A DNA stretch of 64,000 nucleotides from Cyanophora paradoxa CCMP329. Its lineage: Eukaryota > Plantae > Glaucophyta. The notes under the pieces were generated by a model. The model saw only the letters and a list, made by a program, of their open reading frames with translations. It was not told where the DNA came from and ran no database searches. The stretch lies in assembly GCA_004431415.1 (NCBI GenBank), contig QPMI01000054.1, positions 62,001-126,000 on the forward strand, written 5' to 3'. The stretch's first letter is position 1, and the number at the start of each line of letters is the position of its first letter. Both the position numbers and the translations under genes were made by a program. Of the stretch, positions 1 through 64,000 are shown piece after piece.

Positions 1-1208
1 CCGGCGGTCCGCCGGGCGCTCGGGCCGGCGATCTTCCCGACGCCCGCGCGGGCCGCGGCGGCGCGGAATGACGAGGACTACTACAAGATCCTCGGGCGCG
101 CCCCGCCCTGGCGCCGCCGACGCTCCAGCCCCCGCCGGCTCACTGCGCCCCGCAGCGTCTCGCACGGCGCGTCGCTCAAGGAGATGAAGACGGCATTCCG
201 CTCCGCCGCCAAGAAGGTCCCGCCATCCCGCCCCGCCAACCGAGCCGCCCGGGAGCTCAGGGCGGGGGCGGGCAGCTGCACCCGGACGTGAACCCGTCGC
301 CCTCGGCGGCGGAGGAGTTCAAGCGCCTCCTCCGCGCCTACGAGACGCTCTCCGACCCAAAGGTCCGTCCGCTCACGCCCATGCCCCGATCCGCCGGGCG
401 CTTACGCGGGGCCGGCCCGGGCGGCACCGCAGGCCCGCCTCGCGTGGGAGGCCCAGCGCTCCCGCGGCCCCTACTCCTCCTCATCCCGCTCCTCCTCCTC
501 CTACGCCTCCTCCTCCTCGTCCTACAGCTACACGCCCCCGCCGCCCGTGCGCACGCGCCCCCTCGCACCTCTCCGGGATCCGCCCAGAATCGCTAATGGA
601 TGCCGCCGCGCAGGGCTCGTTCGATTCCTTCTGGGAGGATTTCCTCGGCGGGCCCGAGCCCGCCGAGCCCCTCGGTACCCCCCCCCCCGCCCCGCCGCTG
701 CAGCCGAGCCGCCTGTACCCCTCGCGTGAGATCCGCTCATCCCGCCGCCCGCCCTCCCCCTCCCCTCGCAGACGACGATTTCGGGCGCATCCTCAAGGGT
801 CCGCCCCGCACGGCCGTCGCGTCCGATCCGGGGCTCTCCTAACCGCGTACCCCCGCAGACCTCTTCTCCCAGGTCGACTCGAAGGGGGCGGGGAGCATCC
901 TGGAGGACTTCGTCTCGTTCTTCGAGAAGGTGATTGATGGTTGTTCGCGGGAGGGCCTGTCCCTTTTGGACTCCGTGTAGGCCGTCTTCAGTTCCAACGT
1001 CGAGTCTGACTCGCGACCGCCGCGCCGGCGGGGGCCGCAGGAGCTTCAGATCGACGAGGAGGGCGAGAAGCGGAGGCGGGAGGAGGAGGAGGCGCGGAGG
1101 CGCGCGCGGGCCGCCGCGCCGCCGCCGCCGCCGCCGCCGCCGCCCAAGAACACGGCGGCGGAGGTGGACGCCGAGCTGGCGGAGCTGAAGCGGAGGATGG
1201 GCAAGTAG
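1..1208 (+). CDS. DnaJ-domain protein, probably plastid-targeted type III J-protein; 5' end outside window; multi-exon
   Basis: Spliced reading DYYKILG|VSHGASLKEMKTAFRSAAKK|LHPDVNPSPSAAEEFKRLLRAYETLSDPK with HPD motif; later ILEDFVSFFEK and C-terminal EVDAELAELKRRMGK* (TAG 1206-1208). First intron 96-155 is GC-AG. Confidence 0.9.
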
Positions 1209-2006
1209 CGCCCCCGCGCCCGCCAGCCCAGCGGGGTAGCAAGAGTGTGCTTTTCAAAGCTTCGCGTGCCTAGCTACAGCCGCCCGGCCTGCCGCCTACC
1301 TTCAGGGACTGCCGCCTGAGGCGCGGCGCCGGCCGCGGCTGCGGTAGCCGGCGCCCGCCGCGCACACATGCGCAGGGTTGCGCAGGGTTGGATGAAGCGC
1401 TAGCGCTAGCATGCGCACGCTGCTTCGATTTCGTCCACCGAATCGACGCTAGCGCTTGATTTCAGCGCGAGGTGCACGTGCTGCATGACTCTGCTGAGCG
1501 GCCTGAGCAGCTCGAGCTCAGCCTCGAGCTCACGATCGGATCGGAGAACAATCGCGCTGGAGCCTGTGGTACCCCCGCCGGGCCGCGCGTGGTGACGTCG
1601 TCGGGAAAGCTGAAGGCCGGGCAACGTTTGGCGGGGCCGCAGGCCGCGGCTTCAGCCGGGCGCATCATCCCCGCGCATGTGCGGGCTGCAGCAGAGCCCT
1701 GGCAGAATGCGCTCCTGTCCTCCAGCAGCCTAGAGCTGGCAAACAAGAGGGGAGCAGGGGATCAACCGACCAACTTTGGGACCGGAGTAGTGCAGGCGTT
1801 GTCTCGACAAAGCTTCGAGCTTCTGAACGGCAGGCTCGTCTGCAGCTTAGACCTCAACGGCAGTGGCAGCTTAGAATCCCGACTCCCGAGCCTCCGAACT
1901 TGAGTCCGAAGGCCGAAGCTTGAGTCTGCGCGAGCGCAAGGAGAGCGTAGACCGAGGAGAGAAGAGCAGAAGCGCACTGCGTCTCGCGCGCGCGCGCGGG
2001 GCATCG

Positions 2007-5000
2007 ATGGCGCCCACGCCCGAGGCCGGACACCCCGCCAGGCCGCACGAGCTCGCCAGCCGCTCGAGCTCTCAGGGGACCTCCGGGGCGCCCTTCCCGC
2101 ACAGCGACGAGGACGCCCCGCCGCCGCCGCTGACGCTCCACCGGCCCGTGCCGAGCTCGAGCAGCCTCGCCTCGGATGCCCCGCCCTCCCTCAAGCTGCG
2201 CCAGGGCGTCTCGCTGGTGGGCGCCTCGCCGGCCCCGCCAAAGCCGCAGCACCCGCTCCGCGTCGGGCGGGTCGAGCTCCTGGCCCCTCAGAAGTCCGCT
2301 CTCGGTGCGGGCGCGCGCCCCCCCTCGCCGGCCCGCGCCGCGCCACCCCGAGCGCCGCGGCAGCCGCAGACAAGGCGCCGGCGTGGGAGCGCGTGGAAGG
2401 CCAGGCGACGCTGGGCGCGCGGCTGCTAGGCGTCGGCTTGGGCGCCCCGTACCGCCTCCTCCTGCACGACGCCGAGGGGGCCGAGGCCGGCGGGGCCGCC
2501 GCGGGCCCTCCCCTGGGACGGCGCCGTCGTGCACGTCTCCCTCCGCCTCCTCGGCGCCGCCGCCGGCCAGCCCTCCGCGTCGCCCTCCGGCCCCGCCGCA
2601 GCCGAGAGCCCCCGGTGCGCCCGGACCCGATCCGCCCGCCCGCCACCGCCGCGCAGGCTCACCCCCCGCACGCGTGCAGCCGAAGCAGCCGGCGGGCGGG
2701 GCGGCGCTGGTTCGAATCGGCGGGGACGGCGTTTCGGTGGACGCGTTCAGCTTCGAGGCGCCGGCGCTCGCCGAGGCCGAGCTGCGCCTCGGCTGGCCCG
2801 ACGCGCCCAGAACCCCCATCTGCCGCGACCCCCTCGTCCTCCGCCTCGACTCCCGGTGCGCGCCTCCCCCTCCCCTTCCCTTCCTCTTCGTACCCGTCCC
2901 GACCCGCGCCGCAGCCGACCCAGCGACTTTGCGTCCTCGAGCTCCGATCCGGTGGGGTCCCTTCTCCCCCGGGGCTGCGTCCTCCTGACAGCCCCCCCGC
3001 CAGGCCTCCTACTCCCGCAAGCGCGCTGCACCCACGTTCCTCCCCACTACCCCCTCCCGGTCCGCCCCCCCCCCCCCGGGCTCCCCTTCTCCCCCCCCTT
3101 ACACCTCTGCTCGCAGAAGCCAACGACGGGTCGATGGGGAGGTGCCGCAACCCCTCCCCCTTCCCCTTCCCCCCCCCCCACCCCCCCCCCGCCCCCCCTC
3201 CTCGGGTTCTGAATGGCGTGCCCTCTCCCAGGACCAGGACCCGTCCGACCGCCTCGCGGACGCCTTCGGCTCTCTGATCATCGCCGCCCACGCGTTCGAG
3301 TGCGCGATCGGCGTACCACTGCAACGGGGCCGGGTTGACCGACTCCCGCCCCCCTCCTCCGCAGGGGCGCCGCGGGGCCGGAATTCGACGATCCGCTACC
3401 CCCCGACCCAGCGGATACCCCCCCGACGCTCTCCCCGCCCTTGGCGGTCGCCTCGTCGGGCCACCCGACGCCGGGGTCGCCCCGGGGGCCCGCCTCGCCC
3501 CCGAACCGCGGGGAGCCGCACCTCTACATCTTCTCCCATTTCCCCAACCTGGTCAACGACGTCGAGCTCGAACCCCTCTCCTCCATCCTCGAGATGGCCG
3601 AGGAGGGCACCTCCAAGGCGCCCCCCCGCCCGCCCGCCCCCGTACCCCCCGCGCCCCCGCCCCGCCCTCCAGCCAACGCGCACCCCCTTCCGCAGGGCCC
3701 CCGCGACGTCTTCACCGAAGCCAAGGCGCTCCTGAAGTGCGGTGGCCCCCTGCCGCTCCCCCCCGGCCCTCTCCGAACCGCCGCGCCCGCGCCCCGCAGT
3801 TCGATAGACGATCCGGGGGCGCCGGGGCCGGCCGGCGCACTCCCGCCCCTCGCCCCGGCCACAGCGGAGTGAGCCCCGCCCGCGCCCCCGCCCCCGGGCC
3901 GCGGCGTCACCGCACGCCCCGCAGGCCCTCCGACGTGGCCGAACCCGTCTCCCGCATCGTCTGGTGCGCGCGCGCCGGCGCCTCGCGACGGGCTGCCCCT
4001 CCCCCGCTGCCGCCGCCCACCGGGGCGCCCGCAGGGTGCACGACGCGGTACCCCCCTACCTCCTCTCCAGCGACGCCGAGCGCATGCGCCTCGTCGCCCA
4101 CGTCGAATCCGTGCGGGGCCGCTTTCCAGCGTGGCCGCCCGCCCGCCCCGACGGCCGCCCCAGGCGCGGGCCGAGGCGGAGTCCGATGGTCCGGTAACCC
4201 TCTCGCCCGGAGCCGAACCCGAGGGCGGCCTGGGCGCCCTTGCCAAGGCCCTGGCCAACCCCTACCTTCTTGATACCCCCCTCTTCGCCTCCCGGGGGGG
4301 ACGGGAGCTCTTCCTTCGCCATATGTACGCCCTTGTACGGCTCGCGCGTACCCCGGCGCTGGTCCGCTGCTCCCGTCGCCCCTCTCCACCCTTTCTTCGA
4401 TGGCCGATCGCGTGTACCCCCTTAGGCGCTGTCGGTGGTGCAGTTTCTCTTCGACGAGCTCACGCGCGCGTGCGCCGTACCCCCCTTCCCCCTGGACCCC
4501 CCGGGGCGATGCCGTACCCCCCCCCCCCCCCGAAGGACGATCAAGTACACCTCCGTGCGCGACGTGGTCGCCCACGTGAACCACTGCGCGACGTTCTGCT
4601 ACTCCTTCGGCGTCGAGGAGGTACCCCCCGCCCCGAACAGATCAAATCCCGTACCCCCCGCTCCCTCCCTCTCCGACCCGCTTATCTCCCCCCCCCCCCC
4701 CCCCCCCCAGATGATGGTGACGACGGACCTGCTCCTCATCGCCCCCAAAATGTACCATCAGGTGCCGTACCCCCCTACAAGCCGCCCCCTTCCCCTCACC
4801 CCGCTACCCCCGCAGCTGTCGGAGGCGGCGCTCGCGACGGCGGCGCTCCGCCGTGACGAGGCGAGTGGGGTCGTATCCGGCCGCCCCCCCTCCCCCTCCC
4901 CCCAAAACCTCATGACGGGGGTGCGCGCGTGCGGGGGGCCAGGCGGCGGAGGGGTACGTGGAGGCGCTGTACCTGCGGGCGTGCGTGGCCTTCGTGGAGC

Positions 5001-6699
5001 ACCGGCTGGAGGACGCCGCCGCCCCCCTCTTCGAGGCGCGCCGCCCCGCCCCCTTTCCCCCGCCGAGCCCCCTCACGCGCTCCCCCCACGGCAGGCGTGG
5101 AGCGTGCTGATCAGGGCCTCGCGGACGCCGTGCCGCCAGGAGGCCCGCCTCGTCCGCTTCCTCGCCTCCATCCACCGCGCGCCCCGCCCCTTCTCCGCCC
5201 CTCCTCCATCTCGCCCGCCCTCTGAGGGGGCGGGGCGGGGCAGTGTTCGCGGGGAAGCTGGATCTCGCCGACCACTTCCTCTCCCGCACCTACTGGTTCT
5301 CCGAGGAGGACGACGACATCATGCTCGTGCGCGACCGTGGCGGAGGGGCGCGCCGGGCGCCGCGCCCGCGCCCGCGCCTGACCGCCCGCCCGCACGCGAC
5401 GGGCGCCGCAGGAGGTCGACGCGACGCAGTCACACCGTGCGCTTGCCCGGCCGCCCCTACCCCTTCCGCTCTCCCCCGCCCCCGCCGAGGCGCGCCGCCT
5501 CGCCGCGCAGTGGTGAAGGCGAGCCTGGAGAAGCGGGGGGCGGAGATGCTGCGCCTCTCCGTCCGGTCCATCGAGCTCGCCTCCCGCCTCCGCACCCCGC
5601 TCCCGTGCGTGGGGCCCCGCCCTGCCCCGCCGCGCCCCCGTACTCCGTGCCCGGCTGACCAGCGCGCGCGCGCGGGCGGCGGCAGGCGGGTCATGCTCAG
5701 GCTCATCGTCGTGCGTGCACCGGGCGGGGCGCGACTCGAGGTCGGACTGACGCGCCGCGCCTCGCCCCACGCCCGCACTGCAGAGCAAGTGCTACTCCCT
5801 TGTGCGGCTACGTGCGCCGTAACCCCCGCTCTGTCCCTCCCCACCCCCTCACTCCCCACCCCTCACTCCCCCCCCCCCCCCCCCCCCGCCCCCACCCCCC
5901 CACCCCCAGGGCGGTTCACGGCGGCCTTCCGGGTCTTCAAGGAGGCCCTCGAGCACGCCAAGGCCCACGACCTCCTCGCCTACGCCGACTTCGACGGGTA
6001 CGCCTTTCCCGAGGAGCTTCCCGGGGCTGGGGCGGGGTATGTGTACGGGGTTCCGACGGGGCCGCCGGCGCCGCAGGGTGAACTACTCGCGGATCTGGTG
6101 GTGGCGGGGGTGCGCATGCGCCGCCCCGGCCCCGCCGGGTTCCTGTCCCCCTCTCGCGAACCGGGCACCCCAGGGCGACGCTGGCCCCCTCGGCGATGCT
6201 GAGCCTCGTGAAGGCGTGGACCTTCGTCACCCGCGTCGCCGACCCCAAGTGCTCTACCCCCTCCCCCCCCCCCCCCCCCGGCCACCCGCGCTTCGTACCC
6301 CCCGCCTGACCCCCCTCCCCCTCCCCCTCTCCAGGTGCACGACGCCGCAGCAGGCGCACCTGCTGTGGGCGTACGGCGACATCCTCCTGCGGGTCGGGCG
6401 CCACAAGAACGCCGCCGCCGCCCTCGCCCAGAGCCTCCAGGCCCGTACCCCGTACCCCCCCTCCGCCCAACGAACTCACGTACTCCGCTTGCAGGAGTAC
6501 GCCAAGTTCGAGCACATGTTCCCCCCGAACTGCCCGCGCCTGCAGGTCCGCCCGTGCCCCTTCCCTCCAGATCTCGCCGGCGCAGGCGGGGCCGAGCGGG
6601 GCGGGGCGGGGCGGGCGGGGGCAGCGGGTGCGGGACGCGCTGCGGCGGGCGCTGGCGGGCCTCGAGGCGGGGCCCCTCGTCTACCAGCCCGCATCGTAG
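2007..6699 (+). CDS. Large multi-exon protein of unknown function with TPR-like helical C-terminal region
   Basis: Chain of short coding-like exons with GT/GC-AG introns, e.g. EGYVEALYLRACVAFVEHRLEDAAAPLFE and QQAHLLWAYGDILLRVGRHKNAAAALAQSLQ; ends GPLVYQPAS* at 6697-6699. Internal exon structure approximate. Confidence 0.6.
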
Positions 6700-6989
6700 C
6701 CCTTCTCCAGGGCCCAGGCGGGCCAGGCCTCTTCTCTTGATTCAAGGACCGTCGGCACGATCATCGGATCGGATCGGATTTAATGCTATTCGCGGGGGAA
6801 AGTGTATTCTTTGGGCAGTGTATTGAGTATTTCATGTACATTCTTGCTTTCGCTAGATATGAATCTCGTTCGCCGCCATTGATAGGAAACTTTCATTCTC
6901 AAGACGCTTGAGAACTTTTCAGACGGCTAGCGGCTCTTAGCAGCTAGCAGCAAAATCGATTCGAATTCAAAATCTCGAACTTATATATA

Positions 6990-9900
6990 TCAATAACTTG
7001 AGCTCACCGAGAACTCCAACTCTACGGCGCGCGCCGCGCACCTGCGGGCGCTTCGAACTCGAGGACAAGGCGCTCCGAGGGCCGGCGGCGGGGCGGGCGC
7101 GCACGCGCGGCGGAAGAGCTCGTGGCGCTCGACGGTCCAGCCGAGGAGGGGCACGTCGAGGACGGCGAGGCGCCGCAGGGGGCCGCACGTCTCCACGAAC
7201 TCGAAGAGGCCTTAGGGGGCGAGGCGGCTCTCAGCGGGCGCTAAGCTTGAGGCCTGGAACTCGAGGGGGCGCGCGCGCGGCCGCACCGGAGGCGGAGACG
7301 TCGCGCATCGCGTCGAGCGTGAGGGAGCTGCGAGGCGCAAGTTAGAACTCTAGTGAGGCATGCACACACGGGGCGGCGGAGCGGTGCGCACCGGAGGGCG
7401 GTGCAGCAAGCGGCGATGCAGCGCAGGTCCTCGTCGCTGACCCCGCCCGGGGCCCTCAGGTCGGGGGCCCCCAGCTCCAGCGCCCGCAGCCTGCGGAGCT
7501 CGGGAGCGCGCGTCGGGGCGGCGCGCAGCCGGCGCGTACGTGGGCCCCGCTGCGTAGAGAAGGGGCCGCAGCCAGGAGGCCTCGATCGCCGTCGACTGCG
7601 CCGCCCGTTGGCGCGCACGCCGAGGGGGAGGTGGAGGCGGAGGGGGGTACCCGGAGCATGCGGAAGGCCTCGAGGGCGCAGACACCGCCGGCGAGGCGCC
7701 GCAGGGCCCACGCCGGCACGTCCCCTGCCCCCGCGGCCCCCACCCTCCGCCCTCAGACGTCGGCGGGGCGGAGAAGGAGACGGACCCAGTCCTCGCGAAC
7801 GAGCGAGCGAGCGAGCGAGCGGACCGGGGAGGATGTCGGAGAGGGAGAGGGTGCGGAGGGTGCGCGCGCTCCGGTCCAGCAGCCGCGGCACAAGGTCGCC
7901 CTCCTGGCGCCCCCGGCCGGGCCCCGCTCGGGCTCCAGCGGCAGCGGAACGCGGGGGGCGCACGCTGGGGCGGAGGCCGTCGGCCCGAAGGGCGACGAGG
8001 CTGTGCGTCGCGACGGCCTCCGGCCCCAGCAGCCTGCGCGTCCACGCACCCCGAGGCCGGCGTCAGGGGCGCCGGCCGAGGCGCGTTCGTCAGCTCGGGC
8101 GCGTCCACGCACGCGCGCTCGCCGGCGGCCCCCTCGACGAACTGCGCGGGCGGTCGAAGGCGAGGCGTCGGCACCCCGTCGGCCCGTCAAAGGCCAGCGC
8201 GGGGCGCGCGCACGCTGGCGTCGGCGATGTCGAGCTCCGTGAGGCACGCGAGGCCACGCCAGTCCAGGCCCTGCACCGGCGCTTGGGAGGGGGAGGCGAG
8301 GGCCGGCCGGGCGGGCGGGGGCGGGCCTGGGTGCGGAGCTGGCAGTCGGAGACGTCGAGGGCCACGAGGGCGGCCCCCGGGCCCCCGGCGCCCCGCATCT
8401 GGCCCAGGTCCACTTCCCCGACCCTCTGCCACGAGCTGGAACTCAAGGCACGGGCGGGCGGGCGGCCCGGTGCGGCCCGGGGCCGGCACCCTGAGGGCGA
8501 GGCGGCGGAGGCGGGGCCCGGCGAGGCCGGCGGCGCGGAGGGCGCGGCCGTCCCCGGCCGTGAAGGGCTGCAGCAGCTCCGGGTCCTCGCAGTGCCGCTG
8601 CCGGGTCGACGTGGCATCAGAGCGCTCGGGTGTCTATGGGATCCGACGAGGGGCGGGGCGCGCGCCTCGGTGTCGGGGATCATCTTGCAGCTGCGCACGC
8701 GGCGGCGGCCGCGGCAGCGCGGTGAGATGAGGCGGGGCGGGCTCACCTCGAGGCGGGCCCCGCGCACCGGGAGAGGTCGAGGGCGAGCAGGGGGCACTCG
8801 GGGGCGCCGGCGCGGAGGGCTCGGAGGGCTCGGTGCAGGCCCAGCGTCTCCGACGAGCCTGCAAAGGAGACCTGGGGGCAGCTGTCGATGAGATGGGGGG
8901 CGGGGCGGGGCGTGGCGGGGGTGCGCGACCTCCTCGAGGCGGGGGCAGGCGGCGAGGCTCGCGGCGAAGGCCCGCGCGGAGCCCTCCGCAGCGGCCTGCC
9001 GCGCGGACGCGATCGGGCGTGCGGGGCGGGGCGGAGGGGCGGGGACGGCGCTCGCCTGGCTTGCGCCCAGGCGGGCGAGGGCGATGCCGGCCGGCTGCAT
9101 CCAGACCCTGCCGGGATCCGGGGCGGCCTTCGAATTCGCAAGCGGTGTCAGGTCTGGCGGAAGAGCACGGGCGGGAGGAGCGGCCTCACTGGAAAAGGGG
9201 GAGGGAGCACGACGTGGAGGTGACTGTCGCCCTGCGCCTGATCCGGGGTCGGTGCCACTGAGGGCGAGGGAAGGGACGGGAGGGCGCCACCGCCTCGGTC
9301 GCCGCGCGCAGGGCAAGGCAGGGCCGGTGAAGGGCCACGCGCAGCTTCCTGCGGCCGCCGCCGGTCCCCCGGGGCCCGGCCCGTCTGAGGTGGGGGGAGG
9401 AAGCCGGCGGCACCGCAATCGAGGGGACGAGTCGCCGAGGCTGCGCGACGCCCATCCCGCATCGGCCGAGCGGACCGAAGATCAAGGTGCGGCGGGCGAG
9501 AGCGGCACCGGAAGAGGCGGTAGGGGAGCCACGCGGCGGCCCCCGCCACGTCCAGCTCCCTGCAGCGAGGCCCTCGTCATTAGGCCCGGGTGAGCTCGAC
9601 GGGGATACGCGCGCACTCGAGGAGGGGGCAGGCCTCGAGCACCCCCGCGACGCAGTCCGCCTCGCGTACCCCCCCGTAGAGCCGCGCGACCTCCCAGTCG
9701 ACAGCTGCGGGGTACAGCTTCGGAGGGGAGGGGGAGCAGGCTGCGGGGGGGGAGGGGGGTACGGCAGGAGGCCTCGGGGGAGACGGCGATGTCGATGTCC
9801 TCGAGGGCGGGGCAGGAGCGCGCCAGGCACGCCAGCACGTCCGCGCACCTGCCGGTTTGCGGGGGTAAGGCTCGGCCGGCTGTCGGGCGCGGTCGGGCGC

Positions 9901-11892
9901 GCCTCGGATCGCCGGCGAGACGGAGGCGCCGCAGGGAGCGGCTTTGGACTTGGAGGGGGCCCAGAAACCTGCAGGTGGGCGCCCGGGATCAAATCTAGGG
10001 CGCGGCGGGCCCTCGATCCAAAGGCCACGCACGTGAAGGGTGGCCCGTGCGCGTAGTCGGCGTCGGGCTGCGCGGCGTATTAGAAGGTAGAAGGAGTGGA
10101 GGGTACAGAGTCGGGCGGGTTGGGGGCCTCTGGAGTGAAGCGCGGGGGGGGCTCCCGGCGTATCGGGACGCGGTACCGCGAGCGGGGCCGGGGCCCGAAT
10201 TCGAAGTCGCGCTCCACGGCCGCCGGGTCGCCCTGGACGGCGCGGCCGTACGCCCGTGAGGCCGCGAGCGTGAGACCGAGGGGAAACTAAAGGGGACCTG
10301 GGCGGTATCGAACACGAGCCCCGCGTTGGAGCGGGCCCAGAAGCGGAGGTCCTCGAGCCAAGGGCACTGGAATCCCTTTAGGGCGGCCCTTCTGCAGGGA
10401 GGGCGGGGGCGGGAGGGGTACGTCTGTATCGCGGAGAGTCCTGTAGGACTGTAGGGCGCTCGAGTAGTCCCCTGGGGCAGGGGACGCTGAGGGCAGGGGT
10501 ACGAGCGCGGGACAGGAAGGACGGAGGGCTCACCCTGGGAGGGGGCGGGCGATCCCCCGCCCCTCCTGACCATGGATTCGAACCTGCGACCGCGTCAGGC
10601 GCGGCAGGCGGGAGGGGTACAACCGGCGCACCAGCCCTCGCGCGTCTTCGGCGGCTGGCCCATCTCCTTGCTGAACGGGGCGGGTTATGGGTACGGGGTA
10701 GCAGCGAGGGGGGGGTACGCGGACAGGGCGACGCGACGGAGGGAGGGCAAAGCGGCGCCCATCGCCTCGAAGGTGGATCGCCGCAGGGGTACCACGTCCT
10801 CCAGATCCAGCATCTGGTGGAGAGGGAGGTAAAAGACGCAGGCGAGAGGAGGGGGGGGGGCTGGAGTAGGGGCGCGGGCCTGGACGAGGGGGTACGAATC
10901 CACGAGGCGGCGGGCGAAGCGGTCGTTCGCGGGGCTCCGCATCGAAAGGCCATACAGCATAGCCTGGGGCGGCGCATGGGCGGAGATGAGGAGGAAAACA
11001 GTTCGCAACAGGGCGGGGGTACGGGATGCGAACCCGGGCCTCCAGAATGCATGCGAGCGTCGGGGGGTCTCCTTTCTTTCGATAGAGCCGTAGCGCCGCC
11101 TTGTCGGCGAAGTCGTCCTAGGGGTACGCCTCAGCCAGGCGGAACGGGACGGGCGGCGCGCGGGCCGGGAGTTGCCTGTTCGGGGGGCGGGGGCGGCTGG
11201 TCGGCGCCGAGGGAGGCGGGTACGAGGCGCGCGGCCGTGTGGGGTCCCTCGGCGACGACGAACTCGAGGATCCGAGAGCGCAGCAGCGGGCTCGCCTGCG
11301 GTCGCGCTTGGCGGGGCGGAGGGAGGAGAATCGAAAGAGGGCCGGGGGCGGGGGCGGGGGAGCCGCGCACGCGGGCGAACTGCAGGACGGAGGCGAGGGT
11401 CGGGAGGAAGCTTACGATCTCCCTCAGGACGTTATCGGGCAGGTCTGCGCGGAGCGCGCCGCGCGAACCCCCGGTCGCTCAGGAAACTTAAGTTTCAGAC
11501 GAAGGCGCAGGCTTAGGCGCAGGCGCAGGGATAGCACGGCCGGGCACCTTCGATCTGCGCGCGCTTCCCGCTTCGTTCGCTCTTCAGAGCGCTCTCGGCC
11601 TCCTTTAAGCGCTTGCTCTGCGCGCTCCAGATGCAGGCATCAGCCCGGGATGAGCCCCGCGCCTTGCGGGGCGGACCTTGCGGGTCGCCTCGTCGTCCTC
11701 AGCCGACAGCTGTCCGACGATGGACTCCGCCTGCTCGCGATCCGCGCCTGCGAGCGTTCACTTCACACGTTCACTTCGCCGAGCTCCAGCGCGGGCCGCA
11801 CCGAGGTCGAGCAGGCTGCGCACGATGTTCGCCGGCTTTTCTCCGTCGCGCAGCATCGTCGAGCATATCTCGCGGATCGTCTCGGCGTCCAT
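6990..11892 (-). CDS. F-box/leucine-rich-repeat protein (multi-exon)
   Basis: Start MDAETIREICSTML at 11892; F-box-like EDLPDNVLREIVSFLPTLASVLQFAR near 11375-11445; LRR-like exons such as CLARSCPALEDIDIA, GLACLTELDIADAS and VSDEDLRCIAACCTALR. 3' end approximate. Confidence 0.75.
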
Positions 11893-12241
11893 TGCGTGTG
11901 TGTAGCTCTACTGCGCTGCTCTGGATCTTTTATACAGCTGTGCGCGCGTGCATACGCGTGCCTCTGCGACGGCCGGGAGCAGTTCAGCAAATGCCTTACA
12001 GACGTCGCGTACCCCCCCGAACCACCTTCTGTGACCTTCAAACGCGAGAAGCGCCCGGTGCTGCGAGCTCGCGCACACATATTGAGATCAGCAAAGGCAC
12101 CTTTACCAGACGGCACCAGGTCGGCCGGGCATCTGGGGCTAGCCGTTGCTGTTCGAGCTCTCGCAGCGCGTAAGCACGGCGGGTTCTAGATCTGGTGCTG
12201 TAAGACGGGCCAGCAGTATCATACGTGTCTGGAGCACTCAG

Positions 12242-13359
12242 ATGCCGCCTGCAGCTTTTGAGGGCGCCGGGTCTGTGTGCCAGGAGCTGTTCAAGCCCCT
12301 GCAGGAGCGCGTTCGGGACCTGCAGGCCCTCACGATCCTCCGCAATGCGGTCCACAGCAGCACGGGGCTCAGCGCGACGACGAGCGCGCTGAACCAGCAA
12401 ACCCTCTCCTGCGAAAAGATGTGCACCCACATCCAGAGCCGCCTGACGTCGAGCGCGGAATCAAACGCGATAGCGGACTTCGCGGAGTGCTCTCAGTCGA
12501 TCCTCGACTACGCGATCTTCCTCTCGGCTGCCGCCGGGCTCGGGGGCTCGACCGCAGCAGCCGCGCCTGCCCCCGACCTGGAGCGCGGCCCGGCGACCGC
12601 GGCGCCGCAGCCAGCCCCCGCGGCCGCGCCCGCTCCGCGCGAGGAGAAGCGGCACCGCATCACGATTGAGCGAGTAACCCAGGAAGAGTTCATGGCGGTC
12701 GGGCAGGTGCTTTCCCCATGGAATACTGCGCACTTGCGCCTGGCTGACTACTCAAACCGCACAGCACCTCCGCGGGCGCCTCGCGCTGGCCGCCGTGAAC
12801 TCCGCGATCGACCAGATCGAGGTGAGGGCCTGCGGCACGGTCCGATCCGCCCCGCGCGCGATTCGATCCAACGCTGGCGGCGGCACAGGAAATCCTGCGA
12901 GAGAAGCACGCCATCCTCGCGCAGAACCCCAACAAACTCCATCACGACAAGCTCGCAAAGTGCGCTGCTTCTCCTGCCTGTTCCATTCGCTAGAGCTCAC
13001 GCTCAAGCCCTCGCAGGTTCAAGGTCCCATCCATTCCGCACTGCCCCCAGGGCGATCAAATTTGAAATTTACAATCCGGTTGTCGCGCAGGCGTGGGCGG
13101 AGCAGGCGGACGCGCTGGAGGATATTAAGGGCCCCTACCTCACCGACGAGGAGCTGGGGGGATCCGTGTTCAAGGCGCGCCGCCCCGCCTCACGCTCCGC
13201 CCCGTCCCGCTCCTCCTCTGACGGGGAGGCGGCGGCCAGGCGGACGCGACGGGGCGGAGCATACAAACTGTGCTGCGCTCCGTGCAGCCGCCGCGCATGC
13301 GCGTCGAGACGAGGAGCGTCGACAAGAAGCGCGTAACGTGTTACCTGTTCCCACTGTAG
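12242..13359 (+). CDS. SKA1: Spindle and kinetochore-associated protein 1
   Basis: N-terminal coiled coil LQERVRDLQALTILRN; C-terminal microtubule-binding-domain motifs VTQEEFMAV...LRGRLALAAVNSAIDQI...LREKHAIL...YLTDEEL...DATGRSIQTVLR...TCYLFPL*, matching the SKA1 family as I recall it. Confidence 0.8.
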
Positions 13360-13652
13360 CCCGAAACCTACGATCATGAGCTAGAGCAGATTAGTACCCC
13401 TGCAGCTGTATCCTCCCTAGGCATGTGGTCGTCAAGACACGCATGCGCCAGCGCATGCCAAGGTGTGCCGCTCCATGCATACATACAGTTAATAAACTCG
13501 GGGCCGGCACGGCGCATACGGAAAGCTCGGGTTTCACGATCCTAAAACGCGTAATTCTAGCAGGGTACGGCCGCGGGGGCCGCGTGCGCAGCCGGGGCCG
13601 AGCCGGGGCCGGACCAGCCAGCCGCAGCTGCATCCTCGGTCGCTATAGCTAG

Positions 13653-16020
13653 TTACTGGAAGAGGAACTTGAGGCCCTTGGTGGAGAGGTAGTCCTTGGC
13701 GGACTTGCCCCCGAAGAGCGGCTCGAAGCGCGGCTGCCCCGGCGCCCGTCAGGAAGAGGGGGGGGAGGAGAGGAGAGGAGAGGGGAAGGGAGGGCCGACC
13801 TTGGAGGCCCAGTATATCTCCTTCATCTCCTTGTCGCCCTGCGAGGGGTTTCGCATTCCGGGCCCGGAGGAGAGCCAGGGGGGCACGGCGCGCACGAGCT
13901 CGTCGGCGATCTTGTGGAGGGCGTCGACGACCATGTACCCGGCCTCGCCGTTCAGGGCCTGCGAGAGGGGGCGCGGGCTCAGGAACCAGGAGGGGCAAAA
14001 GGAAGAGAAAGGGCGTCGCGGTGGATCGAACCAGGGTCTCGGGGAAGAGGTCGACGATGTCGGCGAGGTCGAGGAACTGGCCGGCGACGGCGAGGCCGAG
14101 GAACTCGCCCGTCAGCTTCGGCGCGTCCGGCAGGTCCAGCTGCGAGCGGCGTCAGGCCCCCGAGAGGAGCTTCTTCTCCTCTTTCTTCTTCTTCTCCTCC
14201 GCACCTTGAGGTCCATGACGGAGTCGAGGACGCGCTCGAGGCCGCGCTCCAGCGACTGGCGCGAGACCGCTGAGCGCTTGCGGAGCGCCCCGATGAGCTT
14301 CGAGATCTCCCCCAGCTCCTGCGCCCGCCGCACGTCGGACGCGCCCTTTAAACAAGAACACTCTCTTCTTCCGCTCACCTTGGAGCGCTTCTTCTCGAGG
14401 GCGATGGTGATGGTCCTCTTGATGACGATCGGGGCGACCTCGGCCTGCGACCGCGAGGCGTCAGAGGCCGCCGCCTTCGCTCTAACTTCTTCTATTCTCT
14501 TCTCTCTCCCTTCCTCCTACTTCTCTTTGGGTGTCGGGGGGAGTGCTGCTCCGGCGCACCTCCGAGTCGCCCTCGCCGTCGTCGCCGCCGGTCATCCAGA
14601 GCTCCTCCATCGAGCGCACCGCCTCGTCCACCGCGCCTGGGCCCTCCGCGTTCAGCAGGTACTCCCCCACGATCATGTCCACCTGACCGAACCGGGTCGC
14701 ATCACGGGGCCGGGGCGGCGCTGAGCGGTGCACACCTCCTTCTTGAGGCGCTCGGCGATGTTGCTCTGCACCGACGCCGGCAGCGGCGACGGGCTCCGCT
14801 TGTCCCTGCCCGGGCGGGTGAGGGGCCAGGCGTGGCGCGGGCCGGGAGGGGCTCACTTGGGCGGCTCGCGGTCAGTGGCGCGGCCGCGGCCCTCGGAGAC
14901 GGGGCCCACGCGCTCCCACTTGTCGGCTTCCGCGCCGCCGGAGCGGCGAGGGGGCGAGGCCGCGCGGCGCGGGGGCGAGGCGGCACGGCGGGGAGGGGAG
15001 ACCCGGCGGGGCGGAGAGGCCCGGCGCGGTGGCTCCTCGGCGGGGACGGGTACGCCCTTCTCCTTGAGGACCTCCTCGCGGGGCTTGGCGGCCCCGAACG
15101 GGTTGGACTTGGGCTTACTGGCCGCCGCCTGGGGCGGCGGGGACGGCGCGTTCGGCTTCGCCTCCGGCGAGCGCGTCTCGGGCAGCGGCGCCGTGCGCGG
15201 CGCCAGCTTGAGGCGCGGGCGGTCCGCTCCGCCGGCGGCGCCGCCGCGCGGCTCGTCGCTCTCACGGTCCTCGCCGCCGCGGGTCGAGCCCCAGGACTTG
15301 CCGCGGTCGCCGCCGGCACTGCGCGTGCACGACGGCTCAACCGGCGTCGGCAGCACCGAGCCGGGCGCCGCGGCGCGGGCCGGGCGAACGCACTCGAACT
15401 CCCGGCGCCCGCCACCGAAGCCGCGGTCCCGATCGCCGCCGCCGAAGCCGCGGTCCCGATCGCCGCCACCGAAACCGCGGTCCCGATCGCCGCTGCCGTC
15501 GTAGATAAGAGAAGGAGAGAAAGAAGGCGATGGAGAGAATTGATCCGGAGGAGCCGAGAGCCGCACCGGTCCTCGCGCTCACGGAAGCCGCCGCCGAACC
15601 CGCCGCGGTCGCGGTCGCGGCCGCCGAAGCCGCCGCGGTCGCCGGAGCGCCAGTCCCCCTCGTCCGCGCCCCCGGCATCGCGGTCCTTGTCGAACCCGCC
15701 GAAGCCGCGCCGCGGGCCGCCGTCTCGGTCGCCTCGGTCGCCAAAGCCGCCACTTGGACCTTCCCGATCACGCCAGTTAGATACGTCCTCGCCGCCGGGC
15801 CCCTCGCGGTCCCCGTAGCGGTCGCTGCAACAGGGCGTGAATCGGACGCCCCGCGGCGCTCGAGCGGGAATGCAACGGACTTGCGACCGCCCCCGTAGCG
15901 CGAGCCCTCATCGCGGATCTTGAAGCCTGCGCGAGGACGCGATCAGTGTCCCGGAGGCAACCATGTGGCAGCAGACAGATTCGGGTGAGGCGCGAGGGAC
16001 TCACCGCGGCGATCTGACAT
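13653..16020 (-). CDS. Plant-type eIF4B-like protein with C-terminal MA3 (MI) domain
   Basis: MSDRRGF start; D/R/G/F-rich region; RPRLKLAPRT and KPKSNPFGAAKPREEVLKEKG motifs; spliced in frame to LKKEVDMIVGEYL...DEAVRSMEEL...IALEKK...SLERGLERVLDSVMDLKLDLPDAPKLTGEFLGLAV; stop TAA at 13653-13655. Confidence 0.85.
15415..15495 (-). repeat. 27-nt coding tandem repeat, about 3 copies (GDRDRGFGG)
   Basis: Unit ccgaagccgcggtcccgatcgccgccg and variants, inside the eIF4B-like exon. Confidence 0.8.
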
Positions 16021-16395
16021 TACGCAAAAGGGAGGAACATACGGCAATCAGATCGGGGCGCGAGAGGCGGGCGGGACGCTCGGGACGGATTGGCGTCCCG
16101 TTCGCGACAGACGCACCGTACGACTCCTCATTACCTTCCCTGAAACGCGCAAAAGACGTCAGCGATGCCTACAATCGACGCTCTGCGACGCCGCGATGTC
16201 TGCTTACCGCTCGACGGGCGCCTTCGGCAGACCGACGGGCTCGACGGCCCCGAGGTCTGCCAGGCTCATTTTCGTTCCCTTGAACTTCTTCGCCATCTTT
16301 CTGAGTGGCGGAGTCCTTCTTGCTGCTTGCAGCTGGCTTCTTCTTGGGGTACGACGCCAAACAGGAAGCTAGCGCGGTGCACAACAAGCGGCGCT

Positions 16396-18217
16396 ATGTT
16401 TGTCTCGTTGGCTGCCCCGATACACCGCCACGAACGCTGGCCTCTCAGCCAGACGCCGGCGGACCCGCGACCTGGGCAGATCGCCCGGCTCAGACGCCCC
16501 GCAACCCGGGCGCCGTCTTGCGGTGGCGCGACGCGCTCAAGCTTCGTCGCTGTAGCCTCGGCGTCTTCGACGTCCGACGTATCGCCGACGGCCGCTCCGA
16601 AGGTGTTAATCACTGGCGGGTGCGCGCCGTGCGCCCAGGTCGGGCCCCTAGATCTAGCTCGGGCTGCGCGAGCCCCTAGCCGCGCGAATGGGCGCATGGG
16701 CATGCGCGCAGGGGCGCAATCTCACTCGGGCGCGCCGTCAGCTACTCGGGCATCGGCCTCGAGACGGCGCTGCAGCTGGCGCGGGCCGGCGCCGACGTCC
16801 TCATCGCCGGCAGGGACGAGGAGCAGGCGCAGCGGGCCGCGGAGGACGTGCGAGCGAGGGCCGGCGACGCGGCCGGGCCAGTCTCAGCAGCGAGGCTTGA
16901 TCTCTCCTCGCTCGCATCCGTGCGGGCCTTCTGGCGCGCGGTACCCCGTCCCACGCCTCGCAATGTACCCCCTGAAAGCTTCCTCCAGCGCGGAGTACGT
17001 CGACTCCGGCCGGCCCCTGGACGTGCTCGTCAACAATGGTACTCTCCAGGCCACCCGCCCCTCTGGGCACTATGGCACCCTCTCATCGCGTGTACCCCCC
17101 AGCGGGCTGCATGATGACCCCCTTCGAGCTCACCGAAGACGGACTGGACAGGTGCGGTTACGCCCCCCCACCCCCCGCATTCCACCGAGGCATCGCTTTA
17201 TGTACCCCCCTGATGCCCTCCTCAGGCAGTTCCAGGTGCGGCGCTTACGAGCTGAACGCGGTACCCGCCCCCAGAGCGAGCCTCAGGTGAACCACGCCTC
17301 GCACTTCCTCATGACCGAGCTGCTCCTGGAGCGGCTCAACGCCTCCCCCCTCGGCGGCCGCGTCATCAACGTCTCCAGGTAAGACTTACCCCCGCCGCCC
17401 CCGCCGATCGATCGGGGCGCGACGCGACGCTCCGCAGCATTGCTTCGTATTACAGTGACATCCGTACCCCCGACGATTTTGAGAGGGCGGCGCGCCCCAC
17501 CCCCGCGCAGCACGGTCCGCCGCCGGCCGCCCGCCCCTCGACAGCCCTTTCCATCGCGGACGCACTGATCCTTGACCCGCCCGGCCCGCAGGGCGCTGGT
17601 CCCACTACTGCCACAGCAAGCTCGCGCAGGTGCGCGGTAGCGGGGTACGCTGTTGAACCGCGTTCCCAGGCCTAATGCCGGGGGTACAGGCGATGCACGC
17701 CGCGGAGCTGCAGCGCCGGCTCGACGCTACCGGATCCAGCGTGACCATCAATGCGCTGCACCCCGGTAGCCCCCGCACCCCCTCTTCTCCCCTCCCAAAC
17801 TCACGGGGGGTACAGGGATCATCGCCACGCGGCTGCTCTCGCGGCCTTGGAACTGGTGGTACGGCGCGCCCTTCGTGGTCAGTGGCCCGCTGCCTCGCCC
17901 CTCTCTCAAGTCGCTGAATGCGCGCGTGCGCCAGGTGCTGTTCCCCCTCTTCCTGGCGTCGGGGTACATCAAGACGGCGGACAAGGGCGCCCGCACCCCC
18001 GTCTACCTCGCCTCGTCCCCGGAGGTGCCCCGGGGACGCCGGGGCAGGTCCCTGGGCCCTTCTGATCACGAGACGCCCCGGCCCGGGGCGGCAGGTGCGG
18101 GGGCGGGGCGGGCGCTTCTTCGTGGACGAGGCGGAGCGGGAGGCGGCGGGGCCCGCGCTGGACCCCGCCCTCTGCGCCGCCCTCTGCGACTACACCGCCG
18201 CCCTCGTCGGCCTCTAG
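16396..18217 (+). CDS. Short-chain dehydrogenase/reductase (RDH/Tic32-like), probable plastid transit peptide
   Basis: Spliced TGGYSGIG, LDLSSLASVRAF, LDVLVNNAG, VNHASHF, catalytic YCHSK, NALHPG, GARTPVYLASSPEV; Ser/Arg/Ala-rich N-terminal extension starting MFVS. Confidence 0.92.
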
Positions 18218-18308
18218 CCTCATCCGACGCAGTACTAGTGAGTCTTGATCTACGGCTCAGTGGACATCCAGATATATCCAGATATCCATGTTTAAATTTT
18301 GTGTTGTT

Positions 18309-18370
18309 GTTACATCATCCTTGCTCGAATCTGAGGCGCTGTTACATCATCCTTGCTCGAATCTGAGGCG
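18309..18370. repeat. Short direct tandem duplication between converging 3' ends
   Basis: gttacatcatccttgctcgaatctgaggcg present twice back-to-back. Confidence 0.85.
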
Positions 18371-18551
18371 AGCGCCCTGTGAAGAGATGGGCGCCCGATC
18401 GAGCCCTGCAAGCACACCAAGGCGCACTAACGCGGCTGCTGGCTGAGAGCTGGCGGGAGGGTCGGGGAGGGGGCCGAGAGGAGGGGCGAAGCGGGTCCTA
18501 TACAGCGGGCGGGGCCTGGCTGGGCGGAGAAGACGGGCGGAGGCCCCGCGC

Positions 18552-19574
18552 TCACTTGCGGGAGCGCTTGGCCTTGCCCTTCTTGGCCGGCGCCTCCTCC
18601 TCCTTCTCCTCCTCCTCCTCCTTCGCCGCCTTCTCCTCCTTCGCCGCGGCGGCAGCCTTGCCGCGCCCCTTCGGCTTCTCCGCCTCCTTCGCCGGCTCGG
18701 GCGCCTTGGCCGCCGCCGCCGGGGCCGGGGCCGGGGCCGGTGCGGCGGGCGGGGCCGGCGCGGCGGGCGCCGCCTCCTCCTCTTCCTCCATCTCGTCCTC
18801 GTCCAAGCCAAGCAGGTCGGCCTCCCTGCAGGCGGCGCGCGCGCTCGGCGGTCAGCGGTACGAACGCGGGCGGCGGAGACGGCGAGGCGAAGCGAGGGCT
18901 CACCAGAGCGCGCGCTTCTTCTTCGGCGGCTCGGCGGGGGCGGCCGCAGCCTGCGGGGACTCGGCGCGCGGGGAGGAGTCCTCGCCGGTGCCGGGGGATC
19001 CGGCCTCCTTCTCCTTCTGGCGCTGCGCCTCCTCGGCCTTGCGGCGGGCCTCCTCGGCGATGCCCTTGGAGATGGCGGTCTGCAGGCGCTCGGCGACCTG
19101 CTTCGCGTCCTGCGTGTACTTCACGTCGTCGAACTTGTGCTTCGGCTTCTCCTCGTCCGAGTTCTTCCCCGCCTTCGCCTTCGCCTTCTCGGGCCCGCCC
19201 TTCTCGACCCAGTCCTCGAGCTTCTTGTCCGCGTTCGCGTGCCGCAGCCGCCGGCCGTTCAGGTCCCGGCAGGCATCGAAGTTCGTCGTCTTCTTCTGGC
19301 CGACCTGGGTGCTGGCGCCACGGAGCAGCGAGCCGAAGCCTCCCTTGCCACCCACGAGCCGGAAGAGGACGCGGATGCAGGGCAGCGGGCCGAACTCGGA
19401 GGAGATCAGGCCACCGTCCACGAGCTCCTTAGTGCCACAGACGAGGCGCTGCTCGCCCGCGGGAAAGCCGTGGCGGTCCTCGATGGCCGCCTTGACGAGA
19501 CTGACCGGCACCTCATCCTCCGAGAACTGAAGACAGAACGAAGGCACCGAGGGGGGGCTGACGATCAGCTGCAT
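18552..19574 (-). CDS. SDE2: Splicing regulator SDE2 (ubiquitin-fold precursor)
   Basis: Ubiquitin-like N-terminus followed by the hallmark RLVGGKGGFGSLLR...KKTTNFDACRDLNGRRLRHAN; Lys/Glu/Ala-rich C-terminus ending KAKRSRK*. Confidence 0.95.
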
Positions 19575-19643
19575 TGCGCTGGCCGGAGGGCTGCAGAAAG
19601 ACAAGCCGCAGGGAAGGCACTGGGTACAAGATACAAGAAACCA

Positions 19644-20911
19644 ATGCCCGCATTCGCCACGCCGGCAGTCCTTCCAAGTGAGCCTTCGTTCATCGCGTCT
19701 TAGCTAGCGCGCTGAGATAGCTAGCCGCGTCGTGGCGGGTCGCTGAGCCGTTCTGGGCGCAGACGCGGCGAGCCGCGCTGGCGCCGAGGGGCTCCGCTCG
19801 GGCGTGCACGGCATCCGCCTGCACGAGTCCAGGCGGCGCGCAGCGACCGCCAGCACCCAGCACGCCCCGCACGCGTGCGCAAATGATAAGCTTGGCGCCT
19901 GGGCGTGCGCTCACTTGCCGAACTCCGCAGCGAGCCTCGCGGCCGCCGGTTGGAGGTCGTCGCGTCGTCCAGCCGCCCGGCGGCGACCGCGCCGCGCCGC
20001 GCGGTCCTGGCTGCCGCAGTCGCGGCGGCCGCGGCGGCGCTGCAGGCGGCGTCCGTCGAGCCGGCATACGCGCGGAACAAGCGGCAGAGCCCCCTGTTTC
20101 TCGACCTCGTCGTGCGTCGCCCGGCCCGCCCGCGGCCCGCGAATCGGACACAATTTGATCCGGCGACGGCGCGCGCGCAGCCGGTGTTGGAGCTGCGGCT
20201 GCAGGTGGAGTCGCTGGGCCCGCTGATTGACGCCGGCGAGGTCGCCATCGTCGGCTCGACGGTCAAGGCCGCCCTCAAGTCCCGCCGCGCCGAGCAGCTC
20301 CTCTACACCGCCGTGCGCCCCTACCCCCATCCGAACGCGTACTCCCTCTGAGCGAGCTTCGGACAGGCTGCGGGTTTGGATACGGACGAAGACGAGGAGA
20401 GGGCCCGCGCGCAGGCGCGCACCTTCATCGAGTACCTCTCGCAGGTACCCCCCGTACCCCCCCTTCTCCCTGTTCAGTACCCCATCCGACAGCGCCGCAG
20501 GTGGACGCGCAGGGATACTATGACTCCCGCGACCCGAGCGGCGCCGCCCAGGCCCGCCTCGCCGAATTCTCCAAGTGAGTCGTAACGTTAACCCATCTAC
20601 CCCCGCCACTGTACCCCCTCCCTCCGCCTGACCTGTACCCCTACCCATGTAGGAAGGCGCACACGGCCGCGCTCGCGGAGCTCGATAAGTTCCTCCGCCT
20701 CATGCCCGAGGAGCAGGTGCGGGGTATATGTACCCCCGGGCCCTTCGGATAACAAGGGGATACCCCTTAATAAGCTTCGAATTCGGATAACAAGGGGGTA
20801 CCCGGCCTGGCGGCGCCGGCTTAGCCTGATCAGCTGACGTCCGGATCCCGTTCTACCCCACTGGGCCAGGTCGAGGCGGCCCAGGCGCGCGTCCAGAAGA
20901 GCGATTTCTAG
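19644..20911 (+). CDS. Thylakoid lumen protein with bipartite transit peptide plus twin-arginine signal, helical (PsbQ-like) mature domain
   Basis: MPAFATPAVLP start; RRAVLAAAVAAAAAALQAASVEPAYA Tat signal with AxA cleavage site; mature part ends ALAELDKFLRLMPEEQVEAAQARVQKSDF*. Confidence 0.75.
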
Positions 20912-21595
20912 GCCATTGCGAATCTGAATTTGCGATTCTTCCACCCATACTCGACTCGCTAACATTTAGCGATAACATACTCCGCGCGCGGAGTCTCCGC
21001 CCCTATAGATCGTTTCCAAATTCCAAGACGTCGACGTCGACGTCCGACAATTGCAACATACATGTGTTCCGTGTGGAAATGATAACCGTTGAACCGTGTA
21101 CATGTGGAAATCACTTTTCCACACCAGGCCTCGTGTTGTTTTGATCACGCATATGCATGTGTCCTGGTGTGCCGCGGCCGGCTGTGTCGGCGCCTGGGCC
21201 CATGATCATGAGTCACACGAGATCTGGCCAATGCATATGGGCGCGCACATCGATTCGATATATCGATGTGCCGGCGCAAGCTGCCATGGCCCAGTGGCCA
21301 TGGCTAGGCCGCACGGCTAGCTAGCCTATAGCTAGTAGCGCTAGCTAGGGCGCTCCTAGGCCTAGGCTCCTAGCTAGCCGCGCGGGCTATATAGCTAGCA
21401 GCCGCTAGCTAGCCTCGAGCTCGCGGCTGTACATGTGCGCGAGCCAGGGATCCGGAGCGCTCGCATGCGCAGCCCGGAAGCAGCTGCTTCCGACCTCGAG
21501 CTTAATTTGTATAAGGCGATAGCGCACGAGGGTCCTGCAAATGACGAGGCAGCGCTAGCTCGGGCGGCTGCGCGCGCTAGCGCTGTGGCACATTC

Positions 21596-21748
21596 AGTAG
21601 TACCCCACCAAATTTACCGTCCCATACAAGCCTGAAAATTGCATGCCGACATAATTTGGGGACGTCATATTTCGCATAGAGAATTCGAAGGGTCGGGTTT
21701 TAAAACGACATAAATTTGACCGTCATATAATATTGTGTTTTACGGTAC
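21596..21748. mobile_element. Truncated copy (right part) of the TA-flanked MITE family at 23390-23660
   Basis: Closely similar to about 23515-23660 and ends in taatattgtgttttacggta. Confidence 0.7.
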
Positions 21749-21752
21749 TATA

Positions 21753-21769
21753 TTTTTTTGGTGAATTAC
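21753..21769 (-). mobile_element. 17-nt polyA-tailed insertion, GTAATTCACC(A)7, with 20-bp target-site duplication
   Basis: ttgtgttttacggtactata at 21733-21752 and 21770-21789 flanks tttttttggtgaattac. Confidence 0.75.
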
Positions 21770-22093
21770 TTGTGTTTTACGGTACTATAGCCGTCCTGGC
21801 CATGGCCATCATGGCATGGCGGCCAGCTGCAGCGGCTGAGCTCGTATATATATATATGCATATCCCTAGTGATTCCCATTCCTGTATACGTATAACTTAG
21901 TATTACTAAGTTACTAAGTTAGTAAGTATTCTGTATACGTACTTCCAGTATATGAACTTGCATGAATTCCCACAATTTCCCAGTATGAATCCCATATACG
22001 TACGGTCACCGGGTAACGTACCGGGTATACGACGACTATACGCGCGCGTACGTATACGTTATGAATCTTATGATATACGTATTATAACGTATA

Positions 22094-22392
22094 TACCGTG
22101 TAACAGAATATTAGTTAACGTTCGCGCATGATATTAATTAGTTCGGTACCAAATTAGTGCGGTTTTTGCCGTGAAAAGTTCACTGAAAACGCACTAATTT
22201 GAGACCACACTAATAAAAGGACGCTAAGAAAATGCCGTAGGGGTACGGTGTGTACCTCTCGCCCCATACACTGGTATTGAAAAAACGCACTAATTTGAGA
22301 CCGAACTACTGAGTCTGGTCGGGGTACCGGTCTGGGTCTCAGAGTCTAAAAACGAACTAATATCGTGCGAATTAATATTGTGTTACACGGTA
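22094..22392. mobile_element. MITE, Tc1/mariner (pogo/Tc2-like) type
   Basis: Ends TACCGTGTAACAGAATATTA ... TAATATTGTGTTACACGGTA (TA plus CCGT termini); internal repeats of gcactaatttgagacc. Confidence 0.8.
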
Positions 22393-22519
22393 AGTACCGT
22401 CACTACTACCGTGTCGCACTGACTCGCACATGTACAGAGTCGCCAGCTGCAGACTGCGCAGTGGCACCACTGCCGCACCAGCTGCAGCCTGCAGTGCGAC
22501 TCGCCAGACTAGTACTCGG

Positions 22520-22947
22520 TAGGGTTACCGTCCGACGGTCTGACGGTAATGTCGGTCCCCCAGGCTCCGACATCGACAATGTCGAATGTCAGGTGGATTT
22601 CGGTGCGATCCGACAGAGGGGGGGGGTAGGGGTTGACACGGGTTGTCTCCGCCGGCAGAATGCGCCATAAATTATAAATTAAGGCTTCTGGTGCTCCAGG
22701 AAGTTATTCCAAGCAGGTCTGAACACATTCCCCACCTTAGGAATGCATTGAAGCGTGGGTTCTAGGTGAGCGACGGGCCGGCGACGGCAGGGAGGGGGCG
22801 AGAAAAGCATTAAAAACTATTTAAAAATGCATTATTTTAATCATTATTTTCGACATGTCGGTCGCCCTCGCCGACACCGCACCGACATTCGACATTGATC
22901 ATGACGACCGTTTGACGAAGCTCCGAATTGTCGGTGCGGTAACCCTA
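22520..22947. mobile_element. hAT-like MITE, family 1
   Basis: TIR TAGGGTTACCG/CGGTAACCCTA; 8-bp TSD GTACTCGG at 22512-22519 and 22948-22955; homologous to 24328-24764. Confidence 0.9.
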
Positions 22948-22966
22948 GTACTCGGCCATGGCCAGA

Positions 22967-23354
22967 TAGGGTTGGGCTTTACCTTTACCGGTAAACAGAG
23001 GTATTACCTTTACTCGGTAATACTTTTACTTTACTCGGACCCCGTCCGAGTACTAGTAATACCCGAGTAAAACAGGGGGGGGTATACAAGCTAGCAGCGT
23101 GGGGAGTGCAGTTTAACGCACATAGCGTTGCTCGCGTTGAGTAATCGGCTAAGAGTAATGCCAGAACATGTATTGAAGCTTGTTGAAGTGCATGGGGCGC
23201 TCTTGGGGTGGGGAAATGGGAGGCCCTATGCCTGAGGGGGAGGGGGGGGGGCAGGGCCGCAGGGGGGTTTACTCGGTAATACTCGGGGTAATACTTTCAT
23301 TACTTTACCCTTTACTCTGCCGGACGGGGTATTACCCGGGTAAGCCCAACCCTA
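22967..23354. mobile_element. hAT-like MITE, family 2
   Basis: TIR TAGGGTTGGGCTT/AAGCCCAACCCTA; 8-bp TSD TGGCCAGA at 22959-22966 and 23355-23362. Confidence 0.9.
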
Positions 23355-23389
23355 TGGCCAGAGTCGCCGCCGTGGCCCAGTACTAGTAC

Positions 23390-23660
23390 TACCGTAGAAC
23401 ACAATATTAAGCTTAAGGTCTGTACTTTATTATGTCGTCCCGAAATTATGTCGCCTCGGACGGGACAAAACGACATAATTTGGGGACGTCATAATACGGG
23501 CTCGCTAAGCCGCCCCATACAGTACCCCCCAATTTTACCGCCCCATACAAGCCTGAAAATTTCATGCCGACATAATTTGGGGACGTCATATTTCGCATAG
23601 AGAAGGCTCGGGTTTTCAAACGACATAAATTTGCATGACATAATATTGTGTTCTACGGTA
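23390..23660. mobile_element. MITE, Tc1/mariner (pogo/Tc2-like) type
   Basis: Perfect 20-nt inverted ends TACCGTAGAACACAATATTA ... TAATATTGTGTTCTACGGTA. Confidence 0.9.
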
Positions 23661-24327
23661 GTGGGTCCGCCGGGCCGTGAGTCCCGTGACTCCGTGGCAC
23701 AGACTCGCACTACTAGTATATATGCTGCATATATGCATGAGCTTTGCCAAGTTGACAATGCAATGCCAACTTGCCAAACTTGAAAAAGTTGCCAAGCCTT
23801 GAAGTTGCCAACTTGAATTGGTTAGTCCGTTGGACCGGCCCGGGCCGGCGCCGGCGGCACCGGGCAGGCCGGCGGCCGCGGCGGTACTGTAGGTCCAGTG
23901 TAGGACGGCTTTTTTAGCCGTAATTTTAAATTGCCGTATAAATTGCCGAGAGGCCGAATTCGGCAATTCTAAGCATCGGCAATATTGCTGGGGGTAGGGG
24001 TGTTTTTAGGCTGCCATAGAGCGAAAGCCTGGATATCGATAATGGGCTGGATTCGGCAATTTATCGCCACGGTTTCGTAGTACCAGTCACTGAGTACAGA
24101 CTGTACAGTAGTGAGGGAGCGCTATCATACCGTAGTACCGCGGTACCGCCGTCACGGCGCCGTGATACCGGTACTCCGGCGGTAGTATACGCGCTACTAT
24201 AGCTACCGGTAGGCTGGCGCTCGCAGCGCGAGTCTCGCCGCGAGAGCGGCTCCAGCTGCAGCTGCGCATGCAGCCTGCAGGCTGCAGCCTGGCAGCTCAC
24301 TGAGCTCAGCGGCTACCGTACCGTAGA

Positions 24328-24764
24328 TAGGGTTACCGTATGTCGGAAATGTCGGTCACCCACCTTCCGACATCGACATTAAATATTGTCGAATGTCGGT
24401 TGGATGTCGGTGCGATCCGACAGAGGGGGGGGTAGGGGTCATCTCCGCCGGCAGAATGCGCCATAAATTATAAATTAAGGCTTCTGGCGCTCCAGGAAGT
24501 TATTCTAAGCATGTCTTAACACTTTCTTCACGTTGGGAGACCATAGGAGCGTGGGTTCTAGGTGCGCGACGGGCGCCCAACGGGCCGGCGACGGCATGGA
24601 GGGGGCGAGAAATGCATGCGCATTAAATATATATAAAATGCATTATTTATATTAATATTTCCGATATGTCGGATCGACATTCGGTCACCCTCGCCGACAT
24701 CGTACCGACATTCGAAATGTCGAACCGAATGTCGGAGCTTCGACATGTCGGTACGGTAACCCTA
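24328..24764. mobile_element. hAT-like MITE, family 1, nested in the end of another element
   Basis: TIR TAGGGTTACCGTA/TACGGTAACCCTA; 8-bp TSD ACCGTAGA at 24320-24327 and 24765-24772. Confidence 0.9.
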
Positions 24765-25040
24765 ACCGTAGAGCAGGAAAATACTGGACGCAGAAAAATA
24801 CTGGAGCCCGAAATTAGTGGACCGAAAACTTGACTCACTCCACTAATTTCGGGCTCCAGTATTTCTCTGCTGCTAAGCTGCCCCATACAGTACCCCCCAT
24901 AATTACCGCCCCATACAAGCCTGACAAGATTTTGGTCCACTAATTTCGGGCTCCAGTAGTTTGCCTAATTAAGGGAGGGCCAAGTTTTCTAGTCCACTAA
25001 TTTCCGGTCCGTTGTACAAATATATACAGATCTACCGGTA
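24765..25040. mobile_element. Probable TA-CCGTAGA-type MITE interrupted by the hAT-like element
   Basis: Reconstructed left end taccgtaga; internal inverted aatactggagcccgaaattagtgg motifs; shares the core ccccatacagtacccc...ccccatacaagcctga with 23390-23660. Confidence 0.55.
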
Positions 25041-25691
25041 GACTCTGAGATCTAGCTATAGATTCTATTCAATGATTCTCTAGTCAGCCCGGGCCCCGGC
25101 CCCCGGGCGCCCCGCCGCGCCGCCGGGCCGCCGGCCATCCTGGCAGGCCGAATTCGAACTATACTAGTACTGTACTCCGTATAGACCGTATACCATCACA
25201 CGTGCACGATATAGACCGTATATGCATGTAGCATGCAGCCCCGCGCGTGGGCCGCGGGTGGCGTTCGGGGCCGGTAGAAGCTCGAGTTCAGCTGCATCCA
25301 ACATGTATCATCACACGGTATACGTATAGCATGCAGCGCCGGCCTGCGAACCGGCCCAGTGCGGTGAATCAACCGCGGCCGTCTAGATCTGCCGCGTTCT
25401 GCGCATATGCATGCCTCAGTGCGGTGGCCTCAAGCATGCACATGCTGCACATCACACGTCGCGGCATATATATGCATATCCGTAAGTCGCCGTGGGGTAT
25501 CTCTTGTCCGCGTGCACGATGTGCATGTACATGTGCTCATGCATGCGCATATGTATATATGTGATGAAAAGCAGTGCCGCAGATCTACTAGACCCGCCGA
25601 TGCCTCGGAGACGGTGACTACGGCGCTTTCTTTGCTCACCGCGGCGGCCCGCATCCACACACACGGCCTGTACATGTATAGCTAGGTCTCG

Positions 25692-28600
25692 ATGCAAAGC
25701 TTCAACAAGGCGGTCGCAAGCAACAGATGGCCTGTAGCTAGGCCTGCGGCCCTCAGGGGCCTGGGCCGCACTGGCGAAGGCACTGATGCCACCCCCCTCG
25801 ACTCGCAATTGGCCGGCGCCAGCGCCTGTTGCGTGTGCGTTCTCTTCGTGATCAACATCATCGCGGCACCACGCACGATCGCAGCCGGTGCGAGCGCTCA
25901 TGATTATTCAACTTCGGCAGCGCACGCATCGCGAGTGCCGGGCGACCGCGCTCGTGCATGCAGGGGCCACGCTTCCGGAAGCTGAGGCGACATCATACGG
26001 TGTGGTGCTGAACGAGCTCGGGACCCCCCCTGGAATGCCGGCAAGGGCTTCCGCCGCCGGGGCCTTCTTCATCCATTCCGGGCGAACCTACTTCATGAGC
26101 GTCGGGGGTTCCACAGCCTCCAGCACGAGCGATGAGGTGCGCTTGACTTCGACCGCATGCGCATCGATGCCCCCTGCATACGCAAGACCAGCTCTCCAAA
26201 TCAATCGACCCTCACGGTCCGGTAATGCACCGGCCGGGATGCAGATTTGGGTCTATAGCTACAGCGAGTCGAAGACTTGGAGCCTCGCACCCGTGACGAC
26301 AATGTGGCCAATATCTGGCACGAAGTGCGCTTTTGACTCGCGATCGGGAGGAACTTCTTTCATTTACTGTGCGGGTGAGTACTAGCCCTACAGGTAGGCA
26401 TAATGTCATAGTGCCGTTGAACATCGCTTGATGAAGAGCGGCCTTGCAATTGCTGCTTGTGGACTCAACGCTGTGACCGGCCGCGGGGGCACGTATGCAG
26501 GTGGCACCTACTCCGTTGCATACGGCCAGACAAACTTCTGGAGGATTCCTAGCGCCTTGGACCGCTGGCCAGAGGTCCTGCCCAGCATGCCGACGACGAC
26601 CGGCATCAGCCAGCGCACCGGCCATTGTGCGATATCGATGCTATGTGTACTCGCTGTTTTAAGTTCGAGCTAGAATTCGCTGACCATGCTTCTTGCACCT
26701 GCAGGCTTAGCTGTTTTCAACGGCAGCGTCTGGGTTCGTTGAATGCGTTTGAACTTTGATTTGGCTTCCATTATCATCCGTATCATTTAGCTGCAAGCGC
26801 TTGCTTATGTTATGATGGTCGCAGGTCGCGGCGGGATTCGAGAACGGAGGTCGTCTCAACGACTTGCTCCGGTGCGTATAAGCCTGATCGTGAAGCTTAT
26901 ATTCGATAAATTTCCATAGTTAGTATCGCATGCCGGGCGCTTACCTCCTGAGGCAGGTATACTATTTCGAGCAGCAAATGGTCAACGGAGGTGCGACATC
27001 TCATGTTTTGCACACGAGTTCCTCTTTGTCAAGGGGGGGGGGGGGGGGGAGGCGGGGGGGGCGGGGAATAGTGGTTAGGGGATGGTTAGGGCGGGGGGGG
27101 GGGGGGGGGGTAGGGCAAGAGGAGGGAAGAGGGGGGGCGAGGAGGAGGGGGGCAGAAGGCAGAGCAGAGGTCAGCTGCCAGGCTGCAGGTGGGAAAGACC
27201 AGGGGAGAGCAGCGGCCAGGTGGAAAAGACCAAGGGAAGGTGTTGAGGCCCGCTGTGAGCTAGAGCTTAGCACTTATTTGAGAAACAAACATCTAATAAT
27301 TATTTAATTGCGAAACATTTGTTCTCTGGTGAATTCAAATCTGTTTTACAAGTAGCGACACTGTTGTTATATAGTACCTACGGGGGGTTCGCCGCACCTT
27401 AGTCTCTCGAAAACAATGAACAGATTCTTTTTTGTTGCGTCCGCTCTCAAATCATACGAACTGGCACTAATGAATTGTTAGCAGATTCCCAACGGAAATT
27501 CTCAAATGGAGGCGAGAGGAGGGGCCGGCTGCGCGCGCTCTGGAAGCCGCCTCTACATTTCTGGGGGTGGTGGCACGCGGTCGGACGACCAGTATTCAAA
27601 TATTTAGTGCTTCCGAAAATCCTCGTCAATCTATTCTCAAACTCATGTAGTTCGCGCAGTTATGTTGATCTTGCAGAGGGGAATCAACGCCGCTTCGTCC
27701 TCTTGACGGCTTGGAACCGCTATGTGTATCCATCATATGCGAGTGTTGTGCTTCCCGGTCACATTCTCGGAATCTGCTACGGACTTGTCATGTTGGTGCC
27801 CGGGCGTCCGGGTCCGACAACGGGTTTTCCCTTCACCGTGAAAATGTTCAACCCCGAAGGTAACCAAATTCGGACCTTCAAGCGGATGTACATCTCGCAT
27901 ATCGCCGAGTCGACGTCGCACTGCAGATGGCTCTGAGCTGTTTTCTGACCGAGAAGGCCTGTTTCCAATTTCGAAATCTGCCTATGATAGCCCAGCCTCC
28001 TTACATGAAAGCTCGTCGCACGACACCTGCGAGATGTACGTATTCGTCATATCCATTAGTTGAAACTCGTCAATCATGATCTGTGTTCGGCCTTCCAGAT
28101 TCGCTCTCGGCGGGTTCTACGAGGAGTCAACCAGCTTGGTCGCTGAAGCGTGGCAGATTGCAGGCAAGCTGATCGTGAAACGCCAACAGATGTATTGCAA
28201 TATATTACAATATAATAAAGGGATGATGGGTTTTCCTGCAGGGAAAGCTCCTGGAAGCGCATCCGGAGCATCCTTGCCGACAGCAACAGACTTGCAAGGG
28301 TACAGTCGGGGAGCGGCGCCAATGGCAAGTCGATGGCGAGCTGGCGCAACCTTGTTTTATGCTGCTGGGATCCAGAACTTAGCGCTCGTCGGTGGAGAGG
28401 GCATGAATTATGAGTACTTCACGGATGTTTGGAAGCTTGGCATTGGTGAGTCTGATTGCGGGTTTTGTGTTGACGTCTTCGTGATGTTCTGTGGGACTGC
28501 AGAAAGTGGAAACTGGCAGCAGGCTTCTTCGACAGCTGCTTCTGGAGGACCTGGTGTTCGCTGCGCCTGGGACGGGGCAGACAATATATATTGTCTACGT

Positions 28601-31600
28601 GCGCAGTGACACGTATCGTCTATGATCTCTTTATTCATGCAGCGTGCCAGAGACAACCTATTTTTGGAGACATCCAGTCTCGAGTTCACTTAATGATCGG
28701 ATATCCCTCCCTGCACCCCCGCGTTCAATGTCCCACGGATGTGCGTGCGCGAACGCGTCCTCTGCATTTAGTGTCTATTGAATTCTCGATTCCGAAACAA
28801 AAAAGTGTCCATTGATCTGAGTGTGGCTTTTTAGGCATGGCAGTTTACAACGGCAGCGTCTGGTATGCAACTGGATACAGTTATGTCAGCGGTTGGGTGC
28901 CTCGAAGCGATCTTCTGAGGTTGGGGCTCCCGGTCCTGCCATGATCTTGATCGATATCACTCATGATCGTGATCGTGATTAGCCATCTTAAACTGACCAA
29001 CTCGAGGTCCAGGTACGACATAGCTACATTCAAGTGGACGCATGCAATCGAGCACGCCTCTTCCGGAATCTTGGCTGTTATGCGGGCGGCCTGCGCCCGA
29101 GCTGGGTCGAAGCTCTACTTGTATGGTGGTCAAGGAGGAGAGGAAGACGGGTGGCCGCAACTCACCGCATTATACGAAGTTGATTTGGCCTGGGGCGTCC
29201 CAAAGAAGTACAGGCTCGTGGGAAACTATATATCCGGCTGCTCGGAATGTGCCGCCGGAGCATGCCGCGGCCTGGTGTTTCTGGTGAGAAATACTTATCA
29301 GTCGCCTGATCGAGGGCTCTACCTCGTAAATCCTATCGGTACTTTCTCGTATTTTACAATTTGGATGTGTCATCAACCTTAAGCTTCTTCCAGATGGAGC
29401 GGTGTTAAAGCGGGTTTGGAACATCCCGAGGCTCACAGACCTTGCGTGTGCGCCCGAAAATGCTACTTCTAAATTACACATTGCCCGACGTTTTTTTTGT
29501 GTCTCGTTTGACTTCAGACGATTCGGACGACGTGGCGTGCAAATTGTCTGCATACCCCGCTCCGAATTCTAGATCTCTGCTTTCTGTGCGTTCGTTCTGA
29601 CTTGGGGTGGTACGATGCAGCTATAGTGTGACTGGCAGAGCCGCCTACCGTGATTATCGAACAAACGTTTACCAAATAAACGGTGCTTATCGAAGCCTTG
29701 AAGCCGTGCTGCAAAGACGTGAACGATAGTCTTCTAATATTCATATGTTTTGCAATTGCTGACGGGTCGGTACGGAAGGATACTTGTCGGCTTTATCGGT
29801 CGCATGGACCGCGATGCTCGGCGCCGGGACCACGAACTCTACGTTGGCGCCCCTGCAGCGCGGCTCTTACGTGACCGTAGTATACTCCTCCGCCTCGCGG
29901 TCCTTTGGGCCCGTCTCAGTCGGACTTTCACCCGCGGATAGCGACACGCCCCCAATGTCTGAGCTTACCCTTTCCGTCGACGCCGCTTCGGTTTATATCT
30001 ATGCGGCGGGTGGAGCTTTCAACGTCTCGGCCCTCCCCAACGACGTGAACGGGGGCCGGTACCGGCTGCGTGTGTACAACGAGTACGGAGACGGTGCATA
30101 CTCGCCTGCGTTCGAGATCGAGCCGTGTGAGTGCTTCAACAATTGCCCGTCCATCAGTGAGCGTTTGTCGGTCGCACGCTAACTGCCAGCAAGGGGCTCT
30201 TATGGAAATCCGGCGTCCGGCGGCTGGCATGCAGGTGCAAGTTAACACGTCTACGATAATTTGTGAGCCTCCAGTCGATTTCGCGCAGCTTTCCTGCATG
30301 TGGTGCGAGCTTATCACTATACCGACAGCCTGGAGCTCGGCGCTGTGGTCGTTTGAGGCCTCTGTCTACCTGCTTCCAAGCGATAGAGACCGCGTTTCGG
30401 TGCGGGAGCTTAGAAACCCTCGCAGAAAGGAGTATCGTTAAAAATGCCGATGCGCGCATTCGTGCCGATCCATGACTCGGCTTTTTGTGCTCCCTAGTCG
30501 TGGGTGGGCGCACATCTGGGACGGGTGCTCGTATCTGCGGACGGAGGCAGTACCACGGTGTTTATCCCAAAGGAGACGACTCCAGGCGATTTCGTGATTC
30601 AAGTCGTCGACGGGGCCAACCGCGCGAAGAGCTGCCAGATGATTCCATTCGTAACCGTCATTGCTCCAGGTGAGCTCGGTATTACAGTAGCTATAGGATG
30701 CGTTTCCCAATCCGATCGGTTTTCGAAATGCAGATGAAATGTGGGAGCCGGTCATTCACTCCGTCAGCGGAACGAACGGCACCCGAGTGAGCCTCAGCAT
30801 TCGTTATTGGAGGGGCCAGAACGCGTCGGCAGTCGAGGTTAACTGCACCGGCGATGCGCGGATGTACATGACATCCACACCAGTGCGAGAAAGAGATCCG
30901 CCGGTGCTGGAAGCGTATGTTCCTGTGGAGCCGTCGTACACCGCTGGCTTCTACCTGAACTGCAGCGTCTGCCTTCGATCGACCGCCAACCGCGTTTCCC
31001 CCTCCGTGGATGTTGCCTCCGTCTGGGTCAACCCAGGTACGTATACGTATATGCGAACTCGCCCTGTTCCGTCGTCTTCCTATGCATAGCCTTGCGTCAA
31101 GGACCTTCTCTATTCAATCTCGGTTTTTCGAATGCTAAAAGCTTCTACTTCATACACAGCCGCTCCAAGCGCCCCAATCGTACTTTCTGCGTTGGCTTTG
31201 AATTCGACGGCCTCTCGGTTTCGCGTGGCGTTTACAGCGAGTCAAAACGTGACACTTATCGAAGTGGCATGCACGGGTCCTTGCGGAATGCAGGTGGCGC
31301 GCGTCGCAGCTTCTGATGTGAAAGCGGATGGCATCGGCGTCGAAATGAACGTCGCGCCTTCTTTTGCAAGCACCTGTGTGCTGGTATGCTCTGCGTCAGC
31401 CATCACGGTGGCGAACACCCACAACGCGAGTGTCTCCGTGTTGTTGTCTATGCCACTGGGTGCGTGAATGCATGGCATGCTGGCGAGCAGGATGCCGAAC
31501 TAGGAAAAAAACATTCCTAGGAACATGCGATACATTACAAAGCTACAGCATAGCTGGCGCCTTGCAGCAACCAACACATCCGTGGGGACGATCGCTGACC

Positions 31601-34600
31601 TCGACGTGTAATCGCGCAGCGCCGCCGTCGGCTCCGCTGGTGCTCGCGGCGTCAGCGACCAATGCGACACACGTGTCGCTGCAAGCAGCCTTCGCGGCCG
31701 GCCAGAACGTCACGGCGATCCAGTTTGACTGCGCGGGTTTCGGCGGCCCGTACCGGAGAAACGTGTCCGTGTCCGATCTCAACGCGGCCGGGTTCATGAC
31801 ACACATCGTCGTCGCCGCTTCGTATGGGGGCAACTACACGCTGGCATGCTCGGTGGCAGCTCTCAGCGCGGCTGGGCTATGGAGCAGCACAGAAACGACG
31901 CGCTTGGTGGTGGTCCCCGCGGGTGCGTCATGCGAAGCGGAGATCGTGATTAAGACGGGGCTAGGGCTTGGTTTGCGCTTGTCCCTTGCAGGCCGCGCGC
32001 TTTGCCGCGGCGCCGTCGTGGGGCGTGTACTTGCTCGAATGTTGAAGGTGGTATTTTCGGCGCGCAGAAACCCCTTCTGCGCCAACGATCGTCGCGGTGG
32101 ACGTTGTGAACTCGACGCTCCTGGTTCTGCAGGTGGCGTTCACGGGGGGACAGAACGTGACGATAATCGAGGCGAGCTGCACAGGCAGCGGCGGTGCATA
32201 CGTGTCGAGCGCGGCCGTCACCGATGCAGAAGCGGGCGGGGCCGGCGTGGGGTTGTCGGTGGCCGCTCCTCTGTCGTACATGAACTACACGCTCTCCTGC
32301 GTTGCGACGGCGGAGAGCGCAACGAGCCTTCGCGCGACAAGCGGCGCCACGCTCGCCACAATTCCAGCCGGTTCGTTCGGACGGGCATTCGTTCGATGGC
32401 CACGTGCACGGATAGCCGGCTAAGCTGTTCGTGCAATCGATTGGGCGATCAAGAGGACCAGACATCGGCGCTAGCCATCGCAACTTGTAGTTACGCCGAG
32501 CCGATTCCGTAAAAGCGGCTAATATAGCCCATCGGCATTGATTGGGCCTGATAGATTGACGTGATGCAATGCACCCGATAGCTGACCTTGACGTGTAATC
32601 GCGCAGCGCCACCGTCGGCTCCGCTGGTGCTCGCGGCGTCAGCGACCAATGCGACACACGTGTCGCTGCAAGCAGCCTTCGCGGCCGGCCAGAACGTCAC
32701 GGCGATCCAGTTTGACTGCGCGGGTTTCGGCGGCCCGTACCGGAGAAACGTGTCCGTGTCCGATCTCAACGCGGCCGGGTTCATGACACACATCGTCGTC
32801 GCCGCTTCGTATGGGGGCAACTACACGCTGGCATGCTCGGTGGCAGCTCTCAGCGCGGCTGGGCTATGGAGCAGCACAGAAACGACGCGCTTGGTGGTGG
32901 TCCCCGCGGGTGCGTCATGCGAAGCGGAGATCGTGATTAAGACGGGCTAGGGCTTGGTTTGCGCTTGTCCCTTGCAGGCCGCGCGCTTTGCCGCGGCGCC
33001 GTCGTGGGCGTGTACTTGCTCGAATGTTGACGGTGGTATTTTCGGCGCGCAGAAACCCCTTCTGCGCCAACGATCGTCGCGGTGGACGTTGTGAACTCGA
33101 CGCTCCTGGTTCTGCAGGTGGCGTTCACGGGGGGACAGAACGTGACGATAATCGAGGCGAGCTGCACAGGCAGCGGCGGTGCATACGTGTCGAGCGCGGC
33201 CGTCGCCGATGCAGAAGCGGGCGGGGCCGGCGTGGGGTTGCCGGTGGCCGCTCCGCTGTCGTACATGAACTACACGCTCTCCTGCGTTGCGACGGCGGAG
33301 AGCGCAACGAGCCTTCGCGCGACAAGCGGCGCCACGCTCGCCAGCATTCCTGCCGGTTCGTTCGGACGGGCATTCGTTCGATGGCCACGTGCACGGATAG
33401 CCGGCTAAGCTGTTCGTGCAATCGATTGGGCGATCAAGAGGACCAGACATCGGCGCTAGCCATCGCAACTTGTAGTTACGCCGAGCCGATTCCGTAAAAG
33501 CGGCTAATATAGCCCATCGGCATTGATTGGGCCTGAAAGATTGACGTGATGCAATGCACCCGATAGCTGACCTTGACGCGTAATCGCGCAGCGCCACCGT
33601 CGGCTCCGCTGGTGCTCGCGGCGTCAGCGACCAATGCGACACACGTGTCGCTGCAAGCAGCCTTCGCGGCCGGCCAGAACGTCACGGCGATCCAGTTTGA
33701 CTGCGCGGGTTTCGGCGGCCCGTACCGGAGAAACGTGTCCGTGTCCGATCTCAACGCGGCCGGGTTCATGACACACATCGTCGCCGCCGCTTCGTATGGG
33801 GGCAACTACACGCTGGCGTGCTCGGTGGCAGCTCTCAGCGCGGCTGGGCTATGGAGCAGCACAGAAACGACGCGCTTGGTGGTGGTCCCCGCGGGTGCGT
33901 CATGCGAAGCGGAGATCGTGATTAAGACGGGGCTAGGGCTTGGTTTGCGCTTGTCCCTTGCAGGCCGCGCGCTTTGCCGCGGCGCCGTCGTGGGGCGTGT
34001 ACTTGCTCGAATGTTGACGGTGGTATTTTCGGCGCGCAGAAACCCCTTCTGCGCCAACGATCGTCGCGGTGGACGTTGTGAACTCGACGCTCCTGGTTCT
34101 GCAGGTGGCGTTCACGGGGGGACAGAACGTGACGATAATCGAGGCGAGCTGCACAGGCAGCGGCGGTGCATACGTGTCGAGCGCGGCCGTCACCGATGCA
34201 GAAGCGGGCGGGGCCGGCGTGGGGTTGCCGGTGGCCGCTCCGCTGTCGTACATGAACTACACGCTCTCCTGCGTTGCGACGGCGGAGAGCGCAACGAGCC
34301 TTCGCGCGACAAGCGGCGCCACGCTCGCCAGCATTCCTGCCGGTTCGTTCGGACGGGCATTCGTTCGATGGCCACGTGCACGGATAGCCGGCTAAGCTGT
34401 TCGTGCAATCGATTGGGCGATCAAGAGGACCAGATCTAGACATCAGTGCTAGACATCGCAACCTGTAGTAACGACGAACCGATTCCGTAAAAGCGGCTAG
34501 CATAGCCCAGCGGCATTGATTGGGCCTGATAGATTGACGTGATGCAATGCACCCGATAGCTGACCTTGACGCGTAATCGCGCAGCGCCACCGTCGGCTCC

Positions 34601-37600
34601 GCTGGTGCTCGCGGCGTCAGCCACCAATGCGACACACGTGTCGCTGCAAGCAGCCTTCGCGGCCGGCCAGAACGTCACGGCGATCCAGTTTGACTGCGCG
34701 GGTTTCGGCGGCCCGTACCGGAGAAACGTGTCCGTGTCCGATCTCAACGCGGCCGGGTTCATGACACACATCGTCGTCGCCGCTTCGTATGGGGGCAACT
34801 ACACGCTGGCGTGCTCGGTGGCAGCTCTCAACGCGGCTGGGCTATGGAGCAGCCCAGGATCGACGCGCTTGGTGGTGGTCCCCGCGGGTGCGCAATCAAC
34901 CTGCAGACGGGTTGTCATCTTTTCAGAGGCTCTGACACGCGGCGCGGCTTGGGCTTTTTGCGTAGGCACTCCGTCGTCGCCAGTTTTTCTTGCGGCCTCA
35001 GCATCCAACGCAACGCTTGTGTACCTGCGGTTCACGTTCAGTTCGGGACAGAACGTCGGGAGATTGAGTGCAATCTGCTTAGGGTTTGGAGGGCCGTACG
35101 CTTCTGATGCGGATGTGTCGAACGAGGGCCCCGTGGAGCTCGAAACTGTGATTCGTCTTCGAGTGCTTCCGTTGTACTCCAGCAACTATACACTTTTATG
35201 TGCTTTGTCTGCTCACAGTGTAGCTGGGATGTACAGCCCCGCCGTGACTCGATCGCTGATCGTTCCAGCAGGTTCGCATTCCCTCTGCTTTATATCTTTG
35301 AAGAACTCTTTTCGTGAGCTCTCTGAGGCGCAATCGCAGCCCCGCCGGAGATTCCTGCATCAATCCTGCTTACCACGCTCAACGATAGCACCATAGCTGC
35401 GGACGTCGAGTTTGGCCGCGGGCAGAGCGTGCACCAAGTGGAATACAGCTGCGCCGCATTCGAAGGCTCGTACGCGGGGACCGACGCAGTGAGCGCCGCG
35501 GACGAGCTGATCGGTCGCGTCCGTTTGAGCTTAATTATATCCCCTATCTACAACGCGAGCCACACGCTGGGCTGCGCGTTTTGCGTTCGGTCAACAACGG
35601 GCCTCGTCTCTTCGCCCGCGCAAGTGTCGATCGCAATCCCAGCAGGTGCGATCAGATTCTCGCAAAAGATGGCGCCCGACGCTCGTCGCTGATGCGCGAC
35701 GTCGACAGCGACGCCGTCGACACCTTTTTGTGCAGCGCTTGCTGCGAGCAACGCAACGGAAGTCTCGCTCGAAGTTCGTTTCGCACCCGGGCAGAGCGTC
35801 ATCCGTGCCGACGCGCGGTGCACGGCTGCGGGCCAGGGAGGCCCGTTCACGGCCAGCATGCCCGTTCTCGATCCGGCTTCGGGCAGTATCCGCGGAATCG
35901 TGCAGGTCGCGCTGTCGGAGACAGGGAGCTACAGCATCTCCTGTCAAGTATCTGTCCGCTCATCTGCCGGAAAGGCATCCAGTTGGTCAGATACCTCAGC
36001 GACAACTGTTCCAGGCAAGTCAAAGTTTCAGTTGTCACACGCCGCCACCAGATCCAGCTCATCGCATTGAATTAATTATGTACACCGCAGGTATATTCTC
36101 GATGAAAAGGGCGGAACTGAACGCGATGCCTCTTTCGGTGGGGGAATCGGTACCGGTGTCATCTGTGGTGGCCTTCAGAAGCCGCTCCGGGCGCTCGATG
36201 ATTGCTCTCTTCAGAGTCGGCTTTTCAACTTTGTCAACGTCGGACAAAACAATCCTTATATTCGACCAAGGTTTGGAGAAGAAGAATTCAATTGCAAGAG
36301 ATAGACTTTCATGAGCTCGCGCGACATTTACTCAAGTCTCTGTCTTCGAACACGCTTTCGCTGCAGGGCTCCGCGAGTGGACAGAAGCTGCAGTGAATAC
36401 TCCGACGATCGGAGTGGGCGTGCAGTGCGCTTGGGACTTTTCCGAAGCCATTTTCTGCACAGGCACGATTGCTGACCACAGAATTGGTGCTACCTTCTGG
36501 CTCGCATTGTTGAATTCGCTCGCAGGCGGGTATGCCCGGGACGGGACAAGCCTCAAAACAGACGCATGGGCTGTCTCCTCGGCTGTCGACTCGCGGACGA
36601 ATCTTCCCGATATGCCAGTCGCTCGAGCACACCATTGCATAACCGTTTTCAATCAGACCTTATGGGTGAGTTTGGCCACTCCGGCATCCAGCTCATGACC
36701 GCACCCACGACACTCACTTAAGCTTGCTTTTTATAAATTACGTTGCATGGAAAGATCGCGGGCGGATTGGGAGCAAGCGCAGTTGCGGCTGCAGGGGAGG
36801 CAGAAGCCAGAAATGACCTAATGAGGTCGGTGATTGCTTAATTCACATCATGGCATCGTAATTCAAACAAACCGTGATCACGAATGATCTGTGATGGCGC
36901 GATCAGGTATTCAATCTCCGAACGTCTTTGGAGCACAGAGATCGCACATAGTAACATCGAGATGCCTCCGCGCGCTTGGCCGTCGTGTGAGCGTGTGGGT
37001 GCGACTTGTGCTTCAGGAGCTCGAGCGCAGCCTGCGCGCTCCTCCTTTCGTTTCCGATCGGAGCGTGAGCTTTGCTCAGGATCCCGGTGGTTCATTGCGG
37101 GCGCACCAGAGGCCGAAGGGTCGACGAAGACAATGGTTTTACAGTGCATTGCTTTCTTTCGCCGCTTGGCCTCGGCCGGCTCGGCGCTCGCACTTCCGTG
37201 CGGTGATCTTTTTTCGCGTTCCGCAGCGAGGTGGATCTCAGCGAGAGCGCGGCGAAGCCCAGGGCGTTTCGCCTCGTCGGCACGGTCCCCTCCATCTCAT
37301 CGGGCGCGTTCCGCCTCGGCGCGTGCCACGGCTTCCTGTTCGCCGCCTTCGCCGATTCGACACTGCTGTTTCTGGATCCGCGGGGTGCGCCGCGCTGCGC
37401 GCGCGGGCGCCGGAAGTCCTCCGACGCCCCAGGCCCTGGCGCGGCACGCTTCGAATTCCAGATGCGTCGGTGAAGTTTGCCGGCCACCTCGGCGTCCGGC
37501 TCACCTCTCCCCTCCTCGCCTCCGACTGCTCAACCTGCACTTCGTGCGCGCCGAATTCGCGGGCGACATGCGCGAAGCGCTGCTCCCGCGGGCTCTAGAC

Positions 37601-40600
37601 CTCACATCTCTGACTGCGCTCCGCACCAGAGTCCTCTTTGGCGCGCCGAACGACAGCTCCCCCGCTTCGAATTCGCGCCTCTTTTCTCTCACGGGTGCGC
37701 ATGCCTGGATACCGTGCTTCGGCAGCCCGTCAGACAGGGAACAATGTGCGCAGGAACTGTGCCGCTCGCTGCGGCCAGCTGCACGCACCCGTCGGAAGGG
37801 GAGCTGCCGGCGGTTCCCTACTCGCTCGTGTTCGCGGGCGCCCCCTCCGACTCGCCTCCGTCGCCGTCGCCGTCGCCGCCGCTTCCGTCGTGGCCGGAGG
37901 GCGCCGCACCGCCGACGCCGACTCCAACGCCCTCGGGTCCCCCCTCGCCCAGCCCCCGGTCGCAAGGGCCCCCCGCGACCCCCGACGAGACCTCGTCGAG
38001 GGCGGTCGCCGTGGCGTTCTGGCTCTCCGTCCGGGCGACGCCGGAGGAGTGCGCCTCCTACCTGCAGCGCCACGACGCTGCCTCCGCCTCCCAGGGCCTC
38101 GCGCGGCTCGTCTCAGCCGCGGCCCGCCTCGACATCGGCGTCGTGCGTGCACCCCGCCCGCATTCGAGCTCGACGGCGCCTCCGCCGGCGGCCGGCGCGA
38201 GAGCCGCTGACTCGGGCGCAGGGCGCGCCGCGGGTGCGCGTGGCGGAGGTGCGGTGCGGGTCGATCCTGTTCCGCGTCGAGGTGCTCAAGGCGGCGGCGG
38301 CGGCGGCGGGGGCGGGGGCGGCGGCGGGGGCGGCCGCCGCCCCCGACGTCTTCATCTTGGAGGCGATCGCGAACCTGACGCGCTGGGGCGGGCTCCTGCT
38401 GCCCGGCCTCGAGGGCCGGCCCGTCTCCGCCATGTTCAACGCCACCTTCGCCCCCGACGTCCCCGCCTCCGGCGCCGACGCCGCCGCCCTCGCGCGCGGC
38501 GAGGCGATCACCATGATCGCCCCGGCCCCCGCCCCGGCGCCCTCGCCTCTGCCCGCCGAGAACAGCGGCGCCTCCGGGACGGCCGCATCAAGCGGAAGCA
38601 GCGGGGGCGGCTCTCCAGTGAGCTTGGCGGCAGGCGCGGCGGCGGCGGGCCTCGTGGTGGCGGCCGCTCTGATTGCTGGTCTGTACGTCCTAAAGCGGAG
38701 GCGGCGGCGCGCGTACAGCGCCGGCACCGACGGCGGCCTCGCACCGCCCTTCGCCCCTGGGCTGCCGGTGCGTCTCCGCACACCCGGGGCGGCTCCACCC
38801 GGGGATCGTTTACACGTAACGATGGCGCAGTACACGACGTCGTTGGCCGACTTCGGCGGTGGGCTGGGGCCGGCGCCGCTCCTCCAGACGACGAGCGCGT
38901 TCGACCCGCTCACCAACGGGACGTTACCATCGTCCGTCTGGGTGCGCGGTCCCAGGCCAGCTAGGGCAGTCGAAGAATGCTGTGGCGCACGCGCGCCGAC
39001 GGGTCGTCGTGGCAGATTGATTTCCCTGCGCTGAGCGGAGAGGCCCTCGACCTGCTCCGCCTCGTCGCGCCCGGCTCCACTTCGACGGACCCTCGGAGCT
39101 CCAAGGGCGCCGCCGGCGACGTCGCGCGCAGCCTGACCCTCACCCAGCGCGCTGCCATTTCGCCCCCGAAGCCCATCCCGCCGGAGCTGCTGAGCCGCAT
39201 CCTCGAGCCGCTCGGGTTGCTCGGCGAGGGCGCCTTCGGCCGCGGTCCGTCTTCTGAGTTTGTATATATATGCATGCTTTTGAGCTTCACGAAATCATTG
39301 CGGCCCACAAACGGCGCAGTGTACGCGGTGGAGGTTCCGCAGTCGGCGGCGACGTGGCTCCCGGCGGCTAATCCGAAGCCTGACGAGACCTCGCGCCCGG
39401 GGGAGGGCCCTGCGGAGGCGCGCGAGGGCCGCCGCACGATCAGGCGGGCGATCAAGGAGGTCTCTCTCGGCGACCGGGACGTCGCGGCCCGCGAGATCCA
39501 CGGCGCCCGCCTCCAGATGGTCAGCTCTCTGCCTGAAGCGAACAGGGCATACATTCAATTCTGTATGCTAACGGGTCTCTCGCCGCTTCGCCTTGCGCCC
39601 CTCGCCGGCGCTGCAGCTGTGTGACCACCCGAACGTGCTCCGCTGTGAGGCCTTGTTTGCCAGCCGCTTCAAGCTTTATATAGGTGCACGTGCTTTATAT
39701 TCGACGATTATCCCCGCTTATCCTTTGCGCGTGCCTGACCGCGGACGGCTTTGTGCATCCATCCGGTTCGGCAGTGCTGCCCCTGGCCGAGACGTCGTTG
39801 AGCGCCCTCCTCGCGAGCCGCGGCGTGCTTCCCGCCGACCTCATCACCTCATTCGCCTTCCAGATCGCGTGCGGTGCGACTGCCGTGCAGCCGCGGCTGT
39901 TCAGAGCGACTGCAGCCGCTGCTCATTTTGGGCGAATTCGAATCCGGTAGGAATGTCCTACCTGCACCACGAGCTGGCGCGGCCCGTCGCACATCGCGAC
40001 CTGGTGCGATCTATCCAACACATGCCGTGATCATGACTCGTCTTGGCCGGGCCTTTTATAATCTAACTATTAATTGTAATTTTTCTTGGTGTTGTAGAAG
40101 CCGCAGAACATCCTCATCTTCAGCGGGGTGCGGGCTGCGCGCGCGAGCTCGAGGTACGTTTGGAATTGGCGTCGGCCGCTGACAATGTTCCTCGCCCTCT
40201 CAGGAGGACGGCTCGCCTCCCGTGCTCCGCGTTTGCGACTTCGGTCCGCGGCGCCTGGCGACGCCTCCGCCACTTTCGACCGATCGCGAGTCGCCGCAGG
40301 CATCTCGCGCCACGTCGAGACGGCGAAGTCGCTGCGCGGCACCCTGTGCGCGAGCGTGCTGGCTCGCAGCTTTCGTCGTCGACGGCTCAGTCCCCCCGCC
40401 GCAGGGTCTACCTCCCGCCCGAGATCTACACCGCCGAGAACCATCCCGTCAAGGCCGACGTGCGCTGGCCACGCCGGGGAGCCAGGGGCAGCGCAGCAGT
40501 CCGCTGATGCGCGGGGCGCCAGGTGTGGGCCTTCGGCATCATCCTGATGGAGATGGCGACGGGGGCCAAGCCCTACGGGGGCACCATGATCGGGCCCGAG

Positions 40601-41091
40601 CAGCTCGCCAAGGGGCAGCCCTACTCCCGCGCCGCCTTCGCCGTCGTCCCCGACCCGCTGCGCCCGCTCGCGCGCGCCTGCCTCGACAAGAAGCCCCTCC
40701 ATCGCCCCTCCTTCCTGTGCGGCCCCCGCGCCCGAGCTCTGCCTGCGCGCCCCCGCGACGGCCCCCGCTCTGACCCCCGTTGCCGCAGCGAGATCCGGCA
40801 GGCGCTGGCGCGCACCCTCCCCCGGCCACGCCCCGCGGCCGCCTCCCCTCCGGCTCCGTGCGGCCTTTCGACGGAGGCGGCGCGGCGTGCGCGCCCGAGC
40901 CGCGGCCGGCGCCGGCGCCGGCGGCCGTCGAAGTGGAAGTGGTGCTCGATGCGGAGGCCGCGGCGCCGAGTTCAGCGCCGGCGCCCACCTCTCCGCCGAC
41001 GCCCGTGGGCCAGCCGCATGCGCAGGAGCCGCCCGGCGGAGTCCCCCCGATCGCGACGGACGTCCGCTCTGTCGTCGTGCGGGTCGAATGA
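25692..41091 (+). CDS. Giant receptor-like Ser/Thr kinase (TKL-like): kelch repeats, about 12 tandem Ig/FnIII-like domains, second kelch region, Pro-rich/SEA-like stalk, TM helix, kinase
   Basis: Hydrophobic N-terminal segment CCVCVLFVINIIAA; kelch exons (FMSVGG...IWVY...W; LYLYGG; LALVGG...TDVWKL); phase-1 exons of about 100 codons; TM VSLAAGAAAAGLVVAAALIAGLYVL then KRRRRR; GEGAFGRVY, AIKEV, HRDLKPQNIL, DFG, YLPPE, DVWAFGIILMEMATG. Start, end and single-transcript status are uncertain. Confidence 0.75.
31590..34890 (+). repeat. Tandem repeat with ~985-993 bp period, about 3.3 copies, each unit two exons plus two introns
   Basis: Exon A (APPSAPLVLAASATNATHVSLQ...) x4 and exon B (TPSAPTIVAVDVVNSTLLVLQ...) x3; equivalent ORF starts at 32097/33082/34069 and 32588/33573/34566; introns nearly identical too. 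Confidence 0.97.
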
Positions 41092-41739
41092 CGGCAGCGG
41101 CTGCCTCGATCGCACGCTCCGGGGAACCTTCGCTCGCCCCATGATCAGCGTCTCGTCCGGCCTTTCGACAGCCGGGTCTGGAACTCTGCTAAGTCGCCAA
41201 AAAAACAATTTGCTCGGATAGGTCCGGCCAGGCAGGGAGGGGGTTGCCCCCCTCTGCTAAGTCGCCTTTTTGTTAGCGAGTGCAGCTCAATTTCGTTAAA
41301 TATAAGAGTAACTTAGTAAGGTTAGATATATGGGTAACTTAGTAAGGTTATATTGCAGAAGAACTGCTGGATGTTCAGCTGGATGTTCGCTTAGGGGCCG
41401 TTAGGGCTTTGTGCACGACTCCGGATCCCCCGAACGTTCGCGTGACGATTCAATAATTGCAATTGCAATTTCACTTCATCGATCAAAGCTCTCATGGCGC
41501 AGATAGTCACTGAGTGATCGTGATGAATTCAAACGCAGTCTTTATCTTTCATCTTGTTTGAAAACTTCTGTTTAATATATTAGTGTATACATAGGCTAAA
41601 ACTAGGTTAATTACTAGTTGTGCCAGCCTGGCAGCCTGTTGTCGTAGGCTTTTCCATGTTTTTTAATTTCTAGTCGTGTCTGCCTGCGAGTTCCGATGCT
41701 TCTAGTGTGCTGGCGCGGTGCTGGGGGCAGGGCGGGGGT

Positions 41740-42046
41740 AGTAAGCCTGGTTCAGCCTGATATACGCCTCATTTAAGCCTGACGTTCAAGCCTGATTAAT
41801 ATTGAAGCCTTTTTTTTTTTGGTGAATTACCGGCCACAGTCTCTAGACACCAGCACTGCGAAGCCTGACTCGAGCCTGATTCAAGCATCATGTAGCCTGT
41901 TTCAAGCCTATTTCAAATCAGGCTCAGTCATCCAAAATAAGACTGAGCGCTAGCCTCTGTTTTGCCCAGCCTGTCTCCGCCTGATTTATAATTAATCCTG
42001 ATTTGAATCAGGCTGAAACAGGCTCCGGCAACCCCCCTTTTACTAG
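41740..42046. mobile_element. Probable non-autonomous DNA element with subterminal AGCCTG/CAGGCT motifs
   Basis: Many aagcctga motifs on the left and inverted tcaggct motifs on the right; AT-rich; termini not resolved. Confidence 0.45.
41811..41859 (-). mobile_element. 49-nt polyA-tailed insertion ending GTAATTCACC(A)10
   Basis: Flanked by gaagcct at 41804-41810 and 41860-41866; same 3' end as the insertion at 21753-21769. Confidence 0.65.
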
Positions 42047-42455
42047 TGTTGACGTCGATGCTAGGAGCCGCCTCGAGCTCATGATCATGATCACCAAACA
42101 GCGTTCTGCAGCCTCGCGGTGCGCTTGTGGGTTCGCTATAGCTACCGTTGTGCAGCTGGCCGTGTGGATGGGCCGGGCCTTCAGCTTCTAGATCTTGCGC
42201 CCCCGCGGCCGGCTGATCGGAGTTACGGCGGAGCCGGTCGCGGCCAGGGCAAGCAGCCTGAAGCAGGCAAGGCCTATAGGCTGTAGCTAGGAGCCGCCGC
42301 CGGCCGCGGCATACGTGTACAAGAGACCTTCCAGCGCGGGGTATAGCAAAAAGACTAATTTGCCAACGGAAAAAAGGCTGCCTTGCGAACTTGCCGACTT
42401 GCGTAGCAAGGGGGGGGGGGGGGGGGGGGGGGGGGAGGGGGGGTGGAAGCATTCG

Positions 42456-42486
<31 letters not shown>

Positions 42487-42533
42487 TTTGCAATAAATGA
42501 CTTCAACACTGACAGATCTAGACACGCGAGATA

Positions 42534-45500
42534 TCAGGCAGGCTCGAAGCGGGGCGACCCCGCGATCGGCTCGTACGCGTAGCTCGCCCTCCCCCTCGGC
42601 CCCGCTCCCTCCCGCCGCCGCCTCGCCCACGCCGCCGCCCTGCGGGCGAAGCCCGGCGAATCATGGTCAGTGATCATGAGGGGGTGGAGGATGGAGCAAG
42701 GGGGATCCCGGAGGGCGGACCGGGGTACGACGACGGCGAGGGCGGCCCCCAGGGCGCAGGAGCCGGCGAGGGCGAGCCAGCGCCCCGCCCACGCCCGGGG
42801 CCGGGGCCGGCCCCGCCCCGGCCCGCCCGGGCCCGGCCGCGCGAAGGAGGACTCGGGGGAGAGGCCCCAGTCCCAGCCCCAGTACCCCGCCGCCAGGACG
42901 CCCCCCGAACCCGCCCAGCCGTACCGCGGGCCCACCACCATGAAATCCGGCACCCGCTCGCCGCTGCGTGGGTACCGGAATTAAAAGATGAACTGGGCGG
43001 GAGGGCGGGGCGGGGGGGGAGGGGGGGTATGCGTGTGCCTGGAGATGGGCAGGAGGCCGGCGGCCTTCCTCAGGCCCGCGGCGTCTGTACCCGCCAGCAC
43101 GGCCGCCAGGCTGCGGATGGGGTACACGTCAGGGGGCCAGGGACGAAGCAGGGGAGGTTACGAGGAGCACCGAGGCGGGCCGGGGGCCCCCGGGGGGCGC
43201 CACGGGGCCAGGAAGGCGATTCCGGTGCCGGGCTCGGAGAAGCACTGCGCCGCGCCCGGCCCGGGCCGTCAGGTGCGGTCGGAAGTGCAGGGAAGAGCCG
43301 GGGGCGGCTCGCGCGCCTCGGCCTCGACGCAGATGGCGTCGCGGGCGCCGCCCTCGCCCCCGCCCTTCCGGAAGGAGACGGGGACCCGCCACTCCGCCTG
43401 CGCAGAGGGCGCCCCCTCAAAACAAGCGGCTCTGAGGTGGGAAACTGGGATCAGGGGCGCGCCATGAGGCGGGCGGTCCAGGCGTTCTCGTTGGGCCCCC
43501 CGAGGAGCACCAGGCCGGCCCCCGCGCCCCCCTCCCCCTCCGCGTCCAGCTCAGCGTCCCTGCCGCAAAGCGTCAGCCTCGGACGGGGCGGGGCGGGGTG
43601 GGGAGGAGAGGGGCGGGCAGGAGGACGGGGAGGGCGGCGCGGCCGGCGGCGGCGGCGCGGGAGGCGAGGGCGGCGGCGAGGGGCAGGGCGGCGGGGGCGC
43701 CCGCGCCGGCCACGAGCAGCGCCGGGCCCTCCAGGACCTGCCCCCGCCGGACCCTCTCACGCCGAATCGGCTGCGAGCGTGTCAGGCCCGGGTCCGGACC
43801 TGGCGGAGGGGACCGCTCGTCTCGGGCGACCGTTCGTCCGCCGGCCAGCGCCCCGGCTGGCCCTCGACCCGCCAGTTACCCCCCTTGCCGTCCCGCACGA
43901 GCTCCAGGGTGGCTCCCGGGGGTACGGGGATGGGCGGTCCCCCGTCCAGCGAGATCGAGGCGGGGGCCTCCTGGGGGGTACGCGGGGCAATCCGCAGCCG
44001 GCGGGCGTTCCGAGTGGCGAGCGACCAGCGGGGCCCGTCCCTGGACCGGTACCCGGATCGTCAAACGGGGGAACAAGTGGTGCAGGGGTATAGGAGCCGA
44101 GCGCACCGCGTGACGTCGACGGAGGCAAGGCGGGCGGGTACGATGAGCTGAAGGATCCGCAGGCCACCCTGGAGGGGTACGAGGCATTCGTTACCTATTT
44201 GACAAATTGATGAAGGAATGTAATGGCGCACCCGGCCGCCGGAGGTGGAGGGGTTCAGGGTGAGGACCCGGAAGGAGGGGGGTAGAGGTGGAGGGCGCGC
44301 TGGGGGCGCGAGAAGCGAGTCGAAGAAGGCCCCGATCTCGTCGTCTGGGGGATACGTGGATGGGGACGATCGGGAAAAAGGGAAGGGGGAGCGGACCGTC
44401 GAGAACTCCGTCGAACCAGTGCCCCTTCCTGCGCCGATGGGTCGTACCCCCGAGAAACGAGTAGAAAATCAGAGCGCATGCGTACCCCGGGATCTCGTGG
44501 TACCGAACGTCGGCCCCGGCCTCTACGCGGAGGTACTGAGCTTCAGCGGCCGCGGGGCTGGGAAGGGGGTACGCCGCACCGCGGGCCATGCGCGTCATGC
44601 GGCGGAGGTGCCAGGGGTGCACGTTGCTGCGCGGCAGGTGGGCGGGGGGTGGGGGGGTACAGAGGCGGGCGGGGGGGGGGGGCGGGACGCACTCGTCATC
44701 GCCGCCGGCACGGGCGAAGATTGGCATACCCGCGAGGTGGGGCGCCTGCGGGAGACTTGAGACGGGGGTACAGTCCAAAATGCTCTTAAGGGGGTACCAG
44801 GAGGTCTACGTCGTAGTCAGCAGCCGCGGCGTCGAGCAACGAACTGCAGAAAGAGGCTCAGCGGGCTAGAGGATGATGAGGGGGTACCGGATTAGTGGTG
44901 GGTACCGGAGCTGCGGGTCGACGTACGCGTCGCCGGCGCGGAGCACGGGGGGTATGTAGTTCGACATTTTGATCCAGGCCTGCGCGGGGCGAGGTGATCT
45001 AAATTAAATCTCAGAGTCGAATCGAAAGCAGGGGCCCGGGGAGGGCGGACGGCGGCGGGGGCGGCGCCGAGGGCGAGGTCGGGGTAGTGGGTGGCGAGCT
45101 CCCAGCAGCCGTGGCCCCCCATCGAGTGCCTGCGCGTCGGACCCCTCTTAGAGAGAGGAAGCGACCTGGGTTCGAGGAGGCGCGCCCGGCGAAGAGGACG
45201 CGGGAGGGGTCGGGCCGGAACTCCGCCGCCCGCCCGCGGGGCGCCCCCGGGGCCCGCCCCGCCAGCGCCGCCAGTGCCCGCAGCGCATCCTGCCGCCCGC
45301 GGCCGTCGGCGCCGGATCAAATGTTCGCGGGGGATGGCGGGCCTGCATGCCGGGGCCCTCCCAGTCGTAGCCGTAGCGGGCGCGGTTCGTGGGGGCCAGG
45401 AGCCACGCCCCCGCACGCGCTCGGTAGCACCTGCCGCCAAGCGTCAGCCAGTCTGGACATGGAATGCGGCCTGGAAAGGTCCTAGATGTATGTTCCAGGC

Positions 45501-47148
45501 GCTAGCTAGTTGCGTCCGCCGCTCCCGAAGTCCCCGCCTCCCTTCTGCGGAGCAGGGCCGGGGTAGGCGGGGCGCACTCTGCCTGGCGGAGGGCGTCCAC
45601 GCCGGCCCCGTGCGTCGTCAGGAGCACCGCGCAACCGCCCTCCCCGCACCTGGAGGCAAATGCAGGGTGAACGGCGGGGCGGGGATGCAGGGCGTGTCCT
45701 GAGAGCGCACGGCTCGGTGGGGGACCTCGCGGCGGCCGCCTGGACGCTCCCGTCCGCATCCTGGAACGTGAACCTGCGGGGGTAGGGGTAGGGAGGTGAG
45801 CCGGACGAGAGGGGGGGGGGGATAAAGTGGGGCGTACACTATCGGAGCCCCCTCGGGGGGCTCGTCGAGGACCGCGGAGGCTTTGGCCGCGAAGCGCTCG
45901 CCCGTACCCCCCACCGTCCCGGAGATCGTGATGTTCAGCGCTCCCCGGGCGCCGGGGGGTACGGGAAATGGAAGGTAGGCGATCTGTCCGGGGGCGAGGG
46001 AGGCCGGCGGTGCACTGGCGGCCCCGGCTCCCGGTTTGGATCCGGAGGCGGCGGTTTCCAGCGTCACGTCCCGCAGCCACTGCCCGGGCTCCGCCGTGTT
46101 CGCCACCAGAAGCGATCCGAGGGACCTGCGGGCCGGCCGCGTGGGCGCAATGGCGGGGTGTCGAGGGGGGGGGGACGCCGCGCGGACCCCTGCGGCTCCC
46201 CGGCCGCGAAGGAGGGTACGAGGATGTCCCCGAGGACGGTCAACGGGCCCGCGACCGGTCCCAGGCAGGAGCACCTGCCCCCAAGCCATCAGGGAGGGGG
46301 AGGAGGAGCTAGAGGGGTACAGGCGCACCGGAAGGTCTGCTCGGCGAAGCCGCCGAGGGGCACGGCGATGGTGTGCTCGCCGGTGAGGTCGGCGCGGGCG
46401 GCGACGGTGCCTGCGGGGGCGGGGCGCGCGGGCCGGGGGGCGAGGGGTCGGGGAGAGCGCGCGGATCGAATTCGATCCGTATGCATCGCGCCGCACCGTC
46501 GCCGTAGAGGTCGCCGGGGAGCGACTCGCCGAAGTCGATGCGGAAGGAGGGCGCCCCGGAGCAGCGGAGGAGGTAGGGCGCCGGCGCCGGCCTCGCGCCG
46601 CCGGCGCCGGCGCCGGCGGCGGCGCGCAGGCGCAGGCGGCCGACGGCGTGCCCCTGGAAGAGCAGCGCCGCCTCGCCGAAGACCGACTGGAGGCCGTCCC
46701 AGCGGACGCCGCCCCACTGCACGCGCACGCTCCCGTCCTCGCCCGCCGTCGCGTTGCGCCAGCCGCGGACCGTCCCGCCGTCCACCAGGTCGCTCTCGCT
46801 GACCGCCGCTCCGTTAACTTCTCGTTCGCGCCTCGCGGGGGCACGCGCACATGCTCGCGCCAGCGCCGGCCTCGTAGACCGCGCGGAGGCCGCCGAAGCG
46901 CTCGAGCGGGTCCGCGCCGCGCTCGCGGGGTCCGACTGAGAACGGCCCGATCAAATCCCTGCGGCGCGCGTCATCTCCTGCCGCGTACGCGGGCGCCGGG
47001 GACTCGCGCGCTCGAAGGGGCGGCGACCGCACCAGATCGGCGAGAACTCGACGTCCGATGCCGAGCCCGGAGGAGGCGAGCCGAGCGCACCCACCGCAAG
47101 CAGCAGCAGGAGCAGCAGCGGGGCCGCTGCCCGCTGAGCCCGCCGCAT
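42534..47148 (-). CDS. Secreted or membrane-anchored alpha/beta-hydrolase (peptidase S9/esterase-like)
   Basis: Signal peptide MRRAQRAAAPLLLLLLLAVGALG; VLLTTHGAGV, APTNRARYGYDWEGPG, nucleophile GHSMGGHG, GGDDENV, GHWFDG; C-terminal hydrophobic WLALAGSCALGAALAVVV and tail ...YEPI...FEPA*. Confidence 0.85.
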
Positions 47149-47266
47149 GGCTGGCCTGGGGGTACGACTGCACGCTCGAATCGAGCTCTGCGGCTCGCCA
47201 GCCGCGTCAAACCCGCGCCGTTGAAGCGGCGAGTGGCGAGCGCGGGGATTGCCAGCACGGGTCGCG

Positions 47267-49658
47267 ATGGCGCCAGGCCGCCCCGCCGCTGGCTTCGCGG
47301 CGCCACTGCCGGCAGCAGCGTCGGGCGCGCGGCCCAGGCATGCGTCCGAGCTTGTATGCAGAACAGAATCGATCGGTAGGCACAGCACTCCTGCCCCCGC
47401 GCCGGGCAGGGCGCTCGGGCGGTCGTTTTGGGGCCGGCAGCCGCAGCTGCGCCCAGCGGTGCGCGTGCAGCGGAACGGCGTGCTCAGCGCCGCGTGCAGA
47501 CCAGCATCCGCATCCGCGGCGGCGGCGTCGGAGTCGAGCGGCGCGTCTGCGGGTGCGGCGCCGGCCGAGCAGATGGAGACGGCGCTCGTGGTCGGGGGCG
47601 GCCCGGCGGGCGTCGTCATGGGCGCGTTCCTCGCGCGTGGCGGCCGCTTCCGGCGCGTCGTCGTGCACGACTCGCGGCCCGACCCCCGCGTCGAGGCGCC
47701 CATGTCGCAGGCGATCCGCTTCGGCGCGCGGGCGCTCTCCGTCCTGCGCGAGGTGCCGTCGAGCGCGGCGCGGCGCGCTCGGAACTCGCCGTTGAAACCG
47801 CGGGCGCAGGTGGGGCTGGACCAGGCGATCCTCGACGTCGCCGTGCCGCTCGGCGAGGTGCACGCCTGGCGCGGCGGCCGCAAGAAGATCATCCCGCGGC
47901 AGTGCGCGCGGGCGGCATTGCGCCGGGCCTCGGCGGCCGCCGAGCGGTCGGGGGGCGGGGCGCGGCAGGTACAAGTCGCACATGGCGCGGCGGACGCAGC
48001 TCGTGCAGGCGCTCATCTCCGCGGCCGAGGCGCGCTACGCGCCCCGCCTCACCTTCGCCTTCGACTCCCGGCGCGCCCCGCTCCCGCCCCGCCCCGCCCC
48101 GCCCCAGTAAAGCTGGCCTCGTTCTGACCGGGGGCACGCGCCGGCGCGGGGCGCGCGCAGGTGCGAGGGGGTGGACCTGGAGGCCCGTGTGGTGCGCTTC
48201 CGCGGGGGGGCGGAGGCGGGGTACGACCTCCTCGTCGGCGCCGACGGCGTCAACTCGGCCGGTGCGCCGCCCTCGCTCCCGCCGCCGCGCCGATCGCTCG
48301 GCGCCGGTCCGACCCGCGTGGCGCAGTGCGGGCGGCGATGGAGGCGGAGGGGGGGCCGGAGGGCGGGCGGCTGCGGGTGGAGACGAAGCGGAGCCCGATC
48401 GTGGGGCAGGGCTGCATGGCCGCCCTCGACCCCAGGGAGGACCCCCGCGTCGTCCGGTTCGAGGCGCGCCCCCCTCTCAGCCCAAAGCGCCTTACGCTTC
48501 GGAATGCAAAGCCTGAGAGCGGCGCGCGGGGCAGGTGCACAGCTCCGGGGCGGCGCTGCTGACGATGCCGACGCGGGAGGTGGACGGGGCGGTCTCGACG
48601 CGGGCGACGCTGAGCGCCCCCGCGACCCTCTGGCCCCGCCTCGCCGCCTCCGCCGCGAGCCTCCGCCGCAGCGTCGCCGATATGTTCCCCAAGCGCGCCC
48701 GCCGCCGGCCTCCGCGCGCCTTGTCGTCTCAGGATCGCTGACTGCGCGCCTGGGGCAGCGTGGCGGGGCTGGTGGAGCTGGACTACGAGCAGCTCCTCGC
48801 GGAGGGCCCGAGCCGCCCCGCCTCCGTCCTCTGCTCCCGCTACCACGCCCCCTCCGGCCACGCCCTCCTCGTCGGGGTGCGCGTGTCGAATCCAGGCCGC
48901 CGCCGCCGCCGACGCGGGCTCGGGCGGGCAGGACGCGGCGCACGGGGCGCGGCCGTCGATCGGGGCCGGCTTCAGCGCCGCCGTCGAGGACTGCGGCCGC
49001 TTCCAGCGGTGCCCGCCCCCGGCCCCGCCCCCGCCCCGCCCCCGCCGACAAAGACGAGCTCTCAGCGGGGCTCGCGGGGCGGCAGGCTGGTGGAGGAGTG
49101 CGGGGGCGACCCGCGCCGCGCCGTGCCCCTCTGGACGGCCCGCCGCAAGCCCGACGGCGACGCCCTGGCCCGCCCGCCCGCCCCCCGCCCCGCCCCGCCC
49201 CGCCCCTCTCCTTTCTTCTCACGCGCCCCGCAGGTCGAGCTCGCCGAGGGGCCGCCCCCGCAGCTGCCGCCGTACCCCCTCCAGAAGCTCGTGCGGGCGG
49301 CCCTGCCCAGGCTCCAGCGCGCCCTCCCGCGGGTGAGGGAGCCTGGGCCTCTCCCCCTCGAGAGCAGCACCGGGGCGAGGAATCTCGCCGAGGCTGAGCG
49401 GGGGCGAGCAGGCCTTCCCCGACCGCTCGCACCTCGCGGTGGCGACCCTGACGCCCTTCGCCCAGCTCGCCCCCCGCCTCCGGTCCGCCCCAAGGCCTCC
49501 CGTCCCCTTCGATCGGATGCCCCGCTGAGACCCTGACGACGCGTCTCAGGGCTCAGGAGGCGGCGGCGGCGGCGCTGTGCCTCGCCGCTCTCTTTGCCGC
49601 CTCCGCCGCCGCCCTCCGTCTCGCCGCCCCTCTCCTGCACCTGCAATCGGGCCTGTGA
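47267..49658 (+). CDS. FAD-dependent monooxygenase (group A, kynurenine 3-monooxygenase-like), probable plastid transit peptide and C-terminal hydrophobic helix
   Basis: VVGGGPAG, YDLLVGADGVNSAVR, LLVGDAAHGARPSIGAGFSAAVEDC; last exon ALCLAALFAASAAALRLAAPLLHLQSGL*. Confidence 0.85.
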
Positions 49659-50091
49659 CTCGATGCGTCTGCACGTTGCCCTCGGCTTTCACTTCTCGGT
49701 CTTCTACGCAGTTTTTTCTTGTCTTTCGCGGTTCTTTGTAATTTTTGTATAGGTAGTTGCGTCTACTCTTGTCGTTTTGTGCTCAGGCGCCCGATAGCTA
49801 CAGCTAGCTATCATGATCATAGTATTGGCTGCAGCTGGGAAGACCCCCATTTCACAAGGAACTTCAATGTAGCGGGCGATGGGATTGAAAAAGCAATTGA
49901 ATTCAAGGGACTCAATCGTTTGAAATACGCAAACTAAGACTTGATCGTTTGATCTGAAGGTGCAGGGGGGAAAGGGGATGACGGGAAGGAGGACGTGGTG
50001 GTGGGGCGGGGGGGAACAGGAGGGCGGGGAAGGACCGGGGAGGGGGGGAAAAGACGTTACGAGGTAGGCGTCGCAACGTGGGTACGACGTA

Positions 50092-51501
50092 TCATGCCCA
50101 ACTGTGATCCTGGAGGGGTATGACGAGGGACGCGTCGCCGTCCTGGGGAGACGGAAGGGGAAGAGAGGGGGGGAGAGGGGGGGAGGACAGGGAGTCAGCA
50201 GGGTGGGGCTACGTATAATTCGGGAAGATACAAGGGGGTACGCGAACCGCCAGCGACACGGCGGGGAGGTCGGCGTGGTCCACGTGCGCGCCGTGCGCGT
50301 CGAGCTCGTCCGCAAATGCCGTACCCGGCTCCCCCTCGTCCGCAGCGCTGTACGCCGTGTACCCCTCCGCTTCGGCGTCCTACGGGGGGCGGGGCGTTGG
50401 CCACGTCTCAAAGGGAGCGGGGTAGGTGGTCGGGTGGGGGGGCGGGGGGAGAGATGGGGGGTAGGGGGTGGGCGTGGGGGAGCTAGGGGGTACGGACCGC
50501 GAAGGGGTGCTCGTGGGGCGCCGCGCTGGGCCCGTCGAGGTACGCGTCGTCGCCGTACTTCTCCGCTATGAGCTGCGCCCGCTCGTCCAGGTGGCTGCTG
50601 CCGCCCGCGTCGCCGTTCCCGTCCTCGCCGCCGCCGCCGTCCTGCGCGCCGTCCGGTCGGCCAAGGGCGGCCCCGAGCGGCGCCGGAGCGGGGGGGGGGG
50701 GGGGGGGGGGGGGGGGCGCACGGCGCCCTGCGCCTGGTCCGGGTCGCCCTGCGCCTGGCTCGGGTCCTGCTGGTCCTCCTGCCACGCGCCCACTCGTCAG
50801 CGCCCGCGCGGCGCGCCGGCCGAGGCGGGCGGGCGCACGTCTGTTCCCTGCCCGCCGAACTTGCCGCCCTTCATCTTGCCGCCCTTCTTGCCGACCTTCA
50901 GCTTGCCCTTGGAGCCCTTCGTGCCAGGCTTCTTGCCCTTGGTGCCCTTCTTGCCAGGCTTCTTGCCCTTGCTGCCCTTCTTGGCGCCTTTCTTCCCACC
51001 CTTCTTGCCCAGCTGTTTGCCGCCCTTGCCCTTCTTGGCCAGCGCCTTGCCCTTGCCGCCCTTCTTGCCGCTCTTGAACTTCTTGCCGCCCTTGCCCTTC
51101 TTGCCGCCCTTGCCCTTCTTGGCCAGCGCCTTGCCCTTGCCGCCCTTCTTGCCGCTCTTGAACTTCTTGCCGCCCTTGCCGCGCTTGCCCAGCGCCTTGC
51201 GGCCGGCCTGTCGCGCGGGTGTGCACTTGTTCTTCGAGAGGGCTTGGAACAGGGCGCGCTCGCGCTGCGTCAGGTCCGGATCGTCGGGCACGCCGACCGC
51301 GCCGCTGCCGCCGTCGCCCGCGTCGTCCGGCTGGTCGTCTCCGTCGCCGCGGCCGCCGTGCTTGCCGAACCCCTGCTTCCCACCGCGCCCGCCTTTGCTT
51401 TTGACGCCCTTGCTGCCCTTACTGGAGCCGCCCTTCTTGCGCACGCCGCCGGTCCGCTTCCCCACGCCGCCGCGCGGTCTGCCTCCGCCGGACCGCGGCA
51501 T
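50092..51501 (-). CDS. Cluster gene A: Lys/Gly-rich basic repeat protein with acidic C-terminal tail
   Basis: MPRSGGGRPRGG...(KKGGKGKALAKK, KKFKSGKK, KGKKPG) spliced to EDQQDPSQAQGD...KYGDDAYLD...DAEAEGYTAYSAADEGE...DGDASLVIPLQDHSWA*. Confidence 0.75.
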
Positions 51502-51529
51502 CTCTGCAGAACAATGGCTTTAAGCCACC

Positions 51530-51819
51530 GAGATGAGCGATGTGCTGAGTCGTCAGGCTTCCACGCACCGGGCGGGCCGAGGGCGGCTTCTCCTCACGGC
51601 GGCGGTGCGCTCAACTCGGCTGGGCCGGTAGGCTCCCGGTGGATCGGGCGAGCACTCCTACGGCTCACTCGGAACCGAGGCCGGCACGATGAGCGACTCG
51701 CAAGTCTACCCCGGGTCGCTCACCAGAGGGGGGGCGAGAAGGGGGGTGCCGCTGCACTTTGCTTGGTGAAGTCGTTCAGTAGCTCGCCGGCTTCAGCTCG
51801 CTTCTTCGGACTCAGCTGG
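51530..51819. promoter_or_regulatory. Duplicated ~290-bp spacer between divergent genes A and B (copy 1)
   Basis: Homologous to 54491-54781; lies between oppositely oriented start codons. Regulatory role is inferred from position. Confidence 0.55.
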
Positions 51820-52139
51820 ACTCGGCGCCTGCGCTCTTTCAAGTTTGCTCCAGCCGCTGTCCTCGCCGCAATCGGGATTGGCGCTGTCACTTGGAGCTAG
51901 CGCTTCTAGCTTCGCAATTCGAGAACCTTCGATCCGAGACTCGCGGCTGCGCGGGTGCGCTAGATAGCCTTTGAATCCAAAGCGCTAGCTCACTGATAAA
52001 CTGTATGCGGGGCGCTAGCATTCGATTCTCTTTAATTTTTCAACCTTTTAAATTTTCATGCTGCAGCTGATCAACGTGCCACGGTGCAGGAGCCGCAGGG
52101 GCTGCGTCGACGTCGGCCGGACGCAGACTCCGCGATCGG

Positions 52140-52792
52140 ATGGAGAAGGAAAAAGATAAAGGGAAGGATAAGGACAAAGATGGGGCGAGGTTCGACTGCA
52201 CGCCGACAGAGGTACGCTTCGCTTGAGGTTTGCCTTAGGCGCCAGGATGTTCCAAAATCTCGTGCTGCGGCCATGCCAACGACCCACCCCCAACAGCTTG
52301 TACGGTTCACGGAGCCGAACGGCGCCGGTTCGCCCCCCGGCCCCCCGGGCCCGCTCCCCGCTGCGAAGCTCGACCTCGATATTGATGCTCGAGCCAAAAC
52401 GAGGCTCGAGCTTCGACTTGGCGAGCTCTGACGTCGCCGCGGCGCGCAGCGAAGTGCCGAACTGCGAAGAAGGAGGCGGCGTGCAGGACCGACCCGAACA
52501 GCGGCGCCTGCGCTATCCTGCACGTGGACGCCGCCGCCCAGCGCGTGTACGAGTACGCCTTCGACGAGGGCGAGGGCGCCGCCCTCGACGCCGGCGACGA
52601 CGGCTCCGCCCTCGACGGGCCCGGCGAGGTGCCCCCCTGGCCTGCCGCTCGGCCCCCGCCCCCAGGCCCCTCACCCCGCGGCAGGCGGATGCAGAGGGGT
52701 ACGCGGAGGGCGGGGCGGGGCCGTTCGGCGGGGCGGCGGCGGCGCTCCTCTTCCTCCACGACGCCCCCGCCGGCCTCGAGCAGCTCCTCTAG
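52140..52792 (+). CDS. Cluster gene B: small 4-Cys domain plus acidic tail ending EQLL
   Basis: MEKEKDKGKDKDKDGARFDCTPTE|LVRFTEPN|AKCRTAKKEAACRTDPNSGAC...YEYAFDEGEG...|...GPFGGAAAALLFLHDAPAGLEQLL*; paralogous to the C-terminus of gene E. Confidence 0.75.
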
Positions 52793-53082
52793 CCCCGCCC
52801 GCCCCTGGGGATCCTGGGGGGCCCATGGCCAGCACCATGGCAGGTCCGCCATGCACCAGGCCATAGCCTGAAATGTTTAGCGTCAGAATAGTGTGCTCCA
52901 CTCTAAGTTCTAGAAGGTAATTCGCTCTAGATGAGGTGTTTTAGCGGTATGCAACGTATGAATGTCCAGCCGCTGAGCCTCTTGAATCAAGCATGATATT
53001 GATCAGGAAACAAGCATTCTAAGAGCCCAGCAGCGAGGGGAGGAGGGGGGGGGGGAGGGGCGGGGGCGGAGGGCGGAGGGGG

Positions 53083-54400
53083 TCACAGGAGGTGGTCCAG
53101 GTGGAGGGCCCCGAACGCGGCGGCTACCCCCCCGTCGGCTTCCGCGTACCCGTCCCCCAGGGACGCCGGCTGCGCCCCGGGCGCGTCCAGGTCCTGCGCC
53201 CCCCGGAGCCCGTCGGCCGGGGAGGGGTTCGGGGTCGGGGCCGGGGGTACGGCGCACCGGGATCGCGAGGTCGCCGGCCGCGGCGTCTGCGGCCTCGTCG
53301 ACGACGAACGCGTACGAATCCAAAATGCTGGACACCCCTTGGTCTCCGCCGCTGTCGTCCCCCTCGCCGCCGCCGCCGCTGTCACTGCCGCCGCCGCTGC
53401 CGCTGTCGTCCCCCCCGCCGCCGCCGCCGCCGCCGCCGGCCATGTCGGGGCACAGGGCCGGCTCGGCCCCCCTGTGCTCCGTGACGCGCCCGTTCGTGCA
53501 CTTCAGGTTCCGGTCCGCCTGCCGCGGCCCTCAGCGCGGGGGCGCCCGCGGAGGGGCTGGGGGGGGGGGTGCCTGGATCGCGAAGTGGAACTTCTCCCCG
53601 TCGAGCTCTCCGCAGCACGCCATCGCTTTCTGCGCGGCGGGCGCTCTGTACCCCCTGCCGCTCCACCCCCCAACCCGGCCCGCCGCACCTCGCGCCAGGC
53701 GGGTACCATGCTTCCGTTCTGGTTGTTGCTGCGCGCGGCTCCTCAGCGCGGCGGGCGGCAGGTGGCGGGAGGGGGTGCGGGTCTTCGCGGGAGGGGGGTA
53801 CCTGTAGGGGAAGACGATGTCGTTCTTGACCATGACTTCCTTCCCGCCGATCGTCGCGTTCGCCAGGATCTGGGGCCGGGCCGCGTCGCCGATCGGGGGG
53901 AGACGGGGGGGGGGGGGGGGGAGTCAAGCTGCGCACGGGTACGGGGGTCTTTTCGGGGTTAATGCAAATGTAGTTCTTGTCCGCGAGGATCTCTGCGCGG
54001 GTCCTGTCGGCGGCGCACGGCGGCGGCTTTCGATTGAAGGGGCGCGGGCGGGAGCGCACTCCGTGTCACGGCGGCGACGGCGCGAGCGATGTGGGCAGGG
54101 TACACCTTCTCCGTCATGCGCTGTGGGCCGGCGATGGTCAGCGGGCGGGCGGCGGCTTAGGCTGCGGGCACGGGGGCGGCTCGGGCTGCGGGCACGGGGG
54201 CGGCTCGCCTGGTCGAAACACGCGGAACTCAAAGTGGTGGGCATCGACTTTGAGCAGTTTTCTCTCTGCAACGGGCTTTGCATGAGTGGCAGCGCTTCCG
54301 AAGTTTGCGGAGCGCAAAGCGGCCGCACCGAGCCTCGGCCGCGGCTGCCCTGCTGCTCATCCGTTCCATCGCCGCCCTGAGCTTGCTCCTCGTCGCCCAT
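53083..54400 (-). CDS. Cluster gene C: 6-Cys domain protein plus acidic tail ending DHLL
   Basis: Spliced ENCSKS...ACFDQ...YP...C...PVP|ILANAT...AWRE|KAMACC...KFHFAIQ|...KCTNG...LDSYAFVVDE...LHLDHLL*; shares intron positions with D and F. Confidence 0.8.
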
Positions 54401-54490
54401 GTCTCCGCCCAAGCCGGCGCCGCCGCTGACACCGCCGCGCAGCCTGCCTTGGCCGAGCTATCTCTGCTACAACGGACGTAATCCAGATGA

Positions 54491-54781
54491 GAGATGAGCG
54501 AGAAAGAAACATGGCGTCCGACTTCCACGCACCCGGCGGGGCAAGAACGGCTCCTCCTCACGGCGGCGGTGCGTTCAACTCGGCTGGCCCAGTCGGCGCC
54601 CCGTGGATCGAGCGAGCACTCCCACGCCTCACTTGGAACCGAGACCGGCACGACGAGCACTCCTTGTCTACCCCGGGTCGCTCACCAGAGGGGGGGCGAG
54701 AAGGGGGGTACCGCTGCGGTTTGCTTGGTGAAGTCGCTCAGCAGGTCGTCGGCTTCACCTCGCTTCTTCGGCCGCAGCTGG
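54491..54781. promoter_or_regulatory. Duplicated ~290-bp spacer between divergent genes C and D (copy 2)
   Basis: Homologous to 51530-51819, same orientation. Confidence 0.55.
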
Positions 54782-54894
54782 GCTTTTAGGGTGCGCGGGA
54801 AGGCCCCGACGCTCTCTAGCCGCTGTCCTTGCCGCGCTCCGGCGGGTTGTGGTCGCTGATGCAGGTGGCAGTTCCGGGCCAACTTCTGGCCGCC

Positions 54895-55995
54895 ATGTCG
54901 AAGCCGGATCTTCTTGCGGGGATTCCCGTGCCTCCTATCAAAAACTGCACGCAGAGTGGGGAACTGCCGAAGCCTAAGGCATCCGTATGCCTTGATCAAA
55001 CGTACCTCAAGGAGAATTACCCGGCGAAGCCATATGGCACCTTCGACATCGGAAGGAGTGCGTTGCAGACCAAGCGACTCGCCCCTGGCCTCCGCCAGGC
55101 GCGGGGTGTGTTCGGAGGCAGTCGCTGATGAAGCTGCCCGCAGTGATTGCGGACATGCACAACAAGGAGTGCACGCAGGGCAGTTGGTCTTTCAAGGTCC
55201 CGGTTCCGGTGCGCCGGAGGCCGGAGCCGCGTGGCGCTGGGTTGCGGCCGTCGCGCTGAGGCCGCTCGGCCCGCGCAGATCCTGGCGAACGCAACGTATA
55301 AGGGAGACGAAGTCACCGCGTCGAAGCCCGAGAACCCGAGCGAGCCGAGCATCGTGACAAAGGTCGACAGGGGCGCCGCGAATGGCCTCAAGGCGTGGCG
55401 GGAGGTGCGCGGCTCTCCTCCCGCCAGCGGCCGCCGCGTGCCGACGCGCGCGTCCTGCGCAGAAGGAGGTGGCGTGCTGCAACCCGAAGAAGTTTCACTA
55501 CGCCATCCAGGTCCGCGGCTCCGCCCCGCACGCTCCGCGGCAGTCGCCCTCCCCGCACGCGCCCCATCCGCCGCCGCTGCCGCCCTCACTCCGCGCGCAC
55601 GCGCGGGGCGCAGGACTCGCGAGGTGACGTGAGGTGCACGAACGGCAAAACGACCAAGCAGACGAAAACGTGGCTGGCGGTCGACAAGGGCCAGGCCCCG
55701 AAGGGCACGATCGCGGCGATCAAGGCGAAGATGGGGCTGAAGCACGTGGAGTCGTACTCGGCGCACGTGAGCGAGGCGGCCTTCGTCGACGAGGGCGACT
55801 TCGCCGCCGACGCCGTGCGCCGCCCCCGCGCCCCGCCCCGCCCCGCCCCGCCCCGCCGGGGGCGCCCCCTCACCGGATGCGCAGGGGGCCCTGGAGGGGG
55901 ACGCCGCGCAGGACGGGGCGGGGGCCGACGAGTCGGCCGCCGACGCCCCCGACGCCGCCCTCGCCGCCTTCGACTCCTCCGAGCACCTCCTCTAG
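54895..55995 (+). CDS. Cluster gene D: 6-Cys domain protein plus acidic tail ending EHLL
   Basis: MSKPDLLAG...KNCTQ...VCLDQTYLKENYPAKPYGTFDIGR|...CTQGSWSFKVPVP|ILANAT...AWRE|KEVACCNPKKFHYAIQ|...CTNG...KHVESYSAHVSEAAFVDE...FDSSEHLL*. Confidence 0.85.
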
Positions 55996-56138
55996 GGCCC
56001 AGGCCCCCGGGCCCCGGCCCCGCCACGCTCCACTCGGCCCGTCGGCTCTGTAGAACTGCGAGTCTGGCGCGTGTAATGTATGTCATCGTAGCTTCGCCAT
56101 CTCGCCGCGGCGCCGCGGCGCCACAGCTGGGAACTCCG
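55725..56138 (+). repeat. Left arm of ~414-bp inverted repeat (3' end of gene D)
   Basis: Near-identical reverse complement at 58996-59409, covering tail exons, an intron and the 3' flank. Confidence 0.92.
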
Positions 56139-56722
56139 CGCCGGGGATCCTGAACCAGGCTGTAGCTTGCGTGGGGTTCAGGAGGCCCTAGGGCTGCGGG
56201 CGCGGCTGCCGCTGCAGGCCATGCCGGCCCATGCAATCGAAACGCTAGCCCCGGCACCGTTGACGCCACCCGGCGGCGCCGACGTCGTCGCGTACGCCGG
56301 CGCCGGCGCCGGGCGATACGGCGGCGCGCGGCGGCCCACACATAAAAGCCACGCCTTCAGCTTCGACGCGGACGATGAAAACTCATGCATGCGCATATAT
56401 ATCATGATCATGAGCGACGAAGCGGCCTTCACCAGGGGGCTCCCGCGAGGCGTACCCCTCCCATCTTCATCAGCCTGACAGCTTCTGCGAAGCTCAGCGT
56501 CTTCCTTTGCCGACTCTCTGGATTTCGCCATCTCTGCGGGACTGCTTGACCGCGGTTGGTGTCTGTCGGCCGGCCGCGGGGAGCAGTGCCCTCAAAGACC
56601 GACCACGCCGGTGCGCCGACCCGGCGCACGTGCCAAGTCGGCGCACGACCCGAATCGATGAAGCTGATGAATTCCGTGCAGGCGCGGGGCTCCGCCCGTA
56701 GGAGGCCGGCGAGGTCGGTTGG

Positions 56723-58599
56723 ATGGGTGCGCTGTTGTCGCTCGCGCGCGCCGCGGACGACCTCCGCTTTGAATGACGCCTGCGCAGACGGGGATCCACA
56801 GGATGGCGGGGCGGAGGACCCGCAGCAGCAGGACGGCGGAGACCCGCAGCAGCAGGACGGTGGAGACCCGCAGCAGCAGGACGCGAGCGGCACGGACGGG
56901 CAAGAGCAGCAGGGCGGCGCCGACGGCGGACAGCAGGAAGCAGCCGCGTCCGGCGGCGAACAGCAGATGAACAGCGAGGGCGCGCAGCCCGATTCCGGGG
57001 ACCAGCAGATGCCGCCCGAATCGAACCCCGACTCGGAAGCTGGCGGCTCGCCCGGCGGTGAGCAAGCTGGCGAGGACGGCGGCCAGCAAGCTGGCGAGGA
57101 CGGCGGCCAGCAAAGTGGCGAGGACGGCGGCGAAGCACCGCGGCAACAGGAGCGTGGCGGCCGCGGCGGCAAGGCTGGCAAGGGCGGCCGCGGCGGCAAG
57201 GGCGCGAAAGGCGCCAAGGGCAGCCGCGGCAGCAAGGGCAAGGCGCTTGCGAAGAAGGGCAAGGGCGGCAACAAGTTCAAGAGCGGCAAGAAGGGCGGCA
57301 AGGGCAAGGCGCTGGCCAAGAAGGGCGGCAAGGGCAAGGCGCTGGCCAAGAAGGGCGGCAAGGGCAAGGCGCTGGCCAAGAAGGGCGGCAAGGGCAAGGC
57401 GCTGGCCAAGAAGGGCGGCAAGGGCAAGGCGCTGGCCAAGAAGGGCGGCAAGGGCAAGGCGCTGGCCAAGAAGGGCGGCAAGGGCAAGGCGCTGGCCAAG
57501 AAGGGCGGCAAGGGCAAGGCGCTGGCCAAGAAGGGCGGCAAGGGCAAGGCGCTGGCCAAGAAGGGCGGCAAGGGCAAGGCGCTGGCCAAGAAGGGCGGCA
57601 AGGGCAAGGCGCTGGCCAAGAAGGGCGGCAAGGGCAAGGCGCTGGCCAAGAAGGGCGGCAAGGGCAAGAAGCCTGTCAAGAAGAGCGGCAAGGGCAAGAA
57701 GCCTGTCAAGAAGGGCACCAAGGGCAAGAAGCCTGTCAAGAAGGGCACCAAGGGCAAGAAGCCTGTCAAGAAGGGCACCAAGGGCAAGAAGCCTGTGAAG
57801 AAGACCATCCAGAAGCCTGGCAAGAAGGGCGTCAAGCAAGGCAAGCAGGGCAAGCAGGGCAAGCAGAAGATGGCTGCCCCCGACAAGCACGCCATGCCCG
57901 ACGACCAGGTGCGCGCCGGCGTGGCGAGGGCGGGGGTACCCTTGAGGGAGCGTTGCGGAGCCGCTGACGGGCCCCCGGCAGGTCGAGAAGGACGGACCCG
58001 TTCTGCAGCCGGGCCCCGTCGACCAGGTCCGCCCCCCGCCCCCCCCCCCCCCCCCCCGCCCCGCACCGCCCCGCACGCCGGGGCTGACCTCGCGCCGCGC
58101 AGTCCGACCTGGGAGACCCGGCCTTCCACTGCACCATGGACGAGCTGCTTCGGTACGGCACGGGGAACGCCGGTGCGCCCGTCCCCCGCACCCGAGCTCC
58201 GGCCGCGCGACGCCGGCCGACGCGCGCTCGCGCGCCCCCCGCAGCAAAATGCGTGGCGGACAAGCAGAAGATGATGTGCGACCCGAGCATGGGGACCGTG
58301 CCCGAGGCCTGCGCCCAGGCGCAGGCGCCGGCTCCGGCGGAGCGGCTGGACGCGTACATGCAGTACGCCTTCGACGGGGACGAGGGCGCCGCCTTCGACG
58401 CCGCCGCAGACGACGGCTCCGCCCTCGACGGGGCCGCCCAGGTGCCCCCCGCCCCTCGGCTCCCGCCGCCAGGCCCCTCACCCCGCGGCAGGGGGAGGGC
58501 GAGGGGTACGCGGAGGGCGGGGCGGGGCCGTTCGGCGGCGCGGCGGCGGCGCTCCTCTTCCTCCACGACGCCCCCGCCGGCCTCGAGCAGCTCCTCTAG
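56723..58599 (+). CDS. Cluster gene E: acidic Q/D/G block, (KGKALAKKGG)n basic block, 4-Cys domain, acidic tail ending EQLL
   Basis: M|DGDPQDGGAEDPQQQ...; K/G repeats; ...FHCTMDELLRYGTGNA|AKCVADKQKMMCDP...AC...LDAYMQYAFDGDEG...LLFLHDAPAGLEQLL*. Start inferred. Confidence 0.8.
57301..57803 (+). repeat. 30-nt coding minisatellite: 12 perfect copies (KGKALAKKGG) then 5 variant copies (KGKKPVKKGT/SG)
   Basis: agggcaaggcgctggccaagaagggcggca x12 at 57301-57660, then agggcaagaagcctgtcaagaagggcacca-type units. Confidence 0.98.
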
Positions 58600-58995
58600 C
58601 CCCGCCCGCCCCGCGGGAGCTCGTGCGGGGTACGCGCACACGTTGCGGCATCGCCTCTCTCAACGCCCCCACTGGGCCACTTCAGTCTTTTTTGTAGTCC
58701 CACCGTATGCATGGCGGCTCCCTCTGCAGTGCTTGTGCAGTCAACTCATCAGTGGCATTCGCTTTCTCGCCGAGTGGGTCCGACGGGCGCCTCCACTTCG
58801 CCTGATTCCCCCTCCCATCCCCGCCCCCCGGGCCGACGCGGACACTCGGGCGCGCCGGGCGCGGGCATGGCCCCCCGGGCTGGCACGGCAGCGGAGCTCG
58901 CGACTCGTACTTCTAGTTCGCCGAGTCGGCCTCTGGGCCTGGGCCCCCGCCTAAAGCCAGACCAGGACGACCAGCTCCCGCCCTCCGAGACTTCC

Positions 58996-59409
58996 CGGAG
59001 TTCCCAGCTGTGGCGCCGCGGCGCCGCGCCGAGATGGCGAAGCTACGATGGCATACATTACACGCGCCAGACTCGCAGTTCTACAGGGCCGACGGGCCGA
59101 GTGGAGCGTGGCGGGGCCGGGGCCCGGGGGCCTGGGCCCTAGAGGAGGTGCTCGGAGGAGTCGAAGGCGGCGAGGGCGGCGTCGGGGGCGTCGGCGGCCG
59201 ACTCGTCGGCCCCCGCCCCGTCCTGCGCGGCGTCCCCCTCCAGGGCCCCCTGCGCATCCGGTGAGGGGGCGCCCCCGGCGGGGCGGGGCGGGGCGGGGCG
59301 GGGCGCGGGGGCGGCGCACGGCGTCGGCGGCGAAGTCGCCCTCGTCGACGAAGGCCGCCTCGCTCACGTGCGCCGAGTACGACTCCACGTGCTTCAGCCC
59401 CATCTTCGC
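58996..59409 (-). repeat. Right arm of inverted repeat (3' end of gene F)
   Basis: Reverse complement of 55725-56138 with few substitutions. Confidence 0.92.
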
Positions 59410-60304
59410 GATCCGCTCCCTGATCCCCTTGCTGGCCTTCATGGGGCCCGCGCGCTTCGGGGCCGCGGCGGCGCCGCCCTCGCCCTCCACTTGGATGCCC
59501 AGAAACGCGTTCTGGTCGTCCTGCTCCGCGCCGTTCGAGCATTTGATGTCGCCGCGCTCGTTCTGCGCCCCGCGCGCGTGGCGCGGTGAGCGGGGCAGCG
59601 GGGGCGTGGCGGGGCGGGGCGGGGCGGGGCGGGGCGGAGCCGCGGACCTGGATGGCGTAGAAGTACTTCTTCGGGTTGCAGCACGCCACGACGGACTGTG
59701 ACGGGCGCCCCGCGCGGCGCACGCGTCGGCGGCGGGCGGGCGGCCGGCGGCGGGGGCGGGCCGGGGCTGCGCACGTCGCGCCACGCGGAGAGGCCGAGCT
59801 TGTCGCCGGGCTCCGCCTTCACGAGGACTTTGCCCACCTTTTTGACCTCCACCTTATTGACGGTCGCGTTCGCTAGCACCTGCGCGGGTCCGGTCGCACG
59901 GCCGCGGCGGCGGGCTTCGGGGCCACACGGCTCCCGCCCAGGGCGCACCGGAACGGGGACCTTGTACGACCACTTGCCCTGGGCGCACTTGAGCCCGTTT
60001 TTCTCGGCGATGACTGCGCGACAGCGGGCATCAGTCCGAGTCTCCGAACACACCCGGCGGCAGGTGCGCCCGCCGCCGGGCCGCCGGGCGGCCAGCGGCG
60101 AATCGTTCGGTCTGGAGGGCGAAACGCACTCCTGCCGAGGTCGTAGGTGCCGAAAGGGAGAGCCGGGTACTTTTTGAGCGTGAAACTCTGATCCAGGCAC
60201 ATGTCCTTAACTGGCACTGGCAAGACAAGGTTCGACCTATCGCAATCTTTATGATGTGCGTCGATGGGGATCTCCACAAGTTTCAAGAACGAGGGCGTGC
60301 TCAT
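59139..60304 (-). CDS. Cluster gene F: 6-Cys domain protein plus acidic tail ending EHLL
   Basis: MSTPSFLK...KDCDR...MCLDQSFTLKKYPALPFGTYDLGR|...CAQGKWSYKVPVP|VLANAT...AWRD|SVVACCNPKKYFYAIQ|...CSNG...; tail identical to D. Confidence 0.85.
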
Positions 60305-60883
60305 CGTGCCACGCTTGTCAGACGGTGAACTGCGAGCTGGCATCTCAGCGACCGCAGCGGCGAGAGATCAGCAAGAAAGCGACCCAGCACCTGGTAGTCG
60401 GCTGAACTTGACCAGGGAAGCACCGCAAAGACCGGCTTGTATCAGGAGCCCGGGTACGCGCGCAACTGAAACGCCTCTTCCCGAAACGAGCCTCCTTCGG
60501 AGCCGAACCATTGCTCCCGGATGTCGAAGCGCGGCGCGGACGAGGTCAGCGGTGGGCGGGAGGATGGGGCGAAGCGACAGAACACAGCGTCGTGCGTCGT
60601 TTTCTTGCCCCGTTCCTCGTTTCATGGGTCGGGGCCGTTCCGATGGGGCTCGGCTCGCCGCCCCCGGGCGCTCGTCCATCGCGGCGAGAGCGAAGCGCTG
60701 TGGGATACCTGAGGCAGTGCTGACGCCCTCCGCCTCTCGCAGCTCGCCGCACGGGGACGACCCGAAGGTCCGTGCGATCACAGCGCATCGCGAGCACGCG
60801 GGGTCTCGCGAGCGCGCCGAACGCGATCCTGTATATGTAAGCACCAGCTTACCCTGGGTGCGCGCTACGCGCAGCCGATAAAG

Positions 60884-64000
<3,117 letters not shown>

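Follow-up and report, generated by a model that had tools for sequence, protein, structure and literature searches.

Six neighbouring genes at 50092-60304 of the window (the whole 64-kb stretch of DNA analysed) form a real, undescribed and taxon-restricted tandem family of the glaucophyte alga Cyanophora paradoxa. Five of the six proteins carry homologous acidic C-terminal tails on otherwise different cores. The explanation preferred here, argued from conservation and analogy and given a probability of roughly 0.45, is that the proteins would be mostly disordered and intracellular, and that the tail may act as a shared docking motif.

Gene models and expression

After model rebuilding, each of the six genes (A-, B+, C-, D+, E+ and F-) is an intact spliced open reading frame, and the rebuilt frames, their modules, endings and shared tails confirm the original prediction of a six-gene modular cluster. 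The gene features are as follows.

50092..51501, minus strand: gene A (CDS 51501..50095), 348 aa, with a Lys/Gly polycation module, a short Q/D/G acidic module and an acidic tail ending ..DHSWA
51501-50838, 50777-50722, 50641-50497, 50378-50247 and 50141-50095, plus stop, minus strand: CDS exons of gene A
51569..51726, minus strand: 5' UTR exon of gene A, lying in the A/C leader and followed by intron 51504-51568 (joint 51503/51569 in three RNA runs)
52140..52792, plus strand: gene B (CDS 52140..52789), 129 aa, with a short Lys/Asp/Glu-rich start, a 4-Cys module and an EQLL tail
53083..54400, minus strand: gene C (CDS 54400..53086), 260 aa, with a short acidic start, a 6-Cys module, a Gly/Asp/Ser spacer and a DHLL tail
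54895..55995, plus strand: gene D (CDS 54895..55992), 237 aa, with a 6-Cys module and an EHLL tail
56658..58599, plus strand: gene E (CDS 56658..58596), putative single gene of ~541 aa, with Q/D/G acidic, Lys/Gly and 4-Cys modules and an EQLL tail
56658-57908, 58103-58172, 58245-58441 and 58492-58596, plus strand: exons of gene E, from frame continuity and GTGCGC..GCAG introns
59139..60304, minus strand: gene F (CDS 60304..59142), 248 aa, with a 6-Cys module and a tail identical to that of D, modelled by homology to D

Splicing was followed in public RNA assemblies, with the RNA-like contig sets X1, X4 and X8 representing three studies and X16 a DNA-like control run. The joints of A, C and D in X1, X4 and X8 are canonical (GT..AG or GC..AG), and X16 contains none of them, those of gene A included. 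An 80-nt intron of gene A (50642-50721), which spans a 27-nt homopolymer, is deduced from the length of the RNA contig and its GT..AG ends. Gene C has eight CDS introns, two of them GC-AG, and five of its joints were found in three RNA runs. Gene D has five introns in its CDS and one in its 5' UTR (54790-54870), with every joint present in three RNA runs and a 5' exon that spans at least 54706-54789 in the RNA contigs. Loose ends of contigs in X1, X4 and X8 show the exon 3/4 junction of gene F, and one in an RNA contig shows the 3' UTR of gene E, both matched by eye. Gene B has a tail intron (52629-52684) with GT..AG ends, in a region of thin RNA contig cover with no joints listed. That E is a single gene is suggested by splice consensus and frame continuity, with a predicted start codon.

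At least four of the six genes are expressed: both transcription and splicing are seen for A, C, D and F, and transcription for the 3' end of E. The original prediction presupposed expressed genes, and splice joints or a junction in three studies, together with the E 3' end, now document this for all but gene B. The EukProt models agree with the rebuilt ones: P0004 is identical to the model of gene C, residues 13-249 of P0001 correspond to gene D, P0002 equals the last 214 aa of gene F, and P0005 is gene B, correcting the rebuilt model by one mini-exon. A word search with the acidic block for a database model of gene E found none, the window's own gene included. The coding signature is strong across the six genes (GC3 of 0.86-0.92 against GC2 of 0.42-0.52), with three to eight introns in each intact frame.

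Core modules and charge

The set of modules described earlier, namely Lys/Gly (A, E), Q/D/G acidic, 4-Cys (B, E) and 6-Cys (C, D, F), stands on the rebuilt models. The Lys/Gly blocks of A and E show ~80% DNA likeness on opposite strands and have net charges of +62 and +97 respectively; that of E consists of 16.7 copies of a 30-nt tandem unit. Q/D/G acidic blocks occur in E, A and C. The 4-Cys module occurs in gene B and as the third module of gene E, with a spacing of Cx8C and Cx8-10C and a fourth Cys 16-17 residues upstream. Six Cys align among C, D and F, of which C has one more, and [IV]LANAT is present at an exon start in all three, as the earlier claim of a conserved NAT would have it. 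These 6-Cys cores share 37-47% identity with a dN/dS of 0.5-0.7, indicating fast divergence with the Cys retained.

The tails carry net charges of -11 to -18 overall (-14 in D and F), compared with +1, +3, +10 and +9 for the cores of B, C, D and F and +34 and +61 for the whole A and E proteins. Neutralisation of the core by the tail is therefore a loose fit for D and F only and a misfit for B, C, A and E.

Charge also bears on the idea of nuclear or nucleic-acid-binding charge-block proteins, in which the acidic tail would be an autoinhibitor or built-in chaperone on Lys-rich segments, as in HMGB1, or would bind histones through aromatic-acidic motifs. The huge Lys/Gly blocks of A and E adjoin acidic blocks, a secretory signal is absent, and the aromatic residues of the tail in their acidic context may resemble histone-chaperone and activation-domain motifs, in which aromatic residues are likewise set in acidic sequence. 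However, the cores of B, C, D and F are near neutral, a Pfam scan of the Lys/Gly exons from A and E stayed at noise level, with no linker-histone or DNA-binding domain, and simple charge shielding needs no conserved hydrophobic C-terminal tip. A nuclear role of this kind is considered rather unlikely.

The shared acidic tail

The tail opens with an aromatic-acidic stretch, continues as an Ala/Gly/Asp linker and closes with a hydrophobic tip bearing [DE][HQ]LL. The terminal residues are EQLL in B and E, DHLL in C, EHLL in D and F and ..DHSWA in A, so that the endings originally reported, five in LL and a different one in A, hold on the rebuilt models. Across six frames of the 64-kb window (2368 stops, 12 of them directly preceded by LL), [DE][HQ]LL before a stop occurs five times, and all five cases are the ends of B, C, D, E and F. 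The last exon of each of these five genes is 105 or 108 nt long and in phase 0. Three of the tails are placed as follows.

52530..52792, plus strand: two-exon tail of B, its final exon 105 nt long and in phase 0
53083..53338, minus strand: two-exon tail of C, its final exon 108 nt long and in phase 0
58334..58599, plus strand: two-exon tail of E, its final exon 105 nt long and in phase 0

Leave-one-out tail profiles gave z scores of 3.7-6.2 for B/E, C and D/F, with composition-matched shuffles scoring as well in 8 of 1000 cases for D and in 0 of 1000 for both C and B; pairwise tail comparison gave z scores of 2.0-4.0. Between the 4-Cys and 6-Cys proteins, the sole profile-profile match in hhalign was tail to tail and in register (P 0.006), which bears out for five genes the notion of dissimilar cores on a common C-terminal region. 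The acidic tail of gene A was no better than its own shuffles (z -0.2), and its homology to the other tails is not demonstrable. The proposal of a common tail in all six genes, alike beyond composition, thus survives for five of them and is unsupported for A, which also lacks the LL end. The terminal tetrapeptide is retained although the tails are otherwise only ~30-40% alike, and the 15-mer of highest hydrophobicity in A, B, C and E lies within the tail, at its tip.

Duplication and gene conversion

Family growth has proceeded by local duplication and exon shuffling, with a two-exon acidic tail joined to different cores. The repeats concerned are listed below.

55725..56138, plus strand: inverted-repeat arm 1, covering D from the end of exon 5 through intron 5 and exon 6 into the 3' UTR (143 nt)
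58996..59409, minus strand: inverted-repeat arm 2, covering the F tail and 3' UTR
51551..51819, minus strand: leader/promoter repeat copy 1 (gene A), 270 bp, 87% identical to copy 2
54515..54781, minus strand: leader/promoter repeat copy 2 (gene C), whose opposite strand overlaps the 5' UTR exon of D

The D/F arms, which have gene E between them, are 414 bp long and 99.3% identical. Within this tract identity is 100% across the 271 bp of exon, intron and exon and 97.9% in the UTR, as against 52-73% in the upstream exons. Since such near identity includes an intron, gene conversion holds the D and F tails alike. The tails of B (52530..52792) and E (58362-58612) share 91% DNA identity, rising to 95% in the last exon, which has one synonymous change beyond its first 12 nt; the dN/dS of these tails is at or above 1, on very few changes. 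The tail identity in D/F and much of that in B/E is due to gene conversion, not selection. No promoter words common to the six upstream regions were found beyond the D/F tract, and tblastn of the six proteins against the rest of the window gave no further copy.

These observations raise the question of whether the six are simply young orphan genes without a shared function, with tails alike through one duplicated 3' segment and repeated conversion. In favour of this, the identical tract covers an intron and runs into the 3' UTR at 98%, dN/dS is not low in either the cores or the B/E tail, and neither homologues nor a predicted fold were found. On the other hand, six frames are intact over three to eight introns each with a very high GC3, splicing of A, C, D and F recurs in three studies, and the Cys framework and terminal tetrapeptide are shared by tail types too diverged for recent conversion. 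Absence of any shared function is therefore regarded as doubtful.

Secretion and sorting signals

No hydrophobic N-terminus or transmembrane-like segment was found in any of the six proteins, in line with the earlier remark that an N-terminal signal peptide is absent. An in-frame stop precedes the ATG in A, C and D, whose 5' structure is RNA-supported (in A it lies nine codons upstream), and in A and D the 5' UTR intron ends directly before the ATG. These stops mean that no signal-peptide exon, a possibility raised earlier, was missed in the three genes, and this weakens a secreted, thionin-like reading.

The original prediction had nonetheless been framed in secretory terms, as thionin-type precursors or as extrusome or surface cargo. 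By analogy with thionins, a Cys-rich or polycationic payload, bound perhaps for mucocysts, would carry an acidic C-terminal pro/sorting region and lose it at a later stage. The even and conserved Cys counts (4 and 6), the conserved NAT, the Tyr in acidic context and the fast-evolving cores beside a conserved flank, as seen in toxin and antimicrobial-peptide precursors, would all suit such cargo, and Cyanophora does possess mucocysts and alveoli, the contents of which are unknown (PMC6704402). Set against these are the upstream stops of A, C and D, the hydrophilic N-termini, the lack of a signal peptide and of thionin or defensin matches in Pfam, and a charge misfit, the cores of B and C not being basic and the tails being of a size that falls far short of neutralising A and E. 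The secretory frame is left unsupported and is judged improbable.

Oxidation of signal-peptide-less Cys-rich proteins within an organelle, for instance by a Mia40-type disulfide relay in the mitochondrial intermembrane space, could also be envisaged for small Cys-rich modules without a presequence, particularly as B and E have three Cys 8-10 residues apart. The twin Cx9C/Cx3C pattern is absent, however, no helix-hairpin is predicted, and known substrates have nothing like the long acidic tails or the 250-residue Lys/Gly blocks, making this a highly improbable route.

Several known signals and families were compared with the cluster and rejected. Acidic dileucine signals ([DE]xxxL[LI], DxxLL) belong to the cytosolic tails of membrane proteins and place the acidic residue four (or three) positions ahead of the first Leu; here it stands two before the first Leu in all five cases and there is no membrane segment. 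The endings EQLL, DHLL and EHLL, with no signal peptide, do not fit an ER retrieval signal (K/HDEL), nor do the last three residues QLL or HLL fit the peroxisomal PTS1 ([SAC][KRH][LM]). Twin CxnC (CHCH) proteins were dismissed on the Cx8C and Cx8-10C spacing in place of two Cx9C/Cx3C pairs and on a model with weak strands only (pLDDT 44). The thionin family was set aside on the missing signal peptide, the lack of a Pfam match and core charges of +1 (B) to +10 (D); known Lys-rich chromatin proteins and linker histone on the lack of a recognisable domain in the Lys/Gly exons (Pfam); and known anti-phage or phage proteins on no PADLOC match and a PHROG match of E 0.05 to the low-complexity tail only.

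Search for relatives and folds

The earlier statement that no known family is recognisable was upheld by every search made. Pfam gave no match at E up to 1, the thionin and defensin families included, PDB gave no relative, PADLOC no match, and the only match in PHROGs (E 0.05) lay on the low-complexity tail; A and E were searched exon by exon in Pfam, PADLOC and PHROGs. A profile search of 1.84 billion proteins, with D, F and the first exon of F as query, returned only family members, though a D/F-tail query is blind to B, E and A, so that its silence on other tail-bearers weighs little. A 17-row exon-fragment alignment, smeared by MAFFT, was excluded from the profile, and P0003 (1282 aa, 16 repeats, 0 Cys; E 1e-8) was discarded as a spurious sum of weak repeat matches. 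The Atlas look-alike search with D and B was blank, an exact-product look-up in public assemblies had no record of B or C, Rfam and tRNA scans of the window gave nothing, and Pfam on the long flanking frames gave nothing useful.

AlphaFold, proposed earlier for the Cys domains, yielded no confident or usable fold, with a pLDDT of 29.8 for D and 44.0 for B and weak strands only in the B model; at an input depth of three to four sequences such low confidence is no proof of disorder.

A candidate docking role for the tail

All six proteins are hydrophilic, and they are predicted to be intracellular and largely disordered. In the docking explanation favoured here, the tail would be a flexible acidic arm and its hydrophobic C-terminal tip a short linear motif. 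One common partner, such as an adaptor, chaperone or transport factor, may read the tip, by which different cores would be handled alike, and in a secondary role the tail may shield basic segments. Counted against this are the share of conversion in the D/F and B/E tail likeness and the dissimilar tail of A without LL. The six conserved Cys are also puzzling in the cytosol and could indicate disulfides and an oxidising compartment.

A more specific proposal, and a long shot, is that the tail with its free [DE][HQ]LL represents a new C-terminal address tag, by which a glaucophyte would deliver diverse, signal-peptide-less cargo to one compartment (mucocysts or cortical alveoli) or to unconventional export, the cluster holding its first clients.

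Significance and comparison with known systems

Among the three lineages with primary plastids are the glaucophytes, whose lineage-specific genes mostly lack an assigned role. The cluster provides a clean and mostly RNA-supported example of module-shuffling gene birth, in which one 3' coding module, and one 5' leader in two genes, has been reused on unrelated cores, with conversion limited to the shared module. If the tail is a docking or address signal, clients could be found by a ~60-residue acidic tail with a free ..[DE][HQ]LL and by a last exon in phase 0, and tail peptides would offer a handle for the reader protein. If the tail is neutral, the cluster still illustrates that in orphan families conversion can pass for functional conservation.

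Thionin-type precursors consist of a signal peptide, a basic Cys-rich domain and an acidic C-terminal propeptide. Like these and other plant antimicrobial-peptide precursors, the cluster proteins have a Cys-rich core followed by a long acidic C-terminal region and are encoded in a tandem gene cluster; unlike them, they have no signal peptide, the B and C cores are not basic, and there is no sequence relation. Conotoxin-type superfamilies similarly combine a conserved flank with fast-diverging cores that retain their Cys and show local expansion, whereas the conserved part of the cluster proteins is C-terminal and partly kept by conversion, the proteins are non-secretory as far as their sequence indicates, and the cores are unrelated modules rather than one fold. 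With HMGB1 the comparison lies in basic segments and an acidic C-terminal tail in one chain (A and E, and weakly D/F), set against the lack of an HMG box or other DNA-binding domain and the near-neutral cores of four of the six proteins. In the ribosomal stalk P1/P2 and the bacterial SSB, partners are recruited by flexible, acidic C-termini that end in a hydrophobic tip. Although these have no homology to the cluster tails, they share with them an Ala/Gly-rich acidic linker and a conserved hydrophobic C-terminal motif, and may serve as the working analogy.

Gene models and transcript support

The six neighbouring genes A to F lie in a window of ~70% G+C, in which tRNA and Rfam scans returned no match. 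EukProt predicted proteins equal to the window's genes carry names of the form tig00000204_gNNNNN.t1. Contigs named tig... belong to the improved Cyanophora paradoxa assembly, with 67.6% G+C, intron-rich genes and 25,831 Augustus genes (PMC6704402), and such names are also used by the C. paradoxa expression atlas (bioRxiv 10.1101/674762). At 20000-32000 of the window, G+C drops to 51-59% over ~12 kb, compared with ~70% elsewhere; no ORF of at least 180 aa was found between 20.6 and 31.4 kb, and Pfam scans of the ORFs neighbouring this stretch gave no match.

Features of the cluster (positions in the window)
50092-60304, genes A (-), B (+), C (-), D (+), E (+) and F (-)
50642-50721, minus strand, inferred fifth intron of A
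50690-50716, homopolymer run of 27 G (C on the gene strand) within that 80-nt intron
51551-51819, minus strand, 5' leader/promoter copy of A
53519-53572 and 54121-54208, minus strand, GC-AG introns of C
54515-54781, minus strand, 5' leader/promoter copy of C
54850-54894, plus strand, region of the misplaced P0001 start at D
55725-56138 and 58996-59409, arms of the D/F inverted repeat
60203-60304, minus strand, first 34 residues of F

Codon-phase G+C shifts phase stepwise along the cluster region, as expected for short exons, and intact ORFs result from exon joining. Contig sets X1, X4 and X8, RNA-like and drawn from three studies, and the DNA-like set X16 were compared with 50092-56091, F and E lying beyond that stretch. 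GT..AG or GC..AG joints are present in the RNA sets and missing from X16. There are four in A and six in D, including one 5' UTR joint in each, and five in C, including one GC-AG. The fifth intron of A was deduced from an RNA contig that is 80 nt short, with GT..AG ends and the reading frame restored; its homopolymer, if taken as exon, gives a poly-Pro run and a frameshift. Donors across the cluster are mostly GTGCGC. Two of the eight coding introns of C are GC-AG, one directly visible in RNA contigs and the other derived from the exon model equal to EukProt P0004, which the C model matches exactly.

Gene B equals P0005, including a 10-codon mini-exon. The D model agrees with P0001 from residue 13 onward; the start of P0001, 12 codons too far upstream, was rejected as it sits in an intron by RNA evidence. 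P0002 comprises the last 214 residues of the F model, and its start was also rejected, being an internal Met that leaves out the N-terminal residues. Judged by eye, loose contig ends spell the F exon 3/4 junction in three RNA runs and the E 3' UTR in X8. E, for which a word search of the database turned up no model, has a putative architecture read solely from GTGCGC..GCAG introns and continuity of the reading frame. GC3 is 0.86-0.92 in all six CDS.

A shared tail on unlike cores

The original prediction gave all six proteins a common acidic C-terminal tail. For B, C and D the likeness indeed exceeds composition: in leave-one-out profiles, the score was reached by 0/1000 (B), 0/1000 (C) and 8/1000 (D) composition-matched shuffles, and pairwise local scores against 2000 shuffles gave z values of 4.0 (B-C), 2.6 (B-D) and 2.0 (C-D). 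The last exon of B, C, D, E and F measures 105 or 108 nt with phase 0 entry, and the only five [DE][HQ]LL-stop endings in the whole window, translated in all six frames, belong to these genes. No such likeness emerged for A, for which 555/1000 shuffles did as well and no pairing with another tail was significant against 2000 shuffles. The A tail has a like composition and a local AEGY motif beside an intron at a nearly equal position; by these tests it is not demonstrably homologous with the other tails.

The cores of C, D and F can be aligned with one another and have six Cys conserved in all three, as well as a few motifs (identity 37-47%, dN/dS 0.5-0.7); B and E have a 4-Cys module in common. 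When the 4-Cys and 6-Cys families were compared profile to profile, only the tails aligned, in register (P 0.006). A Lys/Gly array is common to A and E on opposite strands (~80% DNA likeness); in E a 30-nt unit is repeated 16.7 times, its copies being 98% identical. The tails carry a net charge of -11 to -18, compared with +1 to +10 in the Cys cores; in the Lys/Gly blocks it reaches +62 and +97. That the tails shield charge in nuclear proteins is a less probable reading.

Exchange of segments within the cluster

Identity between D and F is 100% across 271 bp, which take in the end of exon 5, intron 5 and exon 6, and 97.9% across 143 nt of 3' UTR; the exons upstream of the identical tract are only 52-73% alike. 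The tract is a product of gene conversion, not selection. The arms of the D/F tract (414 bp, 99.3% identical) form an inverted repeat around gene E, which they flank entire; recombination between them would flip E, leaving D and F unchanged. B and E agree at 95% of positions in the last exon; identity falls to 84% in the intron and to 56% past the first 3' UTR bases. A and C have in common a 270-bp 5' leader/promoter (87% identity) with an identical splice donor in the 5' UTR; their coding parts are unrelated. The C copy overlaps the D 5' UTR exon on the opposite strand, which suggests that one bidirectional promoter region serves both C and D.

Localisation, relatives and interpretation

No signal-peptide-like or membrane-like segment was found in any of the six proteins, and the RNA-supported transcripts of A, C and D have in-frame stops 5' of the ATG. 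Both observations weaken the earlier reading of the tail as a secretory pro-region removed from a secreted payload, which nevertheless retains a low probability because Cys parity and the fast-evolving cores fit it. The hydrophobic maximum in A, B, C and E is the tail tip, and the endings fitted none of the known C-terminal or dileucine signals against which they were compared by pattern.

That no known family is recognisable was borne out in Pfam, in PDB sequence and profile searches and in PADLOC, none of which gave a match; PHROG gave one noise-level match, and no look-alike of D or B was found in the Atlas search. In Pfam, PADLOC and PHROG, A and E entered as single exons. A D+F profile was searched against 1.84 billion representative proteins, and besides the D/F cluster itself the matches were limited to C (E 2.6e-8) and a repeat protein, rejected as spurious. 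The proposed AlphaFold check of the cysteine domains was made on D and B, with pLDDT of 29.8 and 44.0, values too low to warrant a structural comparison. Neutral orphan genes without shared function seem a less probable explanation of the cluster. What emerges is an orphan family that is expressed, has been shuffled locally and carries a C-terminal module of common descent. In the tentatively preferred reading, with a probability of roughly 0.45 for both parts together, its tail may act as a flexible acidic arm ending in a conserved hydrophobic motif that a common partner would read.
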